Shown: positions 1-64,000 of the stretch, piece after piece
How positions within the stretch are numbered: the stretch's first letter is position 1
Layout of the letters: each line of letters opens with the position of its first letter
Source: Cyanophora paradoxa CCMP329
Taxonomy: Eukaryota > Plantae > Glaucophyta
Length of the DNA: 64,000 nt
Assembly: GCA_004431415.1 (NCBI GenBank)
Contig: QPMI01000095.1
Coordinates: 124,001-188,000 of the forward strand
Direction: 5' to 3'
Made by a program: the position numbers and the translations under genes
Notes under the pieces: generated by a model
Told to the model about the DNA's origin: nothing
The model's input: the letters and a program-made list of their open reading frames with translations, nothing else
Databases searched by the model: none

Positions 1-819
1 GGTCGCGGACAGCACCGCGTCCGTCAGCCTCTCGCTGTGGGACCAGCTCGGCGAGATGGTGCAGCCAGGCGACATCCTGCGGCTGAAGGGCGGGTGCGCT
101 CGCCGTACCCGCCCGCACGCTCCGCCGCTGCCGTCGCGGGGGCGGCACTGCGGCCAAGCCTCTCGAACACTCTCGCCAGGTACTGCACCCTCTACAAGAA
201 CTCTCTTGTCCTCTCCTCCGGCAAACTCGGGACCATCGAGCGAATCGGAGAGTGCGCTCGCCCCTCGGGGCCCCGTTACCCCAGGCAGCGCCCCACGAAC
301 CCCCTTCGCAGGTTCTGTATGCTCTTCTCCGAAACGCCCAATATGTCCGCCTTTTCGTGGGTACCACAAGACCCGACGCAGCCGAACAATCCCGCCAAAT
401 TCGTGCGCGAAGTTTCCCCCGACCCCCGTACCCACCATCCGCTCATCACCCGCGAGCAGAAGGCGTGCCCCCCCGGCTCGCCCGACGTACCCCCGCAGTT
501 CCTGAACCAGGTGTACGGGCCCGTGGCTGGCCCCGGGGGGCCGGGCCCCGCCCCTACTCCAGGCCCCGGGGGCCCCAGCGACGCCTCGCCCCTCCCCGTC
601 GGGGCGGCCCCCCGCCCGAACAGCTTCCCGCCCCGCGGGGCGGGCCCCCAGCAGCGGCCTCCCCCGCCGGCCTCGGGCCCCGGGCTGCAGCAGGCCGGCC
701 CCGGAGCGCGCAGAACCTCGCCCAGCAACGCGCAGGCCGACGGGCCCGGGGGCGCCGCCGGCCCCGCCCGCCCCGGCTCCGAGAGGCCGCGGGACCCGAG
801 GGCGCGCCCCCCCTCGTAG
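1..819 (+). CDS. SOSS complex subunit B / NABP-like OB-fold ssDNA-binding protein (5' part outside window, spliced)
   Basis: Spliced reading [31 protein letters not shown]|[24 protein letters not shown]|[12 protein letters not shown] matches the hSSB1/NABP OB fold; Pro/Gly-rich tail ends at TAG 817-819. Confidence 0.88.
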
Positions 820-1370
820 GCGCCGCGAGACCCATCCCGACTCACCCTCCCCGCGCCCGGCGCTTCGCGCCGCCGGGCCGAACGGAGCCGAAGCGGGGGC
901 CGGAGCCACAAGGCGATTGGGGCCGCATCGGCTCGCCGCCACCCGGCCAGACCCCAGCGACACCGGAGGACCGCCGGCCCGCCGCCCCGGGTCCTTTCTC
1001 GCGCCGCGAGAGCGCGAGCGCGGCAGCCGTAACCGGCCGCCTTCTGCTCGAAGCACGGCCCAGTCCTGGTCACCTCGTAGAGACTTCATCGAATCGAAAT
1101 GAACGTGCACAATACACGGCGCCGATCCCGTCTGAAAGGCGATGCGGGGGGAGGGAGGAGGGATCTGGAAAAACGAATTCGAAAGCTGATTATATAAGCT
1201 CGCTAGCTCGAACTAGCAGGACTACCTGAGTAACGAAATCCAAAAATGTGAGCGCGGGCCCGGAGCCGCTCGCAGGCCGACTCCGAGTCAGCTCCGAGTC
1301 GAAGGCGGGAAAGCTCTGAAGTACACGCCGTGCGCGAGCTGCGCCAGGGCGGCGAGGAGGGCGCCCCGCC

Positions 1371-3430
1371 TCACGAGAGGGCGCCCCCGCAGGAGGAGCC
1401 GGAGCCGGCCGTGCACGCGTAGCAGTGCGAGCCTGGCGAGGTGCGAGCGCGGTCAGGCGGGGGCGAGGGCCCGGGCGGGGCGGGGCGGGGCGGGCGGGCC
1501 GGTGGCAATGGGGGTGCGGTCGAGCTCGGTGAGCGAATCGACGTCGAAGATGGTCATTCGGGCGCCTGCGCGCGCCGCGCCTCAGGCGGCGAGGACGACT
1601 TAAGCGTCGCCTCGGCGAGACGTATCGGCGGAGATTCGTCTAGGCTGGCCCAGTGGTGCCAATGGCACCAAAGAGACGCAGCCAGTCCGCGCGGCCGCGG
1701 GACGGGAAGCGCGGGGGGAGCCGCGCGGACCGTCGGGGCCGGTCAGCGGCATGTCGATGGCCTGGTTGAAGTCGCAGTCGAAGAGCGCCCCGTCCCACCG
1801 CACGTTCACCTGCCCCGTACCCCGCTCGCGGCGGGGCCCGGGGGGGGGGGGGGGGGGGGCGGGGAAGGAGGCGGGGGGTACCTGGTGCCGGCACATCACG
1901 TTGGGCAGCGTCGCGCCGTTGAAGTTGTCGGCGAGGAGCTTGAGGTAGTCGCCCAGCTTGCCCTCCCTGCCCCGGCGCCCGCGTGAGGGCGGGCGGGGGG
2001 CGCTCACGCGCGCCGCGGCGCCGCGGACCGCTCCAGCGCGTCGGCGAAGCGAGTGACGGGCTGCCGGGGGAGGGGCGAGGGGCGCGCCGGCGCGTCACGG
2101 GGCGGAGGCGCGGGGGCGGGGCGGGGCGGGGGTACCATGTTCGTGATCGTGATGAGGCTGCTGAACTCGAGCCCGAAGTCCTCCCTCAGGCGCTCCTTGT
2201 ACGTCTCCTGCAGGCCGGCCTGCCCCCGCGGCCCGCCGGTCGCCACGGGCGGGGCAGCCTCGGGCCGCGGGGGCGGGGGCACCGTCGCTGGGGGGAGGAA
2301 GGGCCCCACGGGGTTGTAGACGAGGTCCAGATAGAGGCCGGAGCCCTCCACGCCGTACCCCCTCTGGTTCAGGAGGCGGATCCCCTCGACGGAGGCGTCG
2401 AAGACACTGGGGCGGGTGAGGCGGGGCGGGGGTGCTGGGCGGTCTGGGGCCGCCGCACCCGGCGCCCCGCTGCTTCGTGACGTTCTCGGGGGCGTAGCAT
2501 GGCAGGGACGCCACGACGCGGACCTGGGCGCCCGGCTCGGATCCCGGCGGGCCGCTCCGGGGCGCGCAGGGGCGGGGCACCTCGTTCTCGGCGAGGAAGT
2601 CCGGGAGGCCCTCCTGCCCGGGCTCGAAGAGGACCGTCAGGTTGCACCTGTCGATGACCTGCCGCCCCGCGCGCCCGTTCGAGAAGCGTCCGAGCCCGGC
2701 GGCCCCGCCCCGGGGCGCACCTCGACCTGCTGCTTCCTCGCTTCCTCCACCAGGAACCGGAACGCGGGGTGCAGCTCGGGCGCCCCGCCCGTCAGGTCCA
2801 CCGTCTTCACTTTCGGACTGTTTTTGAGCACCTGCGCGGCGGCCGTCGCGCGGCGCCCGGCCCCGCGCGGCGCGGGCCCGCGCCGCCGCCGCCGCCGCAG
2901 CACGGTCGCACCTCTGCCACTTTGATCGCCGTCTCCAGGCTCATCACCTCCCGGGTTCGCGCGGGCGAGGACTGCGCTCGCGGCGCGGCGTCGGCCCCGC
3001 GTCCCAGGGGCTTGGCACGGCATGCGTACCTCGACATGGCAATGACTGCATGCCTGGTTGCAGAAGAGGCCGGTGTTCACCTGCCAAGAGCAGCGGCATC
3101 AGAGAAGTGCGCTGATGCCACGGTCCCTCGATGACGGCAAGCGACTAGATGTAGCTAAGCGTACTCCACACAGCTCACTTGCAGGGTGGTCGCTTTCGCG
3201 CGGCGAAGATCGCCGAAGGGCTTTATCCCCAGCTCGCGAGCGAGCTCCTCTCGCCTCTCCTCCCCTCCACCGAGCTTGGCGTGCACGACAACTAAGCCTA
3301 CGCGGCGCTCCTTCGGCGGACGCACGTCGCGCCGTCGCAGCCCGCGCGGAGCTGTCATCGGGACGAGGACATTCCGGGCATCCCCACGCGTGCGCGTGAC
3401 GGGCAGCGGTAGCCCGACGAAGGCCTGCAT
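1371..3430 (-). CDS. arsS: Arsenosugar-biosynthesis radical SAM protein (ArsS/DUF3641 family), plastid-targeted, multi-exon
   Basis: TLQ|VNTGLFCNQACSHCHVE (CxxxCxxC), VDLTGGAPELHPAFRFLVEEAR, VVASLPCYAPENV, LDLVYNPVGPFLPP, LITITNM, VMCRHQ|VNVRWDGALFDCDFNQ and C-terminal HCYACTAGSGSSCGGALS* (stop 1371-1373); N-terminus MQAFVGLPLP is transit-peptide-like. Confidence 0.88.
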
Positions 3431-3797
3431 CCCCCGTCTCGACGTGTACCCGCGGGTGAAGGGTCGGGGGGGGGGAGGGGCTTGGGGTGAAATGTTGGGT
3501 ACTACGTTTTAATTTCCTTTTTTTGCTGCGTGACGTAATAGCCACAGGCTCTCAAGTACTAGTACTTAGAGAAGTTACCGTCAGCGATTCCGCGAAGCGG
3601 CCGGCACGGTGCCACGACGACGGACCACGCGCCTCACCGAGGGTACAGCGTCGGAAGCAGCGCAGGAGCTTGCAGTTCCGGCGGCGTTCGATGCGCCGCG
3701 GCCTTCCAAGAAGCTCCTAACAGCGACTGCGCGTCGTTGGTGCGGGCAAAGTTCGGAGGGCTCGGCGTGACGCTCTGGTCGCGAAGACTCGGAAGCG

Positions 3798-4998
3798 ATG
3801 GCGCCTTCCGTGCGGAGTTTTCCCATGTATAGTCTTCCAACTGCTCCTCGTGGTGCGTCTCTTTATTCAGAGCGCCGCAGTGGCACATTAAAAATCCACC
3901 TGACCCGCTTGCACAGGAGAAAGGCCAAGCGACGGCGACGGCATTCTGGTTGACCTGCGCCTTCATTTCACGGTTCAAATGGTCGGCACACACTTTGGTG
4001 ACAGGCTCTGCGTTGCTGGTTCGGCCGAAGGGTTAGGCTGCTGGAATCCGGAGCATGCGCTCATGCTCGACGGGAGCTGCTATCCCTCCTGGACGGGAGA
4101 GGCGACGACCCGTGTGCATCTTACCCGACGTTCGCCTATTTTGCAGTTCGAGGTAATATGGCCGGGCCGCGGCCGCTTGGACCGTTCCGCGCTCGTCCCT
4201 GACCCCTGCACCTCGCAGGTCAAGTGCTTGGTTCGCTGGCGGAGTGGCCACGTTTCCTGGGAACCATTCTCGGGCAACAGGACACTCGTCCTGGACCTGA
4301 CGCAGTGCTTGTCGCCCGAGTGCCTCACTGTGCCCGTGGAGCCGTCCGACAGCCCGCGCAAAGTCTCGTTCGTGGCATCGGCCGTTGTTGAGGTGCCTCC
4401 GTTCTCCTTCGGCGACCGGAGTCCCCTCCCGTACGCCCTCGCGCGGCCCCGGCGGACCTCTCCAAAGCCCCTGCCGCCCGCCCCGCCCCCGCCCAGCATG
4501 CCGGCCGTGGCGCCGCACGCCTCCGAAAAGGAGCCCTCGTCCTCGTCCGTCATATCTGCTCTCGGGCTCTTCGCCACGCCCGCCAAGCAGGCGCCCCAAC
4601 AGCCGCCCACCTCGCCCTCGCTCCCCGAGCCCGGCGCACTGAGCCAGGGCCGGCCCCCGGCGAACCGCCCCGCGGTGCCCGTCCTGCCCCTCGGCTCAAT
4701 GAAGGCAGCTCCGGCACCCGCGCCCGCGCCGGCGCCCGCGCCGGCGCCGGCCCCGACGCCGCCGACGCCGTCGCCGCGGGCGCGGTACCGGCGCGTCAAC
4801 TCTTTCATGCTGCCGCGCATCGAGGAGGACCCGAACGAGGGCTCCCCCGTGGAGTACCTCTCGGGCTCCCGCTCGGCCCGCTCCGTCTCGGTCGGCGTTC
4901 CCGTCCGCCCCGACTACTCCCTCTCCTCCCACGAGTTCTCGTTCGACCGCTACCGGAGCGGCGGCGGCGCCCGCGCCGCCGTCTCCGCCGTCTACTGA
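3798..4998 (+). CDS. CBM20 (starch-binding domain) protein with Pro/Ser-rich tail
   Basis: LHFTVQMVGTHFGDRLCVAGSAEGLGCWNPEHALML..YPSW...FE|VKCLVRW..VSWEPFSGNRTLVL fits the CBM20 consensus (GS..LG.W, YP.W, WE...NR). The start at 3798 is a guess that needs one intron. Confidence 0.72.
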
Positions 4999-5611
4999 TC
5001 CGGCCCTGTCTCTCGCGGCTTGCACATGCGGGGCGCCGCGCCCCCCCCTTTTCATATGGATATCCTATATTTCACTTCGACTGACAGATCATGCAGTTAG
5101 ATGTTAGGTTGAGCGTTCCTTTCCCTGTCGTTCGTGCCCCCAGTGCAGTTGCAGTGTAGCTACTGCCTTTCATCTTTGCAAGCAGTCTCACGGCGCTTGG
5201 TATCCTATGCGAGTCTCTCTCTATTGTCCTTTCCTGTGCTATCGAGTAAGCACTCTTTCGCTTCCCATGAGCAGCTGCCTGCAGCTGTCTCATGCATGTT
5301 AGCCTTGTTAGCGTCGCCGCGTAAATGCTACTCGACGTCCCGGCAGTCCAACAGTCCAACTCAGCCTGGCAGTGTTCAAATGAAATTATACAGGCCTTCC
5401 ACGCCGCGGTGTGCGGGGCAGGGGGCAAGCCATCGAAGCCGCAGTCATGCTTCATGCTAAGCGGGGGGCGGGGCAAGGCGTCGAAGCCGCGGGCCCCGGA
5501 CTCTGGATCTGGAAACTGAAGCGCCGGGCATGCTCGGGTAGTGTGAATTCAACGTGAAATTTCACGACTCAGTATGGAAAGCTAGAAACTGGCCAACCGA
5601 GGCTGGAACTG

Positions 5612-7191
5612 CTATTGCACGATGAAACGGCAGGCCCACAAGGCGGCCAGAGCGGCCAGCGCAATGCGATCCTGAGTCCCGAAGTGGAACTCGTGCCTGC
5701 GGGAGCGGCGGCGTCGGGGGGGCGCGGGCGAGGGGCGGGAGGGAAGGGGGGCGGGGCGCGGGGGCCGCACCACTTGAGCTTGTGCTCTTCCGGAGAGGTG
5801 AAGCCGCGGACGCACATGGAGGCGGCGATGGGCTCCGCGCGCCCCAGGAGGTTTCGCAGCAGCCGCTCGCCCACCGTCGGCCACACCTGCGCGCCCCGCG
5901 TGAGACGCCCCCGCCGCCCTCCAGCCCAGAGGGAGCTCTTAGAACGGACCTTCAGAGACTGGAAGAGGCCCATCTTCTTCCAGTTGATGCCGCGGGTGAG
6001 AACGGCCTGGGGGGCGGGGCGTGAGGGCGGGGCGGCGGGGGCCGACGGGCGGGGGCGGGGCCGGCAGGGCGCGGGGGCGGGCCTTGGCGAGGTTCTGGAT
6101 CTCCTCGAGGACGAGGTGGTTGAAGCGGATGGCGAGGGTCAGCGTCAGGCACACCTCCTCGACCGGGAACCCGAACCTGCGCGCCCCGCCCGCCGCCCTC
6201 GCTCGCCCCGCGCGCCCGGCCCGAGCGGGGGCGGGCGGCGGGGCGGCGGGGCGGACCGGGCGAGGGGCTTGAGGGCCCACTCGAAGGCGGCGACCATCTC
6301 CTCGGGGGCGGTCGTGAGGAGGAACATGTTCGCGGTCGTCAGGAGGATGAAGGGGAGCACGCCCGAGCGGATGCCCAGGTCCAGCGAGCGCCCTGCCCGC
6401 GCGCGCCCCGCTGAGCCGCCCCGCGCCCGCCCCCCGTGCGCCGCGAACGCGCACCCGTCATGCTGATGATGCCGTACTTGTACGAGTTCCCGAGCCAGGG
6501 CTGCTTGGCGAGCAGCTCCGGCGGCGTCGCGGGGAGCGCGTCCGGCGTGAACGCTGTGAAGGAGAAGATGCCGAGGCCCTGCGGGAGCGTGAGCGGGGCC
6601 GCCGGCGTCCGGGCGGGCGCGGCGTCAGACCAGGAACAGCGTCCAGAGGAGCTGGCTCCGCCAGACCCGTGCGGGCAGGGCGCTTATCATCAGGAAGGCG
6701 ACGAACGGCACGAGGTAGATGTGCCACCACGGGCTGGCGCGGATGAGGCAGAGCACAAAGCTCATGAGCCACAGGAGCTTGACGCGCGGGTCCAGGCCGT
6801 GCAGGAAGCTGCGCGGTTGCTCGAGATACAAGCCGATCGGCACCGAGCGGAGGAGGTCGGTGAGCCCCATCCGCATCGGAGTGACGGCCAGTGTGCCATC
6901 GCTCGCGTCACCGCACTGCTGCACGGCCCGCTCGACTAATCGCTGCGTTGCGACGTGGAACCGCTGTGCGGCGGAGCGGAAGGCTGCCGGGACACGCCTT
7001 GCCGCGATGTGCTGTTGCTTTGCCGGTAGGAAGACCGCGCGGGGTGCGGCGGCGAAGCCGTGCGCGGACCTCGGGCACGCGTCGCCGACCGCGAACGGCC
7101 GGGTGGCCAGGCGCGCGGTGCAACTCAGTTGTGCAGCATCTGCACGCGAGGCTGGTCGGCCACCCGCGAACGGAGAGCAGAAGCCGGTCAT
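5612..7191 (-). CDS. ECF transporter transmembrane T component (EcfT/CbiQ; cyanobacterial type, plant ABCI12-like), plastid-targeted, multi-exon
   Basis: DLLRSVPIGLYLEQPRSFLHGLDPRVKLLW, FLLTTAPEE, LTLAIRFNHLVLEEIQNL, ASMCVRGFTSPEEH; long Ala/Arg-rich N-terminal extension from ATG 7191. Confidence 0.88.
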
Positions 7192-7270
7192 CCCGCGACA
7201 AAGCACTGAACCGCCTGTACCCACGGAATTGGCTTGGCCCGCTTGGGCCGCTTGGCCTTGTTCCGTCGCG

Positions 7271-8190
7271 ATGGACCAGCCGAAAGGTTCGACGCTAGCC
7301 CGGCGTTCGAATTCACGCTACCTGCGCATGACCGCCGCCCGCCCGGCTCGCGCAGATGCGCAAGTCATGGCGCAGGTTCTGAAGACCATGGGCGTCGAAA
7401 GTTACGATCCGAAAGTCGTCAACCAGATGCTAGACTTTGTTTACAGTGCGCCATGGCAGTCCGCTGGGCGCCGGGAGCGCGGGAGCTAATGGGAGCACTC
7501 GCTGCGCCGCAGGATACGTGAGCGAGGTGCTGACAGACGCGCGGGACTACATGGACCATGCAGCGAGGCAAAATCTCGAGCTCGATGATGTCCGGCTCGC
7601 TATCCAGTCCAAAGTCAACCAAACTTTCACACAGCCGCCGCCGAAGGAGGCCCGCCCCTTGCTACTCTGCGCTCCACGAGAGCCACGCCTGATTCTTACC
7701 GACGCAGCTCCTTATGGATCTCGCGCGTGCAAGGAACGGACAGCCGATGCCGATCATCCCGAACAAGAACGGCTTCCACCTGCCCGATCCCAAGTTCTGC
7801 CTCCTCTCACAGAACTGGCAGTGGGATGTTAAGAAGCGGGTGCGCCGCTCTGCCTTGGTCGCTTAGCTATGATCGCGGCTCAAGCGCGGCGGCCAGGCGA
7901 AGACGGGAGGCGAGCCGGAGAAGCCGGCGGCAGGGCCGAGCGGGGCGGGCGCGTCGTCGTCGGCAGCGGTGCGATCGGGGAAGAAGATCCCGATCAAGCT
8001 GCAGAAGGACGGAGTGTCGGAGCAAATAGCAGCAGCGGCGGCGGCGGACAAAGCGGCGGCAGCGGCGGCGGCGAGCGGCAGCGGGACAGCAGCAGGGGCA
8101 GGAGATGCGGCAGGCGCAGCGGGCTCCGGCGCGGCGGAGGGCGGCGAGGGGGAAGCGAAGGAGGGGGAGGAGGGGGTGGAATGGGAGTAG
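7271..8190 (+). CDS. TAF9: Transcription initiation factor TFIID subunit 9
   Basis: MDQPK|[30 protein letters not shown]|[42 protein letters not shown]|[17 protein letters not shown] is the TAF9 histone fold plus its conserved PPP..LL region. Confidence 0.92.
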
Positions 8191-8846
8191 GGAATCCTCG
8201 CGTTGTACAGAATCTACTAGGCTTCCCCGTGACCTGCCTGCCGCGCGCGGCCCGGGGCCCCTTTGGGTACCTTTCTGGGTCATCGAGGGGCCTTAAGGAC
8301 GGCGGAACCTGCTTCAATGATGATTTCGGCGAGCCGATGCACCACACTTTCAGATGGCTAAAGTATACGTAAGATAGATAAGTGTGCTTAGATAAGGGAG
8401 CACATCAGGGCGCCGGCCTACCCCCGTGTGACACGCGTACGTATACGTGCATTCCGAGACCGTTCGACAGTTCCGACTCCGGCGAGTTCAACTGCATCGG
8501 AATATGATTTTGAAGTTCATGCAAAGCCGACGGGAGCAATGGAATGGTATTCATGATTGCAAATTCATTGTACACATGAATGATTCTGGCAGGCGCCACG
8601 AAGATCTAAACGGGACCCGTGCAAGTGTTTAGTTTTTTAACTGCTGGGCTACCTAAAGCTAGGTAAATAAGTGACGGCCTTCGGACTCGGATGAAGGCAT
8701 ATCTGCTCGCAAGCCCTAGGCTACATTCTGCTCGGGCCTCTCTCTGACCCTTAAACACCCCAGAAAATAGCAAAACTTGTCCCCGCGCGCCCAGAGCTGT
8801 ACACGATACAGTGGGGGGAGGTGGAGGCGAAAAAAGGCCGCAAAAA

Positions 8847-10957
8847 CTAGACGGCGGCGGTGGCGGCGGGGGAGGGGGCGGTGGGCTGGGCGCGGCCGCG
8901 GCCGGCGGGGAAGCCCTTGGAGCCGTCGGGGCCCTTGGGGAGGCGGACGGCGCCCTCGCCGTGGGCGCGGGCGAGGAGGAGCGGGGAGCGGTGGATGCCG
9001 GGGGAGGTCGATAGGGAGGAGCCGAGCTTGCTGTTCGGCGACGTCGAGAGGTGCGAGGCGTGCGCCATCGGCGACGACCCGTACGCCGGCACCGAGCGCC
9101 CGTACGCGCCCCGCTGCCCCGCCCCCTCGCCCCCGTGGCTCGGAGACGTCGCCCGCTGGTCCCAGTGGCCCCCGTTGCCCACCGAGTTGCCCCGCCCCCC
9201 GGACTGCGCCGGGCTCCCGCCGGAGCCGCGCGACGACTTGATCGGGATCGCCTTGCTCCCGCGGGCGTCGCTGCCGCGCCGCTCCTGCGTCGGCGACGGC
9301 GCCTCCTCCTCCAGCCGCGAGAGCGCCTTCGTGATGCAGATGACCCTGCCGGCGCGTGAGCGTCCGAGCGGGGACGGGGCGCGGGGGGCGGGGCCGGGGC
9401 CGGCGGGGCGGGCGCACTTGAGCTCGCCGTGGACCTGCTCGGTGTGGCTGAGGCCGAGCTTGGAGGCGACGAGCTCGTAGAGGTGCTTGCTCTCGCCGAT
9501 CATCGTCGAGGGGAAGGCGATCTCCCGGAGCGTGCTGCTCTCCTTGAACCGCATCAGCTGGTCGTACACGTTCTTCACCTCCGGGTTCCCCAGGTCCAGC
9601 TCCCGCTCCGCCAGCGCTGCCGCCCCCGTCAGCGCGCGCCCCGGGGGGCCGACGCGACGGGCGCGCGGGGCGCCGGGCCGCACTGTGGAAGCCGTGGCTC
9701 TCGCGGTGGCTCCCCGAGTGGCCGTCGCGGTGGTGGCCCGGCGGCAGCGGCGGCTTGCCCGAGGGCGTCAGGTGCCCGTGGTGGTGCGGGCTGGTGCTCA
9801 GGTACGAGTGGTGGTCCAGGCTCGTCCCCAGGCTCGTCCCCAGGTTGCTCCCGCGGTCCACGCTCGTCCCGGGCGCCCCGTTGCCCGACCCCTTCTTCTT
9901 GTACTCAATCTTCAGCTTGCGCCCGCTCACGTCCATGCCGCTGAGCTGGTCGTACGCGTGCACCGCGTCTTCCATCGCGCTGCGCGGGGCCGCGTGAGCG
10001 CACCGCCGCCGCCGCGCGATCGAGAGCCGCTCACCGGAACTTGGCAAAGGCCATTCCGCGGAAGGTTCCCTTGTCGTCATAATGGAAGTTCAGGCTCTGA
10101 GGCTTAATCTCCAACTTCTGGAGCATCTCCGTCATCTTCTCGTGCTTCCTGCAAAGCAGATCAACGGGCGGATCGTGTGCAGTGCAGCGGGGTCTTCCGC
10201 GGACATCGAGAATGGCAGGTTCTTGATCACGAGAGTTGTGTTCGGTGCGTAGATGCCCGGGACGTGGGCCTCGGCGCGCTCCACTGCGGGCGAGTCAGCT
10301 CCGAGATGTTGTGCTCGGGACGCAAGAAGGGGCGGATCCGGACCGGTGAGCTTAAACCCTTCAAACTCCATGTCAGTCAGCTTGTCCAGCCCACGCTCCA
10401 TGCTCTGCGGGTCGTGGGGTGCTGTGAGGAACTCTATGAAGTGCGAAGATGGCCACACGTCTCAGACGCACCTCATCATCCACAAACTGAACGAGAGCGT
10501 GCTTCGGCTTATCTTTCATGGCCTGGCCCTTCGTGCCGACGCCGAGGAGATCGACAAGCATGGGGATCTTGGCCTCATCGACAGGGCTCACGACCACAGA
10601 GTGCTCGCTGACGTAGGTTGCATGCTTGTCGTGGGTCTATAGTGTCAAAAGGAATGTACGCATGAGCATTGTGAAGCCGGGAGCTTAAGGGAACTAAGAG
10701 GGCACGCACATCCTTCAGCACTTCCGAGAGCCGCCTCGGCCTGGCAGCACAAGCGCGTGGTGAGTGTAACTACAGCGATCCGAGCGGGGCGCGGACCGGA
10801 GGTGCAGGCCGTGGTGCCCGTCATCGTGGCTGTGATCGTGGCTGTGATCGTGGTGACCAGTGGGGCTCTCGGCGTGCTCGTGCTTGTCCTCGTGATCCTT
10901 GGCATCATGCTTGTGATCCTCAAACTGGTCGTCGAAGGAGAGATCGACGTCCGCCAT
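8847..10957 (-). CDS. RNA-binding protein: His-rich N-terminus, RRM(s), R3H-like domain and C-terminal RxPxGPDG motif (Pin4/Cip-like)
   Basis: TTLVIKNLPFSMSAED and AVHAYDQLSGMDVSGRKLKIEYKK (RRM); VYDQLMRFKESSTLREIAFPS..LVASKLGLSH (R3H-like); AVRLPKGPDGSKGFPAGRGR (SUZ-C-like). Confidence 0.75.
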
Positions 10958-11151
10958 CGCAGGAATAACTGCGCTGCTCTACTTTCGCGTACTGTCTGTC
11001 TTGATGTAGGACGACCCTACCGGATGGAAGGGCCGGCGAACAACAGCCAGCAGCGGCTGCGAACAGGGGCGGAGGGGGGAATGAGCCGGGGACGCGGTGG
11101 GGTACGTATCGCGACGCCCCACGTCGCCGGAGCCGCCGCTCCATCGGCCTT

Positions 11152-11210
11152 CGTCGCACTGTATCCGCCGTTGTACGTCGCACTGTATCCGCCGTTGTAC
11201 GTCGCACTGT
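11152..11210. repeat. 24-bp tandem repeat, about 2.5 copies (CGTCGCACTGTATCCGCCGTTGTA)
   Basis: Exact copies at 11152-11175 and 11176-11199, partial copy at 11200-11210. Confidence 0.95.
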
Positions 11211-11630
11211 TGCAATTATGCGCGCACCGCTGTGCTAGGCCTAGGACCGGACTAGGTGCAATCTGATGATCTCGCCGACGACTCGGAGCTCTGCGCTCAG
11301 CGGCTAGCGCGGCCGCCATGTCTCCATCGAGCGCGTAATGAAATTTGCGCTTGAAATTTGAGATGATTTCTAGCTGCACTGTCGAACCTCAGGAAACGAA
11401 AATCGAACTCGCAAGCAAGACTGACTACACTAGAAGGGAAGTGCAGCGTTGCGGCACCGGCGACGCTGGCCGCGACTCCGGCTGAAGATTGAAATGGAGG
11501 GGGAGATGGAGCTGATCTGGATCCCGCCCAGCGGGGGGCGCCGGGCTGGGCGGGCGAACGGGGTTCGGGTCGGTTGCGGGGGTGCGGGCGGGGGTGCGAA
11601 AAGGGCGGGGCGGGCGCGTCTGCGCCGGCG

Positions 11631-13354
11631 CTACCAGCCCCGGGTCTTCAACGCCTTGGCGATCTCCTCGTTCAGGATCTGTCGGGGGGAGGGAGCGATC
11701 AGAAGGGGCGCGGCCGCCGGGGCTGCGGGGCGGAGGCGCACGAGCTGGAGCATCACGGCCGGTGCGATGCGCATGTAGAAGGTGCCGAAGCCCTGCGCGA
11801 CGGTCGGCTCCGCGCCGGGGGCGCCGGGGGGCCCCGGGGCGCACCTTGTAGAACGCCAGGGGGCCCTCCTGGGCCGCCACCTTCACGACGCAGTCCAGCG
11901 GGTTCTGCGCCGCGCGCTCGAGCTCGAATCCCGGGTGGAGCGCTTTCCGGGCGGGGGCACCTTGTAGAGGAGGTTCCCGTGGGAGTCGGGCCTCTGCTTC
12001 TGGATGCGGGTCTTCACCTGCGCGCCGGGCGGGCGTCAGGCCGCGCGGCGGACGCAGTCTCGCGGCGGCGCGCACGAAGTCGAAGGGGAGACCGAAGACG
12101 GAGGCGAGGAAACCGGCGACGCCTGCGGGGGCGCGACGTCGGCGGGGTACGGACGCTCGGAGATGACAGCAAGGGGGGTACCGGACGCGGCCCACTCGGC
12201 GCTGCTCTTCTCGAGGCCGATGTCGCGGAAGACCGTCTTGCCTGCGCGCGGCGCGCAAGACCGCGCTCAGAGCGGCGGCGGCGCGCGGCGCGCGAGGGTT
12301 CGGCTCCGGGGTGGACCCTTCTCGAAGCCGCCGAAGATGCCGGCGTTGACGGCCATGGCGCGCACGACGGTCGGGGCGCAGCCCTGCCCGCCGGAGAATG
12401 AGAGGGGTACGGGGCGGGCGGGCGCCGGGGGTACGGCGTTTCGCGCCTTCCAAAGGGCGAAGAAGCCCTCCTCCTTGACGATGCGGCCGAGCGCGTTGCC
12501 GACTCCGGTGTAGTTCCGCCGCTGCTCCTTCGGCAGCGTCCCGTCCGCCTGCCGCCCGGATGATCGGCAAGAGCGAGGGATACAGGACCGGACGGGGCGG
12601 GGCGAGGCGGAGCGGGGCGCGCCTGCATGCGGACGAGGGCGAGGTCGGCCGGGGTGCCGGCGACGGCGCCGAAGCCGCCGGCAACCATCCCGAGCCCGAA
12701 CGAGGCGTACGTGGGGAGCGCCTTCCCGTCTGCCGCGCGCGGAGGGGCGTCAGAAGGCCGCGCGGGCTCGCGGCCGCCGGCGCGCCGGGGGCGGCTCGAA
12801 GGGCGCACCGAAGTAGTTCTGCGAGACCTCCTCCTTCGTCGCGTTGAAGAGGCCCATGCGGCTCGTCGTGTACGTCGCCTGCGCGGCGCGGCGCGGCGCG
12901 GCTGAGGCGGCGGGCGCGCGGGGCGCCGGGCTCGGGGCGCACCTGCCGGAGAAGCGCGGCGCTGAGGCCCTTGTAGAGGGAGAGCGCGCCCTCGTTCGCG
13001 ATGATGTTGCGGACGGTCTGCGCGACGCTCGGTTCAGCGCGGGGGGGGGCCCGCGCCGGCGCCGCGGGCCGGGTCGGAAACGCGCGTTGGCGAAGGACGG
13101 CTTGACACCCTTGACGCCCTCGCCCTGCAGCTGGAGCCGGACTTTGACGGTGTCGACGGGCTGCAGGAAGCACATCGAGATCATGCCGGCCGATCCACCA
13201 ACGACGCTGCGCGGGCGCGCGAAGGGGCGGGTCAGGCGCCGGCGCGACGACCCTCCCGGATATTTGGCGCGCGAAGTCGCGGGCGGGCGCACTAGGGCCT
13301 AACGGCCATCCACGCCTTCGGTGGCTGCGCCACCGTAACTGTGTCCGTAGCCAT
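11631..13354 (-). CDS. Mitochondrial carrier, 2-oxoglutarate/malate or dicarboxylate-tricarboxylate (OGC/DTC) type, multi-exon
   Basis: Three Px[DE]xx[KR] signatures (QPVDTVKVRLQ, TPADLALVRMQ|ADGTLPKEQRRNY, LPFDFVKTRIQ) plus PTVVRAMAVNAG; stop at 11631-11633. Confidence 0.9.
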
Positions 13355-13719
13355 CTGTGCGCGCTCCCGAATGTGCTGCGCGCCGTGGCTCAAGATCAGC
13401 CTCGCGCCTCTTCCGAGGCGAGCAGACGGTGGTAATCAGCTCTATTGGCCCGGCCCAATGCTGCGGCAAGGCAGCGCCCGGGGAGGCGCCGCGCGCGGCA
13501 GCGGTGGAATCTACGGGCCGCGCGGCGGCAGGGCCTGGAGATACGGGCGCGGTTGAGTTTTATAGCTTAAGCCATGGCTTACGAGGCTGCTCTAGATCTA
13601 CGCTGCCGCTCTCACCTGCAGCGAACTGTGTACCCCGGCACACCAGCCTGGCAGAGCCTGCGCTGCCGATTGGCCTCCCGAGGCTATCCCATCTACCTTA
13701 AGGTTACAGCGGTCTCGCG

Positions 13720-16700
13720 ATGCGGCCGACGGATCGAGGGTCGCTGCAGGCGACCGGCGCCTTCGTCGTACAGTCCGGCTCGCCGCCTTCGCTGCAGCCG
13801 TACGCGGCTGCGCCCGGCCGCCGCACGAGCGCATCCGCTGTTCCGGGAGTGTCTGCTGCCTGCTCTTCCCGAAGAACCACCGTGCTCGGGAGCGCGTGCA
13901 GGCCGTCTGCGGAGCGCTGCAACACCCCTACGCTGACCGGCACGCGCTCTGAGTTCTTAGGCAGCAAGCTGCAGTTCGAGCAGCTTTCAATCTTCCAGGC
14001 GCCTCGGCGCTGCCAGCTCGAGCAGCACGCGCCAGGGCGCGCATTTGCGGTCGCATCGCCCACAGCGCCGAGCGCGGGGGCGACGGCGAAAGCGACGAAG
14101 CACGTTGTCATCATTGCCGGCTTCGAGTCGTTCAACAAGGTGCGCCGGCCGCTGTGGTGCTCTGGCGTGCAGTTGTCTGCCGCTGCCACGCGGAGCGCTT
14201 TTCCGCGCCGGGGCCCCCCTGCACCGCCAGAGGGCCCTGTCGAAGCTCCCGAGGCTCGCGCCGCGCTGACGCCGCGCTGCGCAGGCGCTGTACCAGGATG
14301 CGGCGAAGGCGGCGGTCGCGCAGTGCGGCGGGCAGCTCTCCGTCGACGTCTTCTCCGACCGGGACCTGGGTACGCGCTCCCGGGCCCGGGGGTACGCCGC
14401 GGCGGGCTGAGGGCGGGGGCCGCAGGCGAGCGGCGGGGGGAGGTGGAGAACGCGCTCGCGCGGGCAGACGTCTTCTTCGCATCCCTCTTGTTCGATTTCG
14501 ACGCGGTGCGCGGGTACCCGGCTCCAGGGGGTACGGCGTTCGATCCTGACGGGCGCGCAGGTAGAGTGGCTCCGGGATCGCGTGGAGCACGTGCCCGTCA
14601 GGCTCGTGTTCGAATCCGCGTTGGAGCTTATGGCGCTGACGCGGATCGGTGACTTCACTCTTGGCGGCTCGCAGCCCAAGGGGATGCCCAAGGTACCCCG
14701 TACCCCCGCTGCAGCCCCTCCTCGTCTCCCGACGCCGTACCCCGCCGCAGCCCGTGCAGTTCATTCTGTCGAAGTTCTCCAACTCACGCGAGGAGGACAA
14801 GCTCGCCGGTGCCGCGTACCCCTCGCCTCCGGCCCGTACCCCCATCGAAGCGAGGCGCAGGGTACCTCAGCTTCCTGAAGGCCGGCCCCAAACTCCTCAA
14901 GTACGTCCCCGTCAAGAAGGTGATACCCCCTTTCCCTCCTCCCCCTACCCCCCTCCCCCATCCCCGAATACCTGATACCCTTCCGCAGGTGCAGGACCTG
15001 CGCAGCTGGCTGGTGATCTACGGGTACTGGAACGCGGGCGGTGAATCCCCTCCCCTCCCTTCGCGCGGCGCGGCGCTCGGACCCGCGGCGACGGGCCGCG
15101 GGCGGCTGGGGGGCGGCAGGAGAGGAGAACGTGGCGGCGATGCTGCTGCTCCTCGCCCGCGACCGCCTCGGCCTCCAGGCGCCCGCCCGCCCCGCCCCCT
15201 TCCCCGTCCCTCGGGGGCGACGCGAGCGGGGCGCAGGTGGGCGCCGTGCCCGAGGTCTCGAGCGCCCCGGCCCTCGGCCTCCTCCACCCCGCCCGCCCCG
15301 CCCACTACTTCGAGTCCCCCCGCGGTCCCCTCCCATCTGCCCCCCGCCCCCCCGCCCCCCGCCGCCCCTCACCCCGTGCAGAGTACGTCGAGTGGTACAA
15401 GCGCCAGTTCCCCGACCGCGCCTCCCGCCCCGCCGTGCCGACCCGCGCCCTTCCCCTTCCACTCTTCGGCCCCGCAACGCCCGCTAACTTCGCTGGCCGT
15501 ACCCCCAGGTCGCCATCCTCTTGTACCGCAAGCACGTCGTGACCAAGCAACCGGTACTCCCCCCCTCACCCCCCTGCGCCCGCCCAGCGCTGTGTTCCTT
15601 TCCCTTTCTCTCTTCTTCGGCCGTTCTGGAACCTGGCGCCGCGCGCAGTACATCCCGACCCTCATCAGCGGCTTCGAGGATGCCGGCCTCATCCCCGTAC
15701 CCATCTTCATCAACGGTGCCCCCCCCCCCCCCCCCTTCCCAGGCGACCGGCGCCATCGACCGATCGCCGTACCCCCGCAGGCGTCGAGGGACACGTGGCG
15801 GTTCGCGACCTCCTCACGACCCCGTACGAGCTGGTACCCCCGCTCTATATCCTCCCCCCCCTTCTTTTGAGCCGGGGGCAGGCGCGCCGGGCGGAGGGGG
15901 TACGGGAGTCGCCGGCGCTCTCGCCCAACGCGGCGGTCGTCGACGCCGTCGTCTCCACCATCGGCTTCCCCCTCGGTGCCCCCCGCTCCCTCCCTCCCTG
16001 CCCCCCCCCCCCGCTCCCTCGACCCGGGGGCGCGCCAGTCGGGGGCCCGGCGGGGAGCATGGAGGCCGGCCGCCAGGTCGAGGTCGGCCCCGCCGCTCCC
16101 GCCCGCCTCTCCTCTACCCCGCACCCATTCCCCCCCCCCCCCCCCCCCCCCTCCCAGGTGGCCAAGCGGATCCTGCAAGCGAAGAACGTGCCCTACGTCG
16201 TCTCCGCCCCCCTCCTCATCCAGGTCGGGTCGCTGCCGTGCTTGTCCCCCCTCCTTCCCGCCCTCCGACCGACGCGCCCCCCTCGGCAGGACATCAAGTC
16301 CTGGACCCGCCAGGCGCGCCCGCCCGCCCCCCGCCGCAGCCCCGCCCCTGCCGCCTCCTCCTCGAGCTGGGGCCGGGGCAGGGGATCGGGGGCCTGCAGT
16401 CCGTCGTCCTCTACTCCCTCCCCGAGCTCGACGGCGCCATCGACCCCGTCCCCCTCGGCCCGCCCCTCCCCCCCCTCCTCCCCTACTGCCCGCCCCTCCG
16501 CCGGGCGCTGAGTGCGGGGGCGGGGGCGGGCAGGCGGGCTCGTCGGGGACAAGATCTACGTGGTGCCCGAGCGGGTGAAGCGGCTCACGGGGCGCCTCAA
16601 CCGCTGGATCGCCCTCCGCCGCAAGGCCCGCCCCCGCCCCCTCCGTCCCCCGCCCCGCGGCCCCTCTCCCGCGCCGCTGACGCGCTGCCGCCGCCGGCAC

Positions 16701-19700
16701 CGCAGCCGGCGGCGGAGCGCAAGGTCGCCATCGTCCTCTACGGTGCCCCTCGCCGGCCCCTCCCGCCCCCGCCCCGGGCGCTGAGGGGGGGCAGGGTTCC
16801 CGCCGGGGTACGGGGCGGCGGGGACGGCGGCGCTGCTGAACGTCCCCAAGAGCCTCGTCGCCCTCCTCCGCGCCATGAAGGCGCGTACCCCCCCCCCCAG
16901 CCCCCCCACTCCCCCCGCCGCCCCCGCGCCCCGTCTCGGGCGCCCCGGGCCGACGCGGGACGGGGCCAGGCGGAGGGGTACGCGGTGGGGGACGTCCCCG
17001 ACGACTTCGGCGAGCGCCTCATCTCCATGTCCGCGTACCCCCCCTCAACCCCGCCCCGCCCCTGAGGCCGCGCAGGGTCAAGCACGCGGACGAGGGCACG
17101 CCCGACGTGCGCGGAGCAGCGCACTGGCTCGCCCGCCCTCGCGGCGGGCGGGGCTCAGGCGGGGGGGGGGGGGGCGGCAGCCGCTGGCGGTGGAGGGGGA
17201 GGAGGAGCGGCTGGCGGAGGCCGGCCTCGCCCCCGGCCTCGCCCGCGTCTCCGCCCAGGCCCTCGGCACGTGCGCCCGCCCGGGACCCCCGCGGCTCGCT
17301 CCTCCCCCGCCGCCTCCCCGGCCGAGGCGCGGGGGCGGGGCAGGTGGCTGGGCTGGCTCAAGGCGGAGCGCGTGAAGAAGGCGTGGGGCGGGCTCACCAC
17401 CTCGGGCATCAAGACCCAGGTCCCCCCCGCCGGCCCCGAGGACGGCCCCGCGGGGGGTGACTGGCCCCGGCAGGGGGACGAGCTGCTGGTGGGGGGCCTG
17501 CGGGCGGGGGAGGGCGTCTGGGTGGGCCTCCAGCCGCCCCTCGGCATCGCCGGCGACCCCATGCGCCTCCTCTTCGGTCCGGGCGCCCCTCCCCCCCGCC
17601 CCGCCCTCCCCCCTGCTGACTCCGGGGCCTGCGCGCAGAGCGGGACCTGACGCCGCACCCCCAGTACGCCGCCTTCTACCTCTGGCTCCAGAACGTCTAC
17701 AAGGCCGTGCGCCCGCCCCGGCCCCGGCCCCGCGGCGCGCCTGAAGGGCGGGGCAGGACGCGGTGATCCACTTCGGCATGCACGGCACCTTCGAGTGGTC
17801 CGCCCGCCCGCCCCGCCCCGCGATGCGGAGCTCGACGGGGCGGGGGCGGCAGGCTGCCGGGGAGCCCGCTTGGGAACACGGGGGACAGCTGGCCCGACGT
17901 CCTCATCGGCGACATGCCCAACCTGCGCGCCCCGCCCCGCCCCGCCCGCCCAGAGCGCAGGCCCCGGGCTCACCCACGCCCGCCCGCCGGCTCCGCAGGT
18001 ACGTGTACGCGGCGAACAACCCGAGCGAGTCGATCCTGGCGAAGCGGCGCGGCCTCGGCGTCCTCGTCTCCCACTGCGTCCCTCCCTACGGCCGCGCCGG
18101 CCTCTACAAGCAGCTCGCCGAGCTCCGGGCCCGCCACGCCCCCTCAACCCCCCTCTCTCTTCCCGGGCGCCTGACGGGGCGGGGCGGCAGGGCCTGCTCT
18201 CGGAGGCGCGGGGCGGGGACGCGTGTGACCCCGGGGCGGCGGCGGCGAACATGCCGCTCCTCTGGCCGGCCATCGCCACCCTCGTCAAGGACGCCGTGCG
18301 CGCCGCCGCCGCGCCGAAAGATCGAAGCTTAAGGCTGACGGGGGCGGGGGGCGGGGCCAGGGCCTGGACGCCGACTGCGCGCTGCCGGCCTCGGTCGAGG
18401 GCCCCGAGGACGCCTCCTCCCTCCAGGAGCGCCAGGCGCGCCCGCCCGCCCCGCCTCCTCGGGGCGGCCGCCTCCGACCTCCTCCTTCCCGCGCAGGAGT
18501 ACGTGGTACGGCTCTACGAGTACCTCGGCGTCCTCGAGAACCGCCTCTTCTCCTCCGGCCTCCACGTCCTCGGCGCCCGCCCCTCCCCAGCAGACGCGCG
18601 CCCCGCCCCGCCCCACGCCCCCCCGCGCGCCCCGGGGCCGCCTTCCCCATGCCCGCGCAGATGCGGGGGTACCTCGAGGCCTACTCGGGCGACGCGCTGC
18701 CCCCCGACGCCATCCTGTACCTCGCCAACGGGATGGACGCCGACGAGGCGCGCCCGCGCCCCCGCTCCCACCCCCGCCCTCGCCCCCGCCTGAGAGGGGT
18801 ACACCGTTCAGGTTCTGAGGAGGATGGGCGACGCGGCGGAGTCGGTTGACACAGCGGCGCTCGAGGAGGCCGTCCGAGTACCCCCCCCCCCCCCGCCGCC
18901 CCCGCCTCCGCCCGCGTACCCCCAACCGACGGCGTCAGGTGCGGGACCTGCTCGACGAGTGTCCCGAGGAGGCGAGTACCCCCCTGGCCACCCCCCGGAC
19001 CCCGTACCCGACGCCCTGCCTCCCGGGCCCCGCAGATCCGGAGCATTCTGAGGGGCCTGAACGGCGAGTTCATCCCCCCGGCCCCGGGCGGCGACCTCCT
19101 CCGCGATGGCCCGGGTACTCTCCTCGCGCCCTCTCGCCTCCCCCCCCCTGTTTCACGTACCCCCGCCAGGGGCGCTGCCGACGGGGAGGAACATCCACTC
19201 GCTGGACCCGTACCGGATGCCCTCCCCCGCGGCCTACGAGAGGGGCCGCGCCATCGCCGAGCAGGCCCGCCGCCTCCCCCAGCCCCCCGTCACTCCTTCG
19301 CCGACTCGCGCACCCCCCTCCCCCCGCAGCTCATCGAGCAGCACCGGGCCGAGCACGGCGGGGCGTACCCCGAGACCATCGCGGTGCTGCTGGTGCGTGG
19401 CCCCCGCCCTCTCGTCTCCCCGTGCCGGGCGCGACGCGCTGCAGTGGGGCCTGGACGCGATCAAGACGAAGGGCGAGGTGCGCGGGGCCGCCTCCGCGCC
19501 CTCTCGCGCCGGCCACCCACCCGCCCGCGCAGTCGGTGGGCGTGCTGCTCGGGCTCGTGGGGGCGCGGCCCCTCAAGGAGGGCACCGGGCGCATCGTCCG
19601 GCGCGCCCCCCGCCTTCGCCCCCGCCGCCCCGCGCCCGCGCTGAGGGCCGGCCTCCCGCCCGCGCAGGTACGAGCTGGTGCCGCTGGAGGAGCTCGGGCG

Positions 19701-22159
19701 GCCCCGCATCGACGTCCTCGGCAACCTCTCGTGCGCCCCCGCGGGGGCGCGCGGGCGCCGGCCAGGGCGGGGCGGGGCGGGGCGGCTCAGCGGACGGGGC
19801 GGGGCGGGGGCGCAGGGCATCTTCCGAGACAGCTTCGCGAACGTCATCGAGCTCCTCGACGACCTCTTCGCCCGGCCCGCCCCGCCCCGCCCCGCCCCGC
19901 CGTGCCGGACTCGCGCGCCGCGCTGAGCCGGGTGCGGCAGGGCGGCGGAGGCCGACGAGCCCGAGGAGCTGAACTTCGTCCGGTGCCGCCCCCGCCCCGC
20001 CCGCCCGCCCCCGCCCGCTCGGGCTGACGGAGGCCGCGGGGCGCAGGAAGCACGCGCGGGCGATGGCGGGCAAGGGCCTCGAGGCGCCCACCGCCCGCCT
20101 CTTCTCGTCCGCCCCGCCCCGCCCCGTCCCGCCCCCGTCGGGGCCGCGCGGTGGGCGACGCCGGCGGGGCGGGCGGGGCGGCAGGAACCCGGCCGGGGAC
20201 TACGGCTCGATGGTCAACGAGCAGGCGAGCGCGCTCCCTCCCTCCGCCCCGCCGGCCTCACGGGGCGGGGCGGGGCGCGGGCAGGTCGTCTCGTCGACGT
20301 GGGAGAGCAGCAGCGAGCTGGGCGCCACATGGGCCTCCCGCAACGCCTTCAGGCACGCCCCGCCCCGCCCGCCCTCCCCTCGCCCCGTCCCGCCGCCCGC
20401 GCTGACGGCGCGGCGGGGCGCAGCTACGGGCGGGCGGACAAGGGCGCCAACCGCTCCGAGGTGCCCTCGCGGGCACCCCTCGCGGGCGGGCGGCGGCGGG
20501 CGAGGCGGGGAGGGCGGCAGGTGCTGGCGGCGCTGCTGGAGACGACGGACGCCGTCGTGCAGGAGATCGACTCCGTCGAGTACGGCCTCACCGGTGCCCC
20601 CTCCCATCCGCCCCGCCCCGCCCGCCCCGCCGGCGCCTCCAGAGCGAGGGCGAGCCGATCGCGACTCCGCCCCCAGACATCCAGGAGTACTACGCGAACA
20701 CGGGGGCCTGGTGCGCGCCGCCGAGGACGTCCGGGCGGCCGCCCCGGCCCGAGCGGCGCCCCCGCCCCTCCGTCAAGGTCCCCCCCGCCCCCCGCCCCCG
20801 CCACGCACCTGGCCCCTGGCCCCGGCGCTGACGCGCTGCGGCGGGGGCGGGGCGCAGGCGAAGTTCGTGGAGTCGTTCTCGCGGGACTCGACCCCGCGCC
20901 CCCTCGACGACGTCCTCCGCGTCGAGTACCGGCGCGCCGGCCCCCGCCCCGGGCCGGCCGCCCTCGCCGAGGCGCCCGCCGGCTCTGACCTCTCCCCCGG
21001 GCGGGTGCGGGGGGCGGCAGGACGAAGCTGCTGAACCCGAAGTGGGCGCAGGCGATGGCCCGCCAGGGCTCCGGCGGCGCCTACGAGATCTCCCAGGCCC
21101 GCACCCCGCCGCCCCGGCCCCTCCGCCCCCGCCTGACGGTTCCGGCGCCGGCCGGCGCGGGGCGCGCGCAGCGCATGACGGCGATGATCGGCTGGGGCGC
21201 CACGACGGGTCCGCCCGCGAGCCCGAGCCGGAGCCCGCGCCCGAGGCGCCGCGCTTCGCCCGGCCGCAGCGCCCCTCACGCGCGCGCCCCGCGGCAGGCT
21301 TCAAGGAGACCTTCGTCTACGACCAGGCGCGCCCGCCCGCCGGCCCGCCCCGCCCCTCGCCGCCGCCGCTGAGGGGCGCAGGCGGCGGAGACGTACGCGC
21401 TGGACGAGGAGATGGCGCGCCGCCTCCAGGTCCGCCCTGGCCCCCGCCCCGCCCGCCCCGCCCCGCCCCTAGCGTTGGCAGAGGCCCCGCCCGGTCGCCG
21501 CGGCCGGTTCGGCTGCAGAAGCCGACGGTGGGGCGGGGCGGGCCCCCCGCAGGCGGCGAACCCCGAGGCCTTCCGCAACGTCCTCGGCCGCCTCATCGAG
21601 GCCCACGGCCGCGGTCCGCCCCCGCCCGCCACGCCCCGCCCCCCCTCCCCGCCCCCTTTCCGTCAGAGTCTGGAGACCGAGAGATCGCGAACTCAAGTTT
21701 GTCAGAGTCATTCCTCTCTCGGCTGACCTGCGCGCGGGGCGCGTGGGGCAGGCTTCTGGGAGCCGAAGGAGGGGGTCCTGGAGCGCCTGCAGGCCATGTT
21801 CGAGGATGCCGAGGTCGCCCCGTCCCGCCCCGCCCCGCCCCAGAGCCGGCGCGGGCCCTCTAGGTCTTGCGATTGAGGGCCTCAGGCGTCCCCCGAGGGG
21901 CCGCCCCCCCGACCCCCGCTCCCTGCGCCTTGCCTCTGCAAAGGCCCCCCGGATCCGCTTCGGGCCCCCGCCGCCAAAGCTCCGACTCTCCCTGGGCCTC
22001 AGGGCCTGAGGCCTCTGCCTAGCTCGCTTCCCCGCGGCCCGCCCTCCTGACGCCTCGGGTGTGGGGCGGGGGCAGGACGTGCTGGAGGGCGTGGCGGAGC
22101 GGCCGGAGGCGCCGGCGGAGGAGGCGGAGAGCCCCGCCGCCGCCGGCCTCGCCGCCTAG
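13720..22159 (+). CDS. chlH: Magnesium chelatase subunit H, BchH/ChlH2-type isoform, plastid-targeted, very many short introns
   Basis: HVVIIAGFESFNK|ALY, VFESALELMALT, GYLSFLKAGPKLLKYVP, IYGYWNAGG, DAVIHFGMHGTFEW, YAANNPSESILAKRRG, LPTGRNIHSLDP, LLNPKW; ends DVLEGV..AA* at 22157-22159. Start codon uncertain. Confidence 0.92.
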
Positions 22160-22839
22160 GCCCGCGGCCGCGTAGCCGTACTGGCCCGGCGCCAGTGCAG
22201 TTGGCCGTGTGCGTAGGTACCCGTGTGCTTAGAGCCGCTTCAATTCAGGGCGAAGCCTGCAAAAGACACGCTGCGGCAATTTCACAGGGCAGCACATTAT
22301 AATTAAGCACAAAATGAATGGACGTCGACAGATTTTAAAAACGATGCTACGATCGCGATGCAAAAAGCAATAGTAAGGATATTATAATTCTTCTTCTTGT
22401 ATTTCTATCTTGTATATATACTTGAGAACTACGTTACCTTCCATGGCCATGGCCATGCCCACTCCATGCGTATGGGTCCAGGCGGCCAGACTGGCCCCAT
22501 ATGAACAGCCCCTCTACCGCTGGGCCGGCGCCCTGCCGCCCGAAAACAGGACCCGTCTAGGCCCCAGTTCTGCGCGCGATCGCGAGAGACTGGTATACGT
22601 ACACGTATACGTGTATATATACGTATTTATACAATGAGAACTACATGCAGCTGATTGCTATAGCTATGCATATTCCAGGATCATGATGCCCCGTACTTCA
22701 CATAAAGCAAATTAAATTCTGTAGCTGTACATGAAAAACGACGTTGACGTCGCGGGAATTTCAAGTATTGCGCATGCGGCACATATAGATTTTTAAAGGA
22801 GGGACAATATATATGCCGTGATGATGCAAGTACAAAAAT

Positions 22840-25650
22840 TCAGAGCTCAATTGTGGCCAGCTGCAGGGTGGCCGGAGAAGCAGCAGGCGATCGGGGGCTC
22901 CGAAAATCGGCGCTTGCAATTGTCGCGGACTGCGGGCCTGCAGCTGGCCGCGGCCTTAAGCTTGGGTGGCCGCCGGACTGGGAACCGTTCACGAGAGAGT
23001 CGCGATCGCGGCCGGGCTGCAGTTGCACGCTCGCGCTCGCGATCGAGGGATCGCGAAGCTCGGGGTGCACGTGGGCGATGCCGACGGGCAGGGGGCTGAC
23101 CACGACTGAAGCGGCGAGCTTGAGCGCTGCAGCCGAAGCGCGCTGCTCGTGACTGTAGAGGGAGCCGGCGTCTTGCTTCTTCGCGATCGCTGCCGGGTCG
23201 TCGTGGCCATGGTTGGCATCACCGGCACCGGGCGGCACTGCAATTGAAACGCGCCGAGCGCTCGCGCCGGCAGCCGCGGCCGGCTGCTGCCTAGGCCTGG
23301 CGCCCGCGACCGCGACCGCGACCGCGGGCCGAGGCCCGCGGACGGCCTTGTCCTTGCGGTCGCTGCCGGCGTCGAGCTGGAGTTCTTTGAAGCGCGCCCG
23401 CTTCTCCGCCGCCTTCTTGGCTGCAGCCCTCGATGTGAGGCCAGAATATCAATCGGAATTTCAATTTTAAGGGTAGGGAGCCCCAACCTTCGCGGTCGGC
23501 CCGCATCCTCATCACACACGAACGGCATGTAAGCTGCGAAGAAGGTCACGCGCCCGCCATCCGTGTATGCAGCGCCGGGCGGCCCATGGACGCACGTTGT
23601 AGATGGCGCGAAGGGCGCGGAGCTGGTTCACGACCAGGACGGCCATCGAGAGCATATTCACCACCATAACGCCCGTCGACACCTCGTCCTGCAACCAATT
23701 ACATTGCGATTAGTCGCTGAAATAGAAATTTCAAAGGTATCGGATAGCGAATCGGGCGCTCCGACCTTCTTGTAGTTTGCGTTGCGCATGAGCATGAGAA
23801 TGAGGAGCACGCTCTGCAGCCCGTTCGATGTCATCTGTACAACGTTCTCGACTCTGCGAAGGCTCGATCCGTGAGCTCCAGTAGCATGCATATGCGTGCG
23901 GAACACCGTCGGCGCGAAGACTTGTCGCCGCACGCACCGGTCGATGAAGGGACGGCTGAGGGCGAGGTAGCTCAGGTACGCGAGGTTCACGCCCAGCAGC
24001 GCCCCGAGCGCGGTGCCGGCGTTGGACGAGGCTCCCCGCCCCGCGTGCACGCCTGTGAGATGTCAGATGGCACTGGATGCACAGGAGCGCACGCCTTGCC
24101 CTATCTTCTTAAGCGAGCGGACTGCACTGGGGCGCGCGCACCGAGGATCAGCGAGCTCACGACCTTCTTGAGCGAGTCCAGCATGGCGGCCATGAACCCC
24201 TGCTCGCAAATGTCATGATCAGTAATCCAAAGGTGTGCTGCCTTCAGGAAAACCAATCATCGGACCAGGCGGGCGTAGGCGAAGGCGTCGAACAAGGCAG
24301 AGTAGCGGTTCATAAAATCATTCTGGTCGTACTCCGTCTGCGCCGAGGGTCGATATCAATTATAATATTCGTGCAATACAATTGTAATTTGTGGATCCGA
24401 AGCGTCTAGAATCGCTTGAAATGCGAACCTGCTCCCAGAATCCGCGGCGGGGGTGCTTGAGCGCATTCCAAAAGCGCTGCCACCTCGTCACGCGCACGTC
24501 AGACGGGTCCACAGACTTCGTTTCGAGCTTCTCCGCGATCCGGTCCTCTTTCTACACGTTCGCGCGCACGTGAGCACGAGCTCAAGCGCGAGCGCAAGTG
24601 CGGCGCGCGGCCAACCGTGAAAACGATCGTCTGGCCCATGAGACTCGTCACGAGCATGAACGAACACCCGATGAGGAAGAAACCGGGAATGATGACCTGC
24701 GCCCAGATTACGGCGATGCTCAACGTTGAACCTGCAGCTGTTTCGTATTGACGTACAATCATGATGACGGCGATAGGCGGTCCCCACGACGGCCCCGCGT
24801 TGCCGACCGCCGCAACGCGGGCAGCGTGCAGCACGAGCCCGGGGGAGCACATCATAATGAAGCACAGCTCCAGGAATGGAAACCGCTGCAAGGCCGGTCA
24901 TGGGTAAACAAAGAGCAAAGCCGCGAACGCGTGCGGCGGTCCAGTCACGCACGAAGAGCGGGGGAAGGCGCCCGTCGGACCACTTCTTCAGGGCGGTCCG
25001 GCAGAGGGCTGTGGCGATCCAGCGCAGGATCCAGATCCCAAAGAAGGCGATCGAGGTCCAGAAGATGACCGTGCTGAATTCGTCCGCGTACCTCTGCGCC
25101 GCCGTCCTGCAAGTGCGGATTACTCCGGATCCTGTTTTCGCGGCGCTGCGTCGGAGCATGCATTGCGCGCTCACCGGCTCGAGGTGTTCTGTACCCACGG
25201 CGCGTTCGTCGGCCGCATCAGCGCCCAATCTAAGGGGCAATCACAGTGAGACGACTGCTTGTGGCATTGCCGCGAGCAGAACGATAGAGCGCACTGAGGG
25301 AGTCGCCCATCGCCGACTGGGCCTCCGAGGTCGAGTCGCCGCCGACATACGAGGTCGAAGCGAGGAAGCTCACGTGCTGCGCAACGCGTTCGTCAGCTCA
25401 CTCGGAATGCGAGACCGCGACAGTACACGCATGTATGGCTCGCGCACTCCGATGATTCCCTGCGGAGAGGAAGTATGGATGTCAGCGCACGCGCGAGTGC
25501 TGGTGTCGGCCAAGGAGGCGAACGCGGTGCGGGGGCAGCTGAGCGCTGGGAGCGCGCGCACCACGATGCCAGCCCCGCGGGCCTCGAGGCGCTCCAGCTT
25601 CGAGGCCTCCACCACCTCGAGCTCCTCCAGTTCCTCTGATATCGATCATG
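22840..25650 (-). CDS. Multi-pass membrane protein, TRP-C-terminal/FLC-like, spliced; 5' end not identified
   Basis: Serial hydrophobic exons: FSTVIFWTSIAFFGIWILRW, FPFLELCFIMMCSPGL, VIIPGFFLIGCSFMLV, LLGVNLAYLSYLALSRPFIDR|VENVVQ, VMVVNMLSMAVLVV; the RPF.D...N pattern recalls TRP-like C-terminal domains. Confidence 0.5.
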
Positions 25651-25678
25651 CATATGGATCCAATGTGCACGTGAATAT

Positions 25679-26512
25679 TTATACCAAATTAAAGACTACG
25701 ACATAGCATGAAAAGCGATCACCTTCGTCATTTGCATCAATAGTTGAGCTTTGATATCGATCATGATCGAGAGCAGTTGCTTCAGCTACTGACGTTTTAG
25801 TCACTTCAGATTTCGACTTGCTTTTGACGCCGTTGGCCGTTGCGGGGGCCATTGCGGGAGCCAAGGTTTTTGCGGTTTTCAAATCCGTGGTGTCAACAAC
25901 GATGACTCGAATCTCCGGGCAGTCTCCCGCCAATCGCGATGTCGATTGCAGTGTGAACGCTGTCGACGGCTTCGCTTTGCGCGACCGCTTCTCACGGCCA
26001 GCATCTTTAAACTCGTCTTTGACGACGGGTGTCCCCAACGCCTTAGGAGAGACTGCAGCTGCTAGCGCTGCTGCGGAACTTGACCGACGCCGGGCCCCCC
26101 AGTTGTAAAAGTGGGACGATGGAATGTACTTGCGTGCAGAGTGGGCGATGCGCCGATCACTGGTGCGTGTACCAGTCGCGATCGGAGTGCTGTCCACGCT
26201 CGATCTGGCCAGGGCACGTTCCGCCGCGACGGCGGCAGTCGCGGCAGCCGCCGCGGCAGCGTGATCGAACGCCCCGGCGTGCATGCTTGAACGCCTCCGC
26301 TGCTGCGCGAGATGAAGGTAGATGTCACTGGCGGAGAGTGGCCCTTGAGACCCGCGGCGCCTCGAGCTCGAAGCGACCGACAACACACTGCCCCGCCGCC
26401 GGACATCACTTGCGCATGACGTCGAACCTGCTCCCGCCGACATGGCGCTGGATCGTCTTTGGCCGCGGGTCCCGGCATGCGCATCCGCCTGTTGTATACG
26501 CATGGACCTCAC
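25679..26512 (-). other. Host-like low-complexity ORF or gene fragment abutting the AT-rich island
   Basis: 277-codon Ser/Arg/Ala-rich frame (RRGSVLS, RRRSS) with host-like composition; the frame is open only up to a TAA at 26588-26590, near the island edge. Confidence 0.35.
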
Positions 26513-26773
26513 ACCCGGGCAATTCCGCTTCGCTCCATTGCCCCCGATTCCATGCGTTTCCAGTGTATACCTCCAGCCCCTCTTCAGTTAATTCACCTTG
26601 TACGTCTACGAGACCCTTATTCCCAGGTCTACCAGACTCGGGTCGGAGTCTTAACAAAGAAATATCTAACGACTATTCAGGGCAGAGCTGACAACTTGAA
26701 TAGACGAAGAGGAGCGCTGCCCCCTTGAGCGCGGTCTGTAGAACAACGTGGCAGAATAGGCTAGGCGATATTA

Positions 26774-26875
26774 ATGAGTACAGAGAAGCTAAACGAGGAA
26801 ACGTGTTAAGCTCTAGCTAGATGTAATTGATGTGTACAGAGAAGCTAAACGAGGAAAAAGCGTTAAGCTATAGCC
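26774..26875. repeat. Two-copy direct repeat, 56-bp period, near the left end of the island
   Basis: Identical 24-mer GTACAGAGAAGCTAAACGAGGAAA at 26778-26801 and 26834-26857, each followed by GTTAAGCT(C/A)TAGC. Confidence 0.92.
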
Positions 26876-26914
26876 GCACGTAAGGACGGGCCCCCAGAGC
26901 GGTCTGCTGCGGCC

Positions 26915-27259
26915 TCATTCCACTTGATCTGGTTGCTTTTCCGAAACTGGAGTCTTCTCCTTTCTGAAACTTGATAGCAGGGACTTCTTTCTTTTCAGGG
27001 GCTTTGGGATATTTGGGGATGGCCAAGACGATCTTCGGTTATCAGAATCAAGCCACGGTACAGGTGAGTCAGATCGCGTAAAAGGAGAATTGGACCTAGA
27101 AGTCCCGGGTGTGTTATTAGGCGATAGCTGAGTATCAGGGGTGCGCGACCCCTCAGTGTCAGATATTTCGAGGTTAATAGTTGTCTCGCAGCAACTGCAT
27201 TTCAATTTGCTGGTGACGTTGAGATGGAACATGTCCATGCATTTACGGAGCAGATCCAT
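26915..27259 (-). CDS. Hypothetical viral protein, 114 aa, KCSCC motif and Ser/Pro-rich basic tail
   Basis: Intronless ATG ORF, co-directional with and 33 bp downstream of the fibre-like gene. Confidence 0.65.
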   Translation of the reverse strand: MDLLRKCMDMFHLNVTSKLKCSCCETTINLEISDTEGSRTPDTQLSPNNTPGTSRSNSPFTRSDSPVPWLDSDNRRSSWPSPNIPKPLKRKKSLLSSFRKEKTPVSEKQPDQVE

Positions 27260-27292
27260 CTACAAGGGGTAGTATATATAAAAACAAAGATT

Positions 27293-28129
27293 CTATGGGT
27301 TGGGATCAGCCCCTCCAATTGGAAAGTAACGATTCGAATTGAAGGTCTCACCATACTTGACCCCGCTTGCAATCACATCTGTTCTTTCGGCAAATAGAAT
27401 AATTTTGTAGGCGCCCATAAGCGTAGCCCTCACAATAAACTGGTAATCTTCAACCCCCACTGGAGTAGAATGGAAAGCAACACCAAAATTGTCAATAGGA
27501 TTGATTAAAACAGCTATGTTTGGCCGGAGAGCATCATTTCTCCTACAAAGGAAGTAGATATCCGGAGGAATATCAACAACACTCTTGAAATGGTTTCCGA
27601 GTGGCTGAACGTTATCTACGATTGATGTTTGCTCATTTATGTTTAGCGTGAAGACTTTGATGATATAAGGCAAATTCATACCAGGAACATACGTTCTGAT
27701 TCTTTCATTAGTGTTTTCAGGGTTTGGTTGATCATTAACAAAAATAGGGGCGCAAGCAGCTCCGCCCACTCGAAGGCCATCTCCAATATATGCACCTCCA
27801 GACCTGCAGGTCACAGCCCCTGTTCTTGATTCATAGGTAAACGTGTTAACCTTGTTAGCGTCGTCATAGCTATCAGGATCCCCATAATGTGCATTAAAGT
27901 TTGCATTAGTTACAAGGAGATTAGTCGTTTTAATAGTGCCATTATTTTTGTCGCAGCGGACTTCTCCTAAACGTAATATGTGATTCTCCCGGAATGTGTT
28001 TAATGTTGGCTGTTGCTCTGTAGACTCTAGGCCAGGCACGTCGTCGGAAACGGCATGCTGCAGAACATGATTTACTGGTGCAGCAAGGGTTAAAGTTGGA
28101 ACAACAATTCTTTCAACAGCTTCAGCCAT
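27293..28129 (-). CDS. Fibre-like paralogue 4 (278 aa): shared N-terminal domain plus non-C1q head
   Basis: HAVSDDVPGLESTE..ILRLGEVRCDKNNGTIKTTNLLVTN..GAVTCRSGGAYIG is shared with three neighbours; C-terminus RTYVPGMNLPY..GAYKIILFAERTD is shared with paralogue 3. Confidence 0.8.
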   Translation of the reverse strand: MAEAVERIVVPTLTLAAPVNHVLQHAVSDDVPGLESTEQQPTLNTFRENHILRLGEVRCDKNNGTIKTTNLLVTNANFNAHYGDPDSYDDANKVNTFTYESRTGAVTCRSGGAYIGDGLRVGGAACAPIFVNDQPNPENTNERIRTYVPGMNLPYIIKVFTLNINEQTSIVDNVQPLGNHFKSVVDIPPDIYFLCRRNDALRPNIAVLINPIDNFGVAFHSTPVGVEDYQFIVRATLMGAYKIILFAERTDVIASGVKYGETFNSNRYFPIGGADPNP

Positions 28130-28191
28130 TATTGTTATGACTTAAAGAAAATGAATGTATAGAATAACAAGGCAACAGGAAGGCTAGACAG

Positions 28192-28719
28192 ATGGAGATC
28201 GAAATTCCCAATGGAGCGATTGCAATTCCAATTTACGGGCAAAATGGGATAGTAGCACATTCTTTCATACTAGCAGCTGATGCTGAACTAGTTAATGAAA
28301 AACGTTGGCAGCTCGATAAATATGGTTATGCTATATGTAGTATTATTGTAAACGGAAAGAGGACAACAATGAAAATGCATAAGTTAATTGTAGGATCAGT
28401 CAACCAAGGGTTCTCTATTGATCACATCAACTGTAATAAACTAGATAACAGACGTGAAAACCTTCGCCTTGCTACAAAAAGGCAGCAAAATTTGAATCGA
28501 TTGCTTCAAAAAAATAATTCAAGCGGGTTTATAGGAGTAAGCTTTTACAAATCTATGAACAAATGGCAAGCTAAACTTAGAATTAATGGTCGAAAGAAGC
28601 ACATTGGATATTTCTCAACTGCGGAAGCTGCTGCTAAAGCTCGTGATCAGTATGCACTTGAGCACACTGCTGAAGCTGACCGTCCATTTATACGTCTAAA
28701 TTTTCCAGCTGAAGCATAA
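28192..28719 (+). CDS. HNH endonuclease with C-terminal AP2 DNA-binding domain
   Basis: MHKLI..IDHINCNKLDNRRENLRLAT..QNLN (HNH-type) followed by SSGFIGVSFYKSMNKWQAKLRINGRKKHIGYFSTAEAAAKARD..LNFP (AP2). Confidence 0.93.
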   Translation: MEIEIPNGAIAIPIYGQNGIVAHSFILAADAELVNEKRWQLDKYGYAICSIIVNGKRTTMKMHKLIVGSVNQGFSIDHINCNKLDNRRENLRLATKRQQNLNRLLQKNNSSGFIGVSFYKSMNKWQAKLRINGRKKHIGYFSTAEAAAKARDQYALEHTAEADRPFIRLNFPAEA

Positions 28720-28729
28720 ACGTTCTTTC

Positions 28730-29578
28730 TCAAGCTATAGGATTTTCAGGACTGATCTCGTCGTACATATTATTCAGTGCCGGATCAGGGTTTAATCCTC
28801 TAGTGGCCACTGATGCAGCCACATCGGAGCGATATCCGATTATTAGGATAGAATATCTGCCTATAGCAGTAGCATATAAATCGAAAAGATGCCTTGTATT
28901 AATATTACGAACTACATATCCCCGCCCAGCGTGTCCTAGACCCTGTACAAAGAATGTATAGACATGGCCTATTTGATCATTTTGATCCTGACAGAGCGAT
29001 TGAAGTGCCTTGGGGATTTCTCTGTTTGAAAGCAACCTCTCACCATCCAGACCATTTGGTGTACTTGAATTAGCTATTGTTATCTCAACTTCTACTAAAG
29101 CCTGTGCATAGGGAAGGTCACAGCAAGGTACATACATGCGAACTCGTTTACGATTTTCAGCATTTTCTAATGAAAAGTCTGGGACATCATTGATGGCAAT
29201 CGATGATGATAGGCCCCCACTAACTCGGCAGCCTCCTAAAATAGCTGCTCCCCCAGAGCGCACAGTGAGGGCAGCAGTGTTTTGATCATAGTTTATGCTT
29301 CGGAGGTCAACACTGTACGAATCAACTCCCCCTGTTATGGGCTGGGAGAAATTCGCGTTAGTAACTAATAATCGTGTTGTTTTTACAACCCCAGAGTTTT
29401 TATCTGCGCGTAATTCTTTACACCGAATCACAGATCGCTGATCAAACGCATTAGTTGAGTTTGGACGCTCAGTGGACTCTAATCCAGCAATAGCATCGCT
29501 AACTTCATGCTGCCTCATATGGATGGCTGGGGAGCCCAGCGAGTAGATAGGTAGTTGGACCCGATTGTACTCGGTCAT
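28730..29578 (-). CDS. Fibre-like paralogue 3 (282 aa from the ATG): shared N-terminal domain plus non-C1q head
   Basis: HEVSDAIAGLESTE..VIRCKELRADKNSGVVKTTRLLVTN..AALTVRSGGAAILG; C-terminus RMYVPCCDLPY..GRYSILIIGYRSD. ATG 29578 chosen by alignment with the paralogues. Confidence 0.8.
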   Translation of the reverse strand: MTEYNRVQLPIYSLGSPAIHMRQHEVSDAIAGLESTERPNSTNAFDQRSVIRCKELRADKNSGVVKTTRLLVTNANFSQPITGGVDSYSVDLRSINYDQNTAALTVRSGGAAILGGCRVSGGLSSSIAINDVPDFSLENAENRKRVRMYVPCCDLPYAQALVEVEITIANSSTPNGLDGERLLSNREIPKALQSLCQDQNDQIGHVYTFFVQGLGHAGRGYVVRNINTRHLFDLYATAIGRYSILIIGYRSDVAASVATRGLNPDPALNNMYDEISPENPIA

Positions 29579-29632
29579 TTGATAGAACCGCGAGAGAAAA
29601 ATAAATGAGGTTGCAGACAAGAGATAGCTTCA

Positions 29633-29896
29633 CTACTCTTCTGTGACATTGTTATACTCGATGCCTTTCTTTACTGTTCCCCTTTGGAATGCCTGTAACA
29701 CAATGGCTTCCTTTGAGGTTGGTATTTGAACTCCTGATGAGATGCAAGATTGAATCTCTTTTTGAACAATCTCCTCAATTGCAATTCTTGCCCTGTTATG
29801 AACAACATTATCAATCCAATCCTGAACAGAAGCAGCGCAATATTCCATTCCCAAATTTTCGGTATCAGATAGAACCACGTGGTATATATTCGACAT
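29633..29896 (-). CDS. 87-aa phage-like small protein, putative fibre partner or chaperone
   Basis: LSDTENLGMEYCAASVQDWIDNVVHNRARIAIEEIV..QIPTSKEAIVLQAF resembles, from memory, small proteins encoded after C1q tail-fibre genes in aquatic phages; starts 20 bp after the C1q gene stop. Confidence 0.72.
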   Translation of the reverse strand: MSNIYHVVLSDTENLGMEYCAASVQDWIDNVVHNRARIAIEEIVQKEIQSCISSGVQIPTSKEAIVLQAFQRGTVKKGIEYNNVTEE

Positions 29897-29916
29897 TCTA
29901 TATTACATGTAGATAA

Positions 29917-30939
29917 TTAAATTATGCTCAGCAATTCGCCACTAAACGTTGTGAATTCTGAAATGTAAGTATCAACAGCATAAATAGAGACATTATCCCC
30001 GGCTCCAAGTCTAAGTATTGCGCTCAAATTGATTGTTTTGTTGGTTACTGTTTGAGAGTTGTTTACCCTAAAATTGAATTCTGTTGAAACATTTGCATCA
30101 TTTACTTTCAGATCTACACTCACAGATGAGGTAACAATACTATAAGAATTAAGAGAGAATCTATAATCTCCACTAATAGGCGCTGTAAATTTCCCTTCTA
30201 CTACATCGAATGAGTTGGTATTATCAAAGAATTCATGCAACCAATTCGTAAGGCGCCCATATACTCCACTTCTTGTTGCTACACCAAACCCAACACAAAA
30301 TCGAGGTTGGGTTTCTTGCTTCAAATAAAAGTTTGCTGCGATTGTAAGACCCCCTGCATCAATTCGTGCGACTTCTGTGCTATTTCGTTTCAGAATCAAA
30401 TCTACATTTGCTCCTGTATCTATTTCAGGTGTTTGTATCTTTGTGGTTGTGGTCATCACAGGGACTGTATAAGTAGGAACAAAAAGCCCACCATTTGCAT
30501 TCACAACACCTGTAAATGTTGTTGTTCCTGAAATTGAAACATTTGTAGCTGAGAGTGTTCCATTCACAAAAGCTCCCGAACCTATCCATGCTCCACCTGA
30601 TTTAACAACAAGTGCTGCATTATTTTCTGTCCCATCAAAAGTAACAATTTGTGGTGTGGTCACCCCACCTGCATCATCATAAATAGCTGCATCAGCAACT
30701 ACACCACCTGTTAAAACCTGATTCTTGTTACTTACGATTAATTGTGTGGTTCTTATTTTTCCAGCATTTCTATCACATCGAATTTCCTTGCATCTGATAA
30801 TTGAATTTTGAGTAAATGAATCTGCCCCTGTGGTCTCTGTGCATATAAATCCAGGTATTGCATCTGTTACTGTGTGGTTCAGTTGATGCAATTTCGGTGC
30901 TGCATAACAGAAAACAGGAACTGCGATTTGGGTAGCCAT
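29917..30939 (-). CDS. Fibre-like paralogue 2 (340 aa) with C-terminal C1q domain
   Basis: Shared N-terminal domain (DAIPGFICTET..IRCKEIRCDRNAGKIRTT..ALVVKSGGAWIG), beta-rich stalk, then PRF..FDNTNSFDVVEGKFTAPISGDYRFS..LRLGAGDNV..TTFSGELL (C1q consensus). Confidence 0.88.
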   Translation of the reverse strand: MATQIAVPVFCYAAPKLHQLNHTVTDAIPGFICTETTGADSFTQNSIIRCKEIRCDRNAGKIRTTQLIVSNKNQVLTGGVVADAAIYDDAGGVTTPQIVTFDGTENNAALVVKSGGAWIGSGAFVNGTLSATNVSISGTTTFTGVVNANGGLFVPTYTVPVMTTTTKIQTPEIDTGANVDLILKRNSTEVARIDAGGLTIAANFYLKQETQPRFCVGFGVATRSGVYGRLTNWLHEFFDNTNSFDVVEGKFTAPISGDYRFSLNSYSIVTSSVSVDLKVNDANVSTEFNFRVNNSQTVTNKTINLSAILRLGAGDNVSIYAVDTYISEFTTFSGELLSII

Positions 30940-30961
30940 CTATAAAGTCCCAACAAAAAGT

Positions 30962-32008
30962 TTATAATCTACTGATGAGATGCCCCCCAAAACAGGTAAT
31001 ACCTTGTATTGTAGCATCATATTGTATGGATGATGTCCAGGTTTGTATAACATTCACAAATTCGTTCGCATATACAGCAAAAAAAGCCTCCATATGAACA
31101 CTCCGCCTTCCATTGTAAGTTGAAAATTCTTGAACCGATTGAGGGGAAAGAGCCAAATCATTCTTTCTAAATGCAACTCTACACTCACCTGTGGATGATG
31201 CTGTTGACATTTGAACAGTAAAGAAGAATCTATAAATTCCTGAGACAGGTGCTGTAAAAGTGCCTGTGGACAATGTGATATTATTGCTTGCATCTACAAG
31301 AGTTCTATTAAAAGTGAATCTCCTTGTTGGTAATGTAGTTCCCACAGTAACTGCTGATGTTGAATAATTAACAATACAAAACCGAGGGTGAGGAGCTTTC
31401 AGATATTTAATAAGATTTATTGAAGGGGAGACATTGTTTATGGTTGCTGTAACCACTGTATTTCTCTTAATAGTAAGTGCATCCGTTGCTTCAATTTCAG
31501 GTGTGTTCAACATTGTGGAAAAGACACCAACACCAACTGAAAAACTACTCGCATTATACCCACCCTCAAAATTTATTGGACTCTCAAATATTCCACTTTC
31601 AGCATTTAGTATGGATGCTGTTACTGTTCCATTCACCTTTAATGCCTCTCCAAAGTATGCTCCTCCACTTTTCACCACAAGAGCGGAACTATTGCTTGTG
31701 TTACCAAAAGTAAATATCTGTGCTGTGGTAAATCCACCTACATTATCGTATATTGCTGAATCGGGGACAACCTGACCCGCTTGAACCTGATTTTTATTCG
31801 AGATAATAATACCTGTGGTTCTTATCTTACCATTATTGCGATCACATCGAATTTCTTTGACTCTGAGAATATTGTTCTCTGTAAAAGATGTATTGCTTGT
31901 GGTTTCAGTGCAAATAAAACCGGGTGTTGAATCAAAGACTTCATGAGAGGTGCTATGTAGTGATTTCGCGGCGAGTTCATAGTTTGGGATCTCTAAAAGG
32001 GAGGTCAT
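30962..32008 (-). CDS. Fibre-like paralogue 1 (348 aa from the ATG) with C-terminal C1q domain
   Basis: DSTPGFICTET..LRVKEIRCDRNNGKIRTT..ALVVKSGGAYFG, then PRF..TGTFTAPVSGIYRFFF..TCFGGHLI. ATG 32008 chosen by alignment. Confidence 0.88.
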   Translation of the reverse strand: MTSLLEIPNYELAAKSLHSTSHEVFDSTPGFICTETTSNTSFTENNILRVKEIRCDRNNGKIRTTGIIISNKNQVQAGQVVPDSAIYDNVGGFTTAQIFTFGNTSNSSALVVKSGGAYFGEALKVNGTVTASILNAESGIFESPINFEGGYNASSFSVGVGVFSTMLNTPEIEATDALTIKRNTVVTATINNVSPSINLIKYLKAPHPRFCIVNYSTSAVTVGTTLPTRRFTFNRTLVDASNNITLSTGTFTAPVSGIYRFFFTVQMSTASSTGECRVAFRKNDLALSPQSVQEFSTYNGRRSVHMEAFFAVYANEFVNVIQTWTSSIQYDATIQGITCFGGHLISRL

Positions 32009-32016
32009 CTTTATAA

Positions 32017-33807
32017 TTACGAAATAGTTAAATTGCGACAGCAATGTAATGGATTGTTACAGTTTTGCCGAGTCAGCGCGCCTGGCTCTGGGCCCGTAAC
32101 CTCGCGAGTTCTGTATGCTTCACCAGAGACGAGCACAAGCCCTCCGATCCGTGCTCTGTCGAGCAGCGAGCGCAAGTGCGAGGCCAGCGTCTCAAAAGTT
32201 GAGCGACTCATAACCTGGGGTGCTTGAGAAAAGCAAACACACTCCAGCATGAGAAATCACACCAGGTAAAGGGTACGGGTCGCGAGTCCGTTTGACGAGT
32301 TCGATGGGGACCTTGAGATGGCTTTTGAAGGCGTGACGAGCGCGTGCTGAAGGCCGCGGGCAACGTGCACGAGCAGCTTCAGAAGATTCTGGACCAGAGG
32401 GAGAGGGGGCACGACGCCGAGGAGGGCAAGCGACGACTGCTCAACCGCCTGCATAACCACCGCCAGAACGGACTCCACGGCGTTCGAAGATTTCAGAACG
32501 GATCTCAGCGTCTCAATCGACTCCGCAAAAAGCCTGGGGGCGGAAATAGGTTCAGGTCGACAACGGTGGGACGCTTTGCGGACGGCGGACGGACCGAACA
32601 CGCTCAAGCCACTCAAGCTGATGCCCAAGAACAGCAAAGCCCGAGCCGAGAATGACGACAGAGTCCATCGCGACGGATCCCGCAACCTGCACGGGCAACT
32701 CAGCCGCAGATCAGCGTCGACGTATTAAAGTATGGCGCACTTCCATCGTCTTCAGAACACGAAGAAGTGCGCTGCGGGAGTCGATTGGGAGCCGGAGAGC
32801 GCTCTGGAGCTCGGCTATCGCAAGGCTAAGTGCTCGGTCAGGCTCCATGCTGCCCAGAGAAGAGCCGAGCGTCAATGATCCAAGACGGGACGAGATATCC
32901 ATCTCAGGCGCCGGCGATGACGACGGAGACGTCGTGCAGGTCTCCGGCGGCCGCTTGTGCCAAAAAATGCAATTCTTCCCGAAAACACAAAACCCTGCGC
33001 ACGTTTTAAGGAAAGACCAAAACCCGGAAAAGAGGCGGAGAAGCTTGCCTTCCTGCTCACAAAGAAAATTAGAAACAAATTAGCCAGCGAGGGGGAGGGG
33101 GAGGGGGCGGGTATACCTGGAGGAATCGCGTGCAAGGCCTTTGCTTTGGTTTGTAGAACGGCGCGGCCGGCCGCTGCTCCTCCTCCGAATGAGCGAAGTA
33201 GCACTCCTGGGAACCGTGCTTGCAGTACTTCTCGAGGAAATGCTGTCGTTCCCACGGAAACCGATTCAGAAATGTTAAAAACCAGCATCGCATACTCTCG
33301 TACATGTTTGCACAAGATGGTCTTGCAAGACGGGCCCTTGGCGCACGACCCCCGCTTCTGAACGTGAACGCAGGGGCCCTCCCAGGGGGCCGCAAGGAGC
33401 GGGCCCGAGTTCGACGGAGAGTGAGAGGCGCCACTCGCCGGGAGATTGCTGGCCGCCCCAAGCCGCGCACCGAACGACTCCAGCAGCGCCGCCATCTGCG
33501 AACCGGTCAAGGTCAATGCCGGAAGCCCAGTCCCCGTCGGCTAGAAGCGCGGCGGACCTCTCCGGCGAGCGGCGTCTCGGCAACGGTCTCACGCGCCGTA
33601 GCGTCCCCACGACGGTCGCGTACGTCGATAACCTGTCGCCGCCTCAGGTCGAGACCCGGACCGCGGAGACGCTGCGGCGCGCACCAGGTTCGCGGCGCCT
33701 TGCATCATGTCTGACATAGACGGCTCGGGCACTTCCGTGATGCCGGCGCCGTTCGGGGTGATGCTCAGCCTCGCCGCCGCGAGCATCGCATCCGTCGCGG
33801 GGCCCAT
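32017..33807 (-). CDS. CCCH zinc-finger protein gene, spliced, probably 3'-truncated by the island
   Basis: CCCH-like units PCVHVQKRGSCAKGPSC, HFLEKYCKHGSQECYFAH and PCTRFLQ|GFCVFGKNCIFWH, followed by helical exons; the last frame runs into the AT-rich DNA and stops at 32017. Confidence 0.6.
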
Positions 33808-35545
33808 TGCTTACTGCCTACGGCGCCGAACGATCGGCTTGTGATCAGAAGCGACGCTGGCAAGGCTCCTGTGGTTCGGCCGCGTTCCTCGCAGCTGCGC
33901 TAGCTCTAGCGCGCGCGCTCGAGCTCGGGCCCCTTAATGACGGGGGCCGCTGGCGTATCGAAGCCGATATCGATGCTGGGAGCGAGATGACTGCTGCGCG
34001 GACTGCGGCGACTGCAGCTGCAGCAGCGAGGACAGGACTGAGGAGAAACGATACCCGCTTTTTTCTTTGACTGGGCAGACTTTTTTTCTTGACTGGGCAG
34101 TCCCGTGCAAGTGATGGGGGGTACAGGCTTGCTATCAGGCCGCGCGCGGCGATGGCTCCGGCGCGCGCACGCGGCGCCGCGCGCGCCGGCGCGCATTGCG
34201 AGCTGGAACGCTCTTATGCCTTCTCGCCGAGGGTACCGACCGACGTCGAAACAGCTTAGCGGCGGCAGCAGATGCAGAAGTGATGCTGCTCAGCGCTTTG
34301 GCTCGCTCTTTGCTCGCTAGCGCTTTCGCTTTTTTGGGCAGAACTCGCTCGCTGGGCGCAAGCGCAGGAAGCTCGCAATCGACGAGCCGGCACAGTCGCG
34401 GGAGCGCTGTGCCGCGTGGAACGCGCTAATGTCCAGGCCCTGAGGCACCGGGGCGACGACTCACTGACACAGTGAGCGCTGCGGCGTGCTACCGGGATGG
34501 AGTAGCTATAGGGCACTAGTACTGCGGCATCGCCCTGCGCATGCAGAAATACATATAACTAGACTTTCGTAGGAATTAAGTCGACGTTACGACTTCATTG
34601 TTGTAAGTAATGCAAATCGATGCTGCGCTCTACATCTCAAGCTCAACTCTCAATTCGTGGGGATCTAGATCTAGATCTAGATATCGAAGAACTGTGCCAC
34701 AATTAACAGAGGCCACGTGCACGTACATGTGCACTCAACCAGTTTAGCGAACTTTCGCTTTCGGTTTTGCCGGTTTAAATTTTGCTTTCGCTTTCGGTTG
34801 TGCGGCAGGCCCTGACTCAGTGAAGTTTTGATTTCGATTTCAAATTTGGAGCTTTTCGATCTGACCCCCTTCACACTCCGGGCGCAGCCCGCAGGGCCTC
34901 CCCCCCAAGGTTCACAGAGTGCACGCTCACCGTGGCACAGGTGCACGTCGTCCCTCGCTCGTGCGCATGCAGGCGCTCCTCTAGGTGGGAGGCCCGTCGA
35001 TCCGATGATCGAGTGCGCATGGTTGCTTTGACTTCAAGGCTTGGATCTCAAGACCTTTCGATGTCGATCTGACCTTTTTCTTGCCCCGGTGGTCCCCCGG
35101 CCCAGAGCCCGTAGGGCCTCCTGGCCCACCACTGCCCAGAGAGGACCCCGGCCCTGTCGCCACAATTGCAAGACGCGATTTCCCACCGGGCGTGCAGGTC
35201 ACCGGGGGCCAGGAAGGGCCCGGCTGGCCAGTTTGCTGGTGGGCTGGGCCCGCAGCCGCGGCGGCTGCAGTGTAAGTATACATCCCACACTTGTAGCCCG
35301 GACTTGCGTTTTTAGTCACGATCAATTGCGGTCATAATCAAGAAATCTCGGGAAAAGGCTGGATCTGCCAGGCTGGCCCGTGGAATACGCATGAGCCTGA
35401 GCCAGTGCGAGCTAGCGCTCCTGGAGTCCAGCTTAAGCTTGCATTTCAGACACGACCCATGACATTTGGACGAGCTGTTCTGACGTCGACTAGCTCAGCG
35501 GCTAGCGCTGTGCCACAGTGCTCGGGGTCTTTGAATTGGAAAAAG

Positions 35546-35821
35546 AAGAAGAAGAGTATGTATAAGACACGCCCACTGGGCCAAGCCGGTTGAATTGGGT
35601 CCGACGGTCGTTTCGCCTTTCAAAAGTTTCGACATTTCCTTTGTGCCTTAGGCCTTCGGGTCCTTCGCCTTTCGTCAAAACCGTACAGCTGGCTTGGGCG
35701 TGTCTTATACATGCTATTCTTCTTAAGGGGGCTTCTTCTTCTCTTGTTACATGTCTTATACATGCTATACTCTTGTTCTTCTTTCCTTGGGGGCTTCTTA
35801 TACATGCTATTCTTCTTAAGG
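35546..35821. repeat. Inverted plus direct repeat cluster (TCTTATACATGCTAT unit); MITE or transposon-end-like
   Basis: 35546-35575 is the reverse complement of 35695-35724 (28/30 match); further direct copies at 35752-35768 and 35796-35821 (the latter is 26 bp identical to 35703-35728). Confidence 0.88.
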
Positions 35822-36413
35822 CTTCGCTGTCGACAACTTCCAAGGGCTCAGCGGCTCAGTTGCTGGCATGGATGTGTCTACTGCAGTTCTCTCTCTCTCT
35901 CAGTCGTATAAGCAAAGCGACTTTGCTGAGTCGATCGCAAGACTCTGAGATCGATCGAAAGAGAAAGGGGAGCCACACCCCCCTCGCGATCGAAGCCCGG
36001 AAGAAGAAGACGAGAGAGTCTACATCTGCAAGGCTGAGAAGAGCATGCATAACTTTTGCATCATGGCATAGTAGCTATACTGAGAGTCACTCCCCTTGAA
36101 ATCTTGGAGCTGAAGGGAGTCACTGAGTTCTCAGACTCTGCCAGGCTGAGAGGCTTGATCTTGAAATCCAAATGACAGCCTGCCAGCCGAAATCAAACGA
36201 AGTCTTTCAGAGACCGGCTCGATCTCAGGGTCTGAGTGATACTGAGAGACCAGTGAACGCAGGAGCTTAAACTTGAAATTCAAATTACAGTACTAGCCCG
36301 CCGGTCGAAAACCCTCAGCCTGGCAGCCCGAATCAAACTGCAGCCCCTCAGACACGGTTCATGAGCCCAAATCAAATCACAAGTCCGACTCTCATGCATG
36401 ATCGAATCCAAAT

Positions 36414-39400
36414 CTAAAGGTGACCAGCTTGAAGGCGATTTCCTGGGAAGAGAGGCGGGGGGATTGACGTCGAACTCAATGGGGTGGCGACGGAGGCAGA
36501 GCTGGCAACCACAAATGATGAGGCAGGTGCAGGTGCGGGTCGAAGGTCGCGATCCGGAGGTGCAGTTGCTGCCACTTTGAGGGGAGCAGGCTTAGCGGGC
36601 TTAGCGCCTTGAGGAGGATTTGAAGCCTGAAAAGGGTCAGGCAGGTGTAGCCACTGGGGCCCTGCACGCGCAAGCTCGTTCCAGGATCGCTCAGTAGACT
36701 GCTTTTCAGAGAGGGCCGCTGTCAAAGTCGTTGTATGTTCCACAATGCGTTGTTCGAGTGCAGCCTTGGACTCTTCGATTTTCCGCAGGTCCTCCTGCCA
36801 GGGGAGGGTGGCAGTGAGATGCGTTGATTCAAGCACGAAGCATGGAAGAGAAAAGGGACCTCGCATTGAGCCTGCGCCCCCCCAAGGCCCATCTCGCGTG
36901 CATCATCCGCCTCCTGTGCCTGGATACGGGTCAGGGTGTCCACAAATCAAAGCTTGAGTGCGGCGCCAGCCTTTTGCACTCGCTGCTTGTTCAAGAAGAC
37001 AAGTAGCCGTTGATTTGCGGAAATTTCGCGCTGCAGTGTTTCCACAACAGCCGAGGACACTTGGACATGGACATCGTAGCACTGTAAAGCCTGCTTGGCC
37101 TGCTTCTCGAGCAGCGACCGCAAAATCTCCTCCATCTCCCTTTGGCCCGCAGCGACGGCCCCTATACGCGCCCCCTGTTTCCCCCTGTTTGTTCTGCGAG
37201 TGAGAATCCGAAAAACGCACCACGTATGCGATCCGTAAGACCAGGCTGCTCTGCCCACCAGCTCACCGTCGCCTGCAACTCCTCACCAAGCTCTGGCAAT
37301 CGCTCGCCGACCACGTCGTATGCTTGTTTCTTCAGCTGCCACGAAGCATCGAACTGAAGGGCCTCGCGCGCTGCCTCCCGCCGCTGGGAGCGAAGGCGGG
37401 AGAGCTCGGCTTCGAGTTCACCTGATGTGGAGTAAGCAGAGGGCGCAGCAGCCCCTGTTAACCGTTGGAATGGAAAGTGCCGAGGGAGTTCAGATTACGA
37501 TTACGATTAGGCTAACGATATTAAGGAGATGCAGAACAGGTGCTAAGGCCCAGGCCAGGATTACGATTACGATTAGGCTGTTGGCCAGGGTTAAGCTGAG
37601 AGGAGTTAAGATTACGATTTCGATTAGGCTTAAGCGCCTCCTTAAGAAAGGCACGGTGGGCATGATAGCAACACGAGCGCTGAATTACGATTACGATTGC
37701 TTACCGATCCGGTGATCAAATTTGTATATTCTTCGATCAAGTTCCTGCCGTGCCTTGACCATCTCCTGCTAGCGCATTCAGGGAGTATCCCACGCTTGGA
37801 GTCCTGGGACTGGCACCTCATCGAAGCGGCGTCGCTCCTCACCGAGAGCTCCTGCATTCATTTTGAATGTGGCAGAATTTGATTGAGCGCGAGCAGCCTC
37901 GCTGAGGACTGTCCCCTGCAAGCGGTAGTCATGTCATGGAAGGCAGCAAATCGCCAGCAGGGCAGCAGGGCGGACACGGAGCGACTCGAGTTCTTGATAA
38001 AAGACGCTGGAGCTCTCCATAACGCGGGTTGCAGCCTTTCGTGCACGTTCCTTCCCCAAAAGAACTGCCTCCTGGATAGCCTTGGAACGCGTGAAAGCCG
38101 CCAGCTGCAGCGAGAGCAACTTTTGTTCCAGCTCATCCACAGGGCTTGGGCCCTTCCCCGAACCGCCCGCATGCTGCCCCGCCGAGGGGGGAGGGCTCGG
38201 GCCAGTCGCCGCATCCTCGATGGCCCGAAGCTCCTTTTGCACCATGCGAACCTGCCTCTGCAGGTCCAAAAGCTGTCGCCCTTCATCCCCCGCAAGGAGC
38301 TCTCGCTCGAGAAATGCCCTATCGCTCTGGAGCTCGAGCATCGGCTGAACAAGGAACCCGCGCAGAAGGTCGATGAAGGCCGCGTGACAATTTCCAGGAA
38401 TACTTTCAATCTGAGACATAAGCTCGTCGAGAGCAAGCTGCCCAAGGTCGCTCTTTGCCGCAGCGGGAGCCTGCAGGGAACAATTATGAGCTTATGAATG
38501 TTTAAGAGTGGCGGACGGACCAGCTCCTCACAGAGGGCAGCAAGCGGGGGCCCCTGCAAACCGGAGCTTGGGCGGGCCGGAGATATGCTAGCATTCTCAT
38601 CAAGGACCATGCCAGCTTGTAGGACGTTCTGCGCTGTGTCGGGCAGGAAGGGCACAAGATAGGGCTGCAATACCATGATGCGCGAGAGCTCCTCGTGCAG
38701 AGAGGCCTGCATCTCCGGGGTTTGCAGAAGCACAGCCCCTTCTGCAGGCTTTGGAAGCTCAAGCGCCCAAATGTCTTGTCTACAGAGCTTATCTGCGCAG
38801 ATCATAACTTAGAGGAGTGCAGAAGCAGACGGGAGAAGGGCGAGGTTGAGCTGAAGGAAACCTTTTCCTCCAAAGACGTAAAGAGTCTGGCCCACGACGG
38901 CGACAGAAAATGCGGTACGGGCAGTTGGGGCATCTGTAACCAACAAAAAGGACCAACGATTACACTCCGTGTCAAACTCGGCCACCTGCAACTTTTCCAC
39001 CGAGTCCGGTCCCTCCCCAGGAAAAAGGCCAGGAAAAAGGCCAGGTCCTATGATGTACAAACGCGAGCCAACTGCTACCATTTGATGGGAATACTGAGGG
39101 GCTGGCCAGGCCGAGGCCTCTCCAGCGGGTTGGATTTGGCTCCAGTTCAGGTCAACGAGCGAAAGGGCCATGAGATCGTTCTTCTTTGACTTGGAGACGC
39201 GGTCGTCGCCGCCGAAAAGCCAAAGGCGGGGCCCCATCGCGGCTATAGATGCGCAGTACCGCGGGGTGACGCCGGTCGCGATCCAGGCCCCTGCAGACGG
39301 ATAAGGCGCTGTGAAAAAACTCGATCAGTATTTACCGTCCGCCGTAATCGTGCCTGTCGCCTCTACGATAGTCCAGTGAAGGTTTTCTGTGTTCAACGCA

Positions 39401-40452
39401 TACATCGAAGACAACGTTGATGTCCCGTCAAAGCCCCCAAAGATGTACAACGTCTGCGGCTCCCGTTTATTTTACTGGGCTCAGAGCGTCGCCGTCTCTT
39501 GGATACGCACGTTGCCCACAGCAGCAGCTGAGTGCGATGAGCGCGGACAGGGCACCTGCGCGCCGTCCGGGTCAGGATCGCGGGGCGCCGGATGACGTGG
39601 GTCGGGGCAGGTGGGGTCGGGCGCTGGAGCCGGACCTGGCCCTTGCATTGAACGGCCGTCCACTTCCAGGTGTCCGTATCCAGGGTCCAAACGTGGTTAA
39701 CTGTGTCGCACCATTCGAACGCATAGCATTTAATGCCAATTGTTGCGTTCAAAGCTATGTAGGGACGGCCGCACCTCGTTGCCCCCCATCTTCTCCCACG
39801 CCTACCCGCCCGCCGAAAACCCAGATGCGGCCGCCAATTGCCGTGGCCGAGTGGCAATCAATGGGTCCAGGTCCAGGCCCTGAAACGGGGGGTAGGATCC
39901 ATTTCTTCGATTCCAGGTCGAATGCTTGAACCTGTACAGCTAGATCAGCGACTGAGCAGGCATTGCAGGCCAGGACTGTGCTTGAGTGGTGACAGGCCTA
40001 GCAGGCGCGGCGGTGACAGGCCTTGCAAGCGCGGCGGCGGGCCTAGCGGGCGCGGCGGGGGATCGAGCTCGCCTCATGGGTCCTGCTTCGCCCATCGAGC
40101 CCTGAACGCCCGCCGATGACTACAAGCCGTCGGCCGCTTGCCGTACACGTATGGTGATGCCGCGGAGTCGCCCCAAGGCCTTCGCAGAGCCGACGCCAGG
40201 CGCACGCCTCGCCTGCATGAAAATAAAGATGTTTGTGGATGGGAATGCAATTATATATGGCTCCGTTGTGCAGACGGGCCGCGCGCGCTGTCGTGGATGA
40301 TGGGGACGAGAAGCGCACCGGCAGGACTGGCGGGCGGCGCGGCCGCGGTCTCGACGAGCGAGGGGAAGATCAGCGCCTGCGACCTCGCTCAAGCTACCCC
40401 AGCATTCGTGGAGCGGCCGTCGCACCTCGAGCTTCCCTATCAGACTCGCCAT
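36414..40452 (-). CDS. Kelch-repeat beta-propeller protein with C-terminal coiled coil, multi-exon
   Basis: PRHHHTCTASGRRLVVIGG, PCPRSSHSAAAVGN|MYIFGGFDG, PRLWLFGGDD, ARTAFSVAVVGQTLYVFGG, followed by coiled-coil exons. Confidence 0.82.
37493..37702. repeat. Spaced 21-bp repeats GATTACGATTACGATTAGGCT, probably intronic in the kelch gene
   Basis: Copies at 37493-37513, 37559-37579, 37610-37630 (one mismatch) and a degenerate copy at 37684-37702. Confidence 0.88.
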
Positions 40453-41019
40453 CGTCGGGCTCGCGCGCTCGCGCACGGCGGATTGCTAGCCTAAGCTGGC
40501 CCTTAGCTGAGCTCCTGACGGGTAAAATCCGAGCGGCCGGAGGCCGGGGGAGAGTGTACCCCCCGCCAGCTTCAAGTTCTTCAACGCGTGTTGCGCATCG
40601 GGGCGCGGACAGCGGAGTGAGGGCGCTAAAACGCGCCTCCGGAGAGCTTTAGAAGCGCAGCGTGCGGACGCAGGAACCGATGCGCCGATTGCTTCCCACG
40701 ACGGGTACGGCAGATGGGGCGCCGGGTACAGACCCGTCCAGAATCGCCTTCATTCGAATTCGCACCATGCAATTAGGCCCACAGCTCGTTTTTTTTACCG
40801 GTCGACCCAACACGGCGAGCTAGTATCCGGTTTTCCTTAAAATTCCCCGCGGGTATTAATATTTGGAATTCCCCGGCGCAAGCTAGTGCATTCTACCCGC
40901 TATATATAGCTAGCTTGCCGGCTACAAGCTGCCACTGGCACCGCATGCATGTTGCGAATTCGAATTAAGAGACTAGCCGTACGCGTTCTGCGACGGGTGA
41001 TCGAAATTAAAAGTTATCG

Positions 41020-41085
41020 CGATCGCCGGCTACCCTTGCCCATACAACGGGCATGTCGAGTCGATCGCCGGCTACCCTTGCCCAT
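41020..41085. repeat. 24-bp direct repeat CGATCGCCGGCTACCCTTGCCCAT, two copies
   Basis: Exact copies at 41020-41043 and 41062-41085. Confidence 0.92.
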
Positions 41086-41368
41086 GTCACTCGTTTTTGT
41101 AAACCATTGAATTCGAATCGAGTTCAAATGGCGCGGCCTCTCAAAAAATGCGCCTGGCCTTCGCTATAGGCCAACTAAGGGCGACCTCTGCGAAGGTGGC
41201 GCCAGCTACAGTGGACTCCGTCGATTTGGCTGCACCTTGTCAAGCTTTTTGGCATTTGCGAGGAGTCTACAGTGAACGCACTGACAATGAAATAGAAATC
41301 TTATTGCTCGATCCGGCTTCGTCCTTGCCCAAAGGACTCCCAAATGGGGGAGGCTCGTATACGTAGCC

Positions 41369-42449
41369 CTAGGCGTCAGTGGCGCCCTCATCTCCAGAGG
41401 AATGCCGGTTTTTCTTGCCCTTCGCTTCCTTCTTCGCCTTTGCCGCCATGACACGGTTCTCGGCATCGAGAATCGCTTTCATGTGCTCGTCCTTCTTCTT
41501 GGCCCGCTTCTCCTCCTTGGACTTGTGATAGGCCTGAGATCTGCACACAGAGAGAAAGAGAGAGGCTCAAACGATTTTTCCAGCCTGGCTGTGGTGTGCG
41601 CACTGAAGGTATCCCTCCCAGTCGTACTGCTTTGGATTTACTTTTGCTTCCGACGCGGGGATAATTTTCACGACGACCTGTGGCCAGCCCAGCCGGATCG
41701 CCGCCTCGAGTCGGTCACAGCTGCTGCATGTGATTTTTTTATTTAGTTGTACGGGTCGCATCCGTACCGTTTGAAAGATTTCAGGTAAAGCTTGTCTTCG
41801 AGAGAGTAAACCTCTACCGGTTCCCATTCGTAGCCAGGCGAAGCGATGCGGTCCATCAGCTGCGCGTAGTCAGGCGAAGGGAGGATATTCAGAAACGCTG
41901 CGCAGAGGAAGACGGACCTCCGAAACATGAGAATCCTCGCGGTCAGAGCGCACAGGCGAAAGCGTGGGGGGCGGAATGAGGATATCTTCAATGGCTACGC
42001 TCTTCCGCTCTGCATCGGACGTGCTTAGATTAAAGCTCAACGTTCACATCGAATTCAGTTGGACGGTCTCAGATCAAAACTGCAAACCGTATTGCGGGGT
42101 CGATTGCTGAACCTTCTTCGTCACAACCTGCTTCGCCACCTCTGCACCACCGATAAGGATTTGACGCGCGCAATTCAGCGCCTCCCTATCCCTAGAACGT
42201 CCAGTTAACTGTCCACCCAGTGGTCGCACTTGGCAGTTGCTTGGCCGCCGTGACGGAGAAGGTGCGCTCGCCGCCGACCGACGGTTTCGCTGCGAGTGTA
42301 CGCGCTCCCGCAAAGAAACTTCTGGCTGGCGCTGGCTTCGGAGGCAGTGTCGCCGCGCACGTCGCCGGCAGCGCCGCCGCGCACGCAGCGAACTGGGATG
42401 GAGCGGCTGGCCGGTTGGCGGACGTCGCGAAGCTGATGGCGAAGGCCAT
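41369..42449 (-). CDS. Plastid-targeted ParB/sulfiredoxin-like domain protein with Lys-rich tail
   Basis: Transit peptide MAFAISFATS..RSFFAGAR..TFSVTAAK; spliced core VAIEDILIP..VSE|LMDRIASPGYEWEPVEVYSLEDKLYLKSFKR|CDRLEAAIRLGWPQVVVKII; tail EEKRAKKK..AKAKKEAKGKK..TDA*. Confidence 0.62.
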
Positions 42450-42574
42450 GAGAGCGATGTATCTCACACGTCTAGGGCGCCAGAAACGCCTGCAAAGCCA
42501 CCGAACTCTTGAGCTAGCTGTACCCCGGCTGGTCTCAGGGGTTGAGCGGGAGCTGCGGGAGCTGCGCCGGCACG

Positions 42575-44153
42575 ATGGAGTCGGACAAGAAGGAGCGGGA
42601 GCGCGACCGGGACGAAAAGAAGGACCGCGAGAAGGACCGCTCCGACCGCAAAGATAGAGACCGGGACCGCGACAGGGATCGAGACGACAGGGACAAGACG
42701 CGCTCGCGGCGGGAGCGCGACGATGACGACGAAGACCGTGCGCGCCCCGCCCGCAACCCGGCCACGCGCTGGGCTCCGCCGTTCATCCGGCGCATCGCAG
42801 GCCGGAGAAAGTCGAAGCGCCGGAGCCGCAGCCGTAGCCGGTCGCGCTCGAGGGACCGCCGGTCGCGGCGGAAGTCCCGTTCGCGTTCGCGTTCCCGCAG
42901 CCCGCGCGACGAGTGCGCCACCTCTTCTCTAGTCTCCGTATGGCGCCCGCCGACTGCCCGAGCGCAGGGAGGCTGAGCGGAAGCGCCAGGAGAACCGAGA
43001 GAAGATGCGGGCCCTGCTTGCCAACCTCAACCAGCAGGCCCAGAACCCCCAGGCGACGGACATCCAGCGGCGTAAGATCTACGTCGGCAACCTGCCCGTG
43101 GGCGTGGGGCTCAAGGACGTGCGCTGGCTTCGAACGTGCCCTTTTTGGTGTCTTATCCCGTTGCAATAGGTTAACCTCGCGGACTTCTTCAACCAAGCGC
43201 TGCAAACGGCTGGTCTCGCCAGCGGACTTGCGCCTCCGGTGCTCTCCGTGTGGATGAGCAGCGAAGGGAAGTTCGCATTCGTTGAGTTCCGGTCACCGAA
43301 GGACGCGGAGAACGCTTTGATGCTGGCGAGCCTTTGTTTCTTTAGCGATTCCGTTTCGACATTGAATGCTTCGCGAAGGACGGTGCGATCTTCCACGGTC
43401 GGCCGCTGCGGATCCAGCGTCCTGCCGATCTGCCGAACCCGAAATGTGCAGCGGGCCCGCCCGTTCCTTCGATCCCTCTCTCTTTCTGACCGAAATTGCA
43501 GTCGGTGGTGGAATGATGTCGGCTTCTGTCTTTCCCAACATGGCGGTGCGTGACCCATGTGGGCTTCATTGTACATCGGAGTGGGTGGCGAACCTCTTGC
43601 AGGTCAATGCGCAGCTCGCTGCGTTGGGCGGTGGAGGGTTTGGCATGGCTCCTGGTGGAGGCACTGCGTTCCCTATTCCTATTGCAAGCGCTCCTGGCGG
43701 AGTGCCAGGCGGAGTGTACACCCTCAAGGCAACGAGGATTCTTGTTCTCTCGAATATGGTGGCACTCGAAGTGCGCCCGTGCCCGCGTGCTTGCGCTGCA
43801 ATCCTTGTGTTGAACCGATCTCAGGATCTGAAAGATGATGAGGGCTACGAGGAGATTCGTGATGACGTGAAGGATGAATGTGAGAAATTCGGTACCGTCG
43901 AGAACGTTTTCATTCCTCGTCCAGACCCCGAAAACGCTTCAGTGAAGGGTCTCGGAAGGGTGAGGTTCTGTCATCCCACAGACGAAACACCCTTCATTTC
44001 ACTTATCAGAGAGTGCAGATCTTTGTCACGTTTGCAAACGCAGACGAGGCCACAGCTGCAAGCAAGTCCCTTGCTGGTCGCAAGTTTGCAGGTCGCGTGG
44101 TGCTTGCCACATTCATCGAAGAGAGCGATTTTGAGAAGCGCACATACGACTAG
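42575..44153 (+). CDS. U2AF large subunit (U2AF65)-like splicing factor: RS domain, RRM1 and UHM
   Basis: RD/RS-rich N-terminus; RRKIYVGNLP..DFFNQAL..GKFAFVEFRS..ALML|DGAIFHGRPLRIQRP; TRILVLSNMV..DLKDDEGYEEIRDDVKDECEKFGTVENVFIPRP..GLGR|IFV..LAGRKFAGRVV; stop 44151-44153. Confidence 0.88.
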
Positions 44154-45593
44154 CGAGAAGAGTTGATGAAAGAATGAGAATTGAGCTCCATCTACGTGGC
44201 TTCCCCTCCCCTGTCTTTTTCGATCGCGATTTAATTTTAGGGTTTGGGCTCTAGCGGACAGCTATAGCTAGCTGCAGCTGCGAACGCATGTATGGGCTAC
44301 TCTTAGGAAGGTGCGGCCCTAGGCCTTACCGTTACCTGCCCAGCCGTCCCTCCCCCCGCCCCCCCCCCCCCCCCCCCCCAACGGCGCCCCCCTCCCCTCG
44401 CCTCCGATCCAAGGCTCACCCCCCCCCTGGCCCCCCGCGAGCTCGAGGACCTAGGCCTGCCTGGCCGCCGCCATGCCTCAGGGCCTGCTGCATGCACATA
44501 GGGATTTTTTCCACGAACTTTGGAAGGAGGGCACTGATTGACAAGTCCGTAGCACACTGTGAGAAGCTTCGAATTTAAATAGATTGCCTGCACTGCAGCT
44601 GTACGTATATACTATGATATACACTTGGGCCCGGGGGGGATATCGATGGAAGGGGGGGTACTACGGTAGAGCGTTATATAATTACATATACCCGGCCCTT
44701 GCAATTGATGGCGGAACCTGCCGCGCGCGGAGGCCTCGCCGGGGCCCATGGCCACTGGGCCGGGGCATGCCATGCCATGCGCATGCAGCCGGCCATGATG
44801 ATGGCCACAAGGTCTGGCCATGGAGGGTCCCGGCCCGCCGGGCCGACCCTGGTCACCGGGTCTGACAGTGACTCAGTGATCATCGGATGGATGAGGGAGG
44901 AGACCATGTGCATGAGCTGCCCGGCCCCACGGGCCGGGCCATGCTGCCACTGGGCCAGGCTGAGCAGCCTGCAGCTGGCACTGCGGCAAGCCTGAAGCGC
45001 TTTGATGATAATATTCATCATGGCATGCCATGATGATCACGATCATCATGGCATCTCAGGGGCCCAGGGCCGGGTGGCCCAGTGGGGCCAGGCCTGAGCC
45101 TCGGAGGGGCCGGGCACACAGCTCTAGCCTGAATAGGGGGCACTGCAGCAGCGGCGTGCCGCGGCTCCTGTGCCACTGGGCCATACTATGATATATACCA
45201 TGATATGCGCTGCCGCAGTGTACATGTGGCAGTGCCACGGTGTGCACGTACTACTAGTACTTCGCTTGCAACTTGGCAAATCTAGATTCAATGATTGGCC
45301 GCAGTGGCGCCGGCATGGCGGACTCCGGGACTCGGGAGGCCCTCAGGGCCTGATGCATGAGTCATAGTGACAGTGAGGCACAACAGGCGGCGCCGCGGCG
45401 GTGCAGCTCGCTGGGCGGGGCGGAGGCCTTCAAGGCTTGCCGCAGTGCTTTCGATTAGCTTATATATAATTAGTAGCCCAGAAGCGTTTTCGACTTCCAT
45501 GTGCACATGCAATTCTAATTCTCGGGGTCTTGCCAGTGCCCCATCTCATATGCATATCAGAACTATAGACAACACGCGAAACTGGCTGAGAAG

Positions 45594-48500
45594 TCAGTTG
45601 GGGCCATCGTCGGATGCCGAGGAGGGGCTGGAGGAGGACTGCACACGAGGCTGTGTGGTGCGATCCAGGGAGGGTGAAGCAGACAGGGTTGAGATGGCGA
45701 CAAGCGGTTCCCAAGACACTTGAGCATTCGAATGCGAGCGGGTGGGTGGCGGCATTGCCTGCGGTGGAACATCATCCAGCCGCTCCCCACCCTCTTGCTT
45801 AAGGGGGCTGGACGACTGCTGGCTAGAATCCTCGTGGGGGCCTGAGCCGCGCGGGTGACCAAAGCTGAACGCCTCGACGTGTGAGACCGAAGTGTTCATG
45901 GTCAGGGAGGGGTTAGGAGGTCCTGTAAGGGACCCTGATGCCTGCTCCATCCTTGATGTCTCGGCAACCGCCCCACGCAGTTGCCCCCCCGGGCAGACCG
46001 AGGCAGACGCAGCGGAAGCGGAACCCGAGGTCGTGTTGATGGTCGGGGACGTGGTGGAGAGGGGGTACATGGGGGAGAACTCCAGCGAGGGGGTTCTTCC
46101 GCGCAGTTGAGCCGCGCCGCGGGGCTGACCACTCATGGAGTCGCTTGCAGGCAACGCGCTCTCTGTGCCGGAGGGGAGGTGGGACGAGGTGGAGATGGAG
46201 GTTGAAGAGCGCGCCGCTGCTGACCACCTGCGGCGCCAGGTCAGCGGATGGAAGGAACAGTGCGATGCGCGGGACTAAGGATGCCTGCGGCTATCTCCCG
46301 CAGGGCCGGCAATGCTCTGCAGGAAGCGGGCCTGCTCGTCAAGAGCCTGCTGCGCCTGCAGGTCCCACCGGTCACGTGCGGGTAGATGGCAACTCAGGCC
46401 TGACGCACTGCCTTCCGGTTGGCGGAAAATCCGGAGGGGGTGTCGTCCACAAAGGGGGAGCGGCTGCGGGGAATGGACTCGAGGGAGCGGGCAACGAGGG
46501 GTCGGGCCTGGCGGCGGCCGTTGGGCATGCCGAGGGCGTCGTAGGCCGAGTGACCGCCCGCGGAACGAGGTGAGCGGCGGGCAGCGAGGGCTCGGGAGGC
46601 GAGCTCGCGGTCGTGGAGCAGCTCCTGCCGCTCTTTCGCCATCGCCAGGCGCTCCGCGTCGAGCGCTCTCCGCAGCACTTGCATCTGCCGAGCGTCCTCA
46701 TCGATGCGTGCGCGCTGTGCGTCGAAGGAGCGCTGCATAGCGGATGCCTCCTCGTATAGGCGCCGCGCCTCCTCGTTCTCTCCGGTCGACTCCTGCGCTC
46801 AAAGTGGGCTCCTGTGCCGAATCCTTGCGCGCTTCGGAAGGCCATGCTGCACCTGGCGGGCGCGCGCGACTGCCTCCGACTCATTGCGGAGGGTGTCGGA
46901 TAGGGTTGCTAGGCGGGCCGCATCCCGCGCGAAGGCGAGTCGCTCGTTCTCCAGCTCCTCGCGCTCCTGCAGCAGCGCATGCCTCTCCCGCGCGAGCAGC
47001 TCCTGCCCCTCACGGACTAGCGCCAGCTGTGGCCCTTCGTTAATCGGAGCGCCAAGGAGGCCCCCGAGGACGGGCGGCGCGCCTGGCCCTCCATTGAGGA
47101 CCGCTGCGCCTCAATGGTCGCCTCGGCGGCAGCTGCGCGCTGCCGCGCAGCTGCCTCCGCCTGGCGTGAGGCCGCTTGGGTTTGCAACATCTCTGCCCGC
47201 TCCTGCGCGATGGCCTTCCGTTCGGCGACGAAGTCGGCCATGAAGGCGTCTCGTTGCGCCGCCCGCTCCGCCCGCTCCCTGTCCATCTTCTCCCTCTCGC
47301 GCGTCATCTGGTCGAAAAGTGCCTGGCGCTCCTGCTGCAGCTGCGCCTGCTGCGCCTCCAGGCGAAGCTGCTCGTGCTGCAGCCGCGCCTTTTCCTCGCC
47401 CTGCGCGGCCCGCATTTCTCTGGTCGTTTGTTCCAACGCCTCGCTCAGGGCCCTTAAGCGGGTCTTTTCGTCCTCCAGGGAGCGCTGCTGCCGGTCGACC
47501 CGCTCCTCTAGCTCTGCCAGGTACCTGCAGGACAGATGAGGAGCCTCGCGCCGTGCCAGGAGCGCCCCATCGCGCACCTCTCCCGCGCCCGCAGCTGAGT
47601 CTCCCTCTGCGCCACCGCCTGGAACGCCCCTCCGCATTAGCCCCGCGCCTCGGAGCTCCGCGAGGGGACCGAGGTGGGGCGCGCCGTCTCTCGATCGACG
47701 TCGGCGCGGCGGTGCATTTCGCCCATCACTTCGACGTTTACGCCAACCCGCTGCACGAGTGCCTCCAGCGAGGCGGCCGCCTGGCCCTGCTTCTGCTGCC
47801 CGGCGAGCTGCGCGCACTGGGTGAGGGGCGCACCGGGAAGCTCGCGTCGCACACCGCACCTCCTCGGCGTGCATGCGCTTGAGGGCAGCGAGGTGCTCGA
47901 TGTGCTGCCGCTCCCGAGCCTCAAGTTCCTGTGCGTGCAGCGCCATCTGCTGCGCCAGCGCCGCCACCACCCGCTTCTCGGCTCCCTCCTCCGCCAGCAG
48001 CTGCGGGGAGCGCTCGGCTTCTGGCGGCTGAGGAGTGGGCAAACGCTGACCTTGTCGCGGACGGCTGCCTCGACCTCGGCCTCTTTCTCCGCCGCCACGC
48101 GCCGCACCGCTGCCGCCTTCTCGGCGTCCGCCGCCGCAAGCGCTACTTCTGCCTCGCGGCGCTTGCGCTCAGCAGCTTCCACGTCGGCCGCCTGCTCCCG
48201 CAACGCCTCCTGCATGCGTCGCGCCCACTCCGCCTCGCGCCGTGCTAGTTCCTCCGCGTGCGCCACCTTTGCCGCTGAGAGGACCTCCTCTGCTGCGAGG
48301 CGCTGCTACGGCGTTGGTTGCGCGCACGGTGCACAGGCGACACGCGCACCCTCCGTTCGGTGTCGGCGTTCGCGCGGCGGGCGTCGTCGAGCTCGCGGAG
48401 AAGATCAGCGACGCGACCCTCCAGCTCTCGCACCCGCGCCTCGAGGGGCTCGCGCCCTGCCCAAGCCAGCGCGCCTGCCTGCCCCGTAGCTGATGCCGCC

Positions 48501-50367
48501 ATTTCCCCGAGCAGCGCCACCAGTTGTTGAGGGCCCACGGCGATGTGCGTGGGCCCTCCAGAAGATGTGCTCGTCACACTGATGGCTTGTGCGGGAGCTC
48601 GATCCGCGAACGCCGGGGTGGAGAACGTGGTGGGCGAAGAGAGCGGTGGCGGGTCTGCTGCGGGGGGCTGTGCGGCTCCGTCACGGCGGGGTGCTTCAGC
48701 GGCCGCGATCGAAGCGCCAAACGTAGATGGAGCGGGCGCGGCGGAGGAAGCAGGCGAGGCGGCAGAGGCCTCCCGTGGCTGCGGAGACGCTGCCGGGGAC
48801 CGCGCTAAAGGAGAGGGCCCTGTCGCCAGCTCTGCGGGAAGCGCGGATGGCCGAGTCGAGAAGGAGCCCCCTGCGCGCCGGCCTGTCGCCCCCCATCGAG
48901 TCAGGCAGCAGCACCGGCGAAGGCTATACGGGGAAGAGACCGGCGACGGGGGTGCGACGGCTGCCGATCGAGGGAACGTAGCCCTCTCCGCTGCCGTCTT
49001 CGGGCTCTTCGGCTATGGGACGCGGGGCGGTGGCAGGGCGCGAGGCGGCGGCGGGTTTTGTATCTTCGAGGAGGGCCAGCGGATCGCCCCAATCGTCATC
49101 CACTGCGCCTAGCATGAGTTTCATAGAACCCAGATACGAGCACACTTGCCCGGCTTCGGCTTGCGAGAAGCCGCGGCGGCGCGCTCCTGCTCCTCGCGCT
49201 CCCGATTCCGACGCTCGCGCTCCTCGCGCTCCTGCCGCTCCCGCTCCTCCCGTTCGCGCCGCTCCTCCTCGGCCTTCGCCTGCGCGCTCACGTCGGCAAA
49301 AGCTCCGAACGTCGATGAACGGCGCGCTCACCAGGAGGCGCTTGCGGACTTGTTCAGCATCAGCGTCAAGGGCGTCCAGCGCGCTGGCGGAGCGCCGGAC
49401 CCCGCGGTCGTCGGCCCCGCTGGCAAGGTCGGCGCTCGGCGGATCAAAAGGCCCCGGAGAGGGCGTGCGCGCGCGCGCTGCGCCAGGCCCTCCGCTTCGA
49501 GGTCGAGCAGAGTCGGTCGTACGCGAGGAGAGCGGCCCGAAAATGTCTTCAACATCGCCCGCTTCCCCACGGCCGGCCCCGCCTCGACTGAGCCCCCGCC
49601 CTCGCGGTCCTCGGGCTACAGGCGAGACGGAGCGGCCGCCATCGGGCGACCTGTCGCGGGCCACGTCGTGTTGCATGTTTGATCGCGAGGGGCCCGCAGG
49701 CGTCTCCCCCTCACTGTCCGAGGCCTCCTGAGTCCGACCCCTGCTGGCCGCGGCTGCCGCGGGTGGATTGCTGGCGGCTGATGTCGACGCCCGTGCCTTG
49801 CTCGGGGCGGAGGTCGACGGAGGTAAATCGTCTAAGAGCGCATCAGTAGCTGCAGAGCTCGCCTGATTCTGACGTACCGAGGAGCGAATCGAGAATGTCG
49901 AAGGTGCCTCTCTTCTCTGCCGCCGAGGGTGCAGCAGCGCTCGTCCTGCGCCCCGCTCTGGGCGGCGGAAAGGTAGAGCCGACGCTCGCCGCTTTCGCGA
50001 GGCCCTCAGGCAGCTGATTGCGCAGATCAGTGCGCTGCCACGCGCAGGGTGCACAGGAGTGCCATCACCTCGTCCGCCGGCTTCTTTCGTGCTGGCGCTG
50101 CATTCGCCGTCAAGCTCGCGCCATGCGCACGCGGCCGCGGGGGAGCGCACGCTTCTTCGGACCGACGTCCTCGTCAAGCTCGTTCAGGAGGTCATCCAGG
50201 AGCTCGTCCTCCTCTGCTGGGGGTTTCGGGGGCTTCCGCGCCGCGGCTGTTTGCTTTTGCGGGGCCGGCGAGTCGTCGTCCGAGAGATCCAGGCTGAAGC
50301 TGGCCGGCGCTGCCGCCGCGCTCTTCGCCCGCCCCAGCGTCGGAAGACCCGACAGCGAGGCAGCCAT
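45594..50367 (-). CDS. FBF1-like centriolar distal-appendage/transition-fibre coiled-coil protein, multi-exon
   Basis: Acidic DDLL/DW motifs in a disordered N-terminal half; LEERVDRQQRSLEDEKTRLRAL..EEKARLQHEQLRLEAQQAQLQQERQALFDQMTREREKMDR resembles the FBF1 C-terminal coiled coil. 3' end approximate. Confidence 0.6.
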
Positions 50368-50677
50368 ACCGAGGCAGCGTTGTACAGCTAACAACTTTGG
50401 CAACTCCGACGCGCCGCTGAGCTAGCGCTGCGCCTTCGAGTCGTTGGTTTTGTCTGTACCCCTTTTGGGCCCTGAGTCCCCTGACTCGTACGGGTAGAGC
50501 TTCCGAGCCGCGGTCGACGCTAAGCCCTAGCGTGCAGCTGAGCCGCGCGTCGCTTCCCGGAACGAGCGCATCCTCCGGAGCCTGTGGAGCGCGACGCGGC
50601 TCCCCGACGTCGGCCGAGGCGCGCTCAACCGGTGCGCCTGGAGGTCGCTCGCGCGCGCCCCGCCTGCATGCGCCAGA

Positions 50678-51452
50678 ATGGGATGGAACGACGCACTCGC
50701 AGACGCGATGGGGCTTGGGCTGCTTGCGAAACTCGTGCTATTTAGTATCACCAAGAAGGTCGTCGCATACGCAATAGCGAGGGTGCGGCATCCCGGCGAT
50801 TCACTCGCGCGTCGTCCCTCGACACCTGCCGCAGACGTATGGCTTCCCCCGGATCTATAGGCGCATCAGGGAGGTTCAGAAGCGCCTCTTCTCTCGTCCG
50901 ACAGAGCAGAAGCTGCGCGACCTCACGCTCAAGTCTTTCCGCCTTCCGAAAGCTTTGTACAACAAGTTTCTTAGACGCGCGGACTCGGATCTAGCTGCGG
51001 AGGTCAAGAACACGCGGGAGCGCGTGCGGGCGAGGAGAGCGCGGCTTGTTTCCGCCTCCCAGCGCCTTAGACTTCGAGCGACGCCCTTCTTCAACGCTGC
51101 TTCGAACTCCCTCCTGACGGCTTCGCTCCGCATGCAGCAGCTGCGAGAGGCCGCCATGCGGTTTCGGGCCTCTCGGAGACTGCGCGATGTCGTTCCCACG
51201 CCTTTCACGCAATCGCGCTCGGTCCCGGAGACTCTCAGCGCCCGCCCTCATCAGCATATTTCCCTCTCCATACCAGCATCCACGTGGCGCCGACCTTCCG
51301 TCCTCAACGCGCGCCTTGCCATGGCTCAGCGCCTGGCGCGTGGCCTGCCACCCGTGCGAGCAGGCGCTCTCGCCCACTGGCAGCCTTATCGATCCCTCTT
51401 CTCTATGGGCGCCGCCGCGCCCCTCGCGAGAACAGCATTGAGATTGTTATAA
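50678..51452 (+). CDS. Hypothetical basic protein, one intron
   Basis: GLGLLAKLVLFSITKKVVAYAIAR|TYGFPRIYRRIREVQKRLF.. joins through a GT-AG intron to the 50955-51452 frame; the start could instead be 50708. Confidence 0.55.
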
Positions 51453-51545
51453 TTACAATTCAGGATATACGGGCGCGCCGGACACTCCTGGCCTTCGTGC
51501 GCTTAAAACCAGTACCAAAGTACCACTACCACATGCTGTACTGAT

Positions 51546-54500
51546 TCAGGAGATATCCATGTGATCTCCAGCGGTGTGAGCCGTGTCAGCAGCCTCGCTC
51601 TCCAGGCGGATGGCAGTGAACTAAATAAAAGCGGCGGCGTCGGCGGGCATAGAAATGCACCATAAAACAATCCAGAGGTGGCACCTTCTCGAGAAGCTTC
51701 CCGGACTTCACAACGTGCTGCAAGAAATCGTCGAACCGAGCACATGTCTCGACATCCGGAATGCGAGCGAGGGCATCAACAGCTCGAAGGGCTGAACGGA
51801 TAACATCTTCGTTCCTCTCGAGCTGCGACGGAAGTGTCACCGATTCGTCAAAGAACCAAAGGGGTAGCGACCTCTTGCTTGACAGCGTTTTCCTTCACGC
51901 TTGCAGTAACAGTCTCCTTAAGAGGGTCCACAAGCGAATCCAGTGCTGCACGCGCTTGGCTCGAGACACGACACAAATGTAAGGCACCCGATGCAAACCT
52001 GCAAGGACAGCAGATGGCGCCGCGGTGGCGAGTTTCTGCAGCATAAGATGGCATAGGACCTTGATGTCATAGTGGTCGCGCTACAGCGTGACTGTTAGCG
52101 AAATGACGGATGCGCAAGGATAGTGGGCGCACGAGGCCCTCAACGATGCGAGCAAGGAACGGGTGCGTGTCGAGGCGGTCAAGGCATGAGTCGAGGAGAG
52201 TATCCATGCACTCAAAAGCGGCCTTCCGGATCTCCAGACCATCGTCCACCTGCAGAACAGGCTCATGGCGAGGATGCAACGGACACAGCAGGTGACAGGT
52301 GGCACGCACAACGTGCTTGAACGGGCCAAGATCGACCTGACGGATAAGCTCGGGCTTCTTGACCGTCTCCCCATACAGCGCTGGCAGCAGCCCCGCCAGC
52401 ATGTCCCGGATAAGTCGTGGCTGCTCCACCACGCATCAGACACGTGAAAAACCAAACCGACCAAAAGTAGGGGCACTTTGCTATGTGCTGCAGAGTTGAG
52501 GGTAAGGAGGGCTGCACGGCGGACTTTCTGTGCGAGGTATGTTGCCTTGAGGACAGTTTCAAGACCAGAATAGAGCGCACGAGGTCAGGATCAGCGATGA
52601 GACGGAGGAATGCAGGAAGAGCAGGCGGCAGGAGGGCGTCGATTGGGTGCGTCTGCTCGATGATGGCGTGCTGCATGGACCTCAGGTCAGGCACATGCTT
52701 GATGCCAAGCCCACGGGCCAGACCTTGAGTGCAGTGACGAGCGTCTGGCGCATGCGTGGGTTTGCTGAGGCGACCCGATCGTTCAGAGTCTTGACGCCCC
52801 CCGGGGGATCCACAAGAGCCAGCTTCCCAAGGCATTCGGCCACCACGTTCCGCACCCCCTCCTCCTCTGACTCCGCTTCCGCGAAAAGCAGCGGGAGGAT
52901 CTGCAGTGGCTCGCTACCAGCCTCTACAGAGGCAGATGCGAAGATTCGAACCTGGGGCATGTACGGGGCCATCACCTGTGCGCTTTGCGCCACGTGCGAT
53001 TGCCGTGAAATGACCTGCGTGGGCAGAGTGAGTGAAAAGCTTGGGGTCGGCCAGCTAGGAGCCGAGCAGAAGGCCCAACCTCTTTCAGGGAGTGGAGAAG
53101 GAGGTACTGCCGCTTTGGGTGCGTCGTGACCTGCCTCGTGCGTGAAAAACTACTTTCTCAGCGACTGCAAGGCGCGCACCTGGTGAAGGATGATCGGCAG
53201 GTAGTGTGTCATGTTGCCCACTGCGATATTCCCAAGAGCAAAGCTTGCACCGCTCTTGACCTCCTCGGACAAAGAATCGAATGCTGTACAATGTCGGTTT
53301 GGTGGCAGGGGGCGTGCCAGGAGAGACGAGTACGTACAGGCGAGTACAGATTCGGTCAAAGGCGCATTGGAGGAAAGGTCACTCTGACGCCCAATCTCTC
53401 CAAGACACATGAGTGCCATGATTTTCATCTAACGTGGCGTGAGCACCATGACAGACGCACGGCCTCACAGTGGGCACCGAGTCAGCCTGGGCTGGCGCGA
53501 CGGACGCTACGAAGGTGGCCACAGTTTTCTCCCGCTGAGCAGGAGAGGCGCGACTGCAGAGGGCAGCCACACACTGCGGAGTATGAGGGGTTTTTGAGAC
53601 ACGCCCCGAAAGAGGAGACCTGTGCGAGAGAGGAGAAGCCGTGGCGGCCAAGAGCGTCCGTGCCGGTAGCCCGCACAAGAGCCATGAGCGCCTCGAGGAG
53701 GGCCTCGAAAGCCACCCCGCTTGCTACCAGTTGCCCGAGAAACGCCACCAAGCTCTGCCGCATGCTAAGCGCGGAGACTGCACATACTAAGAAATGCGCA
53801 CGTTCAGTGCGTGGCCCTGAAGGAGGGGCGAGCGTATAAGGGCGAGAGCGCGGGGCAGTACGGCCTGCTGGAGGAGCGCCGCCGCATGTCCATGGGCAAG
53901 GAGAAGAGAGCAACACAAGCGGAGAGCGAGGTGCGAGAGATGCAGATCCACATCGCCAATGAGGGCTCCGAGCTCCGCAGCGATTGCCTGCACGTGCTGC
54001 GGGGTGATCTTGGAGCCGTGAACTCGCACCAGAGCCTCCAGCGTAGAGAGGGACGCTAGCTTCAGCGGGCGGTTCGCCTGCGGCGGAATGAGCACACGGC
54101 GGACAGATAAACGCTATACAGCAGGCCTTGCGCAGGAACGAAGCGAGCTCCCCGAGGGCTTCGGACAGGATGGGGGAAAGATCGACCAGGTCGGGGCCCT
54201 CCGCGACCTGGGCTAGGGCCTGCAGAGAAAACACGAATCAACCAGGAGCTTCGCGAACCTTGACGGCGGTAAGGCGGTATCGCAAACTATGAAAAGCAAA
54301 CCTTGACGGCGGTAAGGCGTGTGATCTCGTTGCGCATGCGCTCAAGCAGCAGAGGAAGACAAGTCTTCAGATCGCCAGTCAATTGCTGACCTAGACCGTG
54401 GAGAGTAAGAGTGATGTGCGCGTTTCGCAGTGGGGCGCGCGGGAACCAAGATTTGAAATGACGACGCCCATGCATGCGATCGCGGCCTCCTTAACCTCCT

Positions 54501-57500
54501 GCGCCCGCCAGTTGTTAGGCCAAGTCTGCTTGAAGAGGGCAGAGAGTCAAAGCGAACGAGATCTTGGTCCTGATTCGTCAGCCGCTGCAAGGTGCACCCA
54601 TACAGTGTTTCGACCAGAGAGCGGCCGTCCCCCGCAGCCACCGGCCGCAACACCTGTCAGGCGTAAACATACGACGGGCGAGAAAATCGCCGTTGCCAAT
54701 TACACACCCTTGCGAGCTCGGCGCACACACGAAGGCCTTCGGCGCTAACCTTGTAGTAACTGAATGGGAGGTTACTACACCGGTAGGGACACTCGTAAAG
54801 AGAGCCCACCGATCCGCAACGCAGGCGAAGACAGGGGCAGTGAGGGCTTTGAGGTGCGCGCGGAAGGCTGTGGGCGGATGCGATGCAAGCAGGAGGCGAA
54901 CAAAGGCCTGCGCAGTGCTCCAGGTCAGGTGCAGTTCCCGAGTTCTTGCGGAAACGTACAAGGGTCTCGATCTTGAGCGTTGCGTTGCTGGCCTTGTCCT
55001 GCAAAACAGGAAAGGAACTCGCGTCAACGAAAGTCCTCCCCATTGGACAAGACAGCTGCAGGCGGGGTGCACAGCGAAGGAGTACTCGATGCCGGGGACG
55101 ATGATAGCGATGTGCTCGGCCAGAGCGCCGGGAAGCACTTGCACGATCTGGATGGAACAGTTGGCGCGAGAAGAGGGCAATCCGCCCCCCCCCCCCCCCC
55201 CCGCCCCCCGAAAAAAAAGAAATGCACATCGCGGAGGAGCGCGAAGGCGCCCACGCGGCTCTTCAGGCTCTTTGCCTTCAGCTGATTCCTGATCGACTTG
55301 ACGACGTCCCCAACACGCGCCCGCAGCAGGCCCAACGGACTGGGTGGACATGCTTACTGACCCAGGATCGTCAAGGACAGCACACAGACAGAGAGGGCGC
55401 ACGAATTCGGCGAATCGACGGGGGCGCTGGACTTCTTGGCGGCGACAGCAGTCTGCTTCACGAGAGTGCTGAAAGCAGCAAAAATCTCAAGCTGCGAGGG
55501 AAAGGTCTCAACGCGTAAGAAACCGTGAAGGAAGAGGAATGGCCCAGGATTTGCACCTTCACGTTCTCCTCCCGCTCGCGGAACCGCTGGATCAAGACGG
55601 GGGCCACCTGCAGGGCGCGTGAGGGGATGAGGACGGATGGAAAATGCGTGTCAGCTTGCCTGGCCGTAGAACGAGTCGATGAGCTCGAGGCGAGAGGCGA
55701 TGATGGCCTCCAGACACTTAGCACACGCCCGACGCACCTTCCAAGACACGTCCTCATCATCTGCATAGCTTAGAGTCGACGAGGATTTCAAGAACGAGAT
55801 CGAGAGCGGAGGGTTTTACCTGAGTACTCATTATCGTCGTCATCGTCGCCCTCGTCCTCGCCGTCCTCCGACATGGCCTCCCCATCGTCGTCCTCGCCAG
55901 CATCCTGCACCACATCAGACGGCCGGCGCACCAACCATCGCGAACCCGGCTACCTGATAGTTGGGGTCGTGGCGAACGTACTTGAGGCAAAGCTGGACGA
56001 TTCGCTGCACGTGCGGCGTGACCTCCTTGGCGCAGCGTTGCACGAAGGACTCGAGCGCCTGCCACAAGTAAGATGTCGGCGAGGGGCACCCGGGGCATAT
56101 ATCGTGCCTGGAGACAGTTTTCGCGAAGCTCATCGTCGGACGCCTTTTCGTCATCGCAGTATCGGATGAAGAGCGGAACGATACGCTCGAGATGCTTGCC
56201 GAGCCGATAGCCCACTGTCCGGCTCACCTGGTATTTCGTCAGCAGGGCACCAGTGGGTTCAGAAAGAACACATCCCAGTTACCGCGCCCATAGTCTGGAT
56301 GTATGTGCGCATCACCTCCCCCTTGCTCTTTTGAACCTGAGGAGAGGACAAGGATTCGCAAAAATGCGAGGGAGCACAGGCGCGAGTGTACTAAGATGGC
56401 GTGCCTGGTCTAGCAGGTGTTCCACAACATGCGACAGGAGTCTCTCGGGAATCGACATGGCCAGACTCGCTGCAGATCCGATCACACGGGCAATGAGCAA
56501 AATCACAACGAAAGAAGAAGTTACCAACGCAAACAAGCGCCTTCTTTCGCACGGAGGGCTGTAACGCTTTTAGGAATCGCTGGCCTGCATCAAAGGAAAG
56601 CAACGGACCTTGGCATGAGCCAGAAGCGGCAGGGTGGCGTCCTTGACGGCGAGTCAGTCGTTCGGCAATAATGAGAGAAAGAACGAAAAAAGGAACAGCG
56701 CAATGCAGCAGACCTTGATGTTGTCATGGTCGTGCGCCATTAGAGAACCAAAGCGTTTGAGGAGGTCGTTAAGAATCTCAAGACATTCTAATTTCACTTC
56801 GGTTGCTTCGTCCTGCCGTGGCAGAGTTTAAGGAGCGAACCAACGCACTCCTGGTCGTACAGTCGGGGAGCATTCAGCGCACCTGGCGAATGCCGGAGAG
56901 GAGCTTCGGGACGAGGCGTTTGGCGACGCAGTGCGCGACAGTGTTCGCAGGAAGCTCGTTGATGACAGTCTTCAGCCCGATGCTGCTGATGTCGCGCTGC
57001 TCCTCCTTGCCCTTGAGAAGATGCGTGCACAGCGTGTCGACGATCTCTTCCACTTGGCTCTCGTGCACCTTCTTCACCAGGGGTGACAAGCTGGCCCGCA
57101 AGTGAACGCAGCGCAACACGGACGTACGCTTCAACACATACCACTTCACAGCAAGGCCCTGGATATCTCCTGAAGAATCTTCAAGCTGCTTCAACAGCGT
57201 AACACATATCTTGCGCTCGCCGTCGGCGTCCATCTTGAAGGTGTCCTGCGCAGGAGAGTCCGGTCATTCGCGGGCAGCGCGGCGGCGCAGCGCCATTGTG
57301 CACTTTTTGCAGCTCGCCGAGCAGGTCGGACGTCGCCATGTACCGGAAGTCCTTGTCCCTCGACCCCATCTGCGCCGGGGTCAGCGGCGCGAGACATCGA
57401 CGTCAAGCGTATCTCGGGAAGGCTGGACGGGGCGCGTACGCGCCGCGTACATTCGCGGCGCAATGTACACGGGCGGCGAGCCTCCCGCGTTGCTCGCAGG

Positions 57501-57551
57501 GTGCGACGTGCGTACCTTCTCGAGGATGGAGGAAACAGCGAACGTCGACAT
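51546..57551 (-). CDS. CAND1: Cullin-associated NEDD8-dissociated protein 1, multi-exon
   Basis: SILEK|MGSRDKDFRYMATSDLLGEL, RDISSIGLKTVINELP, DDEDVSWKVRRACAKCL, RFREREENVK, RMRNEITRLTAVK, EEGVRNVVAECLGKL, LIRQVDLGPFKH|VDDGLEIRKAAFECM; ends DHMDIS*. Confidence 0.95.
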
Positions 57552-57707
57552 CGCGCCTGCTGTGACGTCTCCTCCGATGGCGTCCAGCCGGAGTGCACTG
57601 CTCGGGTACGATGGAAGGATGGGGATACAGTCACAATTAGGATGTTTAAATTTCGGCGCGCATTAGAATCACAGATCTAGAGCGGCGTGTGCGCGGTTCC
57701 GGAGCCG

Positions 57708-60700
57708 ATGGCGGCGGCAGTGACGGACGTCAGCGTCGGAGAGCTGAAGTCGCGTGTGTACGGTTCGCTGCGAAGTGCCGGCGTCCTCGATGCGCTGAAG
57801 GTGCCGCGCCCGTGTGCGATTTCCTCTCTTCCCTGCTAACGTCCCGGGCAGACGCAGCTGAGGTCGCAAGTGCTGCGCGAGCTGCGCAAGCACTCGGGGG
57901 ACAGCGTGTTGGAGGCTGGTGAACCGGCGCGGCGGGAGAACCCGTTCACCCTCTGGCAGCGCGGCGTCAACCTCTTGATCGCCGAGTACCTGCGGCTCAG
58001 CGAGTACTCGTTCACTCTCTCGGTCTTCTTGCCGGAGAGTGGGGCTGGCAGCGAGTATGCTCTAGCAAGAGACGACGTCCTCCGGCTCCTCCGATTGAAC
58101 CCGCGAGGAGGCCGGATCCAACGCATCGCACAGGTCCCCGCGTGCAGTCTTCTGCACTTCGCGCAGTCGCGCGCTAATCGTATGCATCAGGAGACCGGCA
58201 GGCCGCAGTCTCCGGAGCATGCGATGATCTTCCAGCTGTTGGATATCCTCGCTGGCCCCGAGGCATCCCGAGTCGTGGAGACGGCCACGCAGACCAGCGA
58301 GGACTCCGGAATTTCTGAGCCCCTTGGTGCGCGCAGAGAGGTCATCAATCCGCTTCGCGGTGATGGTTTTTCGGGGCCCAGACTTGAAGCTTCGCCGCGT
58401 GGACGATGCTGCCCAGAACGAGGGCGAGAAGATATCCGTGGCGACGCTCGAGGAACGAATGGCGCGCTATCAGCGGCAGGTGGATGAGCAGTCGGAGGCT
58501 GAGATCCAGGCCAGGGTTCGCATATTTCGCGCGAAACCTTTGCCGCATTGTGGATCCCCGTTGATAGGTCGAACGAATCCGAGAGATCGAGATTGCACGC
58601 ATGCGGAGCGAAGAGCAGGCTCGGATGCGGCACGAGCTGCTGGCTACACGAGAAGAGCTTGAGCGTGGCGTGCAGGAACGGCTCCAGCAACTACGGGCGC
58701 AGGAAACAGAGCTAGAAAAGCGTTTCTCGCGCCGCCAGCAGGTCTCTCTTGTCGAAGTATTGGCAAAACATCACTGAGTTCTCCGCAGGAGCTGGAAACA
58801 TCCCTTTTCGAACAGCGGCAAAGGCTGATGGGCGAGCTTGAGCGCCTTCGAGCTCAAGAGGATGATGCAAAGCGTGCTGCAGCTGTGAGCGGCTGGTGCT
58901 TTTGCTTGTCGTGTGCACGCCTAACGGCCCGCAGCTGGCCGACCGAGCAGTGAAGCTACGAGAGGACCACGCACGAGAGAAAGAAGAGCGTGCAGCACAG
59001 GTACAGAAAAGGAAGCGCCGAAATTATTTTTGAATCTCGATTAATAGCCTGCTTAGGCGGTTGCCGAGGCGGAAAAACTCCGCGAGCGGCTGCTGCACGA
59101 GGCGGCAGAAGCACGCCTGAGGTCAACATCACGCACTGTCAGCGCTGGACAAGTTCGCTAAGTTCCGCCCACCGCAGAGCAAAGCAAGCAGCGGACGATG
59201 CCTACACCACGCGCCTTGCGGAGGTGGATCGACGCATGCATGCTTTGGCAGGCACGTGCAGATGAGCGAAATTAAATGCAGCACTCACGGATGGCAGACT
59301 TGGAGGAGCGCCTCCAGCGCGAACGGGATGCTCACGCAGTGCTGGTGGCTGGTGCAACTGAGGCCCGAGCGGCACTCGCTTCTGCAGAGCGGGAGCTGGG
59401 GCTTGCTCGTTTGCGAAATGAAAGCCTGGCCTCAGAGCTTGCAGCTGTGCGTGGGGAAGTCAAGGCAGTCATGGACGCAGCTGTGGCTGATAAGACGGCT
59501 GCTGCACGGCTCTCTGTAGAAAATGCAGCCTATGCTCAGGAAGCGGCTGACCTTCGCGCGTGCGTCGGCCTTCCTTGCCTGGGCCTTAGGATCTCATCAC
59601 ACCCTTGCAGGTCCCTGGCAGGCGAGCGGCAAGCTGGACGAGAGCGTGAGGCTACACTGCAAGCGAGAATCACCGACCTCACCTCGCGGTTGGAAGAGGC
59701 TTCACGGGCTCTACATGAAGAGCGTGCTTCTCGCGCAGTGCACACTCCTGATTGCTTCATCTTCATGGGCTGTTCCTTACTGTGATCTGCAGATGCAAGC
59801 GGAACAGTGGCGTGAAGAAGGAAAGAAGTATGCTGCAGAACGGCAAGCTCTTCGCCGTGCTGAAGCAGAACTGCTGCGAGAGCGAGCCTCTCTGGCTGCA
59901 AAAATTGATGCTGATGTAAGTTTTGTGACTGAGGTTGCACCATTAGCTGATGGATTGTAGGGAGACACCCTCGAGGAATTGAAACGTCAGGTGGAAGACA
60001 GTTCCATCGAGGTGCGCAGCCAGCAAAATTGGCTGAGCGAAGGTTCGAAATCCACGCAGATCAAAGCTTTGCAGCGGGAACTGCAAGATGCTAGACGATC
60101 ACAGGCATCGGCTCAGTCTGGTGAGTTTTCCCTCGAATCAATTTCAGAATGTTCTTTGCTGATTTGGGTATGGCATCTGCAGCGCTTGAGGCCACTACGC
60201 AACTGAGTGAGCGCCTCAAGAACGAGCTCGTTGCTGCCCAAGAGTGCGATGTGCCCACTCTTTCTTGAGTCAGGGGTGTCTTCTTATCATGCGTTTGCCA
60301 GAATGTATCTTTCAGCGGATATTCGGCGATCGTCTCGATCAACAGGGAACAGCAGGCATCACCTCGCAACACCTGCGCCAGGCCCCCACTCTGCCCATCC
60401 CGGAAATTCCCTCCTTCGGGGGATTGCGCAGCAGACGCAGCTTGCTTCGCAGCCAATCACTCCAAAGCCCGGATTGGTGCCCGTTTGGACTGCCAAGCAC
60501 TCTCTCATCCGCACTGAAATGCGGCACAGGATCTTGGTGTCCCATCACAAGGACTACTGGATGCAGGGTCTTTGGCCTTTGCTGCTAGGGAGCAGCGTGG
60601 CCGGGACGAGCGTGTGAGAGTGGAGCTCGAGCACACTCTTCGAGAGGTGACGCAACTGGAGGCAGAAGACCAGGTGGGGTTTTCTTTCTCGTGTTTGGGG

Positions 60701-63331
60701 GGGGCAAGTGAAACGTTCTCTCATGAGGAAATATATAGGCTGTACGAGATGCCTCTGAACGACTTCGCCGCAAACTTCTAGAGGACCGCACCACAGCCTT
60801 GCGCACCTCGCTTGGCCTCGGCCCGCGCCAATCGTCCAATCGCATGACTTCTCGATCATGCTCTCGCTCCCCATCGTGCTCCCATTCTCGCCATCGTTCT
60901 CATCGCCATCAGCATCGTCGCCGGTCGAAGTCACGCTCACATGAACGACATCACATGCATCGATCGAGACGCAGCAAATCCCCATCTATGTCACCGTCAT
61001 CATCTTCCTCCTCCAGTGAGAGATCAAGAAGCCTTTCGTCAAGTCCCCTGACGTGCGAACCTGCTGGTTGCTTTTTGCCCTACTTTGCAGCTGTTCTCGG
61101 CCCTGAAAGCCCGATGACCAGGCCACCTCATCAAGATCATCGAAGAGCGAATGCTTCAACCAAGAAGCGATCCGATGTTAAGGGGGAAATTCGTGCAACA
61201 GAAAAAGGCACCCATCATCAAGGTCAGGCGTATTCCAAGGATTCGTTGCCTGGCAATTAGCTGTGCCGTCTTCCATCGGTTCTTTCTCATTCCTGAACTC
61301 TTTCACACAGCATCAATGCAACGAAATGAGTCCGGTGGAGTCCAGTCTCCCCGGGAGCTGGCTAGCGCTTGGGCATCCCGAAGTGCTTTCCCCATGCATG
61401 CTGTCCCAGCTGCACAGCAGCCAGCAAGTCGGCGTGTTTCCCCGGTCAGAGAGCATCATGAAGATGGTGCTCGAGGTCAGAAAGCACAGCTGCATGAGCC
61501 ATTTCAGAGGGCACGTCCAGCTGGAGGAGTTGTTGTGACATCTATCGTTGCTGCTGTACAAAACCACCCTGGGGAACACGCTTCTAAAGAGCGATGGGCT
61601 GATTTGCAAGTTCTTCCATCTGCTTCTGCGGCAACAACTCGCTCTGAGCAGAGCGCCAATGCCCTGGATGTCCCTCTGCCAGAGATTCTTCCTGGTGGTG
61701 CGCAAGTTCTTCGTCTTGAGGCTGTGGACAGTGAAGAGGAGCATAGTGCTCTGCATGGCGAAGAACACATTGCCCCTGCTAGGCATGACCATCCGGGGAC
61801 TGCACATGAGCTCCCACTTCAGACACCAAAGGTGGACTCAGTCATGGTGTGTGGGCACAGGGTGGTCATTGATGTCCAGCTGATTTTCGACAGATCGAGC
61901 AGAAGGACACTTGGAGTAGCTTCTCAGCCTCACAGCCCATTTTTCCAGAGGTGATGATTTGTGCCTTCTTGTTGCTTTTGTGCCTTCTCGAGGGATACTT
62001 CTGAATGACATTGCCAGGATGAACGGACTGCTTCTGCGGAAAAAGTAGCCCCCGAAAGATTGGAAGCTCATATGGATGTCAGCTGCTTGGACAACATGGC
62101 AGCTGCAACACAAGAACCGATGGCATCCACAGATCTAGAGCAACAACCAGCTGCAGCAAGGCAAGAAATTGAGAAGCCTGAAGAGTTACAGCCGCACCAA
62201 GATCTGGAAGAATTGGTTGATGCACAACAGGAAAGCAAACCACAAACTGTGCCGGGGCCACGGGACAAGAATGAGCTTCGCGAGCTCAAAGATGTGAATT
62301 CTTCTGTGGAGCAGGATGATGAGGGCGTGGGCAAGGAAAGGCAACCTGTAGAGGTGGATGGATTCTCTTTCACCTGTGCAATTTCTTTCTGACACGATGT
62401 AGCAGGTGGAGAAAAAGGATCTGGTGCCTGAATCGGTAAGTGATCGCTTTAGGGTTTTGTGTCTCGTCTTAGCCCGCCCAGGAACACCACGAGTTGGAAG
62501 GAGCCAAAGATGCTGCAATCCTCCACCTGCGAGTGTGCTTGAATCAGCCAGTGTTTGTTTCTTGTTTGAGTGCCTTACGAGACTATCATCGCCAGGAGCG
62601 AGACCGCCAACTGCAGGAGATGGCAGAACTCGAGGCCGAGATGCGGCGACAACGTGAAGATCGAGATCGCCGCCGCCGGGAAGCTGAAGAAGAGGCATGT
62701 CGTTTTTTCCCCTTGCATGGGCTTTGTTCTCTGATCATTTGCAGGATCGGGCAAGACGGGAGATGGAGAGTATTGCACGGCGGGAGGCAGAGAGGCTGGC
62801 GGAAGCAGTGCGTCAGAACTCTCCTCCTGTTGGTTGATACCTAAGAAACGTCTCAGGAGCGTGAGGCGAAGGCAAGAGAAGAGCAGCTTCTGCGAGAGGC
62901 AGACGAGAGGGAGCGGAAAGAGCAAGAAATGCGTGAAGTAGAAGCAACCCTGGCCCAGTATCTCGCAGTGAGTATCGAGGATGTGATGTCTTTGCCTCTT
63001 TTCTGAATCTCGCTCAGCAACGGAGGCGTGGGACGGAAGACGACGAGGGAATTGTTTCGGCTCCTGCTGTTGGCGAAGACCTTGCAGAGCGCAGCACAGA
63101 AATGTCAGAGCACACGGCAATCTCTGCGAACTCCAGTGGACTGGACGACCAAGCAGTGCCGCCATTGGCATCTTCTTCAGCACCGCAAGCTGCATCATCG
63201 AGTCCATCTGCTGCGGGGCTTGAGGACTCCACAGGAGCGATATCGTGAGCTCTTTTATGTCGTACATTCCCTGACTCTTTTATAAAGTACCACGCAGAAT
63301 CAAGAGCTTTGGCAGTGACGAAGCCTGGTAG
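57708..63331 (+). CDS. OFD1: OFD1-like centriolar protein (LisH plus long coiled coils), multi-exon
   Basis: ELKSRVYGSLRSAGVLDALK|TQLRSQVLREL, NLLIAEYLRLSEYSFTLSVFLPESG (LisH), LEERMARYQR..IREIEIARMRSEE. The 3' end (SDEAW*) is inferred. Confidence 0.78.
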
Positions 63332-63830
63332 CATTGTGTTTCAGATGCGACCCATGACAAGGCGAGCCGTAGCTGTAGGGCCTCCATGCAGAGACAAAGC
63401 CCTAACTTCCTGACCTGACTTGCGGCAGTGCTCCCTAAGACCAGACAGGGCACGCGGGGAGACTGAAGGGCCCCGGGGTCGGAACTGTCTAACCGAAATC
63501 GAAGTCCATATCTCTTGCTCTACCAGGCGGTGCATGGGCCTTGTGCGGTGGCGCCCTTCGCAAGAAAAGCAGTGAGATTGTTATATCTAAAATTCAGGAC
63601 ATATCCGGCGTGTGAGCCATGCGCGTGTCTGCATTTCAAATATACACACGCGTTATCTGGACTAGCCCTGTAGCTGTTCGGACTAGCAGTGTACGCTGAG
63701 CAATCATACGGGCTCTCTCTGATAGGCAACTCGACGTCGAGATCGAAGTCGAAACAGAGGGGTCGAAATGGAAATCTAAGCCTTCTGTTGCTCTACAGGA
63801 TCCCGGACTAGGCGTGGTCGAGGTGCGTTT

Positions 63831-63895
63831 AGAGGTCTCGAAATCCAAATCAAGGCCCAAGTGCGTTATAATTAAGAGGTCTCGAAATCCAAATC
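63831..63895. repeat. 21-bp direct repeat AGAGGTCTCGAAATCCAAATC, two copies
   Basis: Exact copies at 63831-63851 and 63875-63895, both preceded by GTGCGTT; a partial ATCCAAATC copy follows near 63921. Confidence 0.88.
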
Positions 63896-64000
63896 GTCAT
63901 GATCAGAGGCTCATGATCAGATCCAAATCAAAGCTTAAGCCCCCCGCGACCGAGGTCAGCTGCTTCACTCTCCCCCCAAACCAGGCGTATATCGATAGCA

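Follow-up and report, generated by a model that had tools for sequence, protein, structure and literature searches.

An AT-rich block occupies positions 26490-32067 of the window (the whole 64,000-nucleotide stretch of Cyanophora paradoxa DNA analysed here) and is flanked by host genes. Its GC fraction is 0.402 across 26918-32065, against a mean of 0.651 and a minimum of 0.545 among the other 5.15-kb stretches of the window, and the change-points best fitted by composition fall at 26581 and 32067. Seven open reading frames (ORFs), none of them interrupted, cover 95% of 26915-32067 with spacers of 33, 62, 10, 54, 20 and 22 bp; they are intronless, whereas the neighbouring host gene carries introns of 48-119 nt, as seen from joints in presumed-RNA contigs, and a Shine-Dalgarno-like 4-mer lies within 20 nt of the start in only one of the seven. 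In each of these respects, the sharp compositional steps included, the locus is as an earlier note had described it. The features are:

26490-26917, no strand assigned: repeated terminal segment, 50% GC, beginning with TG (depth step, variant contigs)
26915-27259, reverse strand: Ser/Pro-rich ORF, 114 aa, of no family (Pfam, PHROGs)
27293-28129, reverse strand: predicted fibre, 278 aa, with the shared N-terminal domain and a beta-sandwich head (alignment, VIA, complex model)
28192-28719, forward strand: HNH endonuclease with an AP2-like C-terminus, 175 aa (PF13392, E 4.5e-11; phrog_99, E 1.8e-39)
28730-29578, reverse strand: paralogue of the 278-aa protein, 282 aa (hhalign probability 99.8)
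29633-29896, reverse strand: member of a phage-type family, 87 aa (36 homologues, 45-64% identity)
29917-30939, reverse strand: predicted fibre, 340 aa, with the shared N-terminal domain, a shaft and a C1q head (PF00386, E 5.9e-08)
30962-32008, reverse strand: predicted fibre, 348 aa, of the same layout (shared N-terminal domain, shaft, C1q head; PF00386, E 2.8e-06)
32026-32067, reverse strand: last 12 codons and stop of what is likely an eighth gene of the element, truncated at the junction (translation)
32066-32067, no strand assigned: right junction, where element and host overlap by 2 nt (TG); absent from all 8 runs
32066-33400, reverse strand: spliced host gene, cut mid-exon (5 intron joints)

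Searches with Pfam and PHROGs returned no capsid, ATPase, polymerase or integrase among the seven ORFs or among the 80 open frames scanned in the flanks (of 130 found; those of at least 120 aa and below 66% GC, from 22 kb onward), in agreement with the earlier statement that replication, packaging and capsid genes are lacking. The same searches gave no A32-type packaging ATPase, no pPolB, primase-helicase, rve or tyrosine integrase, and no double-jelly-roll major capsid gene, although these profiles may miss the divergent capsids of this host; none of the island ORFs is of capsid size (published capsids, when whole, are 413-465 aa). Hallmark genes of the NCLDVs likewise found no match in the island or the scanned flanking frames. 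At 5,578 bp the island falls below the 14-40 kb range of complete Polinton-like viruses (PLVs), which also bear terminal inverted repeats several hundred bp long and duplicate 5-6 bp of target site. Neither a paired terminal repeat, likewise not found in the earlier reading, nor a target-site duplication was found in the window, and the two ends differ in their 6-mers, the right one being the non-native end.

The left edge, formerly placed at 26560, lies instead at about 26486-26490, where the repeated unit starts. The terminal segment of about 430 nt contains an internal direct repeat of 42-49 nt (D6) and has no inverted partner in the window, the far end of the element being missing; it is likely one terminal (inverted) repeat whose partner is absent. 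TG-first ends tend to be left by rve-type integrases. A reading of the segment as a long terminal repeat (TG...CA) was rejected: a second copy is lacking, retro genes are missing, and at 26917 the other copies diverge. A contig linking segment and host is listed in one run: in run X2 a single-copy contig (26225-26515) enters the segment by 26 nt, below the 31-nt bar of the tool. The junction-spanning check proposed in the earlier note came out weakly positive on this side.

Island sequence is present as many diverged copies in the host DNA. Its depth, made up of many base variants, is far above that of the flanks in all five DNA runs, and both flanks are single-copy (depth ratio 0.87-1.07). 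The median is 32, 28, 22 and 22 times single-copy in runs X1, X3, X9 and X14 (range 2.5-177 times), and in run X2 depth along the block is uneven, at 7-235 times; these values are sums across overlapping contigs, not copy numbers, and long contigs taken singly reach only 11-21 times over the 348-aa gene. The island is not single-copy, something that the earlier reading, made from the letters of this stretch alone, could not reveal. In other copies the 87-aa and 340-aa genes have different neighbours, seen at loose contig ends. Presumed-RNA contigs hold short pieces of variant copies at 2-5 times, which have no bearing on expression, as well as a deeply covered variant of the terminal segment; no RNA data set is listed as containing the stretch.

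At the right edge the island, contrary to the earlier claim, is not intact: only the 12 last codons of a further frame are kept, and other copies carry on beyond 32057 and 32067, at loose contig ends, with AT-rich coding-like sequence. The flanking exon is 100% identical to the C. paradoxa protein P0026. In the runs, the host gene is represented by presumed-RNA records of 1455-2177 nt, with the 5 intron joints, and by DNA contigs of 2196-2235 nt; the 3' part that is missing from the window amounts there to about 0.7 kb of mRNA and more than 1 kb of DNA, and this continuation has no match in the window. Beyond the junction the host gene continues with other, non-island sequence in all five DNA runs and all three presumed-RNA runs. 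The right join is therefore missing, at contig level, from every run examined, which is the outcome that the earlier note had associated with a chimeric assembly. Because the host gene is whole in all eight runs, the join is either an assembly error or a deletion confined to a single lineage; we lean slightly towards a mis-join, while an end-joining deletion in one lineage comes a little short of an even chance.

Four of the ORFs have in common an N-terminal domain of about 125 residues and differ in their heads, two of which are C1q domains and two weakly lectin-like. The domain is undescribed and has no match in Pfam or the PDB. By hhalign the 282-aa and 278-aa proteins are 36% identical over 244 columns, and the head of the latter weakly resembles H-type lectins and phage fibre tips (VIA Z 5.5-6.9, below 8). 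As a homotrimer, the 278-aa protein is predicted with a complex score of 0.73, compared with 0.01 for the best control (at least 70% of contacts agreeing between runs, pLDDT at least 57); the mark on this scale is reached by 21 of 30 solved homodimers and none of 23 monomers, a two-copy calibration outside which trimers lie, and the score may stem from the model having memorised solved fibre structures. Monomers were modelled poorly (mean pLDDT 42 and 51), and Foldseek with the monomer model of the 278-aa protein gave low TM-scores in BFVD and nothing at E<=0.001 in the PDB.

Among the matches listed, the named relatives of the shared domain number 19 proteins of C. paradoxa (25 accessions), spread over 19 contigs of different names; one of these proteins lacks the domain itself. 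Environmental relatives are a handful only. No relative was confirmed in GTDB, IMG/VR, phage records or metagenome contigs, and the 340-aa protein had no tblastn match in 50,697 phage records. A scan with P0006 returned 43 viral loci, matching chiefly its C-terminal domain, and a profile of the shared domain had no match in 45 collected loci; the best Atlas score of the domain, 0.87, is a lead only. Two candidates were discarded, GTDB locus L046 as a chance word inside an unrelated enzyme-like ORF and P0009 as a chance match outside the shared domain. Within the 348-aa gene in run X2, the anchor part stands at 159 times single-copy and the head at 16-17 times, and in a second family the anchors are 87-94% identical and the heads different. 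We tentatively suggest, as a possibility somewhat short of even, that the Cyanophora proviruses form a genome-wide fibre library in which a trimer-forming anchor is joined by recombination to exchangeable heads (C1q, H-type-lectin-like or a phage-type domain), such that reactivated particles would vary in binding; with it goes the equally tentative proposal that the anchor is common to at least two element families at about 35-40% identity. A literature search found no report of C1q heads on PLV fibres.

In the 175-aa ORF the HNH_3 match is above the cutoff and the AP2 match (PF00847) below it. Depth over this gene is 2.5-3.9 times single-copy, against the block median of 22-32 times, so that few copies carry it; no contig joint corresponding to an HNH-free allele was observed. 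The gene is likely a homing endonuclease insertion, the class of comparison being the I-HmuI-like HNH-AP2 enzymes, which combine the two domains and are distributed patchily among alleles. The 87-aa protein, which scores 0.95 in the Atlas to Uroviricota clusters and whose relatives sit after a C1q-tipped gene (L002) and fibre-like genes (L001), is likely a fibre accessory or chaperone. Such phage relatives of the HNH, 87-aa and C1q-head genes, together with the unsupported right junction, might suggest contaminating bacterial or phage DNA joined by the assembler. We consider this very improbable: many variants occur in all five host runs, in much the same proportion to host DNA, the sole GTDB match was the chance one to L046, the phage records gave nothing, no Shine-Dalgarno pattern is present, and the closest named relatives are host-genome proteins. 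The reading of the earlier note, which a match to a contaminating bacterium or prophage would have refuted, is supported on this point.

The island has the marks of an endogenous dsDNA-virus fragment in a protist, namely dense intronless virus-type genes, non-host GC and many copies in host DNA. The island is probably the end of a repeated AT-rich element, likely an integrated PLV of C. paradoxa, and is best read as the fibre arm of one of its already-reported proviruses. With capsid, ATPase, polymerase and integrase genes all absent from the fragment, the case for PLV parentage is indirect. PLV insertions often differ in GC from their surroundings, and PLVs bear phage-like fibres. PLV-type capsids are reported for C. 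paradoxa (PMC10120064, PMC12220804), with 366 capsid-gene (MCP) matches in two clusters of 272 and 94 (PMC10120064 Table S4), as are giant-virus elements (PMC12344493), so that the earlier expectation of an uncharacterised virus was overstated. By our count of the columns of Table S6 in PMC12220804, 40 of 156 glaucophyte elements carry HNH_3, 85 of 156 an rve integrase and 139 of 156 a PF04665 ATPase. The former proposal of a partial PLV, virophage or NCLDV integration is supported as to a viral-type origin and as to an incomplete element lying in an algal chromosome; the island is not intact and not unique.

Given those giant-virus elements, the block could alternatively be part of an endogenised giant virus (Nucleocytoviricota), the fibre genes of which had multiplied by duplication across the genome; neither HNH-AP2 nor fibre genes are confined to PLVs, and the PLV core genes are absent from the block. 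This is unlikely, however, as tens of variant copies and a short repeated terminus abutting single-copy host DNA fit an integrating element of small size, the PLV-type capsid matches cited above come from this host, and the shared domain is without a relative in IMG/VR. Still less likely is a non-autonomous satellite, made of terminus and fibre cassette, with core genes never present or long lost and moved by full PLVs. The lack of core genes here, the uneven depth in run X2 and the change of neighbours that the 87-aa and 340-aa genes show in other copies would fit it, yet the present copy stops within a reading frame, other copies continue into AT-rich coding-like sequence, and a second terminus is missing here, so it could not be excised.

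The earlier note had also considered a selectively retained attachment module or decoy. All seven ORFs are open, and the presumed-RNA contigs contain the variant pieces and terminal segment described above, but a young insertion would have open frames anyway. This frame-broken block is one of many variants, its arrangement is missing from all five DNA runs, and the join breaks a host gene which every run, the three presumed-RNA ones included, shows whole; moreover, CpG observed/expected is 0.65 in the island versus 0.97-1.23 in the flanks, and silencing methylation is enriched on viral-origin genes in this host, according to PMC12344493. A host-kept, expressed module is accordingly highly improbable.

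On the preferred reading of a PLV fragment, a full-length copy would have integrated TG-first at about 26490, and an HNH homing endonuclease would have entered a minority of copies. The four paralogues are predicted to form trimers. Their shared N-terminal domain, the constant part, would likely dock on the particle, and the heads, which vary between C1q and lectin-like, would likely bind the surface of a cell or helper virus. The remainder of the element and more than 1 kb of the host gene would have been lost at the right join, and the fragment on its own is likely without function and silenced. The locus itself is minor. It is a fragment, its element class has been catalogued in C. paradoxa before, and its right join, which also cuts a host gene short, may be an assembly error. 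The part worth keeping is the fibre family, with its domain and swappable heads. This family provides a marker for viruses of glaucophytes and a testable way into PLV choice of host cell or helper virus.

Among known systems, the phage cassette at L002 has the same gene pair in the same order, a C1q-tipped fibre followed by a gene of about 88 aa, and the tips of AP22 gp53, the Pam1 tailspike and R2 pyocin have folds similar to those of the island fibre heads. Unlike phage cassettes, the island has a eukaryotic host, lacks phage structural or lysis genes, and carries an N-terminal domain without a phage relative in any search. The PLVs of Tetraselmis (bioRxiv 10.1101/2025.10.09.676808) and Gezel-14T (as cited in PMC12220804) are likewise integrated in an alga and have their fibre and carbohydrate-binding genes clustered on one arm; they have one tail-fibre gene, however, where the island has four paralogues joined by a common N-terminal domain, and they have been shown to reactivate, whereas the island shows no sign of activity. 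Set against the endogenous PLVs of C. paradoxa itself, the island copy differs in being 5.6 kb long, with a single terminus and without genes for a capsid, an ATPase, a polymerase or an integrase; C1q, moreover, occurs nowhere in the text or supplements of PMC12220804. What those PLVs (PMC10120064 Tables S1, S2, S4; PMC12220804 Table S6) share with the island is the host species, a multi-copy state, dense intronless genes, an HNH_3 gene in a minority of elements, and fibre genes of phage-like type, of which one is reported to end in a tip of the H-type lectin kind (PMC12220804).

The island lies within a locus whose principal features are as follows.

26490-32067 (approximate left edge): AT-rich island with seven open reading frames (ORFs), named here by length
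26490-26917: repeated terminal segment at the left edge
32066/32067: right join between element and host sequence
32066-33400, minus strand: spliced host gene

The compositional break described in the earlier note is real: GC content is 0.402 between 26918 and 32065, whereas equal-sized stretches elsewhere in the window average 0.651 and never fall below 0.545; change-points lie at 26581 and 32067. Its account of tightly packed genes also holds, the seven ORFs being separated by spacers of 10-62 bp and covering 95% of the block, as does its remark on Shine-Dalgarno signals, which are nearly absent (an SD-like 4-mer at one of seven starts). Searches of Pfam and PHROGs bore out the reported lack of viral core genes, since capsid, ATPase, polymerase and integrase families had no match in the seven island ORFs, nor in the 80 of 130 flanking open frames that are below 66% GC, from 22 kb on. 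We regard the island as an endogenous virus fragment, likely of Polinton-like virus (PLV) origin; descent from a giant virus is improbable, and from a satellite family more improbable still. CpG is depleted within the island (observed/expected 0.65), which may be a legacy of the virus itself; C. paradoxa genes of viral origin are described, in the available part of PMC12344493, as enriched for repressive CpG methylation. At the island starts (26915-32008), AG lies directly upstream in four of seven cases and TATA-like words precede several; judged from sequence, these are possibly a common viral promoter or start context.

The 278-, 282-, 340- and 348-aa ORFs, predicted fibre proteins, have in common an N-terminal "anchor" domain of about 125 residues (pairwise identity 32-60%). 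An anchor profile searched exhaustively against 1.84 billion representatives yielded nine hits. Four of them are singletons of environmental or Logan/ENA provenance, located on short contigs, and another four are the heads of C. paradoxa clusters (19 proteins listed, on 19 differently named contigs). The cluster proteins constitute a second family: anchor identity is about 33-41% to the window's proteins and 87-94% within the family, and the C-terminal parts differ among members; C1q occurs in two of these proteins, P0007 (below cutoff) and P0016, and the C-terminal domain of another member, P0006, is also present in 43 viral contigs. The ninth hit, P0009, was dropped as an anchor relative, being a chance match outside the domain.

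Two of the window's C-terminal "heads" are C1q domains by Pfam, with matching solved structures, while that of the 278-aa protein is modeled as a beta-sandwich. Its best structural match is the Pam1 tailspike tip (Z 6.9, rmsd 2.1, 69 aligned), followed by Helix agglutinin (Z 6.3, rmsd 3.2, 87 aligned), a pilin (Z 6.1), discoidin I (Z 6.0), AP22 gp53 (Z 5.5) and the R2 pyocin fibre (Z 5.2); because every match falls below Z 8 and the pilin scores equally well, these likenesses serve only as a lead. Modeled in three copies, the 278-aa protein gave a complex score of 0.73 against 0.01 for the best control, the score mark being one that 21 of 30 solved homodimers and none of 23 monomers attain, in a calibration that three-copy jobs lie outside. 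Predicted contacts involve residues 63-134 and 206-248, with at least 70% agreement among runs and pLDDT of at least 57. The fibre arm is predicted to encode trimers whose tips vary on an unchanging anchor.

Among the remaining genes, the 87-aa ORF has 36 relatives and scores 0.95 to phage clusters; in viral contig L002 a relative comes directly after a C1q-tipped gene, an arrangement shared with the island, and this gene order points to a putative accessory protein of phage origin. The 175-aa ORF, on the strand opposite to the other genes, encodes a nuclease with an HNH_3 domain and a weakly matching AP2 domain, and the 114-aa ORF matched no family in Pfam or PHROGs.

Sequence words from 25.5-33 kb were 60-64% present in 14 of 24 listed sequencing runs, all under one organism label, and contigs from eight runs (five DNA, three presumed RNA) were compared. 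Median summed island depth relative to single-copy flank was 32, 28, 22 and 22x in four runs, values that are not copy numbers, individual long contigs across the 348-aa gene standing at 11-21x and variable regions inflating the sums. Hundreds of base differences make diverged island copies evident. Depth is lowest over the HNH gene (2.5-3.9x), suggesting that a homing nuclease resides in a minority of copies, and rises above 100x both at the 87-aa gene and where the 348-aa gene begins. For the latter gene, run X2 gave 159x over the anchor versus 16-17x over the head, while the step is small or nil in the 278- and 282-aa genes. This uneven depth, together with altered gene neighbours in other copies, hints at head shuffling.

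At the left end, a single-copy X2 contig (26225-26515) matches with zero differences and extends 26 nt into the segment beginning with TG at 26490; this overlap, below the 31-nt bar for a bridge, is the pattern expected of 31-mer assembly at a repeat edge. The segment 26490-26917 contains an internal repeat, occurs in variant forms and has no partner within the window. A full-length element would have integrated at about 26490. A divergent version of the terminal segment (26673-26916) appears in presumed-RNA runs X16 and X20, where its depth is close to that of the host gene alongside (385 vs 653 and 31 vs 37), and an element terminus located elsewhere may be transcribed.

At the right join, other copies run beyond 32057 and 32067 as loose contig ends; only the final 12 codons of a further element frame are left in the window, and that frame, judged by eye, stays open in both loose ends. 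On the host side the join falls in mid-exon. One 90-aa exon of this gene matches EukProt protein P0026, assigned to Cyanophora paradoxa, at 100% identity, which establishes this glaucophyte as the host. Each of the five DNA runs has a single-copy contig (2196-2235 nt) that crosses 32066 into >1 kb of non-island sequence, as does a spliced transcript in all three presumed-RNA runs, continuing for about 0.7 kb in two of these records; a 25-nt piece of this continuation has no match in the window with up to three mismatches. Because left and right flank depths are equal (ratio 0.87-1.07) and the species is reported to be likely haploid (PMC6704402, in the portion available), a second allele is an unlikely explanation of the conflict. 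Element and host have 2 nt in common at the join, as could arise from end-joining in a single lineage or from a chimeric long read; the two are not separated by contigs, from which rare variants are dropped. The rest of the element would have been lost here through deletion or mis-assembly, and with no second terminus and no core genes the window copy is incapable of replication or excision.

Several other observations concern neighbouring sequence. A 50-nt stretch (33156-33205) recurs beyond the missing sequence in all five DNA runs (joint 33205 to 32066), so the complete host locus contains two direct copies of a short sequence some 2.2 kb apart. The P0026 model stops at 32257, inside an intron spliced out in presumed-RNA contigs, and likely lacks the true C-terminus. 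A second high-copy repeat (35150-36000, ~45-100x flank depth, many joints) has 30-nt inverted arms at 35546-35575 and 35695-35724 and is possibly MITE-like; 23340-25600, which has ~2x flank depth and differs between runs by base and indel variants, is likely a duplicated host segment; and the GC-rich gene at 13700-22200, split by many short introns, is likely ChlH because one exon matches CobN/Mg-chelatase.

Elements of this kind are already known, and already reported from C. paradoxa. The accessible part of PMC10120064 gives capsid hits for the species that total 366 and fall into two clusters, and that of PMC12220804 describes phage-like fibres, one in C. paradoxa tipped with an H-type lectin, and tallies 156 glaucophyte elements (HNH_3 in 40, rve integrase in 85, PF04665 in 139, tyrosine recombinase in 0). 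In Tetraselmis, as far as the consulted portion of a preprint relates (bioRxiv 10.1101/2025.10.09.676808), fibre genes are gathered on one arm and a giant virus triggers reactivation. Unlike a complete PLV, the island spans 5.6 kb and lacks capsid, ATPase, replicase and integrase, and is therefore classed only as a fragment; by analogy, it would work like the attachment arm of C. paradoxa or Tetraselmis-type PLVs. As far as literature and database searches reach, what is new is the N-terminal domain common to these fibre proteins, together with its combination with C1q heads.
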